Shown here piece after piece: positions 1 to 64,000 of a stretch of 64,000 nucleotides of DNA. Source of the DNA: a virus; IMG/VR virus record IMGVR_UViG_3300002063_000001, positions 1-64,000 of that record; one strand, given 5' to 3'. The notes under the pieces are model-generated. The model made no database searches and was not told the origin of the DNA. It worked only from the letters and a program-made list of their open reading frames with translations. Position 1 is the first letter of the stretch; every line of letters begins with the position of its first letter. A program made the position numbers and the translations under genes.

Positions 1-81
1 TCAGAACGCAAGTAGCGGATACAACTCTCAGAACGCAAGTAGCGGAGACTACTCTCAGAACGCAAGTAGCGGAAACTACTC
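1..81 (+). repeat. Three tandem copies of a 27-bp unit (TCAGAACGCAAGTAGCGGA + 8 variable nt) at the window edge. They are in frame and encode SQNASSG(Y/D/N)(N/Y) nonapeptides.
   Basis: Direct reading: units at 1-27, 28-54 and 55-81 share an identical 19-nt core. The array may continue upstream of the window. Confidence 0.9.
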
Positions 82-301
82 TACTTGGGAAGTTTCTGGG
101 AGTAACAGCGTAGTAGCTAGTATTGGTATGGGCGACAGGGTTAGGGCTGCTATCGGGACATGGGTAACGCTTGCGGAGTATGAGAGGATTGGTGATGAAC
201 TTGAGTGTGTTAATGTTTTATCTAAAAAGATAGACGGAGAAATATTGAAAGAGGATGTTTACTACTCCCTTGTTGATGGGCAATTCAAAGAAGTAAAATA
301 A
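2..301 (+). CDS. C-terminal fragment (5' end outside the window) of a repeat protein with beta-roll/YadA-head-like S-x-x-A-S-S-G repeats
   Basis: Frame 2 is open from the window edge to TAA at 299-301. Translation: QNASSGYNSQNASSGDYSQNASSGNYSTWEVSGSNSVVASIGMGDRV...VDGQFKEVK*. Confidence 0.6.
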   Translation, partial: QNASSGYNSQNASSGDYSQNASSGNYSTWEVSGSNSVVASIGMGDRVRAAIGTWVTLAEYERIGDELECVNVLSKKIDGEILKEDVYYSLVDGQFKEVK

Positions 302-302
302 T

Positions 303-725
303 ATGCACAACTCAGCAATCACATCACTAAAAACATACGATAGCACTCTTTTTAAAGATAGAGCTATAGGCGTCTCCAAAAGGCTAAAAATAGTAGCTCA
401 CATGTATCGAGATGAAAAGTTTACGTGTAGAGAGCTTATATCAAGGGCCAACAAACACGGAGGCGAACCTATTTCTTTCAAGGCGGGTCAGCCGAGAGTT
501 TCAGAGTTGATCAAGTCTAACTACATGCACAAGACTAGAGAATACAAGAAGGAGAATGGTCGGGATGTAGAAATTTTAAAATATGGTCACTCTATGTTCG
601 GCAAAGTAAAAACTTTTCACGAATGCTTCGTGGAGGAGACTAAAAACCGAATGACTGATGAGGAATTTTTCTTGGTCAATGAAAACGCTAAGAGGATGTT
701 TAAATATAACAGAAAAAGAGCATAG
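303..725 (+). CDS. Hypothetical protein, possible winged-helix DNA-binding protein
   Basis: 140-aa ORF, basic, tightly spaced with its neighbours. The wHTH guess rests only on the FTCRELISRANKHGG...PRVSELIKSNYM segment. Confidence 0.45.
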   Translation: MHNSAITSLKTYDSTLFKDRAIGVSKRLKIVAHMYRDEKFTCRELISRANKHGGEPISFKAGQPRVSELIKSNYMHKTREYKKENGRDVEILKYGHSMFGKVKTFHECFVEETKNRMTDEEFFLVNENAKRMFKYNRKRA

Positions 726-739
726 CGGTTACTTAACCT

Positions 740-3664
740 ATGAATAAATTAAACACAAACCAGCAAATTGCTGTAGACAACATTGACGGACCCGTAATGG
801 TATTAGCTGGCCCAGGCACAGGTAAGACACAGGTGCTATCAGACCGTATCATTAAAATCATCGAAGAGACAGATACGAGCCCTTACAATATTCTATGCTT
901 AACATTCACGGATGCAGGTGTAGTAGCTATGAAGAAGAGATTACTAGAAAATCTCGGACCTATGGCTCATCATTTAAACATTTACACCTTCCACTCATTC
1001 TGCACAAGGGTTATCTATGAAAATCCTGACCTAATCGGGTTCAAAGATTTAGAGGCAGCGGACCAAATAGACATTACTCTAATAATCCGAGAGATTATAG
1101 ATAGCCTACCTAAAGGACACAACCTTAGAAGAGTCTCGGTAAACCCATACTTTGACGAAAAAGCTTTAGCTGACCTCTTCCAAACACTTAAGATGGAAGA
1201 TATGACTTCACTCAATGATCTGACTCAAAAGACTACTGAGTATATCAAAGACCTTCCAAACAAGCCAGAGTTTCAGTACAAGAGAAAATATAAAACCTTT
1301 AATGCTGGAGACCCCAAACCTGCTTTAATTAAGGATGAAACAGATAAGATGTTAAGGCTGCTAAGTGCTGCAGAGCTTTTGCCTAAGTATGACCAGATGC
1401 TCAGGCAAAAGAAACTTTACGATTTTGCAGATATGCTTATTTATGTATCTAAAGCATTCGATAGATACGAGTGGCTGCTCCGTAGATACCAAGAACAATT
1501 CCTTTATGTATTAGTGGATGAGTTCCAAGACACCAACGGTATGCAGTTCAAGCTAATCAACCAACTACTATCCTTTTGGGAAGAGCAAGCTAACATATTT
1601 ACAGTTGGGGATGATGACCAATGCTTGTACCAATTTCAAGGTGCGAGACTAGAAAATCTTGTGCAGTTTGAAAATCAGTATCCGGATATTGTAAAGGTGA
1701 ACCTAGATGTAAACTACAGGTCCAATCAGAATATAATCAATGCAGCTACGAATGTAATCTCTAACAATACCGAGAGACTTTCACAAGACAAGGAATTCAA
1801 AGCTCACAGTAAAGAAATCAAAAACGTAGAGTGCTTTCAGTACGAGTCATTAGAAGACGAATACACCGATGCTATCAGCTATGCTCAGCAGAGACTAGAC
1901 AAAGGAGACTCGGTTGCCATCATATACAGCAAACATAGACAAGTAGAGCCTATTGTAAACGCATTAGAGGCGATGGGAGCTCCATACACGACTAAGAAGC
2001 GTAAAGATGGCTTAAACGACCCTATAATTGATTGTGTAATAAGTTTGTTGATATACTTCAACGACCCTATCAGATATGATGCAGTGTTGTATGGGATATT
2101 AAACTATCCTTTTATGGACATCACACCATTTGAGGCAGCGGAACTTTTCCAAAGTAAAAGAGTTCATAATGCGATAGAGGGCAATGAACATAAGATATTA
2201 CTCCAGTTTATAGAGTCTTCTGAGGTTAGAATAAAAGAGTTTATAGAGTATGGCATCAACTACGCTCCTATATCCTCGCCCTTCACCTTCTATAAGTGGG
2301 TTGTTCATAATTCCGGGATGCTTCATTATTTCAAAGACCAAGACTATGCTCTATCTGTGCTAAAAACATTCGCAGATTTCATAGAAAATCAACAAAGCAA
2401 GAACCCGAGACTTACGATAAAGAAACTAATCAATATCATCATTGCTCTTCAAGAGAATAAGATAGCTATGCCTGTGCAAAGCATCGTTGCCAATGGTGGG
2501 ATAAATCTATTATCGGCACACGGATCTAAAGGATTAGAGTTCGATACAGTCATAATGATTGATTGCACCAAGACTTGGGAGCCAGGAAGAGGAGGGAGTA
2601 AGTTTAAGTTCCCCGACAATATTACACTATCGGGAGAAGAGGCTAGCTTAGAGTTTAGCCGTAGAGCTTTCTACGTAGCTATGACTAGAGCTAAGAGTAG
2701 GTTAAGAATGTCTTACTCGGCAAAACACGGAGATAAAGACAAGAATCCTTCTCAGTTTATATCCGAATCAGAAGTAGAAATAACTAAAGCAAGCACATCT
2801 TCAGATAAAATAAGAAACTTTGTTCAGAATAGCCTTCAAGGATTGTCTACTATAAATGCTGCAGACATTAACGACCAGTACATAGCAGAAAACCTAGAAG
2901 ACTTCACACTAAGCTTCTCGGCTATGTCTACTTACCAAAGGTGCCCTATCTCCTTCTACTATCAGTATGTGCTCAAAGTGCCTATTATAGAGAAGTCCCA
3001 CCTAGAGTTTGGTAATGCTGTGCACTCTGGCTTAGAAATGTTCTACCGAGATATGCTTCGTAATAAGAAGAAATTCGGCAGCAAGTTAGATGTAATAAAG
3101 TACTTTAAAGAGTATATGACATCCAATGAGTTTAAATTCTCGTCAGTAGACTACCCTAGATATGTAGACAGAGGAGAAGAAGCATTAAACTCTTACATAA
3201 AAGAAATAGAACTCTCTACAACCGTAAGAGTAGAGCAGCATATTTCTAATTGTGAGATAGAAGGAGTTCCTGTAAAGGGCATAATAGACCTTTTGTCTTT
3301 CACATCAGATATAGATGTAGACATTACCGACTACAAAACGGGCAAGTACAAGAAAGAAAACTATGCCGAAGGAGACTCTGAGAACATTGGAGGGAAGCAC
3401 TGGAGACAAGCTAATTTTTACTTCGCTCTTCTCTTTGCTCAGTCCAAAGAGAATTGGGTGCCAAAGTCGTGTACTTTCAGTTATGTAGAGCCTACAGATA
3501 AAGGGCATAAAAATGTCACTATAGAGAATGACAGCCAAGGTCTACACATCATACGTAATCAAATAAAACAAACATATAAATCAATTCAAAACCAAGAGTT
3601 CTCTACCGGATGCGGAGAAGAGAACTGTCAATGGTGCAACTTACAAAACATTAAAAATTTATAA
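740..3664 (+). CDS. UvrD/PcrA/RecB-type SF1 helicase fused to a C-terminal PD-(D/E)XK (Cas4/AddB-like) nuclease with a four-Cys cluster
   Basis: Helicase motifs: GPGTGKT (I), TFTDAG (Ia), YTFHSFC, VDEFQDTN (II), VGDDDQCLYQFQGAR (III), VNYRSN (IV), SAHGSKGLEFD (V), YVAMTRAK (VI). Nuclease region: YQRCP (Cys1), IDLL...DITDYKTGK (D..D/ExK), QANFY, and terminal CGEENCQWC (Cys2-4). Confidence 0.9.
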   Translation: MNKLNTNQQIAVDNIDGPVMVLAGPGTGKTQVLSDRIIKIIEETDTSPYNILCLTFTDAGVVAMKKRLLENLGPMAHHLNIYTFHSFCTRVIYENPDLIGFKDLEAADQIDITLIIREIIDSLPKGHNLRRVSVNPYFDEKALADLFQTLKMEDMTSLNDLTQKTTEYIKDLPNKPEFQYKRKYKTFNAGDPKPALIKDETDKMLRLLSAAELLPKYDQMLRQKKLYDFADMLIYVSKAFDRYEWLLRRYQEQFLYVLVDEFQDTNGMQFKLINQLLSFWEEQANIFTVGDDDQCLYQFQGARLENLVQFENQYPDIVKVNLDVNYRSNQNIINAATNVISNNTERLSQDKEFKAHSKEIKNVECFQYESLEDEYTDAISYAQQRLDKGDSVAIIYSKHRQVEPIVNALEAMGAPYTTKKRKDGLNDPIIDCVISLLIYFNDPIRYDAVLYGILNYPFMDITPFEAAELFQSKRVHNAIEGNEHKILLQFIESSEVRIKEFIEYGINYAPISSPFTFYKWVVHNSGMLHYFKDQDYALSVLKTFADFIENQQSKNPRLTIKKLINIIIALQENKIAMPVQSIVANGGINLLSAHGSKGLEFDTVIMIDCTKTWEPGRGGSKFKFPDNITLSGEEASLEFSRRAFYVAMTRAKSRLRMSYSAKHGDKDKNPSQFISESEVEITKASTSSDKIRNFVQNSLQGLSTINAADINDQYIAENLEDFTLSFSAMSTYQRCPISFYYQYVLKVPIIEKSHLEFGNAVHSGLEMFYRDMLRNKKKFGSKLDVIKYFKEYMTSNEFKFSSVDYPRYVDRGEEALNSYIKEIELSTTVRVEQHISNCEIEGVPVKGIIDLLSFTSDIDVDITDYKTGKYKKENYAEGDSENIGGKHWRQANFYFALLFAQSKENWVPKSCTFSYVEPTDKGHKNVTIENDSQGLHIIRNQIKQTYKSIQNQEFSTGCGEENCQWCNLQNIKNL

Positions 3665-3668
3665 AACA

Positions 3669-3893
3669 ATGGAACAGAAAATTCAAGAGCTTAAGAAGCT
3701 GAGATTAGCTCACTTAGCAGCACTAGAGTACGATTACTGCCCTTCGGCCGAAGAAGCAAGCAATATCATCAAAGAATTAGAAGGATTCGATGATATAGGA
3801 GTTGATGATCTAGGGAAAATTCTTACAAAGAATGAGGGGGCTAGTGCATCAAATATAGAAGAAGAAGTATTTTTAATAATAAAAGATTTATAA
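3669..3893 (+). CDS. Hypothetical small acidic protein
   Basis: 74-aa ORF. Its start context ATTTATAAAACAATG is identical to that of the next gene. Confidence 0.5.
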   Translation: MEQKIQELKKLRLAHLAALEYDYCPSAEEASNIIKELEGFDDIGVDDLGKILTKNEGASASNIEEEVFLIIKDL

Positions 3894-3897
3894 AACA

Positions 3898-4617
3898 ATG
3901 AGCAGAAAAGACGAATTTAATCAAGTAGAGAACCCAACTAGCATATATGCCGAGTGGAGCACTCCAAACAAAAGCCTAGTCTACTATGACAAGGAGAAGA
4001 AAGAAAACAAGGCCATTAAGAACGGCACAAGGTTCTTAGTACTTAAAGAAACCGTATGTATCAAAGGATGGGACAACAACTCTGAATCTAGTATTTGGTC
4101 TAACGAGGTGCTCTCTACAGTAGACACCCCACTAGTGGTAAAAAGCCACAAGGGAGGAGAGCTTGCAAGGGGATTGTATGCCGACATTAGAGAGTCTATA
4201 GTAAACAAAGGTGCTAAGTACACTAAGAATGTTTACTGTATGACCGAAAAGGGTTCTATCGTTTGCTTGCAAATGTACGGAGCTGCTATAGGTGCTTGGA
4301 TGGAGTTTACCCAAAAGACTCGTAAAAGATTGGCTGACGAGTGGTTTGTAATAGGGAGCACTGAGGATCGTAAGCAGGGAAGTGTCAATTACGTTGTTCC
4401 TGTGTTCGAGTTCCAGTCTAGCTTAAGTGATGAGCAAGACACTAAGTCTGAAGAGCAATACGAAATCCTAAAAACATTCCTAGAAGCTAAGCTAAAGCGT
4501 CCCTTAAAGGAAGACACGCCAGCAGGAGAACAAGAGATGCCCAAGTCAGAAGAAGCTGCAGCGGTAGAGATGATAGCGTCTATTGTTGAAGATGGAGACG
4601 ACGATTTACCTTTTTAA
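3898..4617 (+). CDS. Putative ssDNA-binding protein (T7 gp2.5-like size, SSB-type acidic C-terminal tail)
   Basis: 239 aa, in the replication module. The acidic C-terminus ends EDGDDDLPF, which resembles the bacterial SSB tip DDDIPF and the T7 gp2.5 terminal acidic-Phe tail. Confidence 0.45.
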   Translation: MSRKDEFNQVENPTSIYAEWSTPNKSLVYYDKEKKENKAIKNGTRFLVLKETVCIKGWDNNSESSIWSNEVLSTVDTPLVVKSHKGGELARGLYADIRESIVNKGAKYTKNVYCMTEKGSIVCLQMYGAAIGAWMEFTQKTRKRLADEWFVIGSTEDRKQGSVNYVVPVFEFQSSLSDEQDTKSEEQYEILKTFLEAKLKRPLKEDTPAGEQEMPKSEEAAAVEMIASIVEDGDDDLPF

Positions 4618-4636
4618 CATAAATTAATTTCAAATA

Positions 4637-4759
4637 ATGAACGGAAAAACAGCAAGAAAGCTTCGTAAAGAAGCTGAAGAAGAGACAGTGGGGTTAGACA
4701 AACAGACCACTCGAAAATTGTATAGGAAGAAGAAAAAAAACTATCGAACAAAAACCTAA
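4637..4759 (+). CDS. Possible 40-aa highly basic peptide (MNGKTARKLRKEAEEETVGLDKQTTRKLYRKKKKNYRTKT)
   Basis: ATG-to-TAA ORF filling an otherwise empty 190-bp gap. It is below the ORF-track length cutoff and has no other support. Confidence 0.25.
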   Translation: MNGKTARKLRKEAEEETVGLDKQTTRKLYRKKKKNYRTKT

Positions 4760-4806
4760 ACCTATAGGGCAATTAACTAAAACCAAACCCAGAAACAAGT
4801 CGGAAG

Positions 4807-5538
4807 ATGTTTGTCTGGGATTTTTTGGTGCCAATAATGAGAAAAGGAAGTATAAAGATCAATAATTCGATACAAGACACATTTGTCTTTACTAAACCTC
4901 AGTATTTATACTGGTGGACCTTAATCAAATTTGAGAGCCACAAGCTCGGCAGAACCTACATGGTAGGGAATGAGCAAAAGGAATTAGCCAAAGGGCAGCT
5001 ATGTATGTCTTACAGAGGGTATGGTCAACTCCTAAATTGTACCGACAAAACTGCCAAAAACTTCATCGAAAAACTCCAAGAAGCAGGGCTGATAAAAACG
5101 CAAGACTCCGCACATAACTCCGCACACAACTCCGCACCTACGAAGCTAGTATTTACGGGCGATTACGCTGGTTTTTTGAAGGCACACTCCGCACATAACT
5201 CCGCACTTATCTCCGCACCCTATTGTGTAGATGTAGACGGTAAAGAATATACCGAAGAAGAACTGTATGAGAAGTACAAGAAATTCGTTTCCTACTTTGT
5301 CAAAGAAACGGGGAATACTTATGCGGCAAAAAAGGAAGACCTTAAAAATTTTAAATATTGGTTAGGGCATTACACTAACAGACAGATAGCTCAAGCCGTC
5401 AAAAATTTTGACGACACTTTTTGGGCAGATGACCTTACTCCTCAGCTATTATTCAGACAAAAGAGTCGGAATCAAGACTCCGTAGACTACATAGGGCAAC
5501 TACTCAACCATAAACCAAAACAGAAAGAACTTGTATGA
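4807..5538 (+). CDS. Putative replication initiator/replisome organizer (N-terminal wHTH, C-terminal Phg_2220_C/DnaD-like segment)
   Basis: The N-terminal region GQLLNCTDKTAKNFIEKLQEAGLIK looks like a wHTH. The C-terminal VSYFVKETGNTYAAKKEDLKNFKYWLGHYTNRQIAQAVKNFDDTFWADDLTPQLLFRQ resembles the conserved phage C-terminus family. Iterons lie in the linker. The stop overlaps the helicase start (ATGA). Confidence 0.55.
   Translation: MFVWDFLVPIMRKGSIKINNSIQDTFVFTKPQYLYWWTLIKFESHKLGRTYMVGNEQKELAKGQLCMSYRGYGQLLNCTDKTAKNFIEKLQEAGLIKTQDSAHNSAHNSAPTKLVFTGDYAGFLKAHSAHNSALISAPYCVDVDGKEYTEEELYEKYKKFVSYFVKETGNTYAAKKEDLKNFKYWLGHYTNRQIAQAVKNFDDTFWADDLTPQLLFRQKSRNQDSVDYIGQLLNHKPKQKELV
5106..5218. repeat. 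Six CTCCGCAC iterons in two triplets with exact 12-bp phasing; candidate replication origin inside the initiator gene
   Basis: CTCCGCAC occurs at 5106, 5118, 5130 and at 5187, 5199, 5211. The repeats translate as the low-complexity linker SAHNSAHNSAP...HSAHNSALISAP. Confidence 0.6.
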
Positions 5539-6473
5539 TAAAGAAAAGCTCAGAGATACTGGATGAGTTAATGAACCTTCAGAAGAATGGGTTGCCTCCA
5601 GGCTTTAATGTTGGGCATACTGAATTAGATAAGCACATCAAGTTTGTCAAAGGTGGGTGCACAGACATTACCGGATACCCTTTTTACGGTAAATCTATCG
5701 TAGCCAAGGAGTTTATGGTGGGTCTTGCACTGAATCACAACTGGAAGTTTCTAGCATATATGGCCGATGATGGTTCAGATGTAGAAGTACTAAGTAACCT
5801 AATGCAGAAGATAACGGGAAAGACTTTTATAAGGGGCAGGCAAAATTCTATATCAGAAAAAGAAATAACCAAGATGTATATGAATCTTACCAATACATTC
5901 AAGTTTGTCTCAGGGGTCAACAAGATGGAACCAATGGAGTTTTGGGAGCTAGGGAAAGAACTCGGTGTAGATGCCACAATGATAGATAGCTGGAACTACA
6001 TGCTCCACAAAGGAGAGCCTACAGACCCAAAGTATCTAAGAACAATACTCTCGGATAGAAACGTATTTATGGAGTCTAACAAAATGCACTCCTTCACCAT
6101 TATACATCCTAAAAATCCCGACCCTAAAGCAAACAAAGACGGAGTAATATCAAGACCTACAGTATACAGTATGATGGGAGGTAGTGAGTGGAATAACAAT
6201 GGGCGAAACATCATAGTTATACATAAAAACAGCAAGGAACACCATCAGCCATATCAAGTGCATATCGACAAGGTAAAACCTAAACACTATGGAGAAGTTG
6301 GTTGTGCTACACTATGGCTAGATTGGGAGAAGCAAAAGTTCTATACCAGAGAATCTGCAGATGGAGATGTCCTTACTCGTAAAACATACGCCTATGGAGA
6401 AAATAAGGAAGAGATAATCAAAGATCCTATGAGTGATATTCAATTTAATGTAGAAGATAACGAGCCATTTTAG
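5535..6473 (+). CDS. RecA-fold replicative helicase (DnaB C-terminal / T7 gp4 helicase-domain-like)
   Basis: Walker A is GYPFYGKS and the Walker B-like segment is ATMIDSWNY. FTIIHPKN and GGSEWNNNGRNIIVIH are the H3/H4-like blocks. The acidic tail ends VEDNEPF. Confidence 0.65.
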   Translation: MIKKSSEILDELMNLQKNGLPPGFNVGHTELDKHIKFVKGGCTDITGYPFYGKSIVAKEFMVGLALNHNWKFLAYMADDGSDVEVLSNLMQKITGKTFIRGRQNSISEKEITKMYMNLTNTFKFVSGVNKMEPMEFWELGKELGVDATMIDSWNYMLHKGEPTDPKYLRTILSDRNVFMESNKMHSFTIIHPKNPDPKANKDGVISRPTVYSMMGGSEWNNNGRNIIVIHKNSKEHHQPYQVHIDKVKPKHYGEVGCATLWLDWEKQKFYTRESADGDVLTRKTYAYGENKEEIIKDPMSDIQFNVEDNEPF

Positions 6474-6475
6474 AT

Positions 6476-6880
6476 ATGAAAGGACCAAAATCAGACAAAG
6501 AAATAAAAGAATTGATCGCCGGGTTTGAATCGCCAATCAGGAAGGCTAAGAAAGTTATATCCTTTATGCGTGGAAAAATTACTAGGCTTAAGTTGTCGGG
6601 ATCAGCCAATCTTAAAGCAATGGAAAGAGTCGAGACACTTGAAGCTTTAGTTCACTACACATCTCATATAAAAGCAGAGATAAACGAGTCTAATGACAAC
6701 GTAGCCCGATGGTTTATGGCTTACGGTGAACTAAATAAGAAATATAAAAAAAAATGTGTCGAATTAAGCATCCTAGAAAAAATCAGTGAAATAGGTATGG
6801 ATGAAGTTAGAAAGGACTTGGACAATTACTGGGATGAAAAAGAGAAAAAGAGTCAAATTTTTAAAACAAACCAACAATGA
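6476..6880 (+). CDS. Hypothetical protein (coiled-coil-rich)
   Basis: 134-aa ORF whose end overlaps the next start. No recognisable motif. Confidence 0.5.
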   Translation: MKGPKSDKEIKELIAGFESPIRKAKKVISFMRGKITRLKLSGSANLKAMERVETLEALVHYTSHIKAEINESNDNVARWFMAYGELNKKYKKKCVELSILEKISEIGMDEVRKDLDNYWDEKEKKSQIFKTNQQ

Positions 6881-7155
6881 GTAAAGCACAACAACCAATA
6901 CAGAAAGAACTATTACTCTATCTCCTTTTAGCACAAGCAGAGGGGATAGCAGCCGAGATAGGAGTGGGTAATTCCTTAAAAAAATCTATTCGATCTATGA
7001 AAAGCTACGTAGAAAAAGAAGATGACAAGCTCAATCAAACAAAAGTAGGTGGAGTTATAAGCGAAGTAGCTAATTTTAACTTCACCAGAATAGTAGAAGG
7101 AATTACCAATGAAGTAATATTCACTGATAAAGGAGAAATAAAAATAGTCATCTAA
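6877..7155 (+). CDS. Hypothetical protein
   Basis: 92-aa ORF. Its stop codon overlaps the stop of the convergent gene 7152..9404. Confidence 0.45.
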   Translation: MSKAQQPIQKELLLYLLLAQAEGIAAEIGVGNSLKKSIRSMKSYVEKEDDKLNQTKVGGVISEVANFNFTRIVEGITNEVIFTDKGEIKIVI

Positions 7156-9404
7156 CCCACAGAAGACTCCTCAACCCTAGCATCAGCCATCTGGTCTATC
7201 ATCTTCTTACGTCTGTACTCTCTTACCTCTATATCAGAGAGTGCAGTTTGTTTCTTAATCTCCAAATCTACCTCTTGCTGCTTCATCTCTAGTAGCCTTT
7301 GATCTCGCTGCTGCTCTTTCACAGATTTCATCTCTTCTAGCTCCTTATTCTCTTTACCTTGTATCGCTATCATTCGCTCCTTCTGCTCATTCTCCATACG
7401 TAGCTTCTCAGCTTTTCTATGGTCCATCATCACTAGAGCTTCCTCTATACGGCCATCTTGAGCCAGTTCAGAGAGTAAATGATACTCTACCATATCTATA
7501 GCACCCGTTTCTACGGCTCTACCAGCACGTTCTTCAAACTTAGCTATCATTTCCTCAGTAGGCATCACTTTCACCGTCACACCTAGCTGCTTCAAGGTCA
7601 TATCCTTAGTAAGTTCCAGATACTCCATACCACTACCGTCTGCTATTGGATAATAAGCATCGTAGCTTTGCTGGCTACTAGTCACCGCAAGCTGCACTCG
7701 TAGAGCACAGTTCTCAGCAGTTTCCTTCTTCACCCACTTATAGGCATCATATATCTCATTCAGAGCATTGTTGCTACTTTGAGCAGCAAGACCAGCTTGA
7801 CGTGCAGTTACCTCTGGATTAGGACTACTACCATCTACTATCTCATTTAGTCCGGTAAGGTTTCTAATCGTATCTAACTCGCTAGATATTAGAGAAAGTA
7901 ATTCTTGCCCAAAAGAGCCGATACCACCTTGAAGTTCTTTTATAGGGATACCACTACCCCCGTATCGGTTATCCGAAAAGGCCCCAGAGTTATTATGAGT
8001 AGTAAATACTAAGTCCCCTGTAGATCGTTTAAGACGGAGCACTTCCAAAGGCTTAGCTTTACTTCCTGCAAGCTTCATTCCTTGCAGAGAGTTGTATTCT
8101 ATCGCTAGTCCAGGATCATCCGCATTTGCTACGAGGTTTTGCAACCTTAGCTGGTATAATCTTATGGAATCTATACTGCCCTTACACATCTCCACTAGAC
8201 TAGGCTTGTAGGATCTGTATACGTGAAAACTTGGTTTTATCTCACTTGCAGAAGGTCTAGGTATGTCGTACTGTTGTCCTGTGTCAAATATAGCATCCGA
8301 CCCGATCAACCATTTACCTCTGTATACATTTTTAAAAGTCTCTACCTCAGTCTTCCTCAGAGGGGTCTTACGCACTTTGCCGTAATCTTTACCCTTCTCA
8401 TTATATACTTTTTTCTTCCCCTCCTTAGACTTTATGGTGATGTAGTTCTTATCTACAGTCACTTGCTCAAAGTCCATTACATCTATAGTTACAGAGCCAT
8501 AATCATCCATCCAGTTCTGATCAAAACGATAATTATTATTAGACCCATCAAAAGTGCTGCCGTTGCTTTTTAATATCTTATCCCAATCCTCTCGCTTATA
8601 GTTCTTAAACTCATCCTCTTGCATAAGATCCGTTATACTATAAGGGACTATCTCAAAGAAATACTCACTACTATTTGAGCCTTTAGCTCTGTTATGACTA
8701 GAACAAAATTTAGCTATATTCACATAACGTATTTTTACTTTACCAGTAGACTTACAAGTGTAGTCCTTAGAGCACATTATGGCGTTCTCTACAAAATCTT
8801 GAATAAGCTTTCTCTTTGTTTCGTACCAATTGCTTTGATCAAATATGGCTTTATTCAGCTTCTTATGAACTATTTCCCCCTCTATCTTGAATCCCCCTAG
8901 TTTGTGAGCTATGCTTCGCTCTTGACTAGCAGAAGGTCTCAGTACAGGGATTTCTCCTTCTGGGTTTAGACTGAGACCTTCTCTTAGCCTCATCTCTACC
9001 TCCTTCTTTAGTCGGTAGTGAGCAGCATCTTTGTCTATCGCAGTTATATCTACCTTATGATTTATCTGAAGATATTTATTCACAGCGATAGCTACGAACT
9101 TAGGAAGAAATGACATTCTACCCCAATCCAAGTTCTCAAACATTTTAGCTTGAAGCTTTCTGTTTTCGACACCTTTATTATCCCCTTTTAAGAGAGGCTT
9201 AAATTTACTAGAGTCCTCCTTACCAGCCGCATACCTTCGGTTTTCATTAATCCTAGCCACGTCAGACAATCCATATAACGACTTGCCATCTTTATATTCT
9301 GAATACATCCACTTAGCCGAAGTAAGAAGCCAAGGTTTTTGTCTCTTTTTCTCTGGAGACACATTATGATCAGGCTCTTTAAGGCGAACTTTCGGTGTGT
9401 TCAT
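7152..9404 (-). CDS. Putative portal protein (P22-like size with a long C-terminal coiled coil)
   Basis: 750 aa. The last roughly 100 residues are a K/E/Q-rich helix (KAEKLRMENEQKERMIAIQGKENKELEEMKSVKEQQRDQRLLEMKQQEVDLEIKKQ). The call rests on size, architecture and being the only portal-sized candidate; no diagnostic motif was seen. Confidence 0.4.
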   Translation of the reverse strand: MNTPKVRLKEPDHNVSPEKKRQKPWLLTSAKWMYSEYKDGKSLYGLSDVARINENRRYAAGKEDSSKFKPLLKGDNKGVENRKLQAKMFENLDWGRMSFLPKFVAIAVNKYLQINHKVDITAIDKDAAHYRLKKEVEMRLREGLSLNPEGEIPVLRPSASQERSIAHKLGGFKIEGEIVHKKLNKAIFDQSNWYETKRKLIQDFVENAIMCSKDYTCKSTGKVKIRYVNIAKFCSSHNRAKGSNSSEYFFEIVPYSITDLMQEDEFKNYKREDWDKILKSNGSTFDGSNNNYRFDQNWMDDYGSVTIDVMDFEQVTVDKNYITIKSKEGKKKVYNEKGKDYGKVRKTPLRKTEVETFKNVYRGKWLIGSDAIFDTGQQYDIPRPSASEIKPSFHVYRSYKPSLVEMCKGSIDSIRLYQLRLQNLVANADDPGLAIEYNSLQGMKLAGSKAKPLEVLRLKRSTGDLVFTTHNNSGAFSDNRYGGSGIPIKELQGGIGSFGQELLSLISSELDTIRNLTGLNEIVDGSSPNPEVTARQAGLAAQSSNNALNEIYDAYKWVKKETAENCALRVQLAVTSSQQSYDAYYPIADGSGMEYLELTKDMTLKQLGVTVKVMPTEEMIAKFEERAGRAVETGAIDMVEYHLLSELAQDGRIEEALVMMDHRKAEKLRMENEQKERMIAIQGKENKELEEMKSVKEQQRDQRLLEMKQQEVDLEIKKQTALSDIEVREYRRKKMIDQMADARVEESSVG

Positions 9405-9425
9405 ATTTTTACAAAAATAGCACAG

Positions 9426-9448
9426 AATAACAACATATATTTGTTATT
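9426..9448. promoter_or_regulatory. Perfect 23-bp palindrome AATAACAA-CATATAT-TTGTTATT, containing TATATTTG (TAnnTTTG -7 box) on the + strand
   Basis: It lies between the divergent starts at 9404 (-) and 9464 (+). The same element recurs at 40597..40619 (perfect) and 24864..24886 (right arm and core). Confidence 0.6.
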
Positions 9449-9463
9449 TACAACATTGTTACA

Positions 9464-9766
9464 ATGGACGCTGACGTAATAATCAAAGAAGTTTACACTA
9501 AACCCGAATTTATTCAGAAAATAGCCCAATCTTTCTCCAATATGGATGAAAGAAAAGTCTCTGACATAATGAGATACAATGTGCTAACTGTCAGGCAAGT
9601 AACCTCTGTTACAGGGCTTTCTGTAAACGACATTTGGTGTTTAATCAGAAAAAAGAAACTAGTAAGGTGTGCCCCCTTCAGGAGTCATGACAGTAAGCCA
9701 GAGTCGGTATTTGTACTTAGAGACAAGACCCTAGAAGAATTTATTGAAGAAGAGCTGGACGCTTAA
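9464..9766 (+). CDS. HTH DNA-binding protein (excisionase/MerR-like HTH_17 type); candidate regulator
   Basis: LTVRQVTSVTGLSVNDIWCLIRKKKL fits the excisionase-family HTH pattern. It is the only + strand gene inside the 37-kb minus-strand late block. Confidence 0.55.
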   Translation: MDADVIIKEVYTKPEFIQKIAQSFSNMDERKVSDIMRYNVLTVRQVTSVTGLSVNDIWCLIRKKKLVRCAPFRSHDSKPESVFVLRDKTLEEFIEEELDA

Positions 9767-9785
9767 ATGTCACTAAAGGATTCTT

Positions 9786-10349
9786 TTATCTTTGACTATA
9801 CTTTTTGTATGCCTTACGCATTTTAATATCGTAATTGTTTTTACGATACTCTGGACCATTGTACATGTAAGCAAACCTAGACCAATCTAACTCCTGCAAC
9901 TCGTCTTGCAGTCCTGCACTTATTATAAATCGAACAAACGCTTGCAACTGCCTCCCCTCGCTTATTGCCATATCATTCGCCATTTCTACAGCCGAGGCAT
10001 ATCCACACTTAGCGTGATTAAAGCCCATTATCTGGAACATACCCCAACTTGCAGACTTAGCAGCCGCCTCTTGGTCTAAGAAACTAGCCTCTACAAGTCT
10101 TTCGTATTGGTTCATACCATAATATTTACGAGTCCATCTATAATGGCTCAGGTGCGGGTATTTTTTAGCATACTTCCCTTTAGTGAGCTTATGGAACCAA
10201 TGCCCCTCAAACAATATTTTCGGGCGACCTAATTTATCAAAACCTCCTCCACGACTTTCTACCTCAGCAACAGCTCTTATTACCGCCACATCAACTTGCA
10301 GTAGATTAGCGGCCAGTGTAAAGTCTCTCGAGGTTAGCCCCTTACTCAT
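9786..10349 (-). CDS. Endolysin, N-acetylmuramidase family (PF11860/DUF3380-like)
   Basis: Family hallmarks: AVIRAVAEVESRGGGFDKLGRPKILFEGHWFHKLT and WGMFQIMGFNH. Its start overlaps the holin gene end. Confidence 0.85.
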   Translation of the reverse strand: MSKGLTSRDFTLAANLLQVDVAVIRAVAEVESRGGGFDKLGRPKILFEGHWFHKLTKGKYAKKYPHLSHYRWTRKYYGMNQYERLVEASFLDQEAAAKSASWGMFQIMGFNHAKCGYASAVEMANDMAISEGRQLQAFVRFIISAGLQDELQELDWSRFAYMYNGPEYRKNNYDIKMRKAYKKYSQR

Positions 10350-10833
10350 CTTCTTTGCTATCTATAGATTCTAACTTAAACTTACCTATTTGGATAGTCA
10401 GGATCTTATGCAGTGGTTTAAATACCATTTTACTCAATGTTGAAGTGCTGTCAATTTCGTTCAAGTTCTCCAAAACACTAACCACTTCAACATATATCAA
10501 AAGTATAATTATAGCCGAGCTTAGGAAATCCACAATAGGGACCAGATTAGAATAAGGTGACTTACCAACCACATTCATCATTATAAAAACAATAATTATA
10601 GCTCCGAAATATTGAATAAACTTCAACACAGTCTTACGCAAAGCACCGCTAGTTCTAGCTTTCCTCAAGACTACAGCCTTGGTAAATCCAAAGATGAAAT
10701 CCAAAAGCATAGATAACCCAAGCCATATTAATAAGTGAAGGTCAGGCACAGAGTCCGGGCTTATCAGGTTTCCAAGAGACAGTCCTACTGTCCCTGTTAT
10801 CGACATAAATATTGCCGTAGAGGTTATTTTCAT
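10342..10833 (-). CDS. Holin (phage_holin_4_1-like, four TM segments)
   Basis: Four hydrophobic helices are visible. The family-like blocks are LLDFIFGFTKAVVLRKARTSGALRKT and YVEVVSVLENLNEI. It sits directly upstream of the muramidase. Confidence 0.8.
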   Translation of the reverse strand: MKITSTAIFMSITGTVGLSLGNLISPDSVPDLHLLIWLGLSMLLDFIFGFTKAVVLRKARTSGALRKTVLKFIQYFGAIIIVFIMMNVVGKSPYSNLVPIVDFLSSAIIILLIYVEVVSVLENLNEIDSTSTLSKMVFKPLHKILTIQIGKFKLESIDSKEDE

Positions 10834-11276
10834 TTTAAGTTAAATTTATAATTACAGTGTATTAGATCCCAAGGGACATAGCTGTCCTCTGGCATTATGC
10901 ATTCTTTTTTCATCTGGTAAAGTGTAGTGGTATCACTACTAAGTAAGACCACCTGTAAGTGTTTTACACTATCCACATACCACTCCTTTACATCTTGTAT
11001 AAAATATTCAGCTCGGTGATCAGTGTTGTCTACCACCCAGATAGGGTAGCTAAAAAACTTGTTCTCATCATTATGGAACTTAGTCGTCTCTTTGTGTTTC
11101 ATAAAACTACTCAAAGGGTAATAGTGGTCATTTATATCCTCTACTGATTCTACAGGTGATTCCGAAGCGTACTGAGGCTTCTGAACACAACTTACTGCTA
11201 AAATACCTATGGAAGTCAAAACTAAAAGCAATACTATTAGCGTATTGATGGGATTTTTATTGATTGATATATTCAT
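10830..11276 (-). CDS. Putative lipoprotein in the lysis cassette
   Basis: The N-terminus NTLIVLLLVLTSIGILAVSC is a hydrophobic helix plus a lipobox-like AVSC. The gene overlaps the holin start. There is no C-terminal TM, so it is not a unimolecular spanin. Confidence 0.5.
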   Translation of the reverse strand: MNISINKNPINTLIVLLLVLTSIGILAVSCVQKPQYASESPVESVEDINDHYYPLSSFMKHKETTKFHNDENKFFSYPIWVVDNTDHRAEYFIQDVKEWYVDSVKHLQVVLLSSDTTTLYQMKKECIMPEDSYVPWDLIHCNYKFNLK

Positions 11277-11277
11277 A

Positions 11278-12252
11278 TTATGATATTAATTCTTGGTTAA
11301 TTTCTTTGCCTCGCTCTACTCCTAGGTAAAACATCTTACTCATCGCTTCTTTGCTGAAATCTAGTAGACTACCAGTGATATTAGGTGGTAGGTAAAAAAT
11401 GTCTGAGGATAATGGCAACTTATCCAAATCGCCTTTCTTAGCCTGTGTGCTGATAGTGAAAAATTGATTTAAAAGTCGCTTTATGTCCTGGTCTTCTCGG
11501 ATATACTCTACCCTCTTATCTTTATGCTCGTGCAAGTACACATCTATAGGGTATGCACTCATTTCGGCTATTTTTCCTGTGGGGGTACTCTCACCTGCTC
11601 CACCGTCTGAGTGACGTATTATACCGTAGTCTATCTTATCGTTAGTATACTGAGGTATGTGTACAGGTTTAGCAAACTGTGGTATCGCACAACTGCCTAC
11701 TACGGCTAGTGTGAAATTCTCATAATCATAATCATCGCTACAGTGGTACACTATACCTATGTTGGTATGACTATCTATACTAGTAGTGACGTAGCACCTA
11801 CGGCCACTTGCTTGCAGTGCTAGGTGATCTGCTTTTGTATAGTATTTTCTAAGTGTTTTTAGTAGCGGTTTGCTTATATCTGTCAAGTAAGATTTGCCCG
11901 TTATCTTATTGTATATAGACGCTACCTTAAAACGAAAGTTAAGCTCACCTTTTCTGTTGAATGGATTATAACCATACATCAGTGAGTTAGACATGTTTAA
12001 AATGGCATCGTCCATCACATCCCATAACTGAGCTGCACATAGTACCGCTTCTATGCTCCCAGTACTCGTACCTGCGGTTATTATATAGTTTGGCCTAGTC
12101 ACATATAGTTGACCTCCGTAGTATCCTATTCTGTTTGCTCCGCCACCAAAAAATCCGCTTCTGTATGGTTTGTCAGAATTGTCTATAGGCGTAAAACTTA
12201 GATCGGGATGATTGCCCGGTACGCTTTTATGTATGGAGTAGGTGGTTTTCAT
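11278..12252 (-). CDS. Patatin-like phospholipase (PNPLA family)
   Basis: All four patatin blocks are present in order: FFGGGANRIG (oxyanion Gly-rich), AGTSTGS (GxSxG nucleophile), GSCAIPQFAKPV (ASxxxP block) and HSDGGAGE (catalytic Asp-Gly-Gly). Confidence 0.75.
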   Translation of the reverse strand: MKTTYSIHKSVPGNHPDLSFTPIDNSDKPYRSGFFGGGANRIGYYGGQLYVTRPNYIITAGTSTGSIEAVLCAAQLWDVMDDAILNMSNSLMYGYNPFNRKGELNFRFKVASIYNKITGKSYLTDISKPLLKTLRKYYTKADHLALQASGRRCYVTTSIDSHTNIGIVYHCSDDYDYENFTLAVVGSCAIPQFAKPVHIPQYTNDKIDYGIIRHSDGGAGESTPTGKIAEMSAYPIDVYLHEHKDKRVEYIREDQDIKRLLNQFFTISTQAKKGDLDKLPLSSDIFYLPPNITGSLLDFSKEAMSKMFYLGVERGKEINQELIS

Positions 12253-12256
12253 ATTA

Positions 12257-13873
12257 CTATTCTTGTATCACATTTCCGCTAAAGTCTTTTATCTCTCCTA
12301 TAGTAGAGCCATTCACTTGGCCGAGCCAATTTTTTATGTATAAGCTCCCTCCTGTAGTATTGCTAAATATGAGCGTAGTAGGGTCGCCATCATCATAAGC
12401 GGAGCACCCCCATAGCCACATACCGTCATTAGCTCCTGTGGCTAAAGCACCATCATTCCAAAAGCAAGCTCTTGGGCTTGCTGTGCCTGTAGGATTACCT
12501 GCGGTCACATTCAGATTAACAGATACACTACCTAGTACATCTGCTACTACCGCCCCATTGCAGTCACTCATTATAGAATTAGTACGTAGTATGTGAATAT
12601 TATCGTGGCAGCTGCTCGCATTTTCTGATGTGCCTAGTGCGGGCTGATTGTCAAAAGGAACTACACCGAAGAAGTGACCAGTACAGTCATTTTCATATAC
12701 AGTCATATACTCGCCCTTAGTTCCTGTGGTTATGAAGCTATGATAATTGAACCCATCACTCGCACAGTACTTGCTATGACAGTTATCAAATACGCTAATC
12801 TCCGCATCATAGATTTGAAAACCATTTGAATTGCCACCAAAGGCGGTGCAATTTCTTAATCCCAATCGTACATTATTTACTGCTATAGTCTGAGGTCTAT
12901 ATCTGAATACGGCTTTTTTAGCAGTTCCAAGATTAGAAGTGAATCCAATATTTTCTAGCAGTATAGTAGCATCCGACACGCTACTCTGTATCTCAAAGTC
13001 GTACGGACTTCTATTGCTTATCCATCCATCGTAAGGGTCTGGAATACGTCCATCTATCATGTGTACGGTAAGCGTGTTACCTGTGGCCCAATGAAAAGTA
13101 CCTGGAGTGCTTATGCATTCCGCCTGAGTAGCCACATACTTGATAGGCATAGGTATACCTTTATCGTCTACATAGTTGCCATCAAACTGTGATCTGAGCT
13201 GTATAGCGTTTCCATTGGTAGATACATAAGCCCCACCGTTTGCGGTCCAAGCAAAATTGGCTGCACTTAGGTTTTCATTCATCCCAGAGAATAATGTTCT
13301 ACCAGTGTTAGCATAAGCACCTTCACCTATTAGCTTTACAGAACCATCAAATATTTTGTCTATAAAGTTGCTCCCATTTATTCCGTAAAAATCATCCTCT
13401 AAATGAACCACCGCTGGGTAGGTAATATTGGCCACCATAAAATCAAATGTCTTATAAGCTGCTGCACTGGATAGACCAGTATTGGCGTTGTTTCCTGTGG
13501 TAAAATTTACATAGTAATGGGTAGCATCTTGCCAAGCAGTATCTAACCTGTCATAAGGATTAGTCTTAAACTGTATTTTGCTACCATCTGAAAATGGCTC
13601 TACATTGGCAAGGTTATTAAACTCTGTAGGTAGCTCTACGTTGCCTACTGGCAGTCTATTTACACTTACTCGATTGAGTGGTGTAGTGTCCGCTAGTGCT
13701 ACATCTATGATACCTGTCTCAGCATCATAGAAGAATAACGTATCATTTCTTACGAAGTGGTAATCACGCTCTACATTGGCTGCACCATTGCGAGCAGTTT
13801 TACTTTCTATGCTTGGAGTTTGGCTGCAAGCAAATAGGCTTGCAAATAGTATAAGTATGGTAAATTTTCTCAT
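12257..13873 (-). CDS. Right-handed beta-helix (pectate-lyase-fold) protein with a lipoprotein signal; candidate polysaccharide depolymerase/tailspike
   Basis: The N-terminus is MRKFTILILFASLFAC|SQ (lipobox LFAC). PbH1-like repeats are visible: NCTAFGGNSNGFQIYDAEISVFDNCHSKYCASDGFNYHS, NDCTGHFFG and SSCHDNIHILRTNS. Confidence 0.5.
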   Translation of the reverse strand: MRKFTILILFASLFACSQTPSIESKTARNGAANVERDYHFVRNDTLFFYDAETGIIDVALADTTPLNRVSVNRLPVGNVELPTEFNNLANVEPFSDGSKIQFKTNPYDRLDTAWQDATHYYVNFTTGNNANTGLSSAAAYKTFDFMVANITYPAVVHLEDDFYGINGSNFIDKIFDGSVKLIGEGAYANTGRTLFSGMNENLSAANFAWTANGGAYVSTNGNAIQLRSQFDGNYVDDKGIPMPIKYVATQAECISTPGTFHWATGNTLTVHMIDGRIPDPYDGWISNRSPYDFEIQSSVSDATILLENIGFTSNLGTAKKAVFRYRPQTIAVNNVRLGLRNCTAFGGNSNGFQIYDAEISVFDNCHSKYCASDGFNYHSFITTGTKGEYMTVYENDCTGHFFGVVPFDNQPALGTSENASSCHDNIHILRTNSIMSDCNGAVVADVLGSVSVNLNVTAGNPTGTASPRACFWNDGALATGANDGMWLWGCSAYDDGDPTTLIFSNTTGGSLYIKNWLGQVNGSTIGEIKDFSGNVIQE

Positions 13874-15864
13874 TATCTTCTGATGTATAAAGTCGGGTCT
13901 CCTATGATGTAATACTTCACTCTACTAAAAAGTGCGTGTGCAGCATTAGCGGCTGCGTGTGTGGCATACTCTGGTATGGCTCTAGTCTCTTGCTCGTATA
14001 TTTCAGAAACAGTTTTGCCGTGGTTTGTCAATATAGTCTGTAGGTCTATTCCCTCACAGTACTGCTCATACATCTCATATCCTTTTTGGTGTATAACATC
14101 CACTATCTCTAGGCTTAGTACAAACTGTAGTGCATTGTTAGATGTTTCTAATACCTCCACATCAAAATAGTATCTACCGCTATCTGCATCATAAGATATA
14201 GGAGTAACATTAAGATAACCTTGTCTAAAATCGTCTGACTCATCAACACTTGTGCCTATGTCAGAGTATACTTTGTAATATTCTCTATCGGCAGATGCGT
14301 AGGTTGTATTATTAAGACTCCTGCCTTCATTGGTTCCAAGTTTCACAACTATCTCAGCATCTTTGTCGAATATGCCAGACCTGTTATAGACATTGAATGT
14401 AGCTTTTACATGAAAATCGGATATAATACCCAAATAAGACTCCGAGCCCAAGTATATGCGTATTGCATCAAAATCGGGGTCTGTAGAAAGCCTAGCATTA
14501 TTATACCACAAATTCGTAGTTACAGTGCTACCTTGTAGTATAGGAGTAGACTTGGCTACCTTCCCTTCAAAATCTGTGTCTCTCCATATCCCTGCACCAT
14601 TCACATAATTGAACGGTAATGTAAGTCCACCATCGTCAAACTGGTACAATCTCAAAAATCCGTCACTTGTTAGGTCCATCAAATCGTACCTTCCGTGGTC
14701 AGTTGTGAGACTATCAATATGTTCGTTATCTACATCTATAGCCTTAGTGTCGCTGCTATCTCCTTCTGCTAGTATGTATAAGCCTCCATTGTCTGACGGC
14801 ATATTTGCCCAGTCGTAATCACCAGCCAGTATACTTACATTTTGTCCTGTAGCTATACCTTCAGGGAGTGTCACTTCATTGGTTTTTAGCAAGTACTCCT
14901 GAGTTCTCCACGGACTCCACTCGCTTATACTGTAGCTGTCTAGCTGACAGTTGGCATCTATAAATCTTATCTTGTAGCCGACAGTGTCACTAGCTGCCTG
15001 ACTCGTATTAGCAAATCTGAAAGTAATAGGAGTAACATCTTGTATTCCCTGGAATGGGCAAGTACTAGCATCACCGCTTTTGAAAGGGATTCTATCTACT
15101 CCTCCTGCTCCATTGGTATAGATTAGTGTATCGCCATTAGCTGAGGTATCTAAGCTGCCCAGTTCATTAGTAACGTCTGTATCAAGGTCATTGATGATAT
15201 GATTGGTAATAAAATCTCTCAATACACTCGCAGAGTCTGATATGGTCTGTGTGTTTAAATTTATACGATTACTAAGGCTCGTAGTATCTACTTGACTTGT
15301 GATATAACTAGCCAACATAGCTGCCGTATCACTTATACTTAGCTTGCTGTTTATACGATTACTTAGACTCGCGGTATCTATGGTACTGGTATCGTACGCT
15401 ACCGCATATCTGCTACCTGCATCTGTTATCACTAGGCTATCACCTGTGGCATTTAGCACAAATCCCATGTTGTATTCATTAGTAGGGTCTGTATCTAAAT
15501 CTGAGTCTATATGCGACTTAGTATATGCTCTTAGTGTGGCTGCTGTATCTATAATGGACTGCAGATTACGATTGATACGATTACTCAGACTAGTGGTATC
15601 TATGGCAGTGCCGCATGCATTATCTATGTACTCGGTATGTATGAGCATATTTGTGGCTACGTCAAAGTACTCCAACACCACGCTATCATTCTCACATCTA
15701 TTTTCTAGTCGTGTGTAGTGCTGCCTGCCATTAGGTCCTGTGACTACATAAGCTCCTTGCACTCTAGCTCCTGTAGCATCTCTAGCAGGAAATATCTGTT
15801 TTATTTTCTGGGCAAAACCCTGATAAGCTAGTAGTACTAATAGTATGGATAATATTCTTTTCAT
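13873..15864 (-). CDS. Fiber-like protein with an N-terminal signal peptide and three internal DT(T/A)SLSNRIN repeats
   Basis: The N-terminus is MKRILSILLVLLAYQGFAQ|K. Repeats lie at about aa 88-128, 162-190 and 192-235 (DNA about 15160-15603). The composition is Thr/Ser/Asp-rich. Confidence 0.5.
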   Translation of the reverse strand: MKRILSILLVLLAYQGFAQKIKQIFPARDATGARVQGAYVVTGPNGRQHYTRLENRCENDSVVLEYFDVATNMLIHTEYIDNACGTAIDTTSLSNRINRNLQSIIDTAATLRAYTKSHIDSDLDTDPTNEYNMGFVLNATGDSLVITDAGSRYAVAYDTSTIDTASLSNRINSKLSISDTAAMLASYITSQVDTTSLSNRINLNTQTISDSASVLRDFITNHIINDLDTDVTNELGSLDTSANGDTLIYTNGAGGVDRIPFKSGDASTCPFQGIQDVTPITFRFANTSQAASDTVGYKIRFIDANCQLDSYSISEWSPWRTQEYLLKTNEVTLPEGIATGQNVSILAGDYDWANMPSDNGGLYILAEGDSSDTKAIDVDNEHIDSLTTDHGRYDLMDLTSDGFLRLYQFDDGGLTLPFNYVNGAGIWRDTDFEGKVAKSTPILQGSTVTTNLWYNNARLSTDPDFDAIRIYLGSESYLGIISDFHVKATFNVYNRSGIFDKDAEIVVKLGTNEGRSLNNTTYASADREYYKVYSDIGTSVDESDDFRQGYLNVTPISYDADSGRYYFDVEVLETSNNALQFVLSLEIVDVIHQKGYEMYEQYCEGIDLQTILTNHGKTVSEIYEQETRAIPEYATHAAANAAHALFSRVKYYIIGDPTLYIRR

Positions 15865-16223
15865 TATATGGTAAATGGTACTGATTGTGTAACTGTCTGC
15901 GTAAATTCTATGGTAAAGTCGCTAGGGTCTGCAGCTGTACCTTGGGCATTTGTAAATGTGATCGTGATGTCGTTCACATTATACGCTATGCTATACGGCT
16001 GATCAGTGAGTACATTATTCTCATAAACGCTTTTTACATTACTAGCAACTCCATTAGCTGCTAGTATAGGGAATACAAGTACGGTCTGTCCTGCCACTCC
16101 ATTTAACTCACTTGTGAAATCTTCTTTCACGGGAATCTGAGCCGTACCGGTAAGTCCGCTACCCGCTACGGTCATTTTCTTTTTGCAGCATTTTTTGCCT
16201 ACTCCTGTATTTTTAAATCCCAT
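15864..16223 (-). CDS. Hypothetical late-module protein
   Basis: 119-aa ORF abutting its neighbours (shared stop/start nucleotides). The true start could be the internal Met (MTVAGSG). Confidence 0.5.
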   Translation of the reverse strand: MGFKNTGVGKKCCKKKMTVAGSGLTGTAQIPVKEDFTSELNGVAGQTVLVFPILAANGVASNVKSVYENNVLTDQPYSIAYNVNDITITFTNAQGTAADPSDFTIEFTQTVTQSVPFTI

Positions 16224-16804
16224 TATGGTAATCGTTTTAGTATGCTTTGTTTAGTAGTGAAAGTTATCTCCGGGTCTGGGTGCACATCCGTGTCCAAGTA
16301 TGCTATGATAGTAGCATCAGTCTCATTATTGATAGCATCTTTAAAAGCCTGTGGATCTCCGAGCAACCATTTCTGTACGGCATCTATGTAGTGATCTAAT
16401 ATGGCATTTACCATATTTTCTATAGGAGTACCCTTTGCCGCTTTACGCAAGTAGTTGTACGATGTCTTGTACCTGCTCTGCCACAGTGTCTCTTCATTAC
16501 GTACTAAGTCGTAGCTTATCTTTTCACAGTACACAGTGCCATCCTCATTGTACACTTTCATGTGATTCTTTATCTGAGTAAGCACACCGTCTACTTCTAC
16601 ATCCTCAAAATCTATTGATACCGCTACTTGACTTGTTTGGGCTTCATCTACAAATAAAAACTCTTGTCTGTACTTAGCACCTATGCTAGTTTTTTTAGAC
16701 TCTGGTTTTTGGAGACCTATTTTCTTAAAATCAAGAGCCATAAGACCTTCGGTGTCATTTGTATCAAACTGTATGAGAGACGGTAATTGTTCTATCCAGG
16801 TCAT
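16223..16804 (-). CDS. Hypothetical late-module protein
   Basis: 193-aa ORF, contiguous with neighbours on the same strand. Confidence 0.6.
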   Translation of the reverse strand: MTWIEQLPSLIQFDTNDTEGLMALDFKKIGLQKPESKKTSIGAKYRQEFLFVDEAQTSQVAVSIDFEDVEVDGVLTQIKNHMKVYNEDGTVYCEKISYDLVRNEETLWQSRYKTSYNYLRKAAKGTPIENMVNAILDHYIDAVQKWLLGDPQAFKDAINNETDATIIAYLDTDVHPDPEITFTTKQSILKRLP

Positions 16805-17340
16805 TACTCAAAAATGTATAATTGGTTAGTGTACGAGTGGCAGTTCTTTATCTTGCTAGTGCTAGATAATATCACCATATCACCCTTTTTAAACTCAAAA
16901 TCTATCGTATGCACAGACATGGCTAATTTTCTGTGCTTGCTTGCTATTTCCTTAGTGATAAACTCGCCCGCTTTTTGGAACTTACCGTCACGCTTCACAT
17001 CGATACGATATGTGTAGTCTTTACCACCTTTGTGGTTTCTACGCTCACCTAGATGTATGGTTAGTTTATTACTATCCTTAGCTAGCACTTTACCATTCTC
17101 ATAATCTGCGAGTAGGGTAGGAGTAGACTTGTTACCAAAGTACTGATTAAAGTATGGATACTGTATCCCTCTACTTCTATGCACTCCACGCCATTGGTTT
17201 TTATAATGATACATAAGTGGAGAAATAGAGAATGTCTCCACGCTTTTCATAGCGTTAAACTCTAGTATATTTTCACCTTCTGGGGCTGGGCCATCGGTGA
17301 ATAGAGTCATTGTATTTACATCTATAAATAGTCTTACCAT
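16804..17340 (-). CDS. Hypothetical late-module protein
   Basis: 178-aa ORF, contiguous with neighbours on the same strand. Confidence 0.6.
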   Translation of the reverse strand: MVRLFIDVNTMTLFTDGPAPEGENILEFNAMKSVETFSISPLMYHYKNQWRGVHRSRGIQYPYFNQYFGNKSTPTLLADYENGKVLAKDSNKLTIHLGERRNHKGGKDYTYRIDVKRDGKFQKAGEFITKEIASKHRKLAMSVHTIDFEFKKGDMVILSSTSKIKNCHSYTNQLYIFE

Positions 17341-18206
17341 TACTGCGTTATCACTTTTATATTCTCTACCTTAAATACTCTGTAACCTATGAAGGTAACA
17401 AAGAAGTTAGCTATGTCATACACTCCCGTATGAGACTGTATAGAGTTACCGTTTATGAATGTTTCCATAGTAGTAGTGGTGAGCTCTATTTTTATCTGAT
17501 CTCCTTCGGCAAATGTGTCTGCATTGCTACCGCCACCGTTATTGTAAATAGTAGCCGTAGTACCCGCAGATACATATATTCTAGGGCTACCACTACGTGC
17601 GGTACTATTGTCTCCATTTAGCTTAATGTGGCAGTACGCATTACTCGCATCATTCAGTTCTACTATGTCAAACTGAATGATAGCCTTAGTAGGTGCATTA
17701 AAAGCCCCGCCAAAGTATGCGTGCTCATTCCATCCATCACCAGTATTGTTCTCACATAGGAAACCTCCATCTGTGACTACTACATCATTATTGGCCGCTG
17801 CTGGTACACTCCATAGCTCCACGCCTGCACCTGCTACCTGTGGTGTATACACTACTATATTATCTGATACTACAGTGTGGCTAAATGTATTGCCATCTCC
17901 ATCTGTGAGTACTAGATCATAGTTCTGTATGGTAGCATCTGCGGTAATATCTAGTATGAGCGTAGAAAACGTCTGAGACACTAAAGATACGCTGCCACCG
18001 CCTGTAGTCTGTCCTACAAAAGTGTATGACACTATGTAGTCCATAAAATTACCTCTTATGATAATCTGCTCGGTGCTAGATATAGCCATAAGGTCTACAC
18101 CATAGCTCACCACTTCTACAGACGGCTTATATACAGCAGCCTTTATCGCCTTTAGGTAAGGCGTGATAAGTTGTCTAAACTTCGTTTTGTAGCTAAATAC
18201 TGGCAA
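17340..18206 (-). CDS. Hypothetical fiber/receptor-binding-module protein sharing an N-terminal domain with 18210..18695
   Basis: The N-terminus MPVFSYKTKFRQLITPYLKAIKAAV parallels MAIFDFKAQFRALLAPYLKEIKARI of the adjacent gene. The remainder is beta-rich and Thr/Gly/Asn-rich. Confidence 0.55.
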   Translation of the reverse strand: MPVFSYKTKFRQLITPYLKAIKAAVYKPSVEVVSYGVDLMAISSTEQIIIRGNFMDYIVSYTFVGQTTGGGSVSLVSQTFSTLILDITADATIQNYDLVLTDGDGNTFSHTVVSDNIVVYTPQVAGAGVELWSVPAAANNDVVVTDGGFLCENNTGDGWNEHAYFGGAFNAPTKAIIQFDIVELNDASNAYCHIKLNGDNSTARSGSPRIYVSAGTTATIYNNGGGSNADTFAEGDQIKIELTTTTMETFINGNSIQSHTGVYDIANFFVTFIGYRVFKVENIKVITQ

Positions 18207-18209
18207 TTC

Positions 18210-18695
18210 TTATGCTGCTGCGTAATCTGCTTGTGCTTCTCCGTCTGTAATATCTACGGCAAAATCTGCTGATCTGGTAACTTCGCTAGAGTTTTCCTCT
18301 GGTGCTGCTGCTAAAAACTTCTGTGCTGCGTCTCCGCCTATCTTGGCAAATGCTGCAAATAGCTGAACTATGCTCATAGCCTTGTCTGTAGCTGTACCTG
18401 TAGTCACGTCTGCTGCACTACCAAATATTTCTGATACTATCTCCGTGAATGAAGATATGTCTGCGGCAAATCCCCATGCAGTACCATTCCAGGAGTAGAT
18501 ACCACTCTCGTTGGTACCATCATCACTAGTAAGTATGGCCCAGTCGCCATTGTCTACATCTGTGGTGGGGAATGCTGCTACTGTAGCTTCGCTAGCTACT
18601 AGTGTACCTTCTACTGCTCCTATGCGTGCTTTTATCTCCTTGAGATACGGTGCTAAGAGTGCTCTAAATTGTGCTTTAAAATCAAATATTGCCAT
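18210..18695 (-). CDS. Hypothetical protein, N-terminal paralog of 17340..18206
   Basis: 161 aa. Shares an N-terminal segment of about 25 aa with the downstream gene and is Ala-rich. Confidence 0.55.
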   Translation of the reverse strand: MAIFDFKAQFRALLAPYLKEIKARIGAVEGTLVASEATVAAFPTTDVDNGDWAILTSDDGTNESGIYSWNGTAWGFAADISSFTEIVSEIFGSAADVTTGTATDKAMSIVQLFAAFAKIGGDAAQKFLAAAPEENSSEVTRSADFAVDITDGEAQADYAAA

Positions 18696-18707
18696 TGTGT
18701 TTATGTA

Positions 18708-18923
18708 TTATGCGTTGTTAAAATCTTGTGTGGCTTCTATGCCTGTTATTATTACTGTGTTAGCGTTTTCTAGTTCGTCTTCTATTTCTTCTAAAGTGTC
18801 ACCCTCTGTACTAGCACCTGCTACTATTTCGGCTTTTAGCTCGGCTTTCACCTCTGACTTTAGTGTGGCTATCTCTGTTGGGCTTAGTGTCCCACTACCT
18901 GATATGTTTATGCTCGTTCCCAT
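18708..18923 (-). CDS. Hypothetical small acidic coiled-coil protein
   Basis: 71-aa ORF between the fiber gene and the paralog pair (EIATLKSEVKAELKAEIVAG...EEIEDELE). Confidence 0.45.
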   Translation of the reverse strand: MGTSINISGSGTLSPTEIATLKSEVKAELKAEIVAGASTEGDTLEEIEDELENANTVIITGIEATQDFNNA

Positions 18924-18974
18924 TTTATGAACTATTTCCTATAAATCCTGTTGTTACTGACATTATACTTATAT

Positions 18975-21900
18975 TTAATTCATTATTGCAGTGAAAGTAA
19001 TATCAACAAACATATCTACGTCATTGTCGTTATCTCTGTTTATAGAAATTGTATTAGTGCTATCTCTTTTAACAAAACACATACGATTAGCAAAATCTCC
19101 ACTTCCTAATGAACTACCTATACCTTGTACAGATACTACGTCCTTAGCACCTGTTACTTCGAATGTAATTTCTCCATCATTGTCTAAGTACATTCTAAGT
19201 GAATAATACCTTTTATTCCCCTCTTGTACATAGGATGCGAAATCACTGTTCCAATTAAAATCTAAATTCCCAGGACTAGTAGATGTGTTTACACTCCATG
19301 TTGTTCCAGATAATTGATTAAGTGTTGATAATACTGAAACCCCAGTTACTTCACTAACAGTAGCAGGTTCAAATCGACTAGTTGTACTATTCCATACTCC
19401 AAAATCACCATCAGACCAGTTTGCTTGTGATGCTGTAGGTAAGTCATTAGTATTGACTACTGTTTTTTGTGCTTTTATACCTACAATACGTACCGCAACA
19501 AGACTTATATCTCCAATAACAGTTCCGTTTTCACCAAATCCACTTACGACCGAGTTGTCATTGGTAATGTTAAAGAAGACATTTGCATTTGTGGTTCCTT
19601 CACCATCAACTCGAACTCGTATACCCGAAGTCTTGCCAGCAGCGTCAAAAAACTTTGCGTTTACAGTCTCAGAACCAGCAAGAATTGTTCCCGTTGCTGT
19701 AGGTAGCTCCCAAACTTCAAAGCGAATTTTGTCGTAGATTGCACTCAAAGATGTGTACGCTTGTCCAATATCAATTGATGCTGCACTCAATCCACCAGTA
19801 GAGCCATCAAACAACACAACTTCAACGTCCTCTACAGGTACTGCATCTGGCATTATTATTGACAAATCTGAAATCTTACGACACGTAACAATACCTACAT
19901 GGTCATTTATTGCGTAAAAAGTAGGGTCGTAATTATCTCCAGTAGCTCCATTTTGTGAGTAAGCATTTAAGCTTAGTGTAGAGTTTGGTTGAACGTTGGA
20001 TATTTTAAATGTTTGAGTTTCCTTATTTGTACCTCCATCATACTCAAATCCTGTAAAAGTTGGTGCTGCTCCATTTACTGAAATTCCCAAAGAGTAATCT
20101 TCTGACCAATCTGTACCTGAAAGCTTTACTTCAAGCTCAAAATCACCTCCTTTTATTGTTGTAAATTCTCCTGTTTCAGGGTCAGCTGATAAATCAGTAC
20201 CTTTAATAATCGTACTAACTACTTGTTGATTTGTATTTGCATCAGAATTCCTAAATAATGGAGTACCTTTTCCACCGTTTTGATTTCCAAAGGTGTAAGG
20301 CTGTGATGAAGTAGCTTTAAGCTTTAATGATGCTGCTGATAGTTTCTGAGGTGTAACCATTCCTGCAAGTGTCTTTTCGTTGTAATTATCTACAATAGTG
20401 TAAAGCTGATAGGCACGGTTTGCCTGTCTTGTTTCTACGTCACCTGTAATGCTGTGACCGTCTGTAACATCACCAGGACTTGTTCCACCCGAATTAGGGA
20501 ACCAAGTTGTAGAACCTCTCCAAAATGCCAAGTTATTACTAGTACCTATATCTTGAGTTCCACCACTGGTATTAGCTGAATACTTAATACCGTGACCTTG
20601 ACCATTATTAACACTTAAACCATTAGCAGCGGTTGCATCTTGCTGAAATGTACCCTCTGAAGCCGCATTCCCTCCAAGATTACGCAGAATCATACCATCC
20701 ACATTGGCTGGGAATACAATATCGTTACCAGAGACAAATTCAGGATACATTGCAGCCCATACAGGATAGTCTACTGCTCCATTGGTAACTGTCCCAGCCG
20801 ACACAGGTAAGTAACCTTGTACAGTTGAACCTGACTTCGCATAGAAAAACTCACCTACTCGTGAGCTGGTAGATTGTGATTCGCCTACAACATTTACTAC
20901 CCATCCACCTGTTACTTCATCAGCTCGGAATTGCGTACCTGCTGCGTAGTTAGAGAATAAGAATGTGCCGTCTGTTACTCCGTTTAGTGTTTCGCCTGCT
21001 TGTACTGCTAGCGTAGCTGTGTTACTTACATCTTCATTGGTGAATAATTTAACTAGCCCTGTACCTATTGCAGTAGATATTGGTAATGTTTCTGTAATAG
21101 CTCCTACACTTGAATTAATATAATTTGTTATTAACCCTTCTGATGGATTAATTACACAATCAGTTACTTCTAATAAATGGTCAAAACTAGTAGAACCTCC
21201 ACCTGACCAAACGGAGAAATAGTACTCTACTCCTGCTTCCAACACTACATCTGTGTAAGTTTCTTCTGAAGAAGGGGCTATTATCCTATTTGCTTCACTT
21301 GTATAGACTACATCAACGGTTGGATTTGCTTGAGTAGGGATTGAGGTTGTAATTGTAAATGCGTTTGTCCCAGTATTAGCCCCTACATTATGCTTAATAG
21401 TGTAAGTACCGCTCTGAGTAAAAGTATACTTACCTACATTAATGTATTGCGGGCCAACTGCGTTTGATTGCGTAACGTCACCGTAGAACAATGGTCTATT
21501 AGGTACATCGCCTTTACCTAATACACCCCAAGTCCACACATTAGGATCATTAGTCGGATTACCTACGTACGTTTGCAGCCACTTCCTATCCGTATTGTAA
21601 TAAGTATCTCCTATTTTAACATCCCCATCTACCTCTAGCTGCCTAATATTTAAGGCTGCTAGTGAGGGGAACCCTGTATTCTCTATTCTTAAATCTCTAA
21701 AGAAGAAATTGAATTGAGACTCCTTCATATTAGCGGGGCCTCCATTAGAGACTAAATCATTGTACTTTAAATCAGAAAATGTGGCTAGTGTACCCGGATT
21801 CAAAAATTTGCTATCTCCACCTAATTCAAATGATATTTTACCATCTAAAGCAGTTACTAATATATTTAAACCTATCTGTAGGTCTTGAGTATTTTGAGTA

Positions 21901-23243
21901 TTGCCAACGTAAGATTGTCCAAATACATAAAACTCTTTGGTAGTATTGTTTGGAATACTTAATTGATCTAAGTGTGTAGAGCTATTCTTATTATCGGTTA
22001 TCTTAAAGTATCCGTTTCTAACATTAGCGGCATTAGGAGTCCAGTCAAAAACCTGGCGTGTGTGATCCCCGTATAGTGGCTGGTTATCTTTTTCGTTATT
22101 AAATCCTGAAAGAGTAATATCTAACCTGTGACTATTAACTGTATTAGTTCCTCCGCTGAAAACGCCAATGTAATACTCTCCTTTAGGTATCGTTACTTGA
22201 TATTCTTTTACAGGAGTTACACTTGTGACTCTATTGCCTGTAGAAGAAAATACGTCTGGATTAGCAATTCCATTAGCATCATCATCTAATGGGACGGTAG
22301 ATATTCCAAATCCTGCCCCATTTGTAGTATTAATATCAAAAGCACTATGCCTTACAGTAATTGTTTGGTCGTGTGCTACTACAAATTTGCCAGCTTCTTT
22401 TCCGCTTATCGAACTTCCACCTGTATTAGCTGTTCTGCCAATATTATCAAATACTAAAGTGTATTCGTTTTTAACTAAAACTTTATCGTCAGTACCTATC
22501 TCTAGTAATTGGCCATTGTCTTCTGATATTGCACCTCCTGGTGTTTGGTATCTAACAAATACCTGAGTTCCATTCTTAGAAAAATAACCTTGAGAGCCTA
22601 TTGGTATAGGTAGTGGGCTGCTGACACTATTAGTGATAGATCCATCAGCGTGAACTTGTGTAAAGTTGCCACTATTTCTAATTAATGTAAAGGTAGATGA
22701 CGTTACGTGGAAATGGTACGCTTCTCCATCCTCAAAATCTTCTAACAGGTCATCTACATTTGCTGGATTAGAAAATACTATTGCATTTTGCTTGCCTGAC
22801 CCTTTAGCCTCATTTACACTTAGCTTCGCATTTGCAAAATTAGCTGCATCTTCTGTAACGGTAATTATATCCCCCTTCTTAAAGGTATAAGATATAAAAG
22901 GCCCTCCATCAAATAGCTGAAACGAACCTTCTCCTTCTGCAATAAATTGAGTCCCTGCTTTAATGTCGGTAGGAGCACCGTCTATGTAAGCGTTGCCAGT
23001 AGTAGGTGCTGGGAATACTGTAAAATCATAATCTCCTGCATTGATCGTGCCTTTGTACAGTGCATCATCACCTCCGAAACTATCTCTACTAATGTATCTA
23101 AATCCACGAGGTTCTAGTGTATCCACCAATAGCACATTATTATGGTACTGTGTAGAGTCTGGGTAAGTGTATACGCTCTTTTTTATCTGAGCATTGGCCG
23201 TTACCGAAAGGAATGATATTAATATAAATAAAATCTTTTTCAT
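18975..23243 (-). CDS. Giant fiber/adhesin-like protein (1422 aa) with an N-terminal Sec-type signal peptide
   Basis: The N-terminus is MKKILFILISFLSVTANAQ|IKK. The composition is Gly/Thr/Asn/Ser-rich and beta-type throughout. No enzymatic motif was recognised. Confidence 0.55.
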   Translation of the reverse strand: MKKILFILISFLSVTANAQIKKSVYTYPDSTQYHNNVLLVDTLEPRGFRYISRDSFGGDDALYKGTINAGDYDFTVFPAPTTGNAYIDGAPTDIKAGTQFIAEGEGSFQLFDGGPFISYTFKKGDIITVTEDAANFANAKLSVNEAKGSGKQNAIVFSNPANVDDLLEDFEDGEAYHFHVTSSTFTLIRNSGNFTQVHADGSITNSVSSPLPIPIGSQGYFSKNGTQVFVRYQTPGGAISEDNGQLLEIGTDDKVLVKNEYTLVFDNIGRTANTGGSSISGKEAGKFVVAHDQTITVRHSAFDINTTNGAGFGISTVPLDDDANGIANPDVFSSTGNRVTSVTPVKEYQVTIPKGEYYIGVFSGGTNTVNSHRLDITLSGFNNEKDNQPLYGDHTRQVFDWTPNAANVRNGYFKITDNKNSSTHLDQLSIPNNTTKEFYVFGQSYVGNTQNTQDLQIGLNILVTALDGKISFELGGDSKFLNPGTLATFSDLKYNDLVSNGGPANMKESQFNFFFRDLRIENTGFPSLAALNIRQLEVDGDVKIGDTYYNTDRKWLQTYVGNPTNDPNVWTWGVLGKGDVPNRPLFYGDVTQSNAVGPQYINVGKYTFTQSGTYTIKHNVGANTGTNAFTITTSIPTQANPTVDVVYTSEANRIIAPSSEETYTDVVLEAGVEYYFSVWSGGGSTSFDHLLEVTDCVINPSEGLITNYINSSVGAITETLPISTAIGTGLVKLFTNEDVSNTATLAVQAGETLNGVTDGTFLFSNYAAGTQFRADEVTGGWVVNVVGESQSTSSRVGEFFYAKSGSTVQGYLPVSAGTVTNGAVDYPVWAAMYPEFVSGNDIVFPANVDGMILRNLGGNAASEGTFQQDATAANGLSVNNGQGHGIKYSANTSGGTQDIGTSNNLAFWRGSTTWFPNSGGTSPGDVTDGHSITGDVETRQANRAYQLYTIVDNYNEKTLAGMVTPQKLSAASLKLKATSSQPYTFGNQNGGKGTPLFRNSDANTNQQVVSTIIKGTDLSADPETGEFTTIKGGDFELEVKLSGTDWSEDYSLGISVNGAAPTFTGFEYDGGTNKETQTFKISNVQPNSTLSLNAYSQNGATGDNYDPTFYAINDHVGIVTCRKISDLSIIMPDAVPVEDVEVVLFDGSTGGLSAASIDIGQAYTSLSAIYDKIRFEVWELPTATGTILAGSETVNAKFFDAAGKTSGIRVRVDGEGTTNANVFFNITNDNSVVSGFGENGTVIGDISLVAVRIVGIKAQKTVVNTNDLPTASQANWSDGDFGVWNSTTSRFEPATVSEVTGVSVLSTLNQLSGTTWSVNTSTSPGNLDFNWNSDFASYVQEGNKRYYSLRMYLDNDGEITFEVTGAKDVVSVQGIGSSLGSGDFANRMCFVKRDSTNTISINRDNDNDVDMFVDITFTAIMN

Positions 23244-23446
23244 TATACTGGTGTGGTTATGATGTCTCCGTTATTGTCTATAGTTAATTTTACTCGCTTG
23301 CTAGCATCTGGGCTTTCTAAAATAACACCTTCGCCCGGCACTATTATTTCTAGTGATGTCCCAGCATCTTCTGCAGCTGTGATTTCGTTCGTCAACACTC
23401 CTGTCACATATATTCGAGTTGCGTTTGTTGAATTATGTATGCTCAT
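23243..23446 (-). CDS. Hypothetical small protein
   Basis: 67-aa ORF exactly filling the space between two large genes, sharing boundary nucleotides with both. Confidence 0.45.
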   Translation of the reverse strand: MSIHNSTNATRIYVTGVLTNEITAAEDAGTSLEIIVPGEGVILESPDASKRVKLTIDNNGDIITTPV

Positions 23447-23447
23447 C

Positions 23448-24833
23448 TTATTGTCCTATTCTCGTTTCTGTGATAGTGATAGTAGCTCCTGTACTTGCTA
23501 TCACTGGCAATGTTACAGCTGTGCTCAGGTCAAAATTGTCGTCTCCCCAACTAGCAGAGAATCCATCTACCAAAGGGACAGTGGATCCGTTACTACCTGT
23601 ATACGTAGCTCCTGAACCTACTACCTTCACTGCAAATGAGCGAGTAAGTATGCTTGGGCTCCACGAGCCTCCGTTAGCAATCTCTACTAGATTGGCCTGC
23701 CACTTAGTAGCTACTCCTGCTTCATCATCTGGTGTGGCTGTACCTTGTACTACGTATGGTGTAGTGAGGAATCTATCTGTATAGTCGCCTACCTCTGTAG
23801 TGACTATAGCTCCATCTACCACCTTATGTACGAATCCTCTGTAGAATGCGGTGAGTACACCTGCATTATCATCTACAAAAGGCCATATCTCTAAGTTATC
23901 ATTGCTACCACAGTCTGCTAGTGCTAGTGTGATACCTGTATAACCTGCGTATGGTGTAGCTGGTGCTGCTATAGCCTCGGTAACACCTTCGGCCACTTTC
24001 TCGTACCACACTACTTGGAATGTGCCGAGTTCTGTGTCTGTACCTGTACCTATATCTGTACCTGCTGCTGGGACTACAAACTCAAACGAGTTTCTGTACC
24101 CGTCAGTACTAGGGTCTAGTTGTGGTGCTGAGTGCAGTTTGCCATCTATGCAGTTTTCACCTGTGATGAATTGTACACCTGTACCATTTATCGTAATAGC
24201 AGCACCATACTTTGTATTAGGAAGTGCTGTAATGTCGTACCCTAAGTTACCCACTGGTATAGTGAGCGGATTTGCGGCATCTACAAATACGGACCTGGCT
24301 ACTACACCAAATCGCTCTATCTCCAAGTCTGAGAACTCAAATGCTCCAGCATAAGGGTCTGTAATTGTACCATCCTCGTCTATCTTCACATATACAGTGC
24401 TTTCAGCACCCGTATTCTCATCACGAACCACCTTAATAAACACCTTACTTACCACATCTCCATTAGCATCTTTCACTACGCCCACATTCTGTAAATTAGT
24501 CTCCACTGGCTGTAGGATAGTAGGGGCAGGCACCCCGGCAACCGAAACTGAAAGACCAGACACGGCTTCTGCTAACTCTGCAGCAGTAGTAAAAGGGATA
24601 GTAGTAGTTACAGCATTTGCATCTATCCTAAACTCTTCGTGAGAGTGATTATGCGTTTTATCTGTAATTACAAAGCTGCCAAGTCTACCTGCGGTATCAG
24701 AAGCCGCTTCCCTTACGCTTATATTCTCATATTGGATATGTTTAGTGTTTTTCTTACGAGATCCACTAAGAAAATACTCAATAGTAATATGGGTTCCGGT
24801 ATCGGTTAATGTTGTGTCTGGATATTGTACCAT
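23448..24833 (-). CDS. Hypothetical structural protein (first gene after a palindromic motif)
   Basis: 461-aa ORF, Thr/Gly/Val/Ala-rich. The conserved motif at 24864..24886 precedes it. Confidence 0.6.
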   Translation of the reverse strand: MVQYPDTTLTDTGTHITIEYFLSGSRKKNTKHIQYENISVREAASDTAGRLGSFVITDKTHNHSHEEFRIDANAVTTTIPFTTAAELAEAVSGLSVSVAGVPAPTILQPVETNLQNVGVVKDANGDVVSKVFIKVVRDENTGAESTVYVKIDEDGTITDPYAGAFEFSDLEIERFGVVARSVFVDAANPLTIPVGNLGYDITALPNTKYGAAITINGTGVQFITGENCIDGKLHSAPQLDPSTDGYRNSFEFVVPAAGTDIGTGTDTELGTFQVVWYEKVAEGVTEAIAAPATPYAGYTGITLALADCGSNDNLEIWPFVDDNAGVLTAFYRGFVHKVVDGAIVTTEVGDYTDRFLTTPYVVQGTATPDDEAGVATKWQANLVEIANGGSWSPSILTRSFAVKVVGSGATYTGSNGSTVPLVDGFSASWGDDNFDLSTAVTLPVIASTGATITITETRIGQ

Positions 24834-24863
24834 ATCTAATAATCTTACACAAAAGTAGATTAC

Positions 24864-24886
24864 AGATACAACATATATTTGTTATT
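24864..24886. promoter_or_regulatory. Degenerate copy of the 23-bp palindrome (AGATACAA-CATATAT-TTGTTATT)
   Basis: The core and right arm are identical to the 9426 and 40597 sites. It lies 31-53 nt upstream of the minus-strand start at 24833. Confidence 0.5.
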
Positions 24887-24958
24887 ACACTAAATATAGT
24901 GTATTTTATTTGAAATTGTCTTTTACATAGACAATAAGTTAACTTAAAGTCAGATTCA

Positions 24959-27900
24959 CTAATCGTCTTCCTTAGCCCCCCCCCCCAGGTGATTGTAGTT
25001 AACCTCCATTTCTTCTGCGACATCTAACCTTAACCTCTTCGCCTCTCTTTTCATACTTCGCAATGCTCGACCTTTCTCAGTTTCACTCAGATACCCATTC
25101 TCCTGAAACTCTGTCCAATAAGATTGATTCTCTAGCCACTCCCCATATTTTATCTGAAACTGGGACTCAAAAACTCCTTTGAGATACTTGTTATTTTTAA
25201 GCCACTTAGGAATACTACTTGTCACCCCTTTTGGACTGTATTTTACCTCTGAATAATATTTTTTACCTTCTACACTTCTTTTAGGGCTGTCGTATGTAGA
25301 TGTACCCATGCCTAGAATAGTCGCAACAGAATTTACCGTAGCTTGACCAACACTAGGATGTTTTAGCTCACCATCAAATGCCATCTTATATTCTCCGTAA
25401 ATTTCCTCAATAACTATAGGTATAGCTACCGCCGTAAACGCCTCCCCTGCGTTTAATATGCTCCCATACGTGTCTATGCCAATGTCGGTTTTGTACTTTT
25501 CAGAAAAATCATACGCCATAAACGGCTTTCCTATAGCATCTTTTTTTTGTGCAAACATCAAACCTGCACTTATGCTTGGATGAAGTTTATACTGAATGAA
25601 TTTTCCCCAAAGAGCAGGCAAGCTTGATTGGTTATACCCGTAAAAGTTAGGGTCATTTGTTTTATCCACTACTTCATAAGATTCTAACACCTTAAAAACT
25701 GTTTGAGATAATATCCTCAACACCTGTGCCTCCCCTGCTAAAACATCATACCTAGTATTGTTAATGACATTTTTCATAAAATCACTATCCCTAGGATCTT
25801 CCTCTTCGTCACCGCCTAACAAATAGCTCATTGCGGCCTTTATTACGGCGTATGTGCCCGCTAGCCTAATCCACTGCTTCATTATTTCCTTGTCCGCCTT
25901 GCTAGATTTACCTGTAACCAATCTTCGACCTGCTCTTAATGGAGCATTTAATGCTTGGAATCTGCTCACTGTGTACTTAGGAGCAAATAATATTTCGCTA
26001 GAATTATTTATTAAATGACCAAACTTAGAATCCGCATCTACTTTATTTTGGCCTCTACCAGTAGCTATATTCACCCATCTAGCAAATTCTGTTAGGTCTT
26101 TAATGTCTACATCTCCCGTTTTGTAATGTTTAGTCAAATAAGTGTCAAACATTTCTACTCTAAGCAGGTTAAGCACTGTACTCATGTGATTTTCAGAACC
26201 CTTAACCACAAGTCTTAATCCAGGGATTTTTTTTGCCCAATCACTTTGGAAAAACTCCTCAGATTGGGATGTTCCTGGGTGGGTCAGCTCTAATCCAGCC
26301 ATTTCTCGATAAGTATGATTAGTCTCGTTAATCATACCTTGATATATAGCCTCTGTTTTTTCTGAATTAACATTAACCAATGCCTTTACAAAAAAATCAA
26401 ATCTCCCGGTTAGTAGCATTGCAAATGCTCCTTGCCTTAATGTCCCAGATAAATCGGCTGTAGCTTTCATTGTCCTAGTCACATTCCATATATCCGAAGC
26501 TATTTGAGTAGACGTTTTCTTATGCTTATGTTTTACGTAATCGAGTGCATTTTGTTGTAGTTTCGCTTTCTTAGCTCTCGCTTTATTGAGCCTATCGTTA
26601 AACTCTGTGGTTTGTTTTACTTTTACCTCTGACCTTTTTAATATGTTATCTGTCGCTTCTTTTTTTACATCTGGGTCTTTTGATTTTAGCCCTTCTATAT
26701 CTGACTCTATGTCTTCTATTGTTTTCTCAACTTCTACTAGAGCTAACAAGTCTCGTATTTTTTCTTTTGTTAGCTCTATGTCGGTTGCAGGGTCGTACAA
26801 TTCTTTATCAATGTCTGACAATATATTTAAAGCTTCGTCTAACTTCTTTTTATTATTTATTGATAAGGTAAGTTTTTTTAATGCTTCGTTTAACGCTTTG
26901 ACCTCTTTACTTGGATTGTTCTTAGGCGTCTTAGGTTTTCTTATCCCTTTTGCTATATCTTCAATTTTACGCTTAATTTTAGCTTGTTTCTTGAGCTCGT
27001 TAAGTCTTTTTTTAGAGTCGCTAACGGCGGACCTTTGGTTTTCTTGAGTGTTTGTTGTTAAAGCTACAATAACATCCCTTTCTGTAAGATCTGGGACATC
27101 TTCCTTCATCTTAGTATACAAGTCTGCGAGATTGTCTACACCATCCTCTATATTAACCTTAGCCAACTCGTATAGAGGAGCTATTGTCTCAACTACTGAT
27201 GTAACATCGTTTAGTCGAGACATTATATCTTTAATAGAATCTACTGCTTTCTTTTTCCTTTGTTGCCTATCCTTTTTATCAAATCCTTTTTTAGCCACCC
27301 TCTTAATGGATTTTATTTCTTCTTGGATTTGTTTTTCAGCACTATTCTTCAGCCTTTGTGCCTCAAGTTCTTCGGCTTGTTTTTCTAAGGATTCAATTCG
27401 TTTCTGTTGCTCTTTTATTTTTTTAGCCATATCAGCCACTTTAGCCTTTTCAGCATCCGTGAGCGGTTGGTCTGCCTTAGCTTTTTCAACCATCTTAGTG
27501 AGCTTAGCTATTGAGAAATTGTTTTTAGAAATAGCAAGTCTTCTAATATTTAGCCTTCGAGCAGCCTCTGTGCCAGCTTGCTGAGCAGCTTTAGTAATAA
27601 TTGAGATCTCATCAATTAAATTTGAGATTCGATCATTGACCTCCGATAAAGTCTCCAAATTATTTGTTTTCTCAAGAACATCCTGTTCTGCTTCAATCTG
27701 ATTTTCAAGCTCTGTTTCTCTAACAACCAGGCCAATATGCTCTTCTTCTGTGATGGATTCCCCAGATAAAGCCTTAACTACCGTTTGATTTACAACTTCT
27801 TTTTTATGAGCCCCATTTTTTATAGCATTGTCATACGATTTTTGCCAAGCTTTCCTTAATGGAGGAGGGAGTCTATCTAAATTATACCTTTCTCTGGTAT

Positions 27901-30900
27901 CTTCTATGGAAGATTTTTTTAGAGAGATAGCATCATTAGTCTCTTTAGTATTTCCCGACTTCTTATCAGAAGGACTTACCGGTTCTTTTGCAGAGTTTTT
28001 GTTGGCAGCATTGAACGCTTCTTCTATGTATGGTATAATAGCTTCCCCAGCATCTTCTATAAGTTTAGCCGACACATCCGCTAATTTTCTAGTACCAGCC
28101 TCTATGTGGAATGCAGCCATAGTAGTAGCTGCTTTAAGTAAATCTGCATCTAACCCTGAGTTGAGGTTATTAGTTCCTTTTTTGAAGGCTTCTTTCGCTG
28201 ATTCAAATTTATCTACCGTTACTCCTTTGTTGGAACTCCCGTATTTGGGTTTTGATTTTTTAGGCTCTGGCTTTGACTCGGGCTTAACATTGTCATCACT
28301 CTTCTTCGGCTCATTAACCGTCTCCGCTTTAACTTCTCTAATCTCCCTTGCTGGTCTGGACTTAATTGTTTCTTCATATACTCTTTCAAAATTACGGTTT
28401 GTAGGTGTTAATCCTGTGACTTCTCTAAATCTTTCTTTTAATAATCCTATTATCTCATCATCCCTATTAAGAGTAGCCTCGTAATCTTTTGAGGACTCAA
28501 AAGATGTCATAAACTCTATTACATTATCAGCAGATATAGCACTGTCTGTATAATAAGATTCGATTTCACTATCTGAGGAAGCTGCCTCAGCAAACGCCTC
28601 TATACTTACTCCTTTATTCTGTAGATTAAATGCCTTCCTCATTTTAGGAGTTATGTCAGACTTCTTATAACCAGTATGCTTCATAAAGCTATCTATTGAT
28701 ATAGCTTTAGACCCCAATGATTTAGAGATAGACCCGAAAATATCTGTAGACATCTCTTGAAGCATTTGCTCGTCTGTAGAATCCGATAATACAGAATCTA
28801 TTGCAGTAATTATCTCTATTGGGTTTTTGCTACTAGAAGCTACTCTTTCATTATATTCTGCAACCGAACCAGAGCCGTCATTGAGATCAGACGTGCCTAT
28901 CATTTTAGATCTCGACTGAGCCACAGCTCTCTCTGTCAATACTTTGACTTTCGTTGCATTTGATACAGGTTTTCTCTTCTTATTTAGAACATCTATATTC
29001 CCATCCTTAATGCTGGCACTGTACCCATTTGACCCCTCAAAAGTGTTCTCTGTATAATCCTTGGACAACGGATTGAAGAACACGTTCTTATCCTTTTCTT
29101 TAACATAGCGACTACCCATCTCATCCTCAGCTTGCTGAGATAGAAAGTCGTCCCAATCTACATCTTCCCCAACAATTAGGGGGGTATCTTTCCTTGTTTC
29201 TAATTCTTCCGAAGATAATTCTTTAACATCAACCTTCTCTACTTCTGCAGGAGTGCTCTCAGTTTTAAGTTCACCTGGTCCATCTTCATTTGAAGTTTCT
29301 CCTTCTCCTGCATCAACATTTGTATCTCCAACTTCTTCTGATTTAGTTTCTCCTTCTCCATTTTCTGTAACTTCTGTGCTTAATTCTACAGTGTCCCCGG
29401 CTTTTAAAGTCTCACTCTCTTCTGATTTAGCTTCTTGATTGGGGTTTGATTCTATGGCTTCTGCTGCTGAGGATATATCCTCACTTACCTCCTTAGATAT
29501 TGCTTCAAATTCTTTTTGAACCTCTGGAGATTGATTTTTTAACCAACTTTGATGCTCAGCCATAAACTTTTTACCTGCATTAGTCGCAGAGCCCATCGCT
29601 GCCCCCATAAAAAATGTCATGAGACCAAACTTTATATTCCCCTCAGCAGTTCCAAACCTATCCTGGTGTAGTTCTATGAATTTCTCCATATCGCTACCAC
29701 TATCTTTAAGAATAGATGCTATCTCATTACCGTACTCCTCTGCTACTTCACCTAATCCTAAGCCAGATTTAGCAAAAAGCTTACCCATTAGTTTATCCCC
29801 AGTAGCAGCATTAGAGCCAAACATCTTAGTCATAGAGCTCTGATAAAACTTCTTCCCAGCCAATGACGTACCCACTCCTTTAGCCCCACTAGCAAAAACA
29901 CTACCTAATGCTCCAGAAAGAAACGTGGCTTCATCTTGCAGTGTCTCTGAATTCCCTAGTAATCCAGCAGCCTCGTATTGAAGTCCACTTTCCGCAGCTC
30001 CATATAGAAGCTTTGTGCTTCTATTTATGTTCTTGGCCGTATTTATGTATTTACCTACCTTAGTAGCTCGCACAAGCCCACCAGCTCCTTTTACAATAGC
30101 ACCTCCACCCATAAAATATGGCATAAGACCCACCGTAGTACCTACCGTATAACTTACCTCTTCTCCTAAAGACATATCATAGGATGCCTCCATTGCTTTA
30201 GAAAAATCCTCGTCTACACCATCTGACACATCTGCCATTTCAAATGACTCGTATAGTGTAGATGCCTGCTTTTGTTCAGTAGGATACTGAGTGTCACCAA
30301 GTACAACATTAGACACTCCTTTACCAAACTGACTTAGCCAATTATCTTCTGAAAGCTGTTTTTTGTTAAGTAACATAACCGGAGCTAATTCTTTAAGCTC
30401 CAAGTTCCTGTTTTGCATGTCTTGCCACACCTCAGCCTCCCCACTCAAATATCCATATACTGGTAGATTAGCTCTAATTATAGAGAAGTTATCCATTTTG
30501 GACTCCATATCTTCAAGCTGCTCAACTCTACTGTGATAATAGTTCTCTAGTTTTTCTAATCGAGTATCACCTGGCATACGTTTAACCTCTTCCTTTTCAG
30601 AATAGGTTTTAGCCACCTCCATAGGATTCACTACGGGCTTAATACTTGCTAGAAGTTTTTGTACATCCTCAGCTATCTGAGTAGCCTCTGAATCGCTGGC
30701 ATCTACTAGTTCAGATTTTAATGACTTTATTTGATCATTTACTTTTTGAACAGCATCTAACCTTCTTTCTGCTATTTGTTTTGTAAGGGTTTTCTCTTTG
30801 GATGTGTATATATCAAACTCTGGACCTTCCGTATATTTACCCAGTTGTTTTTGAACAAACTCGAGTTCACTTGCTAGAGAGTAGTCCTCTTGCATGTCTT

Positions 30901-31456
30901 CACTAAGGTACTTTTTAGAATATTTGTCTTTTAAAATACCTCTATACTCTTTGAGGTCCATACCAGACTTCTTGGCCTTTTCTTTCTGATTCTCTATAGT
31001 AGATATAGCGTTATCAATAGCTTTGTTCTTTCTAGTCTCTAAATCTAACTCCCCTGCATCAAGTAATGTCTCGGCAACCGTAGGAGCATCGCCTAACTTA
31101 TAATCAGGAGCACTTAAAACAGCATCAGGAGCATCTTCCCCAACCAAACCTTCCGTATTTAAAGGTTCCTGATTAGGAGCTATCGCATTAGGATCAACAT
31201 TTTCTGATACAGAGCCTCCACCATTTTCTGGATTTGAAGGAGTAACCGATTGGGATGCCTCGGAATTTGAACTTTTTTTTTTAAAGTATGAAGAGTAAAA
31301 TTCATCCTGAGATATATCAGTCAAATCTTCTGACTTCATATAATCGTAGATTTCCTTTGCTTTTTCTGGTGTAGAATAAGCAGATAAAAACGACTTCTCA
31401 TCAAGGTCCGTAAGACCTTCTTTTTTCATGTAATCGTATATAGGATGTCCTTTCAT
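24959..31456 (-). CDS. Giant (2165 aa) virion-associated protein; internal-core/ejection or tape-measure-like
   Basis: Long K/E-rich coiled coils, Gly-rich hydrophobic stretches (GLMPYFMGGGAIVKGAGGLVRA, GALGSVFASGAKGVGTSLAGKK) and an acidic PE/ET-rich spacer. The N-terminus carries a duplicated YDYMK-E-LTD motif. No polymerase-type DxDGD motif was seen. Confidence 0.45.
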   Translation of the reverse strand: MKGHPIYDYMKKEGLTDLDEKSFLSAYSTPEKAKEIYDYMKSEDLTDISQDEFYSSYFKKKSSNSEASQSVTPSNPENGGGSVSENVDPNAIAPNQEPLNTEGLVGEDAPDAVLSAPDYKLGDAPTVAETLLDAGELDLETRKNKAIDNAISTIENQKEKAKKSGMDLKEYRGILKDKYSKKYLSEDMQEDYSLASELEFVQKQLGKYTEGPEFDIYTSKEKTLTKQIAERRLDAVQKVNDQIKSLKSELVDASDSEATQIAEDVQKLLASIKPVVNPMEVAKTYSEKEEVKRMPGDTRLEKLENYYHSRVEQLEDMESKMDNFSIIRANLPVYGYLSGEAEVWQDMQNRNLELKELAPVMLLNKKQLSEDNWLSQFGKGVSNVVLGDTQYPTEQKQASTLYESFEMADVSDGVDEDFSKAMEASYDMSLGEEVSYTVGTTVGLMPYFMGGGAIVKGAGGLVRATKVGKYINTAKNINRSTKLLYGAAESGLQYEAAGLLGNSETLQDEATFLSGALGSVFASGAKGVGTSLAGKKFYQSSMTKMFGSNAATGDKLMGKLFAKSGLGLGEVAEEYGNEIASILKDSGSDMEKFIELHQDRFGTAEGNIKFGLMTFFMGAAMGSATNAGKKFMAEHQSWLKNQSPEVQKEFEAISKEVSEDISSAAEAIESNPNQEAKSEESETLKAGDTVELSTEVTENGEGETKSEEVGDTNVDAGEGETSNEDGPGELKTESTPAEVEKVDVKELSSEELETRKDTPLIVGEDVDWDDFLSQQAEDEMGSRYVKEKDKNVFFNPLSKDYTENTFEGSNGYSASIKDGNIDVLNKKRKPVSNATKVKVLTERAVAQSRSKMIGTSDLNDGSGSVAEYNERVASSSKNPIEIITAIDSVLSDSTDEQMLQEMSTDIFGSISKSLGSKAISIDSFMKHTGYKKSDITPKMRKAFNLQNKGVSIEAFAEAASSDSEIESYYTDSAISADNVIEFMTSFESSKDYEATLNRDDEIIGLLKERFREVTGLTPTNRNFERVYEETIKSRPAREIREVKAETVNEPKKSDDNVKPESKPEPKKSKPKYGSSNKGVTVDKFESAKEAFKKGTNNLNSGLDADLLKAATTMAAFHIEAGTRKLADVSAKLIEDAGEAIIPYIEEAFNAANKNSAKEPVSPSDKKSGNTKETNDAISLKKSSIEDTRERYNLDRLPPPLRKAWQKSYDNAIKNGAHKKEVVNQTVVKALSGESITEEEHIGLVVRETELENQIEAEQDVLEKTNNLETLSEVNDRISNLIDEISIITKAAQQAGTEAARRLNIRRLAISKNNFSIAKLTKMVEKAKADQPLTDAEKAKVADMAKKIKEQQKRIESLEKQAEELEAQRLKNSAEKQIQEEIKSIKRVAKKGFDKKDRQQRKKKAVDSIKDIMSRLNDVTSVVETIAPLYELAKVNIEDGVDNLADLYTKMKEDVPDLTERDVIVALTTNTQENQRSAVSDSKKRLNELKKQAKIKRKIEDIAKGIRKPKTPKNNPSKEVKALNEALKKLTLSINNKKKLDEALNILSDIDKELYDPATDIELTKEKIRDLLALVEVEKTIEDIESDIEGLKSKDPDVKKEATDNILKRSEVKVKQTTEFNDRLNKARAKKAKLQQNALDYVKHKHKKTSTQIASDIWNVTRTMKATADLSGTLRQGAFAMLLTGRFDFFVKALVNVNSEKTEAIYQGMINETNHTYREMAGLELTHPGTSQSEEFFQSDWAKKIPGLRLVVKGSENHMSTVLNLLRVEMFDTYLTKHYKTGDVDIKDLTEFARWVNIATGRGQNKVDADSKFGHLINNSSEILFAPKYTVSRFQALNAPLRAGRRLVTGKSSKADKEIMKQWIRLAGTYAVIKAAMSYLLGGDEEEDPRDSDFMKNVINNTRYDVLAGEAQVLRILSQTVFKVLESYEVVDKTNDPNFYGYNQSSLPALWGKFIQYKLHPSISAGLMFAQKKDAIGKPFMAYDFSEKYKTDIGIDTYGSILNAGEAFTAVAIPIVIEEIYGEYKMAFDGELKHPSVGQATVNSVATILGMGTSTYDSPKRSVEGKKYYSEVKYSPKGVTSSIPKWLKNNKYLKGVFESQFQIKYGEWLENQSYWTEFQENGYLSETEKGRALRSMKREAKRLRLDVAEEMEVNYNHLGGGAKEDD

Positions 31457-32835
31457 TATTTGCCTCCGTTAAATTTTGGTTTGCCACTTTTAGAAGAGCT
31501 TTTTATTGGCTCCCACTCATTTTCTACATAATACTCCATAGCTTTCTGAGCTTCACGAATCATAGGGTGGTCTATATTATTAGCATCTAACACAATATCC
31601 CTCGTATCTCCGTCGGCATCTTTAGCTTGCCCCGACCACATTACCTTAGAACCCTCTCCCCAATACAGGGTACCTTGACCTAAAATATAGTTACCAAGAT
31701 CACCGACAACTTCTCCACTATCAAAATCTCTTATCCCGCCCGTAGGGACATTCACTTTAAGGGATGGAGTAGCCATCTGTATAGGAGTATTGCCTGTTCT
31801 TCCTCCTGAATTTATTGGCTGGTCAAATATTGCCGCATCTCTAAATTCTTGAGTTAATGTACTTTTACCCCCCTTATTACTAATATACCTCATAGTAAAG
31901 TCTTTATCCTTATTTGGATTAGCTTTAGACTGATTTAAGGTAGTCCTCTTATCATAGGCATATATTCCTGCTATAGACTCTATAACCTTACTTCTTGCAA
32001 CTTCTAACTGTGCTGGATCTGAGAGATCATATCGAGAAGACATTGTTTTATTCACAGTCCCCATAATATGCTCTTCTAAACCACTTTCAGAATCCGAAAG
32101 GGCACTTATATAATCAATGGCATCAGACAATCGAAGCTCCTCTGTTTTAACCCGACTATTACCACCCATTGCATTAGTATGGTAGTTGTCTGTCTTATTA
32201 AGAAGAACTTTCTTTATGTCATCACCATACGTCTTGTCAAAATACTCTGCAGCATTATACTTAGACTCTAACATAAGGTCAGTGTTTAAGTTTTTCTCTC
32301 TATACCCTACAGGTCCTAACTCTTCGTACTCCTTCATATTGCCAGTACGCTCTGCATGTTCTATAGGTTTAGCCCATTCTCTTAGGCTTCTTCTATTATC
32401 AGGAGTGTTATAAGCTTCCTTATTTATGTTTAATGCAGCCTTGTCATACAAAAACTTATGCTGCTTACTCATCTCAACGGATTGATTATAAAGCTGTTGG
32501 TCTTTGTCTATTAGCCTTCGAACCTCGGGAGGAATAGTTCCTCCATTTTGCTGATGTATAGTCGGGATCTCACTAGACCACTTGTCCAAGTACTGATTTC
32601 TGATATTGTCAGTATACTCCAAGTCGTAAGCCCAAGGATCGCCCTCCACATCACCTAGCTTATCTAGCTCGGTTTTAAGGCCTTTAGCTCCCGCAGCTCT
32701 ACGTTTCGCACGCTCTTGCTGTTCATAAAAATTTTGGCTATCCTTATACTGCCTTTCTCCTTTAGCAAAGGATATTATCCCTTCACTCTCAGTGGGCAGT
32801 ATGGTAGCTTGTTGTGCGTTTGGGTCTAATGCCAT
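31456..32835 (-). CDS. Hypothetical structural protein, possible internal virion protein
   Basis: 459-aa ORF directly upstream of the giant gene, sharing a boundary nucleotide with it. Confidence 0.5.
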   Translation of the reverse strand: MALDPNAQQATILPTESEGIISFAKGERQYKDSQNFYEQQERAKRRAAGAKGLKTELDKLGDVEGDPWAYDLEYTDNIRNQYLDKWSSEIPTIHQQNGGTIPPEVRRLIDKDQQLYNQSVEMSKQHKFLYDKAALNINKEAYNTPDNRRSLREWAKPIEHAERTGNMKEYEELGPVGYREKNLNTDLMLESKYNAAEYFDKTYGDDIKKVLLNKTDNYHTNAMGGNSRVKTEELRLSDAIDYISALSDSESGLEEHIMGTVNKTMSSRYDLSDPAQLEVARSKVIESIAGIYAYDKRTTLNQSKANPNKDKDFTMRYISNKGGKSTLTQEFRDAAIFDQPINSGGRTGNTPIQMATPSLKVNVPTGGIRDFDSGEVVGDLGNYILGQGTLYWGEGSKVMWSGQAKDADGDTRDIVLDANNIDHPMIREAQKAMEYYVENEWEPIKSSSKSGKPKFNGGK

Positions 32836-32836
32836 A

Positions 32837-33541
32837 TTATAAATCTATCTCTTGACCTAATCCTCTATAAAACCCGTTATCTCTACCCAATCCATTTGAC
32901 TCGGGCATTTTCATTCCTGTACCAAAACCTCCACCATCAAAAGGATCTCCTGGAGTCCCTAATCCTTGGTTTCTTTTGCCTATCATAGCTCCATCTGGAC
33001 CTGGAATATTGCCATCCCCTAGCATACTTAACTGCACACCAGTCTTTAAAGCATCGTAACCATTCTGTCTTCCGGCTTCTTTTAGCTGTGCCGACTTAGC
33101 CATAGCCTCTTGATATGGAGCTATTTTATCGTAGTGATACTTTTGCTGCTCAAATCTAGCCATGGTGTCTAGCTCTGCGTTCAAATCTCTCTCAGCCTGC
33201 CTTTTCATCTGTGCACCACTTATAGCCATACGATTTATCGTATCATTATTGCTCGATGCCATACGAGATAGGTTTTCGGTTATCTGATTAGGATTATCGG
33301 TAGCCTGTGCCATACGATATGCCGCATTAGACATATTCTTCTCCATAAGAGCTTCCGCTCTATCTTGACCCGGAACTCTATTTCTAGACGCAGCAAATCT
33401 AGCCGAATTAAGAGCTTGAAATGCACTCTCTGGTATCTTGTACTCTGGTCTAGGATTATTTCTTTCTAGCTTTTTAGCTTGACCATACTCTATGCTAGCT
33501 AAAGCCAGCTTATATGCTACTGGTATTATTAATGGATTCAT
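32837..33541 (-). CDS. Hypothetical structural protein, possible internal virion protein
   Basis: 234 aa with a hydrophobic N-terminus (MNPLIIPVAYKLALASI) and a Gly-rich C-terminus. First of three ORFs of increasing size (234/459/2165 aa), reminiscent of T7 gp14/15/16. Confidence 0.45.
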   Translation of the reverse strand: MNPLIIPVAYKLALASIEYGQAKKLERNNPRPEYKIPESAFQALNSARFAASRNRVPGQDRAEALMEKNMSNAAYRMAQATDNPNQITENLSRMASSNNDTINRMAISGAQMKRQAERDLNAELDTMARFEQQKYHYDKIAPYQEAMAKSAQLKEAGRQNGYDALKTGVQLSMLGDGNIPGPDGAMIGKRNQGLGTPGDPFDGGGFGTGMKMPESNGLGRDNGFYRGLGQEIDL

Positions 33542-36500
33542 GTTTCTTGTACGTTATATTTTACTTCTAAGGCCGTTAGTTTTGTTAATTCTGTGTGCGT
33601 ATTCTCTAATGAAACTATAAGCACCTCACTTTGGAGCCTATCCCCGTTTATCACAGGAGCAGTTATGTTAGGCGTATTCATATCTCTAGGTATATTAGAG
33701 TTAAACTTACGATCTTGGTATTGGAATTTGTTCTCTAATATTCTGGTCTCTTGTACACCATACATATCGGTGTTTTCTGTAGAAATATCTCCCTTAGTAG
33801 GTGCCTCCCACTTCTTATTAGCGTGCTCAGTAAGTGTAAGCCAAGTCTTTATGTTCTGCCACCTTTCATTGAATACCGTTCGGATCTTCTGCACAGCTAT
33901 ATTGCCATAGAAAGTGTTTCGGATCAATTCATTGTCATGCCTCCACAATCCTCCTTCTTTAAAGGATATAAATAACATACCTATTGACATGTAATTCTCT
34001 GGATAGTAGGGCTCATAACCCGTCCACACCTTATCTTCTTCACTATAAGCTACTGTATCACTCAATGTTTCGTCACCAAATGTCCAATAGACATTTTCTC
34101 GAGACTCGTCATAGTTACCAAAAACTCGTGCACCCGGATACTTTAAAGCTAAATCTTTACTCCCTTTAAGGAACCCGATAGCACTTATGCTATTAGGTCC
34201 ATTAGCATCATCTCTTATAAATATACCGTTCCTAGCATCCCAGAAATAGAGATACCTACCATTAGACACTACGCTCTCTGGATGCGTAGTCCCCCAATCT
34301 TCAAACTCGTAAGGGCGTATTTCGCCGATAAACTTATCAGAAAGGACTACAGAATCAGTGCCCCCTGGATTTACGGCTATTTGCCTATTAAGGTATACAC
34401 TATTTAGCTTTTTATCTTGGATAACTTTTATAGTGTACCCTACACTCTCCATATACCGTATCTCTCCATGTTCTGAATTTACACTGCTATCATTATTAGC
34501 ACTAAATTCAAAAAGACGATTAGTCTGAGTATTCTCAAAGTACCTGCCTCCGTATATGAAGTGGTTATAAAAATTCCTTTGCTCTATAGATTCATCAAAA
34601 ACTTGAAATCTACCGACATCTGTAGATGTACTTTGATAGTGCTTAGAATAAAAAACTGTTTCAACACCTCTCGCATATCCGTTTAAATCAGAAATCTGAT
34701 TTATGTAAGCATCTCCGTAATCTAAGACCAACAACGCAGGAGTAATAGCTGTTTGATTAACTCTGCCAGAGTGCAGTCCGTTTGTTATTCCATATACCTC
34801 CCCAATCTCTCTATATACATTTTCGCCTAATGTCCTAGGTCTATATATTTCAAACTGGTTAGCAATGTCTAAAAAGATATTATTTGTTAAATCTATAGCA
34901 CTAGGCTCTTCAATAATAATCTGTTTTGATGCCGAATCTACTTGCAATATTCTTACATCTACAGCCCCTAAATACAAACCGTAGTTAGCAGTAGCGGCCT
35001 CCGATATAAACCTTAGCCTATCGCCCTCTTGAAATTCATATTCTAACCCTTCATAGGTTATTTGATCATCAAATAAAGAAACACCACTCAGTAACCAGGT
35101 GTTTTTACCATTAAAATCGTTCGTAGTATCTAAGTTTGTTGAACGAGAAACTATAAAATACTCTATGTCTGATGGAGCTACAACCACCTGATAATTCTTA
35201 GCCCATAAAGGAGCCATATGATTTATTCTTAACCTAGCTTCTTGAACCACAGGGAAATAGTTTACGCCCAAAATACCATCAACCATGTTGCCCACAAAAG
35301 GAACATTTAAGGTGTCAAGTTCGTGAACACCACTAGATCTTCCAAGCTCATCGTAGTAGACTATGCCAAACTTCTGTCTACTGCCAGACTTTAAGGTTTT
35401 ATGCTTCTCAGTTATTGTTGTGTCTTGAAATGCACTAGAAACCTCTACTGTATCTAAAGCTACATTGGGCGTTGATGTTTGACGTATTTCGCCCCCATTA
35501 GCTTCCCAACTGTCTAACCCATTGGCCAGCAAGAATGCGTTAAGGTCCAATATAATAGCGTTAATTAATGCTGCCGAACTATAGCCAGGTGCAGGATAAG
35601 AATTAAAAGTGTAGTAAAACACATCCCCATTATCAGTATTTGTAAAAGAAAACTCTATTGGGAAGTTTTGATCTATATAATTTTGATCATTAGAAATAAA
35701 TACAGAAGAGGGGAATTGGCTTAATATCAAAGCACTCCTATCACCAAAAATATCTTGGTCCATCAGTGCTGTTTGTACTAAATCTACAAACACATCTACA
35801 TCTACGTTATCATAACCTTGCACATAATTACCGTAAAAAAGATGGTTGTCATAAGACAAAGCCTGAGTTTTGCTAGAAACAGGAATTTGGTAGTTATTAA
35901 TTAGCTCATTGTCGGCTATTACATATTTCCTTTCGCCAGACCAAGAGAATGTTTCATCTGAAAAACTAGGAATAATTGAATTATTGTTTAAGTCAAACTT
36001 ATCTACTCTTTCTACTAGATAGAAAGAACCTGTGTTCGCTTCTCTTATTGCTATCTCAATAGCTATAACGTCTGTAGACCCTGTATTGTACTCAACATCT
36101 AACACGTTATTTACAATGACACTAAATGAGTCTAAAGCGTTTTCGTCTCCTGTAGGGGATGAAATTTTAGATATAGGGCTAAAAGAACTCCTGCTATCGC
36201 CTATATATACATACCTATAAACGACCTGAAACAACCTGTCTCTTAAGTTATTTATAACTACATCTTCTGTCCTGTAAGACAATATCGGAGCGTATAACGG
36301 AGGATAAGCCCCAGCTGTTATAAACTGTGCTCTTTGTTCCTGCGTACCTGTATTAATAAGGTTATCGTAAGGGAATACATCCCTGCTGGCTGGAGTCCCA
36401 TTCGTATGAGCCTTAGCACTAGACATTACTATGTGCTTAGGGGCTAAATCATCACAATAAGTTAGGTTATCGTCAAAGATATTAATAGAATGTATCCTTC

Positions 36501-36840
36501 TGTCTAAAGAAAAATTAAGTATATCATTAACTAAAATAGGCTCTATAGTATTAGTCTCCGGGAAGAACTCATACCACCCGTGATTTCCATTGGAATTATA
36601 AATAGCATAAACTACCGACCCGTTTCTTACGTTCTCTTTTAATCCTATACAGACGTTATCTCCTACAGGTAGAGCAAAAGTTACTAGTGTCGTGCCTTTC
36701 TCATTGGTAATTACACCTCCAGAGCCGTCTCGTCTACCAAAATCACAAGCAAAGGCATACCTATACTGCTCTGTGGGAAGGAATCTATCCTCCACATCAG
36801 TATTCATACCCTTGGTAAATATTTTGATTTCCTTATCCAC
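33538..36840 (-). CDS. Large (1100 aa) structural protein, possibly tail tube/nozzle or hub
   Basis: Long ORF that overlaps the downstream gene by ATGA. The call rests on position and size only. Confidence 0.4.
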   Translation of the reverse strand: MDKEIKIFTKGMNTDVEDRFLPTEQYRYAFACDFGRRDGSGGVITNEKGTTLVTFALPVGDNVCIGLKENVRNGSVVYAIYNSNGNHGWYEFFPETNTIEPILVNDILNFSLDRRIHSINIFDDNLTYCDDLAPKHIVMSSAKAHTNGTPASRDVFPYDNLINTGTQEQRAQFITAGAYPPLYAPILSYRTEDVVINNLRDRLFQVVYRYVYIGDSRSSFSPISKISSPTGDENALDSFSVIVNNVLDVEYNTGSTDVIAIEIAIREANTGSFYLVERVDKFDLNNNSIIPSFSDETFSWSGERKYVIADNELINNYQIPVSSKTQALSYDNHLFYGNYVQGYDNVDVDVFVDLVQTALMDQDIFGDRSALILSQFPSSVFISNDQNYIDQNFPIEFSFTNTDNGDVFYYTFNSYPAPGYSSAALINAIILDLNAFLLANGLDSWEANGGEIRQTSTPNVALDTVEVSSAFQDTTITEKHKTLKSGSRQKFGIVYYDELGRSSGVHELDTLNVPFVGNMVDGILGVNYFPVVQEARLRINHMAPLWAKNYQVVVAPSDIEYFIVSRSTNLDTTNDFNGKNTWLLSGVSLFDDQITYEGLEYEFQEGDRLRFISEAATANYGLYLGAVDVRILQVDSASKQIIIEEPSAIDLTNNIFLDIANQFEIYRPRTLGENVYREIGEVYGITNGLHSGRVNQTAITPALLVLDYGDAYINQISDLNGYARGVETVFYSKHYQSTSTDVGRFQVFDESIEQRNFYNHFIYGGRYFENTQTNRLFEFSANNDSSVNSEHGEIRYMESVGYTIKVIQDKKLNSVYLNRQIAVNPGGTDSVVLSDKFIGEIRPYEFEDWGTTHPESVVSNGRYLYFWDARNGIFIRDDANGPNSISAIGFLKGSKDLALKYPGARVFGNYDESRENVYWTFGDETLSDTVAYSEEDKVWTGYEPYYPENYMSIGMLFISFKEGGLWRHDNELIRNTFYGNIAVQKIRTVFNERWQNIKTWLTLTEHANKKWEAPTKGDISTENTDMYGVQETRILENKFQYQDRKFNSNIPRDMNTPNITAPVINGDRLQSEVLIVSLENTHTELTKLTALEVKYNVQET

Positions 36841-37583
36841 TATCGCTTAACTCCTAAGTGTACATTCTCGTAGTAACTATCGATATATTCCTCTATTCTG
36901 AAAGGATCTTCTAAATTTCTTACTCTATCTATCTGAGCCGACCATTGGCGACCAAACGTAGCTTTCAAACTCATCGAAACTCTCGGTTTTCTTAGATTTA
37001 TCTGATAATCAAACCAAGTAATTAAAGCTTCTTTAGCGTATAAAGGGACTACGCTGTCTAGGCTTATCCCATCGCTGATATACTCCAATATAAGCTCATC
37101 GGTACTTACGCCATTAAGGAGAAACCTTCTATTGGTCTTGTCCTCCTTAAAATATCCTTGACTATTAAACCCTCCTCCGAGGCTGTAAAGCTGGCCTACA
37201 TTCTCTCCCTGAGCATTGAAGTGACTACCATAGTAATATCCTCCGGTATACTTACTTTTACTTTTAGACGCATTAGCGGACCTTTCAGCTACCGTTGTAC
37301 ATCCATCATTATCTTTTTGAGCAAGTATGTCATCACAGACAGTTAAGGTCCATAGGTTGTCGCAGTACATTACGCCTACTTTAGTGTAGGAAACATAATC
37401 GTCTGGCATACTCACTGTGCCCATATCCGATACAGGAAGGTATGCTACTTTCACAGCACAACTAGACATACCCATAAGGTGCAGCTCAGATAAACCGCTT
37501 ACGGCTAACTGATTAAGGAGAAGATCGTTCATAGACCCACTTCTAAGCTTGTAATCTGCTACTATGTCTCTAAGTTTTATCAT
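36840..37583 (-). CDS. Hypothetical structural protein (head-tail joining region)
   Basis: 247-aa ORF contiguous with its neighbours. Confidence 0.55.
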   Translation of the reverse strand: MIKLRDIVADYKLRSGSMNDLLLNQLAVSGLSELHLMGMSSCAVKVAYLPVSDMGTVSMPDDYVSYTKVGVMYCDNLWTLTVCDDILAQKDNDGCTTVAERSANASKSKSKYTGGYYYGSHFNAQGENVGQLYSLGGGFNSQGYFKEDKTNRRFLLNGVSTDELILEYISDGISLDSVVPLYAKEALITWFDYQINLRKPRVSMSLKATFGRQWSAQIDRVRNLEDPFRIEEYIDSYYENVHLGVKR

Positions 37584-38194
37584 TTAAAATCGGATATTCC
37601 TTGGTTAGTATTGTCTTCTGGAGTAAGTTTATGTTCTCTAGCTAATTGCTTTGCTACGGTGAACACTTCAGCACCAGAACCTTCTATAAAATTCACTTCA
37701 TCATCATCATCTAATGATCTAAGTTTCGGTATCACTACTATAGTAACATGCTTAGGCTTATCATTGTAAATTGAAACGAAATCCCCATTCACACTGTACC
37801 ACTTACCACCAGTAAATCCGGGCAAGTCCCCAAACTGAGCAACCTGCATAACAGAAACCCGCTCGTATCTCTGGGTAAATGAATTATTGCTCACCATACG
37901 TATAGCTATCCCCCCTGGGAGACCGGCTATTTCTATAGGGAGAGCAAATCCATATCGACCCTTTACACACTCTACATCTATACAGTCTATAGTTTTAGTA
38001 AGGAGATCCAGCCCCGAAGGGTCAAAAGACTCCCTGGCTTGGTTTTTCTTTATAGTATCTGAGTGTACCGCCTCTATGGCTAAGTCTAAGTAAGCTGCAA
38101 GCACTTCTGGATGATACTTTCGTTTAGTATCGTCACTATTGTCCCCTCCTCTAAGAGACTCGCCAAATAATTCTATGAGTTCTGCTTTAGTCAA
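37580..38194 (-). CDS. Hypothetical structural protein (head-tail joining region)
   Basis: 204-aa ORF with a 4-nt overlap with the downstream gene. Confidence 0.55.
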   Translation of the reverse strand: MTKAELIELFGESLRGGDNSDDTKRKYHPEVLAAYLDLAIEAVHSDTIKKNQARESFDPSGLDLLTKTIDCIDVECVKGRYGFALPIEIAGLPGGIAIRMVSNNSFTQRYERVSVMQVAQFGDLPGFTGGKWYSVNGDFVSIYNDKPKHVTIVVIPKLRSLDDDDEVNFIEGSGAEVFTVAKQLAREHKLTPEDNTNQGISDFK

Positions 38195-38920
38195 TTAGAT
38201 TCCTTTAGTTTTTCTACGTTCTGAGGTTTGGTAAGAGGTGCCATCTCTCAAGTTCTGAGAAGCATAGTTTACCAATACCGATATAATATCTGAATGCGTC
38301 TGTCTAGGCCAATCTAATTGAACTGTACGGCTAGGAGTTCCTACAGTTAGCACACTACCATCGTGGGAACCATTTTCATCTAGGTATACTATGTCATCAT
38401 TTACTATAGTATAATCCAAGAACGCCGTGTTAGGCATTCGGATATAAGTAAAATTAGCCGAAACTAGATTTCTTGGCTCAAACTCAGCTCCCTTATCGAT
38501 AATCCTACAAATAGGATTTTTAATGGTCGGCTTCTTTAGCTTAGTATGTATTCTACCGCTAAAATCATCATCATTAAGCACCTCAATATCTCCGTGATTG
38601 GTATAAACAGTACTAAGATGTAGGTAATCTTTTGGGAAGGTTGCTATCCCCAACGTATTAATATACAAAGGTGGGGTGTCTTTACCCATACGCACTTTTA
38701 GGTGGCCTAAATCTTCTGTGATTTTATGGCTAACCTCCCACGCTTGCCTTGGCATCTTGTACCGATTCTGGTACTCTTCAGGTATACCAAACTTAAGTTT
38801 TAGCATATCCATATCTAGAACCTCTAGAGTGTTGTTAAACTCGTCTATACTAAAGGCGTTCCCCCTTTGGGTTCTATTTAGTCTATAAATGACTTCTCGA
38901 TATATTTCATAAATAGTCAC
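38195..38920 (-). CDS. Hypothetical structural protein
   Basis: 241-aa ORF contiguous with its neighbours. Confidence 0.55.
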   Translation of the reverse strand: MTIYEIYREVIYRLNRTQRGNAFSIDEFNNTLEVLDMDMLKLKFGIPEEYQNRYKMPRQAWEVSHKITEDLGHLKVRMGKDTPPLYINTLGIATFPKDYLHLSTVYTNHGDIEVLNDDDFSGRIHTKLKKPTIKNPICRIIDKGAEFEPRNLVSANFTYIRMPNTAFLDYTIVNDDIVYLDENGSHDGSVLTVGTPSRTVQLDWPRQTHSDIISVLVNYASQNLRDGTSYQTSERRKTKGI

Positions 38921-40578
38921 TATAAGAATAACATAAATTGACCTTCTATCATATAAGTATTATTAGCTAAAAACTGAGTCCCATCATACAAGAAGAAGTC
39001 TATTGTGCCACTTGCATTAGAGCGTAGCCTTATCATGTTGCCAGTAAGCTGATCTATAAGTATAGCACTATTAAACTTTGATAAATCAAAAGCAATGCTA
39101 AGAGGCAGCCTAAAAAACGATTGTTGAGTAACAAACTCTACAGTAAGATTTAAGTTAACATAGAACCCTCCGCTAACAGTAAAATAATGGCTATTATCTT
39201 GGAGTATAACAGGGTCAGTAGCCGGCACTGTTGTGTTGTCAATAGGACTAGCTGCTTGGAAATGAAACCCATACTGCACCCAGTTAGGCAAAAACATTGC
39301 AACTGAGGCAGCATTAAAAGACGTAATCTCAGTAGTAGTTTCTAGCTTAGAGAAATACCGAGAGCCAGCAGTAGGTGATGCTGAAACATTTACAGGAACT
39401 CCAGTAGCCGTAAAATCATCACAGTAAAGAATATAAGTAAAATATGGAGTAGCATCTACTCCATCATTGCCATCAGCTCCTGTAGCACCATCAGCACCGT
39501 TAACATTACCTTGCAGTATCCATCCACCAGAAATCTTCTTGTAAACATCTCCTAGTTCATTCTGGTATAGATTGCCATCTAAACCTATTGAAGCATTAGC
39601 TAGTCCTGTCCCAAAAAGATATTGGAAATCACTTGACCCGCCAGATACATTCAAAGAAGATGCTATAATAGGGATAACCTCTGTAGGTAACCCGTCACCA
39701 GTATCTTCATCATTCTCGCAATCTTCGCAGCCACATCCACAAGTTTCAAACTCTTCTAGGATGCACTTTTTCATCTCTTCGGCTTTCACATAGTCTCCAC
39801 AACTAGCGTAAGCATTATAAGCGTGTATCTTAAGATTTATCCTAGATGCTGCTTCTAAAGCCGACTCATCGCCATCTTCTATTTTTTTAAGAAGGTCCGA
39901 AAGTGAGCACTTAATTAAACAGTAAAGGCTGCCGCAAATCACTTTATACGTATCCCCAAATTCATATCGGATACGCTGAGTAAATCCATTACTCTCATCA
40001 AAAACAACATTAGATACTACATTGGAAGTGTACACTCCAGTCCAAATATTTGGCGGGAGTATTACGTTTACGTCACTACCAGCAACATCCGCTATAGGCA
40101 CCGCTAAATTTACTGGATACTTAACTGTGTGCAACCTAGAAACAGTGGCATTAACCCCATAAGCAGTATTATCTGTAGATATAAGCACACTCTCAAAGCA
40201 ATTAGCTACTATGCTAACATCCTTATTTATAGACGGTTTCTCAAAACTAAAACGCTTAGTCACCGTATGCTCCTCAGTGGTAGTCCCGTTAAGAGTAGCA
40301 ATGTACTCAAACACATATTCTCCTTCTACAAACTCCCCTTCAGCATCTAAGCTAACTAAAAACGTAGCTACAGATCCAATCCCATCAGGGTCTATATCTA
40401 AAGCATTAGCGGTGAAAACCGAACCATCAGGCAAATAACCTTTAAGCTTAGCCTCAAACATTGTATTATCGAACCCTGGCTCTATAGCCGAGTAGATAGT
40501 GCTATCCGTTAAAACTATTGTTTTAGGAACAGATGTGTGATCAAATTCTATGAAGAAATCTATCTGGGAAAAATCCAT
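38920..40578 (-). CDS. Structural protein with a Cys-rich acidic cluster and a short collagen-like G-X-Y run
   Basis: CILEEFETCGCGCEDCENDED lies at aa 272-290 (DNA about 39709-39765). GADGATGADGNDGVDA, five G-X-Y triplets, lies at aa 361-376 (DNA 39451-39498). A perfect palindromic motif precedes the gene. Confidence 0.55.
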   Translation of the reverse strand: MDFSQIDFFIEFDHTSVPKTIVLTDSTIYSAIEPGFDNTMFEAKLKGYLPDGSVFTANALDIDPDGIGSVATFLVSLDAEGEFVEGEYVFEYIATLNGTTTEEHTVTKRFSFEKPSINKDVSIVANCFESVLISTDNTAYGVNATVSRLHTVKYPVNLAVPIADVAGSDVNVILPPNIWTGVYTSNVVSNVVFDESNGFTQRIRYEFGDTYKVICGSLYCLIKCSLSDLLKKIEDGDESALEAASRINLKIHAYNAYASCGDYVKAEEMKKCILEEFETCGCGCEDCENDEDTGDGLPTEVIPIIASSLNVSGGSSDFQYLFGTGLANASIGLDGNLYQNELGDVYKKISGGWILQGNVNGADGATGADGNDGVDATPYFTYILYCDDFTATGVPVNVSASPTAGSRYFSKLETTTEITSFNAASVAMFLPNWVQYGFHFQAASPIDNTTVPATDPVILQDNSHYFTVSGGFYVNLNLTVEFVTQQSFFRLPLSIAFDLSKFNSAILIDQLTGNMIRLRSNASGTIDFFLYDGTQFLANNTYMIEGQFMLFL

Positions 40579-40596
40579 AGAACAAAAGTACCCATC

Positions 40597-40619
40597 AATA
40601 ACAACATATATTTGTTATT
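40597..40619. promoter_or_regulatory. Perfect copy of the 23-bp palindrome AATAACAA-CATATAT-TTGTTATT
   Basis: It lies 19-41 nt upstream of the minus-strand start at 40578 and immediately downstream (minus sense) of a terminator. Confidence 0.6.
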
Positions 40620-40622
40620 TAC

Positions 40623-40650
40623 AAAAAAAAGACCCGCCTAAGCGAGTCTT
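40623..40650 (-). terminator. Rho-independent terminator after gene 40684..41805
   Basis: The minus strand reads GACTCGC-TTAG-GCGGGTC followed by T8. Confidence 0.75.
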
Positions 40651-40683
40651 TAAACTAATCAAAAAACTAAAATTAATCAGTAA

Positions 40684-41805
40684 TTACGAACCTTCGTTCA
40701 GCTTGTTCATTATTACATCAACTAGCTTACCGTCTTTGTTATTTTTGAATGCGTTTGGCACACTGTCAGAACCCGAGATTTTGCAATACACATCTCTTAG
40801 GTCGCCTAATTCCATAGCCTCTAGTGTCTCTCGGCTATAGCTATTCTCTATTTCACCTTCTTCTACCACCACTTCTGGTACAGTGCTAAGCTTGTACACT
40901 AAAGCTGCTCGGTCTACTATCTTATTTCTAAGCTTAGAGTCCTTAAGCATAAGCTGGACTAGAGTGCTTCTAGGATCATCACTTATAGAGATACCTTTAA
41001 CCACTTGCTCAGTAGGTACACCGTCTTTACAGAAAGAAACTGTCCACTCCGTACTTGTTTTAGCAAATCGAAGGATATTAGCTTCTTCTAAGTCTACGAT
41101 TTTACCTCTTATCTGAAGCTCGCTACTGTCTGTTTTAAGCATATTCAAGTACTTGGTAGCTTTAGTCGCCGTAAGTGGCTGTAGAGCTCTTGAAACTTGA
41201 TCAGAAAGAAGAACAGTAGATGTCTCGGTAGACCCTTTAATATCTAACCCTTTTGCAAGGAGTATCAATATGTCTTTATCTTTCTGAGAAGCTTCTTCAT
41301 CTATGAATATCTTAGCCTCTAGCTTAGATATAGCTGCTCTGTCTTTTACCCTCTGAGCAGCAATAGCATTTTCGTTTACAATTCTTACTAGAGATCTACT
41401 CTTGTACGAAGGGTCTACAAAATTACCTTCTACATTAGGAGATAAAAACGCTAAGAAATAAGCTAACTTAGTGTCTTTAATCACCATTCTTCTAGTCACA
41501 GTATGGAGCGAAGGATGATAGGTCAGCAACTGCGGGTTGTTTGCATTAGGACTAACACTATTTGCACAGCGTATAGTTTCCCCTTTTTCATTTTTACCAA
41601 TAAGCTTTAAGCTTCTAGCTCCCGGTAGGATTTCCTGAGGCTGTTTAGTCTCGGGGTGGGTCTTAGTGATCACATCTGACTCTAAGAAGTCAATAAGCAA
41701 CACTGGCTTACCTTTTACTAAAGTAAGGCCTCTTTGTGCCCAAGCTTTTACAATCTTTTCGTCTGTAAATTCTGATAGTAATTTGTCGTTTTGATATAAT
41801 TCCAT
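40684..41805 (-). CDS. Hypothetical, probably abundant, structural protein (single gene bracketed by two terminators)
   Basis: 373-aa ORF lying between the post-capsid terminator and the 40623..40650 terminator. Confidence 0.55.
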   Translation of the reverse strand: MELYQNDKLLSEFTDEKIVKAWAQRGLTLVKGKPVLLIDFLESDVITKTHPETKQPQEILPGARSLKLIGKNEKGETIRCANSVSPNANNPQLLTYHPSLHTVTRRMVIKDTKLAYFLAFLSPNVEGNFVDPSYKSRSLVRIVNENAIAAQRVKDRAAISKLEAKIFIDEEASQKDKDILILLAKGLDIKGSTETSTVLLSDQVSRALQPLTATKATKYLNMLKTDSSELQIRGKIVDLEEANILRFAKTSTEWTVSFCKDGVPTEQVVKGISISDDPRSTLVQLMLKDSKLRNKIVDRAALVYKLSTVPEVVVEEGEIENSYSRETLEAMELGDLRDVYCKISGSDSVPNAFKNNKDGKLVDVIMNKLNEGS

Positions 41806-41822
41806 TGTATATATTAATTAAT

Positions 41823-41846
41823 AAAAGGGAGGCCGTATGACCTCCC
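41823..41846 (-). terminator. Rho-independent terminator after the capsid-like gene
   Basis: The minus strand reads GGGAGG-TCATACGG-CCTCCC followed by TTTTATT. Confidence 0.65.
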
Positions 41847-41864
41847 TCGTATTTGTTTTAGTTT

Positions 41865-43265
41865 TTAGCCTGTGATTTTGGTCCACAGTTTACCGTGAGA
41901 GAAGCAAGACCCAATGTCACTTCTTAGGTAGATGGCATCCATATCAATAGGACCAATTTGGTTTCTTGATTTAGCTGAACCATCTTCCCACACTTCCATT
42001 CTTCTGTTGTACGTGCCTTTCTTTTTGTACTTGAATCCGAAGTAGCTCTCTTGCTTACCACTCTTAGGATCTTTAAACGTACCCCAAGGGAACATAAGCG
42101 AGATAGCTTGGTACTGATCTGCAAAGTTTCCATTGTTATACACTGTAGGATCGTCTAAGATGCCCATAGAAGAGAAGTAATACTTATTTCTAGTACCTTG
42201 TAGGCATCTGAAGCTAGTAGTCGCATCTAATGACTCTCCTGGTATCTCAGAATTAGGGGTACGCATTAGTTGAGCGTTATTAGATGTAGCAGCAAACTTC
42301 GCTTCTAGTACTCGGTTAATCTCTTGCTGTCTAGCTAGAGCCGAAAGAACTATCTGCTTACCATCGTTTCTAAAGCTTACAGAGTTGTTCTCCAATGCTT
42401 CAAAATCGTTTACAGTAAGAGTTCCCAAAGGAATAGAGACTACATTACCTCTCTCAGCGAAAGATAGTGCTCCTTCTGTAGAAGTACGTCTATTACCTTC
42501 TTTATCTACCTGTAGAGCAGCGTTATCTATCTTAGTCCCACTAAATAGGGCCTGAGTGATTTTACGCTTTTGCTCTAGCTCTACTTTGTACTGTAGATCG
42601 TGATAAGCAAAGTTAGTACCATCTACTCCTTTAAGGATTTTAAAGCCGGCATCGCCATCTAGGTAAGTGTCCTCAGTCTTTGCAGAACCAGAGATACACA
42701 TTGTAGATTTGATAATCTGTGTACACCCACTCTCAAAATCGTAAGCATACTTTCTAGGATTTGGTTGTCCTGTCTTCTCACCCCAAGAGTTAGATTTATT
42801 GATCACTATGTCACCCGGTGCAAGTGCAGGAATAACTTTAGTACCATCTTTAGGTGCTATTACGGCAGTGATAGTAGTACCAGCTACTATTCTTTCTTGC
42901 ACTATACACTGTATAGCTTCCATATTAGCAGCGTCCCAGATTTCTACCTCATCATTCTCATCAAGGAAAGTCTCATTGGTATAAGACCCTACTGTCTGAC
43001 CTTGTAACGTGATAGTTACAAAACCTCCAGCAGCTCCAGCAGCACTAGGAGCACCGATTATATCGTTGTTCCAGATTCTTTGCTCTTCAAAGTGTCCATA
43101 CTCTGTTCGCCCTGTTGGAGAGGTCATCCCCCAACTCGTAAGCATATCGTGAAATTCTGCGAAGTGATCTCCGTAGATTCTTGAATACTTATTTGCGATG
43201 CTTGGTTCTAGTATGTTTATGTCGGCCAACCAAGGTACAGTAACACCATTGTGTTCTATATACAT
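41865..43265 (-). CDS. Putative major capsid protein
   Basis: 466 aa, immediately downstream of a scaffold-like acidic coiled-coil gene and followed by a strong hairpin terminator. No motif-level confirmation is possible by eye. Confidence 0.5.
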   Translation of the reverse strand: MYIEHNGVTVPWLADINILEPSIANKYSRIYGDHFAEFHDMLTSWGMTSPTGRTEYGHFEEQRIWNNDIIGAPSAAGAAGGFVTITLQGQTVGSYTNETFLDENDEVEIWDAANMEAIQCIVQERIVAGTTITAVIAPKDGTKVIPALAPGDIVINKSNSWGEKTGQPNPRKYAYDFESGCTQIIKSTMCISGSAKTEDTYLDGDAGFKILKGVDGTNFAYHDLQYKVELEQKRKITQALFSGTKIDNAALQVDKEGNRRTSTEGALSFAERGNVVSIPLGTLTVNDFEALENNSVSFRNDGKQIVLSALARQQEINRVLEAKFAATSNNAQLMRTPNSEIPGESLDATTSFRCLQGTRNKYYFSSMGILDDPTVYNNGNFADQYQAISLMFPWGTFKDPKSGKQESYFGFKYKKKGTYNRRMEVWEDGSAKSRNQIGPIDMDAIYLRSDIGSCFSHGKLWTKITG

Positions 43266-43322
43266 TAGTTGTAATTGTTAAAAGTTAAAAATTTAAAAAA
43301 AATCGCCGTATTTTCATTTTGC

Positions 43323-44465
43323 TTAATAGACTTTATACTCCTTAGCTTGTTTAGCTAAAATCTCCTCTAGGCTATCCTCGTTATTCGGCTTAGCAACTTT
43401 CTGAGTAGTGCTCGGATTAGATTTTTCTTTCAAATCCGACATTTTCACCTCAGCTTTCAATGTCTCTCTGAGTGACTTAACAAAAGAGCCATCTTTAATA
43501 GCCTCCTTAAGTAACTCGTCCGACACAGCTTGCTTAATCTGATTAACTTGGTCCTCGCCAGTTCCATACTTTGACATTAAAGAAGTCATATAAGCTTCGT
43601 GCTTAGCTAACTTATCTCCTACATCAATAGTCATATTCTCCACTCCAGGAATAGAAACCTTTAATCCCTCGCTAATTATCTCTTTAGCTTTTAGGTTAGC
43701 TTCTGCTCTCTTTGTTTCAAACTCTTCGGCTTGAGCCTTCGGGGTATTCGCATTCAGTCCCTCTTGCATCTCCGCAATCTCACTAGCAGCTTTTTTAGAA
43801 TCTGACTTAAGTAATGCTTGATCAATAGCACTTAAATCTTCATAAGACTCAGCATCAGTACCGTATTCAGCTAAAATACGCTCGGTCAGCCCTGCCTCCA
43901 TTCCCATAAGGTCTGGATTATCTAAAACTTGTTTAGCTACTAATGTCGCAATTGGATCTGCAGCATCATGTTTAAACGACTTCACTTTTGGTAATATCAA
44001 AAGTGCTTTATCTTCACCCACTTGCTTGACTAAGTTATTAAGCTGGATTTCAGTCTCAGTTAAGTTTATACCTTGTGTTTCTTCTAGTTTTAAACTTAAC
44101 GACTCTACCTGAGCTTTTAACTTAGTCTCTCTGTCGGTTGAATTCTTTATATACTCATTGAGGGCTTCTACATTCTCAAACGTACCATCTCCTACGCTCC
44201 CCCAATCAAAATCTACTGCAGCAGGCTCTTCAGGTTCTCCACCTTCATCACCTTCCTCATTTACTACCTCTTCTGGAGTAGGTTCCTCTTCAGGCTCTAC
44301 TATCTCTGCAGGTTTCTCTGGTTCTACTTTAGCCTCTAGTTCTTTAGGAGCAATCGGCTCTTCTACTTTTTCAACTACTGGAGCAACTGGTTTAGCACCT
44401 GGAGTATTTGTTAGTGCATCATTAGATACAGTGTCTTGAGCAAATTCAGCTAAAATATCTTGCAT
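43323..44465 (-). CDS. Putative scaffolding protein
   Basis: 380 aa and very acidic. It has a Pro/Glu-rich N-terminal region (PEKPAEIVEPEEEPTPEEV) followed by long helical K/E/A-rich segments. It is the first gene of the late block, upstream of the capsid-like gene. Confidence 0.5.
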   Translation of the reverse strand: MQDILAEFAQDTVSNDALTNTPGAKPVAPVVEKVEEPIAPKELEAKVEPEKPAEIVEPEEEPTPEEVVNEEGDEGGEPEEPAAVDFDWGSVGDGTFENVEALNEYIKNSTDRETKLKAQVESLSLKLEETQGINLTETEIQLNNLVKQVGEDKALLILPKVKSFKHDAADPIATLVAKQVLDNPDLMGMEAGLTERILAEYGTDAESYEDLSAIDQALLKSDSKKAASEIAEMQEGLNANTPKAQAEEFETKRAEANLKAKEIISEGLKVSIPGVENMTIDVGDKLAKHEAYMTSLMSKYGTGEDQVNQIKQAVSDELLKEAIKDGSFVKSLRETLKAEVKMSDLKEKSNPSTTQKVAKPNNEDSLEEILAKQAKEYKVY

Positions 44466-44552
44466 AGATTTTGTTTTTCACTTACAAAACTATAAACTTT
44501 TTACGTATTTATTGTTAATAACAGTGAAATTATGTAGAAAAATGAAAATAAA

Positions 44553-44585
44553 CTTGTTTTATTGGGAGAGTTGGCGTTACATTTG
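44553..44585 (+). promoter_or_regulatory. Candidate Bacteroidota-type promoter for the early + strand block
   Basis: TTG at 44554-44556 and TACATTTG (TAnnTTTG) at 44578-44585. It sits in the divergent region between the late (-) and early (+) blocks. Confidence 0.35.
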
Positions 44586-44677
44586 TGGTATGTATAGGCA
44601 GGATACACAGTAAGACTTTATTTTCTTCTTGGAAATATTATAAAACCTGTGCTACCTGCCTTAGTACGGGTTTTTTT

Positions 44678-45505
44678 ATGTCAAAAATTTACATAAACGG
44701 GAGGCTTTACGCCAAAGCAAGAGAGGAAGGGTGGCTTACGTCACTTTCGTACTTTGTTTATTGGTCCAGTAAGTACCCTAGCAAATTTTTCCATGTTAAA
44801 GACCTTAAAAAATTTAGCCGATCCTGTATTAAGTACAATCTAAAAGTACTAGAGAGTAAGGGGTTAGCTGTTATCGAGAATGGGTATGTGAAGTTTACCA
44901 GTAATAGTAAAATACGATCACAGCTACCTATCTATAATAAAAAGAGAGAAAAATACGAATACTCCAGCCGAGATAAACTATACATCAAAAATCCTGGAGG
45001 TATTAACAATATTAAATTGTTTTTGAAATCTGTTCCATTTCTCAGCAACATTAGTTGGCAGAGAAAAATGGAGGGTAAAAAAGAACGCATCCGTACTATT
45101 TATTCAAGCAGTTCTAAAAATCAGCCACTAAACGTTTCTAAAAAGGAGCGTAAGAAGTTGAATGAACTGAAAGACCGTTTAGGTCAAAAGCGTTTCGATG
45201 AATTACACTCGAGTTCAGGTATTCAACTATCAATTAAGGGTTCAATGAAAGTTTTAGGGGTTTCAAGGAACACGGCTATCAAATACAGGAGGAAAATGGA
45301 ACGTATGCGATTAGTTACTTCAGAGAGGGTTAGTGAAGTTATAGGTAAGTGTAGTTCCAAGGAGGAGTTTCGGTTAATGAGGTCTTACTATGATACCCTT
45401 CCTCTGTATGCTAGATACTATAAGGGGAATATCCTAGTAGATAAATCTACAATATATCAAAACTCCTTCCGTGTATCTCTCTTGAATAATAGATGTGTTC
45501 AATAA
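44678..45505 (+). CDS. Putative DNA-binding regulator with two HTH/wHTH-like segments
   Basis: SRSCIKYNLKVLESKGLAVIENGYVKF is wHTH-like and MKVLGVSRNTAIKYRRKMERMRLV is HTH-like. I prefer the ATG at 44678 over the GTG at 44585 given in the ORF track. Confidence 0.5.
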   Translation: MSKIYINGRLYAKAREEGWLTSLSYFVYWSSKYPSKFFHVKDLKKFSRSCIKYNLKVLESKGLAVIENGYVKFTSNSKIRSQLPIYNKKREKYEYSSRDKLYIKNPGGINNIKLFLKSVPFLSNISWQRKMEGKKERIRTIYSSSSKNQPLNVSKKERKKLNELKDRLGQKRFDELHSSSGIQLSIKGSMKVLGVSRNTAIKYRRKMERMRLVTSERVSEVIGKCSSKEEFRLMRSYYDTLPLYARYYKGNILVDKSTIYQNSFRVSLLNNRCVQ

Positions 45506-45517
45506 AAAAACAGAATA

Positions 45518-46369
45518 ATGCAAAAATCAATATTTGAAATATTACAAGATCACAACTATCACAGCAAGAAAGTGATGATTGGTTTAAGTGGAGGCATAAA
45601 TTCGGCTGCAGCTTTAGTTTACTTATGTGAAGAAGTGGACGAGTTGCCAGAGGATATATATTTATATTATTCCCATCTTAAAGAACATTCACCAGATACT
45701 AAAGATTTTGTTTTAGCGTGTGTAGAGTATGCGAAAAAACACTTTAAAAATGTGATTTTTGAAACAAGTGATAATTCAATGACTGAGTATTGCAGAAATG
45801 AATTTAAAGGAATACCACAGCCTAAAATTACACCTTGCACTAAATTCCTTAAACTTATGCAAATGACTAATTTTATGGAAAAGCATAGTATAGAATTAGA
45901 TATAGTTGGATATGTGAGGCACGAGTATAGCCGTATGCAAAGGCAAATTGATAGAGGCGTAAAAAACAAAGATTATTTAATAGCTCATTTGTCTGATGAG
46001 GATTGCTTTTCGATAGTAAAAAAACACATAGGATGGTATCCAGATATTTATAAGTTGAAATGGGATGATAACCGTATATCAGAAGCTCTTGAAAAGTGGG
46101 GTTCAGAATTACATCCAAAACAATACAATACTATTTCAAAGTATCATAATCAAGGATACAATAATATGAGAAAATCATACAGGGTATTCAAGCACAACAA
46201 CTGCTTACCTTGTAAGAATATGCACCAATGGGAAATATTTCTAATAAGAATATTTTATCCTGACTATTACAAAGTAGCAAAAGATTTAGAGATTGAATTA
46301 GACTCATACTGGGGAAGGGCGGAAGAAATATTAGACGAAAATAGTGACTGTGCTATATGCGTGGTTTAG
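45518..46369 (+). CDS. PP-loop ATP pyrophosphatase superfamily protein (PAPS-reductase-like)
   Basis: The PP-loop reads KVMIGLSGGINSAAALVYL (SGGxxS). There is an internal ITPCTKFLK and C-terminal Cys pairs (NNCLPCKNM, SDCAICVV). Confidence 0.6.
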   Translation: MQKSIFEILQDHNYHSKKVMIGLSGGINSAAALVYLCEEVDELPEDIYLYYSHLKEHSPDTKDFVLACVEYAKKHFKNVIFETSDNSMTEYCRNEFKGIPQPKITPCTKFLKLMQMTNFMEKHSIELDIVGYVRHEYSRMQRQIDRGVKNKDYLIAHLSDEDCFSIVKKHIGWYPDIYKLKWDDNRISEALEKWGSELHPKQYNTISKYHNQGYNNMRKSYRVFKHNNCLPCKNMHQWEIFLIRIFYPDYYKVAKDLEIELDSYWGRAEEILDENSDCAICVV

Positions 46370-46463
46370 TTTAAGTCTAAACCGCCGAAACATGAGCATC
46401 TTTTTGTAAAGGTTAGATGATCAGTAATTAAAGTAATTTAAAAACAGAAAAAACTAACTTAAT

Positions 46464-46754
46464 TTGACTAAACAACACCACATATTAAATTTCATATCTT
46501 CAATAAGGGATAGTCACCCTACTATGGTGGATATTTATACTAAAGGAAGTTGCCTTCATTTTCATTTAACGCTTAAAAAAATGTTCCCAGAAGCTAAAAT
46601 GTGGTATAATGGGGTAGAGTGTCACGTAATCACAGAAATAGATGGAAAGTTTTATGATATTACAGGGAGAGTAAAGAAAGGTGCTGCTGTACCATATTTC
46701 GGACTATGGAAAAATCCATCTTCTCTAACAAAACAACTACTCAGAGTTAAGTGA
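46464..46754 (+). CDS. Hypothetical protein (TTG start)
   Basis: 96-aa ORF with no ATG near its 5' end. Confidence 0.4.
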   Translation: MTKQHHILNFISSIRDSHPTMVDIYTKGSCLHFHLTLKKMFPEAKMWYNGVECHVITEIDGKFYDITGRVKKGAAVPYFGLWKNPSSLTKQLLRVK

Positions 46755-46761
46755 AACAAAA

Positions 46762-46796
46762 ATAGCCCAGAGGAAAATAATAAATCTCTAGGCTAT
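46762..46796. terminator. Hairpin between convergent genes (possible bidirectional terminator)
   Basis: ATAGCC-C-AGAG ... CTCT-A-GGCTAT with an AT-rich loop, located between 46754 (+ stop) and 46843 (- stop). Confidence 0.4.
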
Positions 46797-46842
46797 ACAA
46801 ATTAAAAGTAAAAAAAGTAAAAAAGCTTGACCGCAAATATAG

Positions 46843-47085
46843 CTATTTGCTACGTACTTTTCTTGTAAATATCAACTTATTTGTCCAGTCCCATAGGAAA
46901 GGGTCATAAGTCGGCTGTACCTGGCAAGCTTCTTCGCAGAGTGCTCGGAATATTTCTTCAGAAGGCTCTAGTTTATGATTCTTAAAAATCTTCTTCATCT
47001 CCTCGTTAAACACTAAGTTGTACTTAACAAAAGGATTAAACTTGTCTTCTGGATCAAACACATCCCAGTTGTAAGTAAATAACAT
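46843..47085 (-). CDS. Hypothetical protein
   Basis: 80-aa ORF on the minus strand inside the early region. Confidence 0.45.
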   Translation of the reverse strand: MLFTYNWDVFDPEDKFNPFVKYNLVFNEEMKKIFKNHKLEPSEEIFRALCEEACQVQPTYDPFLWDWTNKLIFTRKVRSK

Positions 47086-47094
47086 AGAACATAA

Positions 47095-47178
47095 TTATAA
47101 GTAGATCTCGCTAAAAGTCTTATTTACCTTCCTATTCGCTCTGTCTAGTGCCCGGCGTTCTCTTCTTTTATTACTCAT
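47095..47178 (-). CDS. Possible 27-aa basic peptide (MSNKRRERRALDRANRKVNKTFSEIYL)
   Basis: ATG-to-TAA ORF ending 9 nt upstream of the 47085 start. It is below the ORF-track cutoff and has no other support. Confidence 0.2.
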   Translation of the reverse strand: MSNKRRERRALDRANRKVNKTFSEIYL

Positions 47179-47222
47179 AATTATATAAATACAAATTTAT
47201 TATGTTATTCGAGAAATTGTCA

Positions 47223-47230
47223 TAGTTTTG
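47223..47230 (+). promoter_or_regulatory. Candidate -7 box TAGTTTTG upstream of the DnaA-domain gene
   Basis: Perfect TAnnTTTG 28 nt upstream of the ATG at 47259. A single match could arise by chance in AT-rich DNA. Confidence 0.3.
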
Positions 47231-47258
47231 CAAAGAACTTTTAAACCAACAATTAAAA

Positions 47259-47804
47259 ATGACCAATCAACATACACTATCTGATCAGAGTATAGTGAAG
47301 TTCGTAAAGAACATAGTCTCATTAGATACTGACATCACTCCTAATCAGATGGAATCAAAGACCAGGAAGAGGGAAATAGCTTTTGCAAGACAAGTAGCTA
47401 TGCACTTAATCTCGGCACACACATCATTATCTTTAAAGTCAATCGGATTTGAGTTCGGTTTTAGAGATCACTCTACTGTGATACACGCCAAGCAAACCAT
47501 CCAAGACTTAAGAGATACAGATAAGAAGGTTCAGCATCAAATAACGATGCTAGAAGAGTCGGTTGAAAAGTATATACGCACTCAACTAGGAAGAACAGAC
47601 GACTTTGTAAATAACATTATAAACTCCGTTTTAGATAAAATAGGGGAGGAGATAGGTGAAAACGAAGTTCTCCCAATAGAGGTGTCGGACGATACAGTGG
47701 ACGAACTAGCTTCTTTATTTATTAAAGGAGTAGATGCGGTTGCTGATAGGTTCGGCATTCAACAGAAGGCTTTAAACGCGGCAATTAAAAATATATTAGG
47801 GTAA
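47259..47804 (+). CDS. DnaA domain IV (DnaA-box-binding HTH)-only protein
   Basis: TRKREIAFARQVAMHLISAHTSLSLKSIGFEFGFRDHSTVIHAKQTIQDLRDTD aligns with the DnaA C-terminal signature (R-x-R-x-IA-x-aRQvAMyL...SL..IG..FGgRDHtTVlHA..kI). There is no AAA+ domain. Confidence 0.85.
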   Translation: MTNQHTLSDQSIVKFVKNIVSLDTDITPNQMESKTRKREIAFARQVAMHLISAHTSLSLKSIGFEFGFRDHSTVIHAKQTIQDLRDTDKKVQHQITMLEESVEKYIRTQLGRTDDFVNNIINSVLDKIGEEIGENEVLPIEVSDDTVDELASLFIKGVDAVADRFGIQQKALNAAIKNILG

Positions 47805-47876
47805 TGGCAAAAGTTAGAACACTATCAAGGATATTTATGGAAATCCAAATAACCATAAACCAATAGATATTAAGAA

Positions 47877-48134
47877 ATGAAATATAGCAACAAAAACCCA
47901 TTTGAAGAGAAAATCAAATTTGAATCTAACATAGAGTATTCTGATGATCAAATATCAGAATTTAGGTCTAATAAAATCTGTCCTGAATGTTTAAAAGGTT
48001 CTATTGAAAGCAATGGAACAGATGATTCAAGCTGGATTTATCTCTACAAGTGCAAATCTTGTGAATCTAAATTTGGCTACACGTATCCTGAGATGGGAGG
48101 CATATTTCAAGCCTTAAGAAAAATAGCACAATGA
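47877..48134 (+). CDS. Small zinc-ribbon protein
   Basis: CPEC...(21 aa)...CKSC gives four Cys in two CxxC pairs. Confidence 0.5.
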   Translation: MKYSNKNPFEEKIKFESNIEYSDDQISEFRSNKICPECLKGSIESNGTDDSSWIYLYKCKSCESKFGYTYPEMGGIFQALRKIAQ

Positions 48135-48186
48135 ATTACTACATAGACACAGAGTTCCATAAACTACATCAATTTATAAAATCATT

Positions 48187-48543
48187 ATGATAGGGGTTAA
48201 AGAACTAAGGGTATTTAATTACATCCAATACAAATTCCATAAAGATTCTGGTGGATGGGAAGACATTAAAGTATTGCCAAAAGACATAGATTTCATATCT
48301 AAAAACCCGAACAATGATATTTACAAGCCCATCCCACTCACAGATAGTTGGTTGAAAGACTTTGGGTTTGATTCTAACCCTTACGAAGACAGATACGAGT
48401 TAGAGGGGTTCTATATCCAAGTTGATAAAACCAAAGGATTTTTAGATTTATGGGTAACTAATTGCAGATTAGACTTAAAACACGTCCATCAACTCCAGAA
48501 CCTCTATTACGCACTCACAGGTAAAGAACTAGAAAAGAAATGA
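48187..48543 (+). CDS. Hypothetical early protein
   Basis: 118-aa ORF whose end overlaps the next start. Confidence 0.5.
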   Translation: MIGVKELRVFNYIQYKFHKDSGGWEDIKVLPKDIDFISKNPNNDIYKPIPLTDSWLKDFGFDSNPYEDRYELEGFYIQVDKTKGFLDLWVTNCRLDLKHVHQLQNLYYALTGKELEKK

Positions 48544-48986
48544 AACTAGAATTAAAACATATAGTAGGGTATCTGCCTTATGGGTTAGAGTTTACAACCT
48601 CAAAACATCAGATAAGGTATGGAGAGTGCGACATATTGAAAATGAATGGGTTGTCAATTGATGTAGATGGAAAACTTAATATTGAGTTCTTACACGATGA
48701 TGATTTGCTTTTTAGTAACAATCTAAACACAGTAAAACCCCTCCTACGCCCACTATCCCAACTCACAGAAGAAATAGATCAAAATGGGATTGGAATAAAT
48801 GTTTATGATGAAATATCAAGCGAGTACCCTAACTGTAACGGATTCAAGGACTGGGTTTCGATATATAGTATGGAGCATAAGATTTGCGATAGCTTGGCGG
48901 AGTATTGCTGCGTAAAATTACTAGAAAAATACCACTTCGACATACACGGACTAATAGAAGTAGGACTAGCAATAGAAAAGAAATGA
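48540..48986 (+). CDS. Hypothetical early protein
   Basis: 148-aa ORF in a translationally coupled chain. Confidence 0.5.
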   Translation: MKLELKHIVGYLPYGLEFTTSKHQIRYGECDILKMNGLSIDVDGKLNIEFLHDDDLLFSNNLNTVKPLLRPLSQLTEEIDQNGIGINVYDEISSEYPNCNGFKDWVSIYSMEHKICDSLAEYCCVKLLEKYHFDIHGLIEVGLAIEKK

Positions 48987-49291
48987 ACGGAACAGATAAT
49001 TTACACATAAGGGATATGATAGATGGGGGTTATGGCATTTACAGAAGATACTCCGCTGCTGCAATATTGGTTTACTCTACTCAAGAAGAAGCTCAGTCGG
49101 TATTAGACAGTTGGCGTAATGCGGATAAGGTAGCTAAAGAAAGGGATGAGTTGAAAATCGAGGTAGACAGATTAGCAGCATTATTAACATTGGTTAGTAA
49201 TAAGACAATATCTACGCCATTAGACGCTGTTTCTAATCTATCTTTAGAAGATGTTAATCAAATCAACAACCACTTAGATAAATACAAATGA
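48983..49291 (+). CDS. Hypothetical early protein
   Basis: I prefer the ATG at 48983 (ATGA overlap with the upstream stop) over the track start at 48905. Confidence 0.5.
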   Translation: MNGTDNLHIRDMIDGGYGIYRRYSAAAILVYSTQEEAQSVLDSWRNADKVAKERDELKIEVDRLAALLTLVSNKTISTPLDAVSNLSLEDVNQINNHLDKYK

Positions 49292-49581
49292 ATAAACATA
49301 TATTAATTGGTGATAATCTAATACTAAATATCAACCATATTGTGTCGGCGAACTTGTCAGACTTTAAAAATGGTAAGAACTGTATTTCCATAAATCTTCA
49401 AGGCGGGACAGTTTGGACTGTGTGGGCAAACCTTCAGCAATCTAGAGAGGTTCTTAAATCTACTGTTAAGATTAACGAAAATCTAGAGCTAATAGAGAAT
49501 ATCGAGAAGTGCGTTTTGTCTAAGAGAGTTGGCAGAGAATCAAATCTATCAAAAGAGCTAAAAGAAATTCTTAAACTATGA
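49288..49581 (+). CDS. Hypothetical early protein
   Basis: 97-aa ORF with ATGA-type overlaps on both sides. Confidence 0.5.
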   Translation: MNKHILIGDNLILNINHIVSANLSDFKNGKNCISINLQGGTVWTVWANLQQSREVLKSTVKINENLELIENIEKCVLSKRVGRESNLSKELKEILKL

Positions 49582-49964
49582 GTAACCAACAAGACAAGCA
49601 AGCGTTCTTCGCTCAGTATTTATACCAAAAAGTAGTAGTTGGCTCATCTAAAAAGCCCATAGACTGCTATCCAGTATTTGCTAATGACCCAACTTACTTA
49701 TTACTCAAAAACCTAAAGGACATATCGGATGAAGATGCTGAAAATATTGCTAATATTATTGGTATTAAGATTAGTAAATCAATAAGTAGGTTTGATATTA
49801 CTTATTACTACTTATCTGACTTTACCGACAATCATACAATGGAAACAAGCGGCAAGGAAACATTGCAAGTTTTAGACTACCTACGCTCTAAAGGTTACCT
49901 CCTACCATTCAGAGAGTACACCATAGATCAGATAATTGAAATGGGATGGGCGAAGTATGGATAA
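49578..49964 (+). CDS. Hypothetical early protein
   Basis: 128-aa ORF followed by a hairpin. Confidence 0.5.
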   Translation: MSNQQDKQAFFAQYLYQKVVVGSSKKPIDCYPVFANDPTYLLLKNLKDISDEDAENIANIIGIKISKSISRFDITYYYLSDFTDNHTMETSGKETLQVLDYLRSKGYLLPFREYTIDQIIEMGWAKYG

Positions 49965-49969
49965 CGCCT

Positions 49970-50008
49970 GTGTAAAGCATCGTTTTAATGTGCTTTCACA
50001 CCACATTT
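49970..50008 (+). terminator. Candidate terminator hairpin
   Basis: GTGTAAAGCA-(11 nt)-TGCTTT(C)ACAC, a 10-bp stem with one bulge, then CACATTTTA. Confidence 0.4.
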
Positions 50009-50043
50009 TAAAACCGTGGAACACTTAACCAAAACACCATAAA

Positions 50044-50424
50044 ATGAAACAAATTATCACTATAGACTTCGATGGAACTCTATCGAAACCAGAAATCCAA
50101 GGGTACGTAAAAGATCTTATCCAGCAAGACATCCAAATATTTATCCTAACATCTCGCTTTGACGAGCTTCACAAACACCTCTTCAGACTAAATCCCACAC
50201 TAGACGACCTCTACACTGTCACAGACTCATTAGGAATCCCTCACAAGAACATATTCTTTACCAATATGGACTCTAAACACAACTTTCTGGAGAAAACTAA
50301 GGTAATAGCTCACCTAGATGACGATGACACTGAACTATGGTCCATTAACGAATACACCAACACCGCAGGCGTATCCGTAAACTCTAACTACCAAAAAATC
50401 ATTAACACCCTACTAGGACTATAA
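50044..50424 (+). CDS. HAD-superfamily phosphatase-like protein
   Basis: Motif I is ITIDFDGTLS (DxDGT). A late acidic motif HLDDDD is present. The protein is small (126 aa). Confidence 0.5.
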   Translation: MKQIITIDFDGTLSKPEIQGYVKDLIQQDIQIFILTSRFDELHKHLFRLNPTLDDLYTVTDSLGIPHKNIFFTNMDSKHNFLEKTKVIAHLDDDDTELWSINEYTNTAGVSVNSNYQKIINTLLGL

Positions 50425-50741
50425 TGCACACCATACAATCCATAAATCAACTCTACAAAGAAACAATCAAAGACCCCAGGAGAGCGAATAAGAAGCCATC
50501 AGACGTTTTAAAAGCTAAAATGCTAATAGAGTCTGGGCTAACTAAAGAAAAAGCTTTAAATGACCTTAAGACAGCTGAAAGTAACTTAGGGCTCTACCAA
50601 AAAGAAATAGACAAAGCTCCTAAAGACCGATCCGGCAAAATACACCCTCAGCTAAAGGTCAACCTTCGTAAAAAATACAAATACGAAGCAGTAAACTCCC
50701 AAATATCCATTTTACATATTATTCTTTACACGAACAACTAA
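50424..50741 (+). CDS. Hypothetical early protein
   Basis: 105-aa ORF whose start shares a boundary nucleotide with the upstream stop (TAATG). Confidence 0.5.
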   Translation: MHTIQSINQLYKETIKDPRRANKKPSDVLKAKMLIESGLTKEKALNDLKTAESNLGLYQKEIDKAPKDRSGKIHPQLKVNLRKKYKYEAVNSQISILHIILYTNN

Positions 50742-51118
50742 CTATAATTTCACTTTCCCAATCTGTAGGTGAAAGTGAGGTTAGCGGATAAAAACAGGGG
50801 GGGCTACCCCCTCCGTCCCCTTTTTTCTCATTTTGACCCCACCCCCTAATTCTGAGCGTTTCCAAACATAAAAAGCACCTTCAAACCCCGATAGGGTAGG
50901 GGAGGAGCTGCAAAAGCACAACTGCAATAAATCGTATTAGAAAGTAGACACTTAACATAATTAATATTATATGCCTATGTAAGTGTGGAGAGTTTTTTGT
51001 CTGAGGATGCAGTTTTTACGGCTGACTTTTTTTACTTTTGGGGCTGTGAGTGCAGGTCAAAAAGTAAGACAATCACCGTCGCAAATCACATCTAATCGCT
51101 GTACTTTACCGTTAATCT

Positions 51119-51823
51119 TTGGCAAATCGTAAAACACCCAATAAGGCTGTAAGTCGGTATAATAGGTATATTGCAAAAGGCAAAACACACGAGGAATCTA
51201 TACTTGAGGTGCATAGACAGTCAGAGAAGGACGCACAAATTAGAAACGCTCCATTATATCATTACAACTTTTTCACGGCCTTAAACGGCTTGTATGCCAT
51301 CCAGAAGTTCCTACACAGTCAGAAGGATTTGAAATTGCGAGATATGGAAGTGCTAATGGTAGTATACAAGGCTTGTTACCACGATAAGAACGTAACGCAG
51401 AACCCAAGCGGATGGGCAGATGCAGGAGTAGTGACTCATAACGTCTTTTGGGGCTTCGTTCATAGACGTAATGCACTCAAAAAGCTGATAAAACACGGCT
51501 ATATAATTAGGATAAGACAGAAGGATCTTCCGAGGGGAGTTGTGAAGAGGAGTAAGCCGATGTCATACGTCTACCAACATACTAAGAAAGGTGAGCAACT
51601 GATTAAGATGATTTTCAAGGATGCTGCTAAGCATTACAGACAGCACAACGACGGTGAGCGTCTGAGTTACTTTGATGAATACAATTACAAGAAGTCTACT
51701 ATTCACCGAGTAGCTAAGAAGTTCAACCGCTATCGTGATACTTTCGATTATGACAAGCCTGAAAATCAACTGCTCAATCTAAAAATACCCAACTTCAAGG
51801 AGCGTTTCCCACCTAAAGACTAA
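51119..51823 (+). CDS. Hypothetical basic protein, possible wHTH regulator (TTG start)
   Basis: 234 aa. NVFWGFVHRRNALKKLIKHGYIIRIRQKD looks like a winged-helix recognition region. The start codon is uncertain. Confidence 0.4.
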   Translation: MANRKTPNKAVSRYNRYIAKGKTHEESILEVHRQSEKDAQIRNAPLYHYNFFTALNGLYAIQKFLHSQKDLKLRDMEVLMVVYKACYHDKNVTQNPSGWADAGVVTHNVFWGFVHRRNALKKLIKHGYIIRIRQKDLPRGVVKRSKPMSYVYQHTKKGEQLIKMIFKDAAKHYRQHNDGERLSYFDEYNYKKSTIHRVAKKFNRYRDTFDYDKPENQLLNLKIPNFKERFPPKD

Positions 51824-51978
51824 AATTTTTCTTACTGACTTTCAAGCAGTTACAAATTAAATACATAATTTATTTGTATTCTACAATTTTATTGTTGTTA
51901 CTTTGTGGTAACGTTAGCAAGGAGGGAGACAAATAGAGTCTCTACTACTAACATAAACAACGACAAAAAATAAACATC

Positions 51979-52566
51979 ATGACAACAACAATTTTAACCG
52001 ACACACCAAGAGTATTTTTAACCGACTACGCAAGCTACAACGAAGGCACTCAGTTTGAGTTTGGGCATTGGGTAGACCTTACAGATTTTAGCGACTTTGA
52101 CGAATTGCAAGACTACATAACCGACCACTTCGCAGAGTGTGACGAGAAAAGCCCTTTAAAGTGCGGCAGTAGTAGAGAAGAGACGATGTACACCGACTAC
52201 GAGAATTTTCCAAGTTTTTTATATTCTGAAAGCGGAATGACTGAGGATGATTTTGATAAGATAATAGCATACGGAGAAATCAAGGAGCAGTTTGACAATA
52301 GCCCGATAGGCATGCACAATAGATATTGTAGTGAAGCCAACTGCATGGATGATTATATATATGATAACGATGAGGATTTTTTTGAGGAGTATTTCAGTAC
52401 AAAAGATGAAGCAGTAAGAGCGGTAATGTATGGGGACTACAACTACTCCGATGACCACGTACAGTTTAACGGATACGGCAATTTGGAAAGCTTTGGCGAG
52501 TCTCAAGCCCCAGTAATTGAGGACGATGTAATTAACTTCTTTTTAGAGAATACGCACCTACTATAA
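51979..52566 (+). CDS. ardA: ArdA-type antirestriction protein
   Basis: The N-terminal signature PRVFLTDYASYNEGTQFEFGHWVDLTDFSDFDELQDYI matches the ArdA pattern (vYia.L..YN.G.l.G.W.d...d.eel...I). The protein is highly acidic throughout and ArdA-like in length (195 aa). Confidence 0.7.
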   Translation: MTTTILTDTPRVFLTDYASYNEGTQFEFGHWVDLTDFSDFDELQDYITDHFAECDEKSPLKCGSSREETMYTDYENFPSFLYSESGMTEDDFDKIIAYGEIKEQFDNSPIGMHNRYCSEANCMDDYIYDNDEDFFEEYFSTKDEAVRAVMYGDYNYSDDHVQFNGYGNLESFGESQAPVIEDDVINFFLENTHLL

Positions 52567-52586
52567 AAAACCTTGTCAATTGGTAC

Positions 52587-52621
52587 ACCCTCAGCCAATG
52601 TTTAGAAAGTGAGGGTTTTTA
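52587..52621 (+). terminator. Rho-independent terminator after ardA
   Basis: ACCCTCA-(16 nt)-TGAGGGT followed by TTTTT. Confidence 0.6.
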
Positions 52622-52723
52622 AATAAAAATTAACAAATGTTAACTATAGTGTTTTCGGGGCTTTAGTCTCGATTGCTCACAGGGAAAACAAAAAAGTAAA
52701 ATCAATAATTAACAAAAGTAAAT

Positions 52724-53458
52724 ATGATGACAAATTACGAAACATTGCAACACCGAGATTTTGAAATCCAAATCTGCTACCACCATGACGCAATGAACCC
52801 TTTTGATGATTGGGACGGCTTACCATCTATACAGGCAAACGGAGGACGCCACAACTTTGAGTATTCAAGCGGTGAAGATATAGCGGACTACATAGAGAGT
52901 AAAATATCCTATTGGCAAGTGATACACCACCAAAAGGCACTTTGTGAAATATTGGATATACCACATGAAGACCTTGCAGGATATACAGCCGATGAAAAGG
53001 TAGATGAAATTTATAGTGATATAAGCAGCAGCAACATGTCCCAACTTGCTCAGCTTTGCGAGATGTTCAATATACCGCACGTGCACGAGACTCAAAGCTA
53101 CAGCCGAAGCAATTGGGCAGATGTTTTAGTAGTGGTGACAGATACCAATATTAAAGAGTGGGGAATACACCCAAAAAAAGCACACGAGAACGCAGAAAGT
53201 GCAGCACGTCTTTTTGAGAATTGGGCAAGCGGAGAAGTATTCGGCTACGTAGTAGAAGACAAGGACGGGGAAGAGTTAGACTCTTGTTGGGGATTTTATG
53301 GTAATGAACACGAAAAAAGCGGACTAATGGAATACGCAACCAATGCAATAGATTGCCACATCCACAACAAGCGAAAAGCACGATTTGAAAAGCTAAAGAC
53401 TCTTATAGCCGAGCGAGTGCCACATTATCTAAGAACTCCAATTTTAAACACTATATAA
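52724..53458 (+). CDS. Hypothetical protein with a W-x-SGEVFGYVVED...DSCWGFYG motif
   Basis: 244-aa ORF next to ardA. I recognise the motif from uncharacterised phage/plasmid proteins but cannot name a family. Confidence 0.5.
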   Translation: MMTNYETLQHRDFEIQICYHHDAMNPFDDWDGLPSIQANGGRHNFEYSSGEDIADYIESKISYWQVIHHQKALCEILDIPHEDLAGYTADEKVDEIYSDISSSNMSQLAQLCEMFNIPHVHETQSYSRSNWADVLVVVTDTNIKEWGIHPKKAHENAESAARLFENWASGEVFGYVVEDKDGEELDSCWGFYGNEHEKSGLMEYATNAIDCHIHNKRKARFEKLKTLIAERVPHYLRTPILNTI

Positions 53459-53462
53459 CCCT

Positions 53463-53633
53463 ATGAACCACTATAAAATAAAAGTCATTCACGACAACGG
53501 AGCGTTTTTAAGAAAGGTGCAAGCTATTACCGAGCAGAAGGCAAAGGAAAGAGTTTGCTATATGCTTAACGCACCCATGAGAGCAATAGCCGAGTGTAGA
53601 CAGATAACAGAACAGCAATATTATAACCGATAA
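53463..53633 (+). CDS. Possible 56-aa protein
   Basis: ATG-to-TAA ORF (MNHYKIKVIHDNGAFLRKVQAITEQKAKERV...) filling the gap between two genes. It is below the ORF-track cutoff. Confidence 0.35.
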   Translation: MNHYKIKVIHDNGAFLRKVQAITEQKAKERVCYMLNAPMRAIAECRQITEQQYYNR

Positions 53634-53644
53634 AAAAGCACATA

Positions 53645-53854
53645 ATGAACCGACAAAGCAAGTTTCTATTCACCTTATGCTCACTTCTATATACAATAGG
53701 GTTAGTATATATCTTAAATGGAGAAAGTCGCTTAAAACGCCTTAAAATGGAAAAGCAGATTGAGAGACTAGAAAAGCAGAATCAAATCAAAGAACAACAA
53801 ATTTCGGGTATGTATCAATATATCCACCAAGAATTAGACACAACATTTTTATAA
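53645..53854 (+). CDS. Small membrane-anchored coiled-coil protein
   Basis: N-terminal TM segment (FLFTLCSLLYTIGLVYIL) followed by a K/E/Q-rich helix. Confidence 0.45.
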   Translation: MNRQSKFLFTLCSLLYTIGLVYILNGESRLKRLKMEKQIERLEKQNQIKEQQISGMYQYIHQELDTTFL

Positions 53855-53885
53855 CAACGACAAATATTTTAAACCAAACAACATC

Positions 53886-54701
53886 ATGACAATTCAAGAA
53901 ATCAAAAAAGAAAAACCAACCGACACCATTGAAGTAGACGGCATCACCTATGATGAAAACGAGGTAAGAGCTATGATAGCAGAGCGAGCCAATAAAGCAT
54001 ATCTCTTAGACATAGACTTTGAAGCTCTAAAAAAGCAGAAGGTATCACTAGCTTACTCTATTGAGATGGATGAAAGGTCTGATGATAGATATAGTAGTAG
54101 CCGAGCAGAAGACCTTACTGCTATACTACACATCATTGATGCTATACAAGACCAAGAGGTAGACCGACACGAGGTAGATGAAAAAGCAGTATTTACATTA
54201 GAAGATGAGCCGACTCCTACCGAGAAGGTAGAAGTCAAAGAGTCTGATGTATGGGAGTTTGTAGAAAAGCATTACCCCAACTATGGAGGATGTAATGTTG
54301 TAGGGGACAACAATGCGTTAGAAGTCCTATTCTTCGAGGAAAAAATAGAAGAAGGTTCTTATGCCGAGAAGATACTTAAGGAAGACTACAATTCAGACAC
54401 ATCTTCTGATAAGTTTCTACTCGACTATTGGCAGAACAACCACGAATGCTACAAAAAAGCAATTGAAGGATGGATAGAGTACCATCCAAACTTAGATGGA
54501 GACGAAAGTACTGACACGTTTGTAAAAGTGTTTATACCCGACTACCATGGCAACGAAATAGTAGACCAATCACTTGAAGCATCTACCATAGTAGAAAAAG
54601 CAGAGGAGCCGACAAAAAAGCAACTCATCGAACACTATAAGCTGGAGACTAAATGCTTTCAGTTAGCTATTCGCCACTATCAACTTCAAAAAAGCAACTA
54701 G
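53886..54701 (+). CDS. Hypothetical strongly acidic protein
   Basis: 271-aa ORF, D/E-rich throughout, in the ardA neighbourhood. Confidence 0.5.
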   Translation: MTIQEIKKEKPTDTIEVDGITYDENEVRAMIAERANKAYLLDIDFEALKKQKVSLAYSIEMDERSDDRYSSSRAEDLTAILHIIDAIQDQEVDRHEVDEKAVFTLEDEPTPTEKVEVKESDVWEFVEKHYPNYGGCNVVGDNNALEVLFFEEKIEEGSYAEKILKEDYNSDTSSDKFLLDYWQNNHECYKKAIEGWIEYHPNLDGDESTDTFVKVFIPDYHGNEIVDQSLEASTIVEKAEEPTKKQLIEHYKLETKCFQLAIRHYQLQKSN

Positions 54702-54702
54702 T

Positions 54703-55224
54703 ATGACATTCACAGAAAGAAACAACAAGCACCTTCTCAAAGACGAAGGAAAGATATTAGGCTATGTCACCCCGACTAAAGGAGGCTATGGATTAGCATT
54801 CGGCAAGCCATCTCAGAAGTCGGTATTGGTCTTTGAACCAAAGGAAGGTAATTGGACATTAGCCGAAGCTAAAAAAGCACTTAAAGAAAGGTTAGGCATT
54901 ATTGATGCAGTTCAAGAGCCTATGTATGTAAATGTATCTAACAGAGGTAATATTCTGAGAGGGCAAGATCCGAGCAAACCATTATTCGGCACGTTGTCTG
55001 ATGGCATTATTAAGATTGACTCATTAGAAGAAGCTTCTCTTACGGTTAAGTCCTACATAGACCAATACGACTTAGGAAGCAGCCAATGGTATGGGGGAGA
55101 GGTATTCCTTGCTAATGGTAAGATGATAGCTTATGTATCTTACAATGGCAGGGTATGGAGCGAAGGGGATGAGAGTTTTACCGAAGCTAAGATGGCTTTA
55201 AAGAGACGGTTATTAGAGGACTAA
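54703..55224 (+). CDS. Hypothetical protein
   Basis: 173-aa ORF starting 2 nt after the upstream stop. Confidence 0.5.
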   Translation: MTFTERNNKHLLKDEGKILGYVTPTKGGYGLAFGKPSQKSVLVFEPKEGNWTLAEAKKALKERLGIIDAVQEPMYVNVSNRGNILRGQDPSKPLFGTLSDGIIKIDSLEEASLTVKSYIDQYDLGSSQWYGGEVFLANGKMIAYVSYNGRVWSEGDESFTEAKMALKRRLLED

Positions 55225-55242
55225 AAAAGCAAATTAAAACAT

Positions 55243-55308
55243 ACTCACCGACCGCCTGCGTAGTTGTCTTATTACGCAGTATAAAATGGGGGGTTTTGGT
55301 CGGTGAGT
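55243..55308 (+). other. 66-nt nested stem-loop element (candidate structured RNA or attenuator)
   Basis: The outer 11-bp perfect stem pairs ACTCACCGACC (55243-55253) with GGTCGGTGAGT (55298-55308). The inner 7-bp stem pairs CTGCGTA (55256-55262) with TACGCAG (55273-55279). Confidence 0.4.
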
Positions 55309-55324
55309 TTCTAAAAAGCACAAA

Positions 55325-55765
55325 ATGAAAATATTAATATTTACCATACTATTTACTGCTATGCTAACATTTGTAGCTACTAAGTCGGTAATTAAACCCG
55401 AGCTTATAGTCTCTTCAGACATTGAGTCTATAGAAGACCTATTGCCGAACATTACAAGCGGAGGATGCGGAGTTTTCGCATATCACCTATACAACCGATT
55501 AGATAAGACAGAGAAGGGTCGGTATCACCTTATGAATATGGATGAGGGAAGGCACTTTCTGATATACGATAAGAAAAAGCAAGTATACATAGACCCTACA
55601 GGGGTGAAAGACGACTTAGCCCTTTACTTAGGTTGGGAGTTCGAGACATTAGAGCCTATATCAGCCGACGATCTACTTAAAAGGATTAAGCTAAAAAAGC
55701 ACTGGGGGGAAGCGTATAGCAGAGAGAACATTAGAAAGATATATAATTACGTACAATCACTGTGA
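55325..55765 (+). CDS. Secreted/membrane-anchored small protein with a possible Cys-His-Asp triad
   Basis: Signal-like N-terminus MKILIFTILFTAMLTFVATKS, then SGGCGVFAYH, GRHFLIYD and YIDPTG in the order C...H...D. Confidence 0.4.
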   Translation: MKILIFTILFTAMLTFVATKSVIKPELIVSSDIESIEDLLPNITSGGCGVFAYHLYNRLDKTEKGRYHLMNMDEGRHFLIYDKKKQVYIDPTGVKDDLALYLGWEFETLEPISADDLLKRIKLKKHWGEAYSRENIRKIYNYVQSL

Positions 55766-55968
55766 AAGGGTACAATAAAGCAATACACCCATACCTGGGA
55801 AGACCAAAAAAGCCAAGAGTTAAGTTTAAGTCTCACATCAGACCTAACTTCTATTACAACTCAGCTTTAGATCTACATGCTGCCGAAGGAGATTATATCA
55901 GAAACCAACAAAAAATTGCTCTGGAAAAGCACACGGGCAAACATTCTGGCCCTTTAACGTATCTTTGA
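55762..55968 (+). CDS. Hypothetical basic protein (GTG start, GTGA overlap)
   Basis: 68-aa ORF followed by a terminator. Confidence 0.4.
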   Translation: MKGYNKAIHPYLGRPKKPRVKFKSHIRPNFYYNSALDLHAAEGDYIRNQQKIALEKHTGKHSGPLTYL

Positions 55969-56015
55969 ACCAGCAAAACACTGCAGCCTTGTCATGATGT
56001 GCTGCATAAACCGAG

Positions 56016-56044
56016 AAGGAGGTCGTCGTTGGCCTCCTTTTTTT
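56016..56044 (+). terminator. Rho-independent terminator
   Basis: AAGGAGG-(10 nt)-CCTCCTT followed by a T-run. Confidence 0.65.
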
Positions 56045-56062
56045 ATTGCCAATAAAGCATAA

Positions 56063-56070
56063 TAATTTTG
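56063..56070 (+). promoter_or_regulatory. Candidate -7 box TAATTTTG
   Basis: Perfect TAnnTTTG just after the terminator and 34 nt before the 56104 start. It is adjacent to the TTGTA-GAA-TACAA palindrome. Confidence 0.3.
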
Positions 56071-56103
56071 TAGAATACAAATATCTTATGTTTATTTGCA
56101 GCA

Positions 56104-56352
56104 GTGGCCAGCAAAGAAGTAGAACTAGAAATCACTTTAGAGGACTCAGAAGGTGTTGAAATTACCGACGTACTTCTAGTAGAATACGAAGACGATAACA
56201 TCACTAGAGTAGAGTGCTCTATCTTAGAAGGATGTATCATGCATCTACTATCAGAAAGTGAACTAGACAACATCCGGACAGAACTTCAAGAAAGCATCTC
56301 TGCAGAAAAGCATTGTGGTCACGACTTAGAATTGCAAAGAACCAATGGTTGA
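56104..56352 (+). CDS. Hypothetical acidic protein (GTG start)
   Basis: 82-aa ORF overlapping the next gene by 8 nt. Confidence 0.4.
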   Translation: MASKEVELEITLEDSEGVEITDVLLVEYEDDNITRVECSILEGCIMHLLSESELDNIRTELQESISAEKHCGHDLELQRTNG

Positions 56353-57130
56353 GATAAGTAAAGAGGAATTAGACAGACTAAAGCCGATGCCCAATATGGT
56401 GCTGGTTAAGATGGTAAAGACATCTAAGGATAAGAACCAAGCTTTTGATAACATCAAAACTATCAAAGGAATTGATGGGAACATAGAGCTTGAGATAGAC
56501 ACCTCTTATGAGCCGAACTGGAAAGCGTCTGTCCGAGGGATAGTCACTAAGGTCTGCAACAAACTAACCTTTGATGAGATGTCTAATAGTGCGTTTGATC
56601 CTCCTTGGGATACAGATGTAGAAATTAAAGAAGGAGACTTAGCTTACTACGAGTACACCGCTATTACCCGAGCTTTTGGTATAGGGAATAGTGACGAAAT
56701 GTATACGGCTATGTCTTGCGAGGGTAATCTCTACTTATTTATGAAGTACCACGAAATCTTCCTAGTAAAAAGAGAAGATCAAATCATTCCTGTAAATGGA
56801 TATGTGGTCGGGTTAAGAGAAGAGAAAGAAAAGGTAGAGTCGGCTTTAGTTGTAGAGAGGCTCCTAAAGACTTCGGACCATATTATTAATGTAAAGTACG
56901 TAGGCAAGCCAAACAGAGCCTACCGAGGATATACCCATAAAGCAGCAGCAAAGCAGCCGGGTCTTATTATCCCTACTTATGATTTTACCGAGCATAATTT
57001 AGTGCCAGGAGAGAATGTATTCGTTGATAAAGCATCTAACATCTTCCTTATAGAGAATGATATTAACCCAACCTTAGAAAAAGGTCTGGTATGCACACAA
57101 AGAAAATATATTGGAGCAGTAACCAAATGA
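56345..57130 (+). CDS. Hypothetical protein
   Basis: 261-aa ORF. The N-terminal LKPMPNMVLVKMVK is vaguely GroES-like, which is not enough for a call. Confidence 0.5.
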   Translation: MVEISKEELDRLKPMPNMVLVKMVKTSKDKNQAFDNIKTIKGIDGNIELEIDTSYEPNWKASVRGIVTKVCNKLTFDEMSNSAFDPPWDTDVEIKEGDLAYYEYTAITRAFGIGNSDEMYTAMSCEGNLYLFMKYHEIFLVKREDQIIPVNGYVVGLREEKEKVESALVVERLLKTSDHIINVKYVGKPNRAYRGYTHKAAAKQPGLIIPTYDFTEHNLVPGENVFVDKASNIFLIENDINPTLEKGLVCTQRKYIGAVTK

Positions 57131-57483
57131 TACAAAACAAAATAGAAGAGAAGCCCTTTGCTGGTTTCCAATTAATGCCGATAAGCCTAGAGCGTAAGGC
57201 TATCGGAGATCTTGATAAAAAAGATCGGGAAAAGATAAAGTACTTCCTTAAGCTAAAGGATATAGCCGACTATCTGAAAATAGATCAGCAGAAAGTTGTT
57301 CAAGCAAATTTCCACGGCAGAAAGCTTATGGGAGAGTACAGAGTAAACCGAGTAAATGTCTTTGCTCAACCTACCTTTAGAAAGAATAAAACTCCTCAGT
57401 ACTTTGAGAAGCAGGAAACTAGACTGCTTAATAGGATTGCGGAGCTAGAGAAGGCTTTGGAAGGTCTCCACAGAGCTATATAA
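57127..57483 (+). CDS. Hypothetical protein
   Basis: I prefer the ATG at 57127 (ATGA overlap with the upstream stop) over the track start at 57091. Confidence 0.5.
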   Translation: MIQNKIEEKPFAGFQLMPISLERKAIGDLDKKDREKIKYFLKLKDIADYLKIDQQKVVQANFHGRKLMGEYRVNRVNVFAQPTFRKNKTPQYFEKQETRLLNRIAELEKALEGLHRAI

Positions 57484-57545
57484 CGTACTTGTATATGGTG
57501 CGTTTGAGGTACGAAAATGCATTATATACGGTGTTATGCATCTGT

Positions 57546-57564
57546 AAAATAAAAAAAAAGGGCG
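57546..57564. repeat. Left arm of the inverted repeat bracketing the methyltransferase gene (AAAATAAAAAAAAAGGGCG)
   Basis: Its reverse complement, CGCCC-T9-A-TTTT, matches 58332..58349 (CGCCC-T8-A-TTTT) apart from one T. Confidence 0.7.
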
Positions 57565-57599
57565 TGCCTGACGCAGGAAGGCAAATAAACACAAAGAGA

Positions 57600-58277
57600 A
57601 TGAGAGAATATTTAAACATAACTAATGAAGATAATATGCAATTAATGGCACGTTATCCTGACAACTATTTTGATTTAGCAATAGTTGACCCTCCTTATGG
57701 AATTGATGCTGATAATAAAAATAATGGTAAAAATTCTGATAGACACGAAAAAACAAGTAAGGCAAAAATAAACACCTATAAAAAAACAAATTGGGATAAT
57801 GCAATACCTGATGAAGATTATTTTAAAGAGCTAAAAAGAGTAAGTAAAAAACAAATAATTTGGGGTGCAAACTTCTTTAACTTACAAGGTGGGATGTTGT
57901 ATTGGCACAAGAACGTAACAATGCCAACTTATAGTACTGGTGAACTTGCTTATTTAAGTTGGTTAAATAAAATTGACTTTGTAGAGATTACTTGGCACGG
58001 AATGTTACAGTACGATATGAAAAATAAAGAAGAAAGAATACATCCAACTCAAAAACCTATTGCACTATATCAATTTCTTCTTACTAAATATGCTGAAAAT
58101 GGAAATAAGATTTTAGATACTCATTTAGGTTCTGGAAGTATTGCAATTGCTTTAGATGGCGTGAATAAAATAGAGAAGATGGATTTAACTTTAACAGCTT
58201 GTGAGTTAGATAAAGATTATTATAATAAAACAATAAAGCGAGTAGAAAAAGAAACAAGATGGGAATCACTTTTTTAA
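57600..58277 (+). CDS. DNA N6-adenine/N4-cytosine methyltransferase (beta-class, PF01555-like)
   Basis: Motif IV DLAIVDPPYG precedes motif I ILDTHLGSGSIAIAL. I prefer the ATG at 57600. The gene is visibly more AT-rich than its neighbours. Confidence 0.8.
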   Translation: MREYLNITNEDNMQLMARYPDNYFDLAIVDPPYGIDADNKNNGKNSDRHEKTSKAKINTYKKTNWDNAIPDEDYFKELKRVSKKQIIWGANFFNLQGGMLYWHKNVTMPTYSTGELAYLSWLNKIDFVEITWHGMLQYDMKNKEERIHPTQKPIALYQFLLTKYAENGNKILDTHLGSGSIAIALDGVNKIEKMDLTLTACELDKDYYNKTIKRVEKETRWESLF

Positions 58278-58331
58278 CAAATATGTATTATATACGTGTA
58301 TATGGTACGTTTTTGTTTGCGTATGAGTGGT

Positions 58332-58349
58332 CGCCCTTTTTTTTATTTT
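58332..58349. repeat. Right arm of the inverted repeat bracketing the methyltransferase gene (CGCCCTTTTTTTTATTTT)
   Basis: Pairs with 57546..57564. Additional shared 10-16-mers lie nearby: ATTATATACG and TGTATATGGTRCGTTT. Confidence 0.7.
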
Positions 58350-58460
58350 ATTGTGCATAACTCCCATATAAACGCACCTTTTTGTAAATGGTATATAATC
58401 AGCAGTTTAAGTGCCTAAAAACAGCCCAACCTTCGAAATTTGGTTTCAAAAGTTGAGGTT

Positions 58461-61400
58461 TCAGAAGTAATCCCCTAGATCAAAACCTTCACCTTCCTCC
58501 TCCTCTTCGTTAAAGTCAAGATCGTACACACTAAGATGATAGCTGCCAAACAAACATCCAGCACCAGCCACGAATAAATCTCTATTCGTCATATCGTCTA
58601 ATCCTTTAATATCAGCAAAATCTTGAAGCATAGTGATATGCTGCTCCTTATGGCAGTGATAGGCTATGTAGTTACGAACGTGGTCAAAGAGCTCCTGCTT
58701 ACTACCCGTCTGAGAGTGAAATCCGGGCTTATCCTTTTTGCGGCCAGTTTTAGGATCTACTTGATAGATTAAAAAGCCACCATACCCTCTATCCTCAAAG
58801 TATTGGTAAAGCACAGATTTGTTTGTCTCAGGAAACATACCCGTAGAGTAGAACACGCTCATCATTAGCATCTCTTCACAGTACTCATCCGAGCTTCCCG
58901 GCCTTTCCACATAGTCGCATACAAATCGGTGAGTCTTCCATTCAGAAGTATCTTTACTGTCAGGGTCTATTCGCTTATCTCTCCGTAAGAATACAGCACC
59001 AGCACCCTTAGACATTTTCGTATGGTTCTTAGTCTTTTTAAAAGCAGCGTCCTTAAGGTAGTCAAAAGTATCTGCAGAAGATACGTGAGTCGTCCGAGTA
59101 CAGTTCCATCTGCCGTTACTTCTAGTCTTTACATTCTGAAAATGAAGTACAGGCATTTCTGATATTCTAAACCTGCCATTCGGGTTATCCCTCCATACTA
59201 CAGTCCCAGAGTGAGCATCAGGATTGTCGTGCTTGCCAAATTTAGATAAGTACTCCTTAGCCGAGTAGTCTACGTGATGTATTCTCCAGTAGAAGTCCCC
59301 TTGCCTAGTAGGGCTGTCTGATAATTGAAGGTCTACTATTCTGTCTTGTAGCTTCTCCATATCAAAGCCGTTCCCCTCAGATTTTAAGGTCCAACAGTCT
59401 CTATAGTTTACGGGGTTCTTTCGCTTGAAAGAAGTGTACTCCTTCTCACCCTCTATAGTTCCCTTTTTCTTCTGGGATTCAAGATGATATTCTATAAACT
59501 CTCTCGACCCACGCTTCTTCCCTATGAACTTCTTTTGATCTTCGGTAAGGTTTTCTATCAATGACTCCCCATACTTCCCTACATACCCCTCTAATCCTTC
59601 AGGAGAAGGGATGAAGAGTAACCGAAGACCACTATCCGTTTGTCCGGTCACTTCACTTGTCTCTTGATAGTTAGACATATTACATAACCTTAAGTAATTA
59701 TCTCCGCCACCACTATTCATTTCCTCTACTGTACTCGGATGTCCAGTAAAAGCATACTTACGTATTTGAGTAGCACCACCCGGAGCCATTGTCGGCTTTA
59801 CAAGAGCCCATCCGTCTAATATGTTGGTAGCTAAAGTATTGTGGACTACTTGATAGTCTTTAAGCAAAAACAACCTGTCTGGGCCGTCTATTACTACACC
59901 ATAATAAGTACCCATACCAGCAGACTCTAATTTAAAGCCAGTCTTGCTAGTGTCTTTAGCTTTTGAACTTCTATTTTCACGTTTAGGAGCTTGTTTTCTA
60001 GGTAGTTTTGTTGGTATATCGTTAAGGTCTTTACCGTATATGGACACTACCCAACTATCAAAGTACTTATCTTTTAGTTTTGCCTTTTTGTATCGTTTAG
60101 ATGCAGAAAAACCTAAACCATCTGCTAACTCCTTTATTTGATTAGCAAAATCCTCCTTACTAGAGGATATTTCATAATTACACTTATTCCCACTTATATT
60201 CATATAGCCGTCAGAATCCAAAAGTCCGGCAAAAAGCTTCATTCTGTTTTCTTTTGAGTTAATCATAAAATCGAAAGGTATATGCTTATTATCTAAAACA
60301 TTATATGATCTAAGTTTATCTGTTAGTACATTGTTCTTAGGCCCATTCAGAGGCTTGTAGAATGAGTAGTTGTGACTATTTGTAGAGTTGAATGATTTGT
60401 GAAACCTTAAACTTAACTCATCTGCGTAATCTTCTAAGTACTCTATAACCTCCACATCTTTGTTGTGTATAGTTATTTTAGGCGACATTTTACATCCGTC
60501 ACCCAACCAAACACCTAAAAAATAAGGATCAATAGCTACATCTTTATGATTGTATTTGACCTCACTCTTATAAAGGTTAAGTACTCTTTTTTTACCCTTT
60601 GAAAACTTCAAATACTCATCTACAGTCACGTTTATAACGCTGTTAAGCTCACCGTAATTTTTGTCCGATATTTTTAACGACAGTATGTGAGACCTATTAC
60701 AGCCCCAAGAGTCAAATGCAAATTTATTAGGAAGGACATCAAACATCTCTTCTTGACCTGTAGTAGTATTAGTTACTTTTCTCGGTAAACTATCTGGCCC
60801 CATCAATAAATCCCCAACTTGTATATCCTGGATCATTTTGATAGTCCCATCGTACATTCTTATCTTAGTGTCTCGTTTAAAGCACTTCCCCTCTTCATCA
60901 CAAAGAAGAGCCCCATTAATTTCCTTGTTATCATAGTAAGCTCGATCAGCCTTATTTGCGTAATCTACTAGAGACTCCATATAGTCTTTGTAAAGCAACC
61001 TACTAGAAGCCCTTCGTCCAGGTCTATCGTTCACTAGCTTAGATTTCGGCAGAGCAGTCCCATCGTTCATCGGCTTACACCATACGGGCTGCCTTTGCCA
61101 CGCCTTTACAAACTTCTGTTGAAAAGTACCCTCGGCAGTAGAGTCCGAGTCACCTATCATAGAGTTGTAAGTCTCAGGCACACTCATTATGTCCAAGAGA
61201 ATAGATAAGAAGTCAGCGGTAGCACCCACACGTCTATTCTTAGGGTATACGTAGCCGAAGCAAGTCCGAACCCCAAAATCCTTACCTCTGTGATCTGTTG
61301 TGTCCACCATACACCATTTGTAGAACATAAAAGCTTTCCTTGCTCTATCTCTGTACTCGGGCGTGTATACTTTCTCGGGCTTACCAGTCTTCTTATTACG

Positions 61401-61961
61401 CACCATAAATGTACCCTGCCTAAAGGTAGTTAGTTGCCTAAAGTGCCACCCGTCTATGTAGGTCGGCTTACCATTGCAGAAGAACCAATATCCGTACCTA
61501 AAATGGTATTGCATCTTAGCTATAAATTGAAGGCTCTCTTTATACTTATGAGGATCAGAGTATAGCAATCTCCAGAAGTATTCAGGACCATCCACATCGT
61601 CACGTTTCGGGTTATGCCGTATATCAAAGTACTTTTCTTCTGCTTCTATAAGCTGCTGAGGCCATTTAGGCACTTCAAACCACTGTTCACTTGCAGGCTT
61701 ACCCCATCCAGTTATTTTCTCTAGTTTAGGCTTTACTATATCTGCAGGAGGGTTATTAGGAGACCAAAACCGAGCATTCATAGCTATGAAGTCGGCTATA
61801 TTTATAGTAATAGGCTTTAAGTCAGGGTCGTCTTCGTAGAAGTATTTTTCGCCATCCTGCCTTAGATGAGCATTTATTTTAACGACCTTATCCGCAGGCT
61901 TATAAGTGCTTATTACGGCTTTAAGATTAGGATGTTTATTGTAATAATGTTGTTTATCCAC
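58461..61961 (-). CDS. Terminase large subunit interrupted by an intein (817-aa extein plus 349-aa intein)
   Basis: The NRRVGATADF P-loop-like segment and ALLCDEEGK (Walker B hhhhDE) are split by the intein. The gene has terminase-like size and an adjacent HNH endonuclease gene. It starts with GTG. The Walker A lysine is not canonical, so the terminase call is moderate. Confidence 0.6.
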   Translation of the reverse strand: MDKQHYYNKHPNLKAVISTYKPADKVVKINAHLRQDGEKYFYEDDPDLKPITINIADFIAMNARFWSPNNPPADIVKPKLEKITGWGKPASEQWFEVPKWPQQLIEAEEKYFDIRHNPKRDDVDGPEYFWRLLYSDPHKYKESLQFIAKMQYHFRYGYWFFCNGKPTYIDGWHFRQLTTFRQGTFMVRNKKTGKPEKVYTPEYRDRARKAFMFYKWCMVDTTDHRGKDFGVRTCFGYVYPKNRRVGATADFLSILLDIMSVPETYNSMIGDSDSTAEGTFQQKFVKAWQRQPVWCKPMNDGTALPKSKLVNDRPGRRASSRLLYKDYMESLVDYANKADRAYYDNKEINGALLCDEEGKCFKRDTKIRMYDGTIKMIQDIQVGDLLMGPDSLPRKVTNTTTGQEEMFDVLPNKFAFDSWGCNRSHILSLKISDKNYGELNSVINVTVDEYLKFSKGKKRVLNLYKSEVKYNHKDVAIDPYFLGVWLGDGCKMSPKITIHNKDVEVIEYLEDYADELSLRFHKSFNSTNSHNYSFYKPLNGPKNNVLTDKLRSYNVLDNKHIPFDFMINSKENRMKLFAGLLDSDGYMNISGNKCNYEISSSKEDFANQIKELADGLGFSASKRYKKAKLKDKYFDSWVVSIYGKDLNDIPTKLPRKQAPKRENRSSKAKDTSKTGFKLESAGMGTYYGVVIDGPDRLFLLKDYQVVHNTLATNILDGWALVKPTMAPGGATQIRKYAFTGHPSTVEEMNSGGGDNYLRLCNMSNYQETSEVTGQTDSGLRLLFIPSPEGLEGYVGKYGESLIENLTEDQKKFIGKKRGSREFIEYHLESQKKKGTIEGEKEYTSFKRKNPVNYRDCWTLKSEGNGFDMEKLQDRIVDLQLSDSPTRQGDFYWRIHHVDYSAKEYLSKFGKHDNPDAHSGTVVWRDNPNGRFRISEMPVLHFQNVKTRSNGRWNCTRTTHVSSADTFDYLKDAAFKKTKNHTKMSKGAGAVFLRRDKRIDPDSKDTSEWKTHRFVCDYVERPGSSDEYCEEMLMMSVFYSTGMFPETNKSVLYQYFEDRGYGGFLIYQVDPKTGRKKDKPGFHSQTGSKQELFDHVRNYIAYHCHKEQHITMLQDFADIKGLDDMTNRDLFVAGAGCLFGSYHLSVYDLDFNEEEEEGEGFDLGDYF
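59838..60884 (-). mobile_element. Intein with a LAGLIDADG homing endonuclease domain (aa 360-708 of the ORF)
   Basis: The N-terminal splice junction is EEGK|CFKRDTKIRMYDG, with block B NRSH. The two LAGLIDADG motifs are FLGVWLGDG and FAGLLDSDGYM. The C-terminal junction is LFLLKDYQVVHN|T. Codons were checked on the DNA: TGC at 60884-60882 and AAT at 59840-59838. Confidence 0.85.
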
Positions 61962-62052
61962 AGGATACTATGTAATAGCTTTAAAATGTAACTTTGTAGC
62001 ATTGTTGGCCAATCGTAGTAGCTATCTAGGATAGTGAATGAAAGGTAAGGAA

Positions 62053-62079
62053 GGCACAGTCTGGTCGCTGTGCCTTTTT
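62053..62079. terminator. GC-rich hairpin between the HNH gene and the terminase gene
   Basis: GGCACAG-(8 nt)-CTGTGCC. The T5 run lies on the + strand side; on the minus strand the hairpin directly follows the HNH stop and is followed by a moderately U-rich stretch. Confidence 0.4.
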
Positions 62080-62497
62080 ATATGGGGTCACAGTAGACCA
62101 TTCTAAGCAGATCTACCTTCCTCCTGTTAAATTCTTTAAACGTGTCTTGCCTATCGTGTTCTTCAGGCAGAGCTAGGAGTATATTCTCTGGCATAAGTCT
62201 TAGTTTCGGATGAGTTCCTTTCCCGAGTATATGAAGAAATTGATGGTGCCATTGTGGATGACCTTTGTGTAGTAAAGGCTTACCGGATAGCTCGCTGAAA
62301 TGCACCCTATCATCCCATATCTCCAGGAACAGATCTAACTCCGTACCATTCTCTTCTTTCTCCTCTTGTCTTTTAGCCGAAATCTTTCGTATAGATTTCG
62401 GTCGCTTACTATCGGTTCTAAGGCGTTGGTGCATCTTACAGTACCCTTTACCCCATACATTGTAGCTGCATCCTTCGGCTTTGCATATTTTAGGCAT
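62078..62497 (-). CDS. HNH endonuclease
   Basis: N-terminal zinc ribbon CKAEGCSYNVWGKGYCKMH. HNH-like core HHQFLHILGKGTHPKLRLMPENILLALPEEHD. It sits immediately upstream of the terminase, which is the typical HNH-TerL pairing. Confidence 0.65.
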   Translation of the reverse strand: MPKICKAEGCSYNVWGKGYCKMHQRLRTDSKRPKSIRKISAKRQEEKEENGTELDLFLEIWDDRVHFSELSGKPLLHKGHPQWHHQFLHILGKGTHPKLRLMPENILLALPEEHDRQDTFKEFNRRKVDLLRMVYCDPI

Positions 62498-62696
62498 ATT
62501 TCATAAACTTAAATCCGTCTATAGCGTCGGTTACTATAACCTTTTGCACTTCAAACTCTTCTTCTATAGAGGTGTGAATCTTTACTTTTCCATCCATATA
62601 CACGTCTCCAAGTGTTTTAGAATCTACCAACAACACATCTGGCACTACACTATTAAGCCATAGCTCTTCTAGTTCAGCTTTTATACTCTGTATCAT
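62490..62696 (-). CDS. Hypothetical small protein
   Basis: 68-aa ORF overlapping both neighbours. Confidence 0.45.
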   Translation of the reverse strand: MIQSIKAELEELWLNSVVPDVLLVDSKTLGDVYMDGKVKIHTSIEEEFEVQKVIVTDAIDGFKFMKYA

Positions 62697-63298
62697 TAGT
62701 TAAACCATTTAATTATAGGGTCCCCTTTAAATCCTTTTTCCCACACGTACCAAGCGTAAAAAGCAGCAGAAGAGTCTTTAGAGTACTTTTCAAAATCGCC
62801 ACCTCTCGCACATTTTATTCTTGATGAAGAAACATAGACTATTTTAGGAGGGGAGTCTTTAAATAGCTGTCTTCTACCTACAGACTCTAAAAATTGTATT
62901 TTTAAAAACATAACAACTTTTCTCCCATCAGGGATAATACTTAACGAATGCTCTACAAAACGTGCTGCATACTTGTAGGGAGGATTTGTTACAATGTCGC
63001 CGTCCCAAAAATCATATCCAGTAATAAAATTAACGCCAGGCTCTCCATACCCTCTATCTACAAGGTCGGAACTTTTAACATTAATACCTTTATATTTCAA
63101 AACCTCCGAGATGTGTCCGCCACCACAACAAGGCTCCAAAACATTCTGCAACTTAGGCTCTAACTCAAGGAGCATTTCCGTAGCCGAAGGGTCTGTGGCA
63201 TAATAATCGTTTTCTTCCCTCTCCTCTTTGGAATGATTACTCGCACCTAGTATCTTAAATAAACTATTTTGGCGATTATCTAATTTTTCTTCTATCAT
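62696..63298 (-). CDS. DNA N6-adenine methyltransferase (NPPY type)
   Basis: Motif I is VLEPCCGGGHISEVL and motif IV is DIVTNPPYKYA. Confidence 0.75.
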   Translation of the reverse strand: MIEEKLDNRQNSLFKILGASNHSKEEREENDYYATDPSATEMLLELEPKLQNVLEPCCGGGHISEVLKYKGINVKSSDLVDRGYGEPGVNFITGYDFWDGDIVTNPPYKYAARFVEHSLSIIPDGRKVVMFLKIQFLESVGRRQLFKDSPPKIVYVSSSRIKCARGGDFEKYSKDSSAAFYAWYVWEKGFKGDPIIKWFN

Positions 63299-63720
63299 GA
63301 CTCAAATATTTCTATGTTATACACTTTCTTCATTAGTTTCTTTTTAAGCTTATATGGCCTCAGTTTCTTAGTGTGAGCACTCTTTACATCCTCTACTATT
63401 TCTTTGCCGTCTCTGGTATAGGTAAAGTCGGCTACATACTCTCTCATGTACTGGTATCCGAGGTCTATCTCTTCACCGTTCACTATAAACTTTCGTACTA
63501 CCAAAGGGAATTTTACCTGCATCTTAAGATTAGATATTACCCCGTGATCTTGCATCATTTTAAGCTGGGTATACCGAGAGCCTTCCTTCTTAGAATCGAA
63601 TTTTATTCCGCTAACAATAGTCTTCTTAGCTCTAAACTTGTTCTTTTTCTTCTTATGGAAACTACCATCGTTACCAAGTTCAAAACCTTTAGCGTTTAAG
63701 TCGTCTATCGTAAATCCCAT
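63295..63720 (-). CDS. DUF1064-like PD-(D/E)XK nuclease (putative resolvase-type)
   Basis: The family-like pattern reads KKTIVSGIKFDSKKEGSRYTQLKMMQDHGVISNLKMQVKFPL...YVADFTYTRDGKEIVEDVKS...KLKKKLM. Confidence 0.65.
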   Translation of the reverse strand: MGFTIDDLNAKGFELGNDGSFHKKKKNKFRAKKTIVSGIKFDSKKEGSRYTQLKMMQDHGVISNLKMQVKFPLVVRKFIVNGEEIDLGYQYMREYVADFTYTRDGKEIVEDVKSAHTKKLRPYKLKKKLMKKVYNIEIFES

Positions 63721-63743
63721 CCTATTTCAAGACAAATTTACAC

Positions 63744-63782
63744 AATATATTTGTAGAGTACAATAATGATAATATATTTGTA
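63744..63782 (+). promoter_or_regulatory. Two direct copies of AATATATTTGTA, 27 bp apart, in a divergent intergenic region; each contains TATATTTG
   Basis: Copies at 63744-63755 and 63771-63782. They share the ATATATTTGT core with the three palindromic sites. The first copy is placed suitably as a -7 box for the + gene starting at 63785. Confidence 0.5.
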
Positions 63783-63784
63783 CT

Positions 63785-64000
63785 ATGATTGGCTTGCCAA
63801 CAAGAATATTCACGACCAGCTCAGCACTAGAAGATGACGGAGAGATCCTTTACGGTATGTTACTTAAGATAGAGTTAGAGCACTTTGTCTCAGGGGGACA
63901 TTTAATGTCTAGTCAGTTCGGCACGTGCTTCTTTCCCTCAAAAGGGAAAATAATTTCAATACCTATAGATAGGATAGATTTCGATAGTGACATGAGTGAT
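63785..64000 (+). CDS. Hypothetical protein, N-terminal fragment (continues beyond the window)
   Basis: An ATG at 63785 followed by 72 open codons to the window edge (MIGLPTRIFTTSSALEDDGEILYGMLLKIELEHF...). Confidence 0.45.
   Translation, partial: MIGLPTRIFTTSSALEDDGEILYGMLLKIELEHFVSGGHLMSSQFGTCFFPSKGKIISIPIDRIDFDSDMSD

Follow-up and report, generated by a model that had tools for sequence, protein, structure and literature searches.

The window analysed here, a stretch of 64,000 nucleotides of viral DNA (positions 1 to 64,000 of the IMG/VR record IMGVR_UViG_3300002063_000001), comes from a phage of marine bacteria of the Flavobacteria type and encodes a patatin-fold enzyme with an intact Ser-Asp dyad; in transcription as well as in translation, the gene of this enzyme is packed together with a holin-endolysin cassette. 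Since many unrelated phages have distant relatives of the protein in their lysis clusters, the digestion of membrane lipids may be an unrecognised step in the exit of these phages. We assign to the window patatin, with moderate confidence, a lysis-linked lipolytic role, while the proposal that it is an outer-membrane disruptor which replaces spanins is put forward tentatively.

How spanin-less phages breach the outer membrane is the question on which this patatin family may bear. To our knowledge, the sole experimentally shown alternative to spanins is the phiKT disruptin, and, as far as we know, the lysis of Bacteroidota phages (the abundant ones of marine Flavobacteriia as well as the gut crAss-like phages) is almost uncharacterised.

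Identity and Fold of the Patatin-Like Protein

A preliminary description of this DNA, made from its letters and reading frames, had reported a 324-aa ORF that carries all four patatin blocks in order, and both the ORF and each of the motifs were found where it had placed them: GGGANRIG at aa 36–43, GTSTG at 61–65, SCAIPQFAKPV at 187–197 and SDGG at 215–218. The dyad consists of Ser63 in GTSTG (block II, G-x-S-x-G) and Asp216 in SDGG (block IV, D-G-[GA]), and block III (A-S-x-x-x-P) takes the form GSCAIP (186–191), of which Ser187 is kept in 132 of 136 family representatives and Pro191 in 112 of 136. Only block I, the oxyanion-hole block, is non-canonical: its Gly run is kept, the Arg is shifted by one residue with respect to the canonical G-G-x-[RK]-G, and the family consensus SGGGSxGA has no conserved basic residue. 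This departure counts against the role proposed below.

Two of the checks proposed in that description, a Pfam HMM search and a structure prediction, identified the protein as a patatin. The Pfam family Patatin (PF01734) was matched with E=1.1e-7 and 32.7 bits, above the gathering score of 27.7, the match spanning aa 35–225 of the ORF and positions 3–187 of the 191 in the profile. The AF2 model, for which the family alignment served as input, attained a pLDDT of 86.5 and a pTM of 0.87, and a Foldseek search with it gave 26 PDB matches at E<=1e-3, all of them patatin or cPLA2-fold enzymes, the best being CapV, CapE, PlpD and patatin (Pat17), with E down to 2e-10. Chance falls far short of explaining these matches. 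The protein has an N-terminal extension of ~30 aa, which is modelled with low confidence and is missing from most relatives, and no signal peptide was found in it. Judged by its motifs, it is apparently catalytically competent, and predicted to be an enzyme of the phospholipase-A kind.

Lysis Cassette of the Window

The cassette (Table 1) lies last in the late operon of a podophage of the Flavobacteriia type. The portal relatives were all from Cellulophaga, Maribacter or Flavobacterium phages, and therefore the host clade is taken to be the Gram-negative Flavobacteriia. From its sequence the phage looks virulent and podovirus-like, and an integrase was absent among the families matched by the window ORFs. 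No annotated patatin was present in the inspected regions of the related Leeuwenhoekiella phage Arctus_1, Cellulophaga phi38:1 and Maribacter Panino.

Table 1. Genes of the lysis cassette and its upstream neighbours in the window.
Feature	Coordinates	Strand	Basis or characteristics
Patatin-like acyl hydrolase/phospholipase (predicted), 324 aa	11278..12252	(-)	PF01734, motifs, AF2, Foldseek
Predicted lipoprotein or possibly type-II membrane anchor, 148-aa ORFan	10830..11276	(-)	Hydrophobic aa 13–31, lipobox LAVSC (Cys30)
Holin, Phage_holin_4_1, 163 aa, 3–4 transmembrane segments	10342..10833	(-)	PF05105, E=8.8e-10
Endolysin, N-acetylmuramidase, 187 aa	9786..10349	(-)	PF11860, E=4.6e-61
Upstream neighbour, 538 aa, lipobox LFAC (Cys16)	12257..13873	(-)	PHROG 'hydrolase' and 'tail fiber' families
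Upstream neighbour, 663 aa, signal-peptide-like N-terminus (..GFA/QK), repeats DTxSLSNRIN	13873..15864	(-)	Sequence

The patatin gene is separated by 4 nt from the gene before it and by 1 nt from the gene after it, and the genes that follow overlap by 4 nt and then by 8 nt, so that the packing of 1–4 nt given in the preliminary description holds apart from the overlap of holin and muramidase, which is 8 nt. Within the operon, a scan for sigma-70 promoters and terminators, a model ill-suited to Bacteroidota, gave sites no commoner than in shuffles. The place of the 538-aa upstream neighbour in the lysis unit is uncertain.

The identity of the holin is supported, besides Pfam, by phrog_199 (holin) and weakly by the NCBIfam model holin_1; of the four transmembrane segments formerly ascribed to it, three are clear in the hydropathy scan and the fourth is only possible. 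The gene previously called a muramidase is one by its PF11860 match, and is also matched by two endolysin families (phrog_1224 and phrog_2860); since no transmembrane, signal or SAR segment was found in it, it should need the holin. For the 148-aa protein, the earlier lipoprotein call agrees with its N-terminal hydrophobic segment and lipobox. It has no Pfam, PHROG, PADLOC or NCBIfam match and found only itself among 5.8 billion proteins, and its AF2 single-sequence model (pLDDT 46) was uninformative.

That neither an i-spanin/o-spanin pair nor a unimolecular spanin is present, as had been noted, is borne out for the window by lipobox and transmembrane scans. For a two-component spanin, the six-frame lipobox scan (ORFs <=260 aa) returned the 148-aa ORF alone, with no partner or embedded ORF, and the transmembrane scan of 75 non-overlapping window ORFs gave no type-II coiled-coil candidate near the cassette. 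As to a unimolecular spanin, the 148-aa protein has the lipobox (Cys30) and is devoid of a C-terminal transmembrane segment. The spanin and transmembrane calls follow simple hydropathy and lipobox rules, not dedicated predictors, and they cover the window, that is, all but about 8.7 kb of the 72.7-kb contig.

Extent and Conservation of the Patatin Family

An exhaustive phmmer search returned 135 non-self cluster representatives at E<=1e-3 (best 1e-24), and the window patatin forms with them a family of short patatins that is diverse and had not been described before. In a word-indexed search of 5.8 billion proteins it matched itself alone, megablast and tblastn with it gave no match among GenBank phages, a scan of IMG/VR with the protein gave no relative, and there was likewise no relative in cultured phages and no PHROG match. 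When the window patatin and two family members were used in tblastn against GenBank phage records, only two uncultured huge phages were returned.

The catalytic residues are kept throughout the representatives (Ser63 in 136 of 136, Asp216 in all 133 aligned), the family alignment A1 has G47, S63, D216 and G218 invariant, and none of the 15 phage copies compared has a broken motif. Members of the family are compact enzymes of a single domain, most of which begin at the catalytic core, and for this reason most of them are without a signal peptide. The top matches of the family profile search were chromosomal patatins of Flavobacteriaceae (Polaribacter, Tenacibaculum, Lutibacter; E about 1e-84), which are probably the cellular source pool of the phage genes. 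They resemble the window protein in length (306–322 aa) and in their single-domain architecture, but they are 22–26% identical to it and lie in housekeeping neighbourhoods, not in prophages (e.g., in Polaribacter sp. Hel1_33_78).

Gene Context in Other Phages

Phage loci of the family were collected with a degenerate DNA pattern for GTSTG[AS]LIA. A second pattern, YVDGG.x[DE]xxP, gave mostly other patatin subfamilies, with L146 and L151 as the only useful loci. Its by-catch contained a group of 251-aa patatins beside ORFs of 1,100–2,100 aa, which looks like eukaryotic giant-virus material.

The patatin gene lies in or beside the lysis cassette in 7–8 of about 11 informative phage lineages, with patatin identities between lineages of 17–38% and with neighbours that are otherwise unrelated, and the wall hydrolases that partner it come from four families (PF11860, Peptidase_M15_3, GH108 and CHAP). 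The gene orders are patatin, an 81-aa transmembrane protein and Peptidase_M15_3 (L020/22/41/47); two transmembrane proteins, patatin and Peptidase_M15_3 (L021); patatin and Peptidase_M15_3 (L052); patatin, a 134-aa protein and Phage_holin_4_1 (L005); an alpha/beta hydrolase, GH108, a protein with two transmembrane segments, patatin and a secreted SNase (L146); patatin, a CHAP-like protein and small transmembrane proteins (L178, a crAss-like phage); and patatin, a protein with two transmembrane segments, a protein with one, and then a PF11860 muramidase (L182). The L182 muramidase is 77% identical to that of the window, and the signal-bearing protein upstream of the L182 patatin has a repeat region in common with the 663-aa window protein (36% over 74 aa); apart from these two, phmmer comparison of the neighbours at other loci with the window holin, lipoprotein and upstream proteins gave no similarity. 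Recurrence in unrelated lysis cassettes makes a lysis-related role far more credible than adjacency in one genome would.

The linkage is not universal, since in at least two lineages the gene lies elsewhere: in L002 it is found between RadC and the head protease, outside any recognisable lysis cassette, and in L010, where it is likewise outside such a cassette, the next gene encodes a TIR_2-domain protein with matches to TIR-type defence models of PADLOC. The cassettes of L178, L183 and L182 contain small proteins with an N-terminal or C-terminal transmembrane segment, which could be spanin-like or holin-like. Because some homologous cassettes thus hold possible spanin-like proteins, the patatin need not replace spanins.

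Proposed Mechanism and Alternatives

We infer the lipid substrate, the compartment, the timing and the substitution for spanins as follows. The patatin would be produced in the cytoplasm from the lysis operon at a late stage of infection, and when the holin permeabilises the inner membrane, the ~37-kDa patatin and the signal-less muramidase would escape to the periplasm; holin-dependent release of both fits, as neither has a signal peptide. There, the patatin would cleave glycerophospholipids, both in the inner leaflet of the outer membrane and in the exposed inner membrane, a reaction that would yield lysophospholipids and free fatty acids and destabilise the last barrier; in a phage that encodes no spanin, lysis would thereby be completed or accelerated. 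The 148-aa lipobox protein may assist on the envelope side as an anchor, activator or inhibitor, with no specific one of these roles supported. The lipid-targeting lysis factor suggested in the preliminary description is consistent with the patatin fold and dyad, the cassette packing, the lack of a spanin in the window and the recurrent linkage; its outer-membrane target and the replacement of spanins are retained here as suppositions.

Holin-dependent control of the compartment is not required, since a cytoplasmic lipase already reaches the inner leaflet of the inner membrane, and the patatin could attack this membrane from the cytoplasm in the manner of CapV and CapE, and would then assist or back up the holin, or set the timing of lysis or the commitment to it. 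The best structural matches (CapV, 8zr9, E 1.9e-10; CapE, 9iom, E 4.2e-10; TM about 0.58) and the lack of a signal peptide agree with this, as do the loci L014, L030 and L183, where the patatin accompanies small transmembrane proteins and no peptidoglycan hydrolase was identified in the examined stretch, and phage WO, which has been proposed to lyse by means of a patatin and a holin-like protein without an endolysin. We nevertheless regard such an attack as unlikely, because an unregulated cytoplasmic lipase would be toxic too early, so that some other control of its activity would be needed, and no activator such as a cyclase is present among the 11 Pfam families in 47 scanned window proteins; moreover, the PADLOC phospholipase-effector models miss the window protein at E<=0.01, and the family is 40–70 aa shorter than CapV. 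A different use after rupture, with rupture itself being independent of the lipase, would be the clearing of membrane debris and vesicles, which would keep progeny from being caught on fragments that bear receptors. SNase-family nucleases adjoin the patatin in L026 and L146, the L146 SNase having a signal or lipobox-like N-terminus and L146 adding an alpha/beta hydrolase beside its GH108 lysozyme, and the window proteins immediately upstream have a lipobox or a signal-peptide-like N-terminus; however, the clearing of debris alone does not need the tight placement between holins and endolysin seen in L021 and L020, and we find dispersal improbable as the function of the gene.

Morons and toxins released at lysis typically adjoin lysis genes as well, and the patatin might then be a moron or conflict gene at a lysis-cassette hot spot, acting as a toxin against grazers or competitors, or as an effector or counter-effector in conflicts of phage with host or phage with phage (superinfection exclusion, or an abortive-infection-like or anti-CBASS function). 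A catalogue of morons includes patatin-like phospholipases of prophages (PMC2920897), the L002 and L010 contexts described above point in the same direction, and there are weak matches (E 1e-7 to 3e-12) between homologues and the phospholipase-effector HMMs of PADLOC. We give little credence to this origin, since the linkage recurs across four endolysin families and includes insertion between holin and endolysin genes with 4-nt overlaps, no cyclase or sensor partner was found in the Pfam scan of 47 window proteins, and the phage looks virulent. A catalytically dead decoy or sponge is made unlikely by the invariant Ser and Asp, and the decoy or counter-measure to host effectors, which the preliminary description had offered as an alternative, is weakened by this dyad and also by the search for its partners: no CD-NTase, cyclase or SMODS was found among the Pfam families of the scanned window proteins (a set taken without the three largest ORFs), nor was a CD-NTase or cyclase found in the separately examined neighbours. 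At L010, L014, L020, L043, L151 and L182, and in the window too, the gene comes directly after tail-fibre-like or large tail genes, as it would if it encoded, at the distal end of a tail-fibre module, a virion-borne lipase which opens the outer membrane at infection. This position does not discriminate, because the lysis cassette also follows the tail module in most phages, and with no match to a PHROG structural family, no virion-docking domain and a compact single-domain build, an entry enzyme is highly improbable.

Significance

A lysis-linked lipolytic role, should it be confirmed, would carry the LysB principle of a lipid-cleaving lysis enzyme from mycobacteria to Gram-negative hosts, would put the patatin hypothesis for phage WO on an experimental footing, and would make a new class of enzymes available with which lysis could be engineered or Gram-negative bacteria rendered sensitive to endolysins. 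A family that recurs with interchangeable endolysins is a concrete candidate for enzymatic disruption of the outer membrane or of membranes in general. It is conceivable, albeit doubtful, that signal-less short patatins ('lipolysins') form a widespread and unrecognised fourth class of phage lysis proteins, which, once holin and endolysin have done their part, would breach the outer membrane by phospholipid hydrolysis in Bacteroidota phages, crAss-like ones included, most of which, as far as we know, are without recognisable spanins.

Comparison with Known Systems

Of the known systems, mycobacteriophage LysB and the patatin cassette proposed for phage WO come nearest. LysB serves lysis as a lipolytic enzyme: after the endolysin has acted, it cleaves the mycolyl-arabinogalactan linkage in the mycomembrane. 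The window patatin would be its functional analogue only, as a lipid-ester hydrolase of the lysis cassette directed against an outer lipid barrier: LysB belongs to the cutinase-like alpha/beta hydrolases and has a Ser-Asp-His triad, whereas the window protein has the patatin fold and a Ser-Asp dyad, and the barrier is the mycomembrane in one case and the outer membrane of Gram-negative Bacteroidota in the other. The release lipoproteins of colicins and bacteriocins activate the outer-membrane phospholipase OmpLA (PldA), which results in lysophospholipids, a leaky envelope and quasi-lysis. The likeness, by analogy only, is that of a small lipobox protein beside a phospholipase gene; in the colicin system, however, the lipase is a beta-barrel enzyme of the host, and neither holin nor endolysin is involved. 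The CBASS phospholipase effectors CapV and CapE, with the same patatin core and also without a signal peptide, show that a cytoplasmic patatin can kill through degradation of bacterial membranes, but their identity to the window protein is 13–16%, and the window gene belongs to a phage, where its linkage is with lysis genes and not with a defence operon.

[quoted passage not shown] In WO, too, a patatin-like phospholipase proposed as a lysis enzyme lies beside a holin-like membrane protein and the tail module. Unlike the window patatin, which coexists with a canonical holin and a muramidase, the WO patatin has been proposed as a substitute for the endolysin in a host that has no detectable peptidoglycan, and no ankyrin protein is present in the window cassette. 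The tblastn search of GenBank phage records with three family members gave no WO match, the presence of WO among those records being unconfirmed, and because it returned only the two huge phages, we consider the sequence family of the window patatin probably distinct from that of WO.

Spanins are missing in about 15% of the phages of Gram-negative hosts, which use other outer-membrane disruptors (bioRxiv 10.1101/515445). The window patatin is a candidate for the same final step, disruption of the outer membrane, that is carried out by spanins (Rz/Rz1, gp11) and by the phiKT gp28 disruptin; spanins act by membrane fusion and the disruptin as a cationic peptide, whereas the window patatin would be lipolytic.

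Identity of the patatin-like protein

The patatin assignment of the 324-aa ORF is secure. Its four motifs were found as the preliminary description had read them (GGGANRIG at aa 36-43, GTSTG at 61-65, SCAIPQFAKPV at 187-197 and SDGG at 215-218), except that the glycine-rich block I, although present, is not of canonical form. The Pfam PF01734 HMM matches aa 35-225 (E=1.1e-7; score 32.7 bits, gathering cut-off 27.7), and an AlphaFold2 model based on the family alignment (pLDDT 86.5, pTM 0.87) has a patatin fold according to Foldseek. Against the PDB at E<=1e-3, only patatin or cPLA2-fold enzymes were returned, headed by the CBASS effectors CapV (8zr9, 1.9e-10) and CapE (9iom) and followed by PlpD and potato patatin; the leading matches have TM values of ~0.55-0.7 and 13-16% identity, and profile searching of the PDB sequences gives the same picture. 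Matching predicted viral structures are nearly all giant-virus patatins, together with one uncultured Caudovirales phage protein. The protein has no close relative among characterised patatins.

In a 40-sequence family alignment G47, S63, D216 and G218 are invariant, and the nucleophile Ser is present in 136 of 136 family representatives and the Asp in 133 of the 133 aligned. Fold and invariant residues together mark the protein as a genuine patatin-fold enzyme whose catalytic function is maintained by selection. In most relatives the glycine-rich block begins within 20 residues of the N-terminus, so no signal peptide is possible; the window protein, which also lacks one, has an extra N-terminal stretch of ~30 aa that is not hydrophobic and was modelled with low confidence.

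Lysis region, phage and host

Patatin in the lysis cassette of the window is a real feature. The gene shares co-transcriptional packing with those of a holin and of an endolysin that lacks a signal; the lipobox protein, holin and muramidase follow on the same strand as first described. The spacing is tight (a 4-nt gap before patatin, a 1-nt gap after it, then overlaps of 4 and 8 nt), the last overlap exceeding the 1-4 nt originally given, and the holin, described as having four transmembrane (TM) segments, has three clear ones and perhaps a fourth. Promoter- or terminator-like sites are no commoner in this region than in shuffled sequence.

Features of the window and of compared loci carrying patatin relatives (L-numbers)
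Feature	Position (strand)	Length	Remarks
UvrD-helicase/PD-(D/E)XK fusion	740..3664
Portal	7152..9404 (-)
Lone convergent ORF	9464..9766 (+)	100 aa	HTH_17 weak, E=0.005, below cut-off
N-acetylmuramidase	9786..10349 (-)	187 aa	PF11860, E=4.6e-61; no signal or SAR segment
Holin	10342..10833 (-)	163 aa	Phage_holin_4_1, E=8.8e-10; 3 clear TM segments, perhaps 4
Lipobox protein	10830..11276 (-)	148 aa	N-terminal hydrophobic segment ending in LAVSC (Cys30)
Patatin-like protein	11278..12252 (-)	324 aa	PF01734
Protein in tail-fibre position	12257..13873 (-)	538 aa	Lipobox LFAC
Repeat protein	13873..15864 (-)	663 aa	Signal-peptide-like N-terminus (..GFA/QK)
Virion-module ORF	24959..31456 (-)	2165 aa	aa 697-1175: partial match to DarB-like antirestriction PHROG
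Large terminase	58461..61961 (-)	1166 aa	Family matches start only at ~aa 325-357
Upstream proteins, signal-like N-termini	L010:2235-5365; L020:9305-9970; L182:4895-5989
L182 patatin	L182:6001-6816
L182 muramidase	L182:7366-7932
SNase-family nucleases beside patatin	L026:2199-2540; L146:6990-7487
Alpha/beta hydrolase beside GH108 lysozyme	L146:3772-4710
TIR_2 protein	L010:7960-8841	293 aa	E=1.6e-26

The terminase, portal and virion proteins identify the window as phage DNA, and it belongs to a 72.7-kb metagenomic scaffold (ENA ERZ23497281 scaffold_98). A nucleotide search against GenBank phages gave no match. A related portal occurs in 85 GenBank phages (~22-26% identity among the listed matches), several with genomes of ~72 kb; since all 85 infect Flavobacteriia (Cellulophaga, Maribacter, Flavobacterium), the host is most likely a Gram-negative member of this class. 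Patatin and the lysis genes stand at the end of a long minus-strand late operon running from ~44.5 kb to 9.8 kb, and the lone plus-strand ORF lies between muramidase and portal. Elsewhere, the N-terminal ~320 aa of the terminase find no explanation in terminase-family matches, the 2165-aa ORF may encode an ejected anti-defence protein, and Pfam matches among the 47 window ORFs scanned include ArdA antirestriction, DnaA C-terminal HTH, DUF1064, a YunG-like protein and an N6/N4 methylase.

Two large proteins directly upstream of patatin (538 and 663 aa), both in the tail-fibre position, look exported, as do proteins upstream of it in three more phage loci; the 663-aa protein has three internal repeats (DTxSLSNRIN...), one repeat region being common to the L182 protein. 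For virion proteins, whose assembly is cytoplasmic, such signals are unusual, and these genes may form a block of exported envelope-acting proteins ahead of the lysis genes.

Distribution and gene contexts of the family

Among 5.8 billion proteins searched by word index, the window patatin matched only itself, no PHROG match was found, and tblastn against 50,697 GenBank phage records gave none. Exhaustive phmmer over 1.84 billion cluster representatives returned 135 relatives at E<=1e-3 (median length 296 aa, most aligned over nearly full length), the best at E=1e-24 and ~30% identity. The nearest members are phage-borne; none was found in cultured phages of GenBank, where the only matches are two uncultured huge-phage records, both weak. 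As a phage sequence family it is previously undescribed, and it occurs mainly in Bacteroidota-type phages. Its profile also finds, at ~1e-84, chromosomal patatin-like proteins of Polaribacter, Tenacibaculum, Lutibacter and similar genera, which are probably the cellular source of the phage genes; in Polaribacter sp. Hel1_33_78 the gene lies among housekeeping genes, outside any prophage. A separate 251-aa subfamily with 1-3 predicted TM segments adjoins ORFs of 1,100-2,100 aa in IMG/VR contigs (L075, L098, L074, L152, L163, L165 and similar) that appear to derive from eukaryotic giant viruses or phycodnaviruses and to have no relation to the phage family.

Gene contexts were collected in two ways: exact-protein look-ups, and a degenerate motif run across IMG/VR with hmmsearch as the next step. 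The rows from the window down to L178 are those with a recognisable lysis partner.

Gene order around patatin in the window and in other lineages
Locus	Gene order
Window	patatin, lipoprotein, Phage_holin_4_1, PF11860 muramidase
L182	secreted protein, patatin, 2-TM protein, 1-TM protein, PF11860 muramidase
L005-7	patatin, 134-aa protein, Phage_holin_4_1
L020/22/41/47	tape measure, tail protein, secreted protein, patatin, 81-aa TM protein, Peptidase_M15_3
L052 (L052/L043 group)	patatin, Peptidase_M15_3
L043 (L052/L043 group)	patatin, 70-aa TM protein, 144-aa protein without assigned family
L021	two small TM proteins, patatin, Peptidase_M15_3 (4-nt overlaps)
L146	alpha/beta hydrolase, GH108 lysozyme, two small ORFs, 2-TM protein, patatin, SNase
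L178 (crAss-like)	patatin, CHAP-like protein (hydrophobic N-terminus), N-terminal-TM coiled-coil protein, C-terminal-TM protein
L002-4 (not lysis-linked)	RadC, patatin, two unknown proteins, head protease
L026 (not lysis-linked)	patatin, SNase
L010 (not lysis-linked)	patatin, TIR_2 protein

In this opportunistic, not systematic, sample, patatin is only a few genes away from a holin or endolysin in ~7-8 of ~11 informative lineages; as a rough guide only, subject to the same sampling, if the probability that a random gene falls within four genes of the endolysin were ~11%, at least 5 of 9 would arise about once in a thousand. The partner peptidoglycan hydrolases belong to four different families, the patatins of different lineages share only 17-38% pairwise identity, and their neighbour genes are mutually unrelated. 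Gene order shows a recurrent linkage of patatin to lysis cassettes, and comparative genomics supports the association beyond a single genome. Contexts in a second crAss-like phage (L183) and in L014, L030, L009 and L010 are ambiguous: small TM proteins adjoin patatin, and no wall hydrolase was identified within the stretch examined. The L021 capsid is 51% identical to a Leeuwenhoekiella phage capsid. Between L182 and the window the muramidases are 77% identical, the patatins only 28% and the holins unrelated, which would mean either that cassette modules are shuffled or that patatin evolves much faster.

Proposed role and alternatives

Once the holin triggers, patatin would reach the periplasm together with the muramidase. 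It could hydrolyse phospholipids there, both in the inner leaflet of the outer membrane and in the inner membrane now exposed, and the resulting detergent-like products would complete envelope rupture. Disruption of the outer membrane by patatin, as a substitute for spanins, is an attractive and testable candidate reading. Within the 64-kb window of the 72.7-kb scaffold, simple-rule lipobox and TM scans gave no candidate pair, in keeping with the preliminary description: a six-frame lipobox scan of ORFs of up to 260 aa returned the 148-aa gene only, and among 75 non-overlapping ORFs no other N-terminal-TM candidate lies near the cassette. The 148-aa protein, an ORFan, is ruled out as a unimolecular spanin, lacking a C-terminal TM segment, and is an improbable typical i-spanin, its poor AF2 model giving mainly strands and no coiled coil. 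Several homologous cassettes hold small proteins with an N-terminal or C-terminal TM segment; because of these, the rule-based scans and their window-only scope, spanin replacement is plausible only.

As the main alternative, patatin could act from the cytoplasmic side and attack the inner membrane in the manner of CapV; this would need some control of activity. No cyclase or other CBASS component is among the Pfam families of the 47 window proteins scanned, and PADLOC effector models do not match the window patatin. A catalytically dead decoy is rejected because the Ser-Asp dyad is invariant across representatives. A virion entry lipase stands as a further rival.

A post-lysis enzyme of dispersal or debris clearing is suggested by the nucleases beside patatin in the two unrelated loci L026 and L146. 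The N-terminus of the L146 SNase is signal- or lipobox-like, and these SNases, with the alpha/beta hydrolase beside the lysozyme, suggest that lysis cassettes are enriched in extra hydrolases. A moron or conflict gene is likewise suggested, by Burkholderia prophages, in which patatins occur as morons (PMC2920897), and by the TIR neighbour in L010, which follows patatin immediately at the end of the tail module and matches PADLOC TIR-type defence models including Thoeris ThsB; that pairing may be conflict-related.

Comparison with known systems

Spaninless phages, ~15% of those of Gram-negative hosts, can use other outer-membrane disruptors such as the phiKT disruptin (bioRxiv 10.1101/515445). 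A patatin of Wolbachia phage WO has been proposed, as a proposal only, to replace the endolysin in a host without detectable peptidoglycan (PMC9203015), and nothing beyond it emerged when the literature was searched for phage lysis cassettes with a patatin or for a phospholipase as a spanin alternative. A lipolytic accessory enzyme of phage lysis is an already known kind, and it is the sequence family itself that has no earlier description in phages. Mycobacteriophage LysB is the established case of a lipid-cleaving lysis enzyme, and its fold is different from that of the window patatin.
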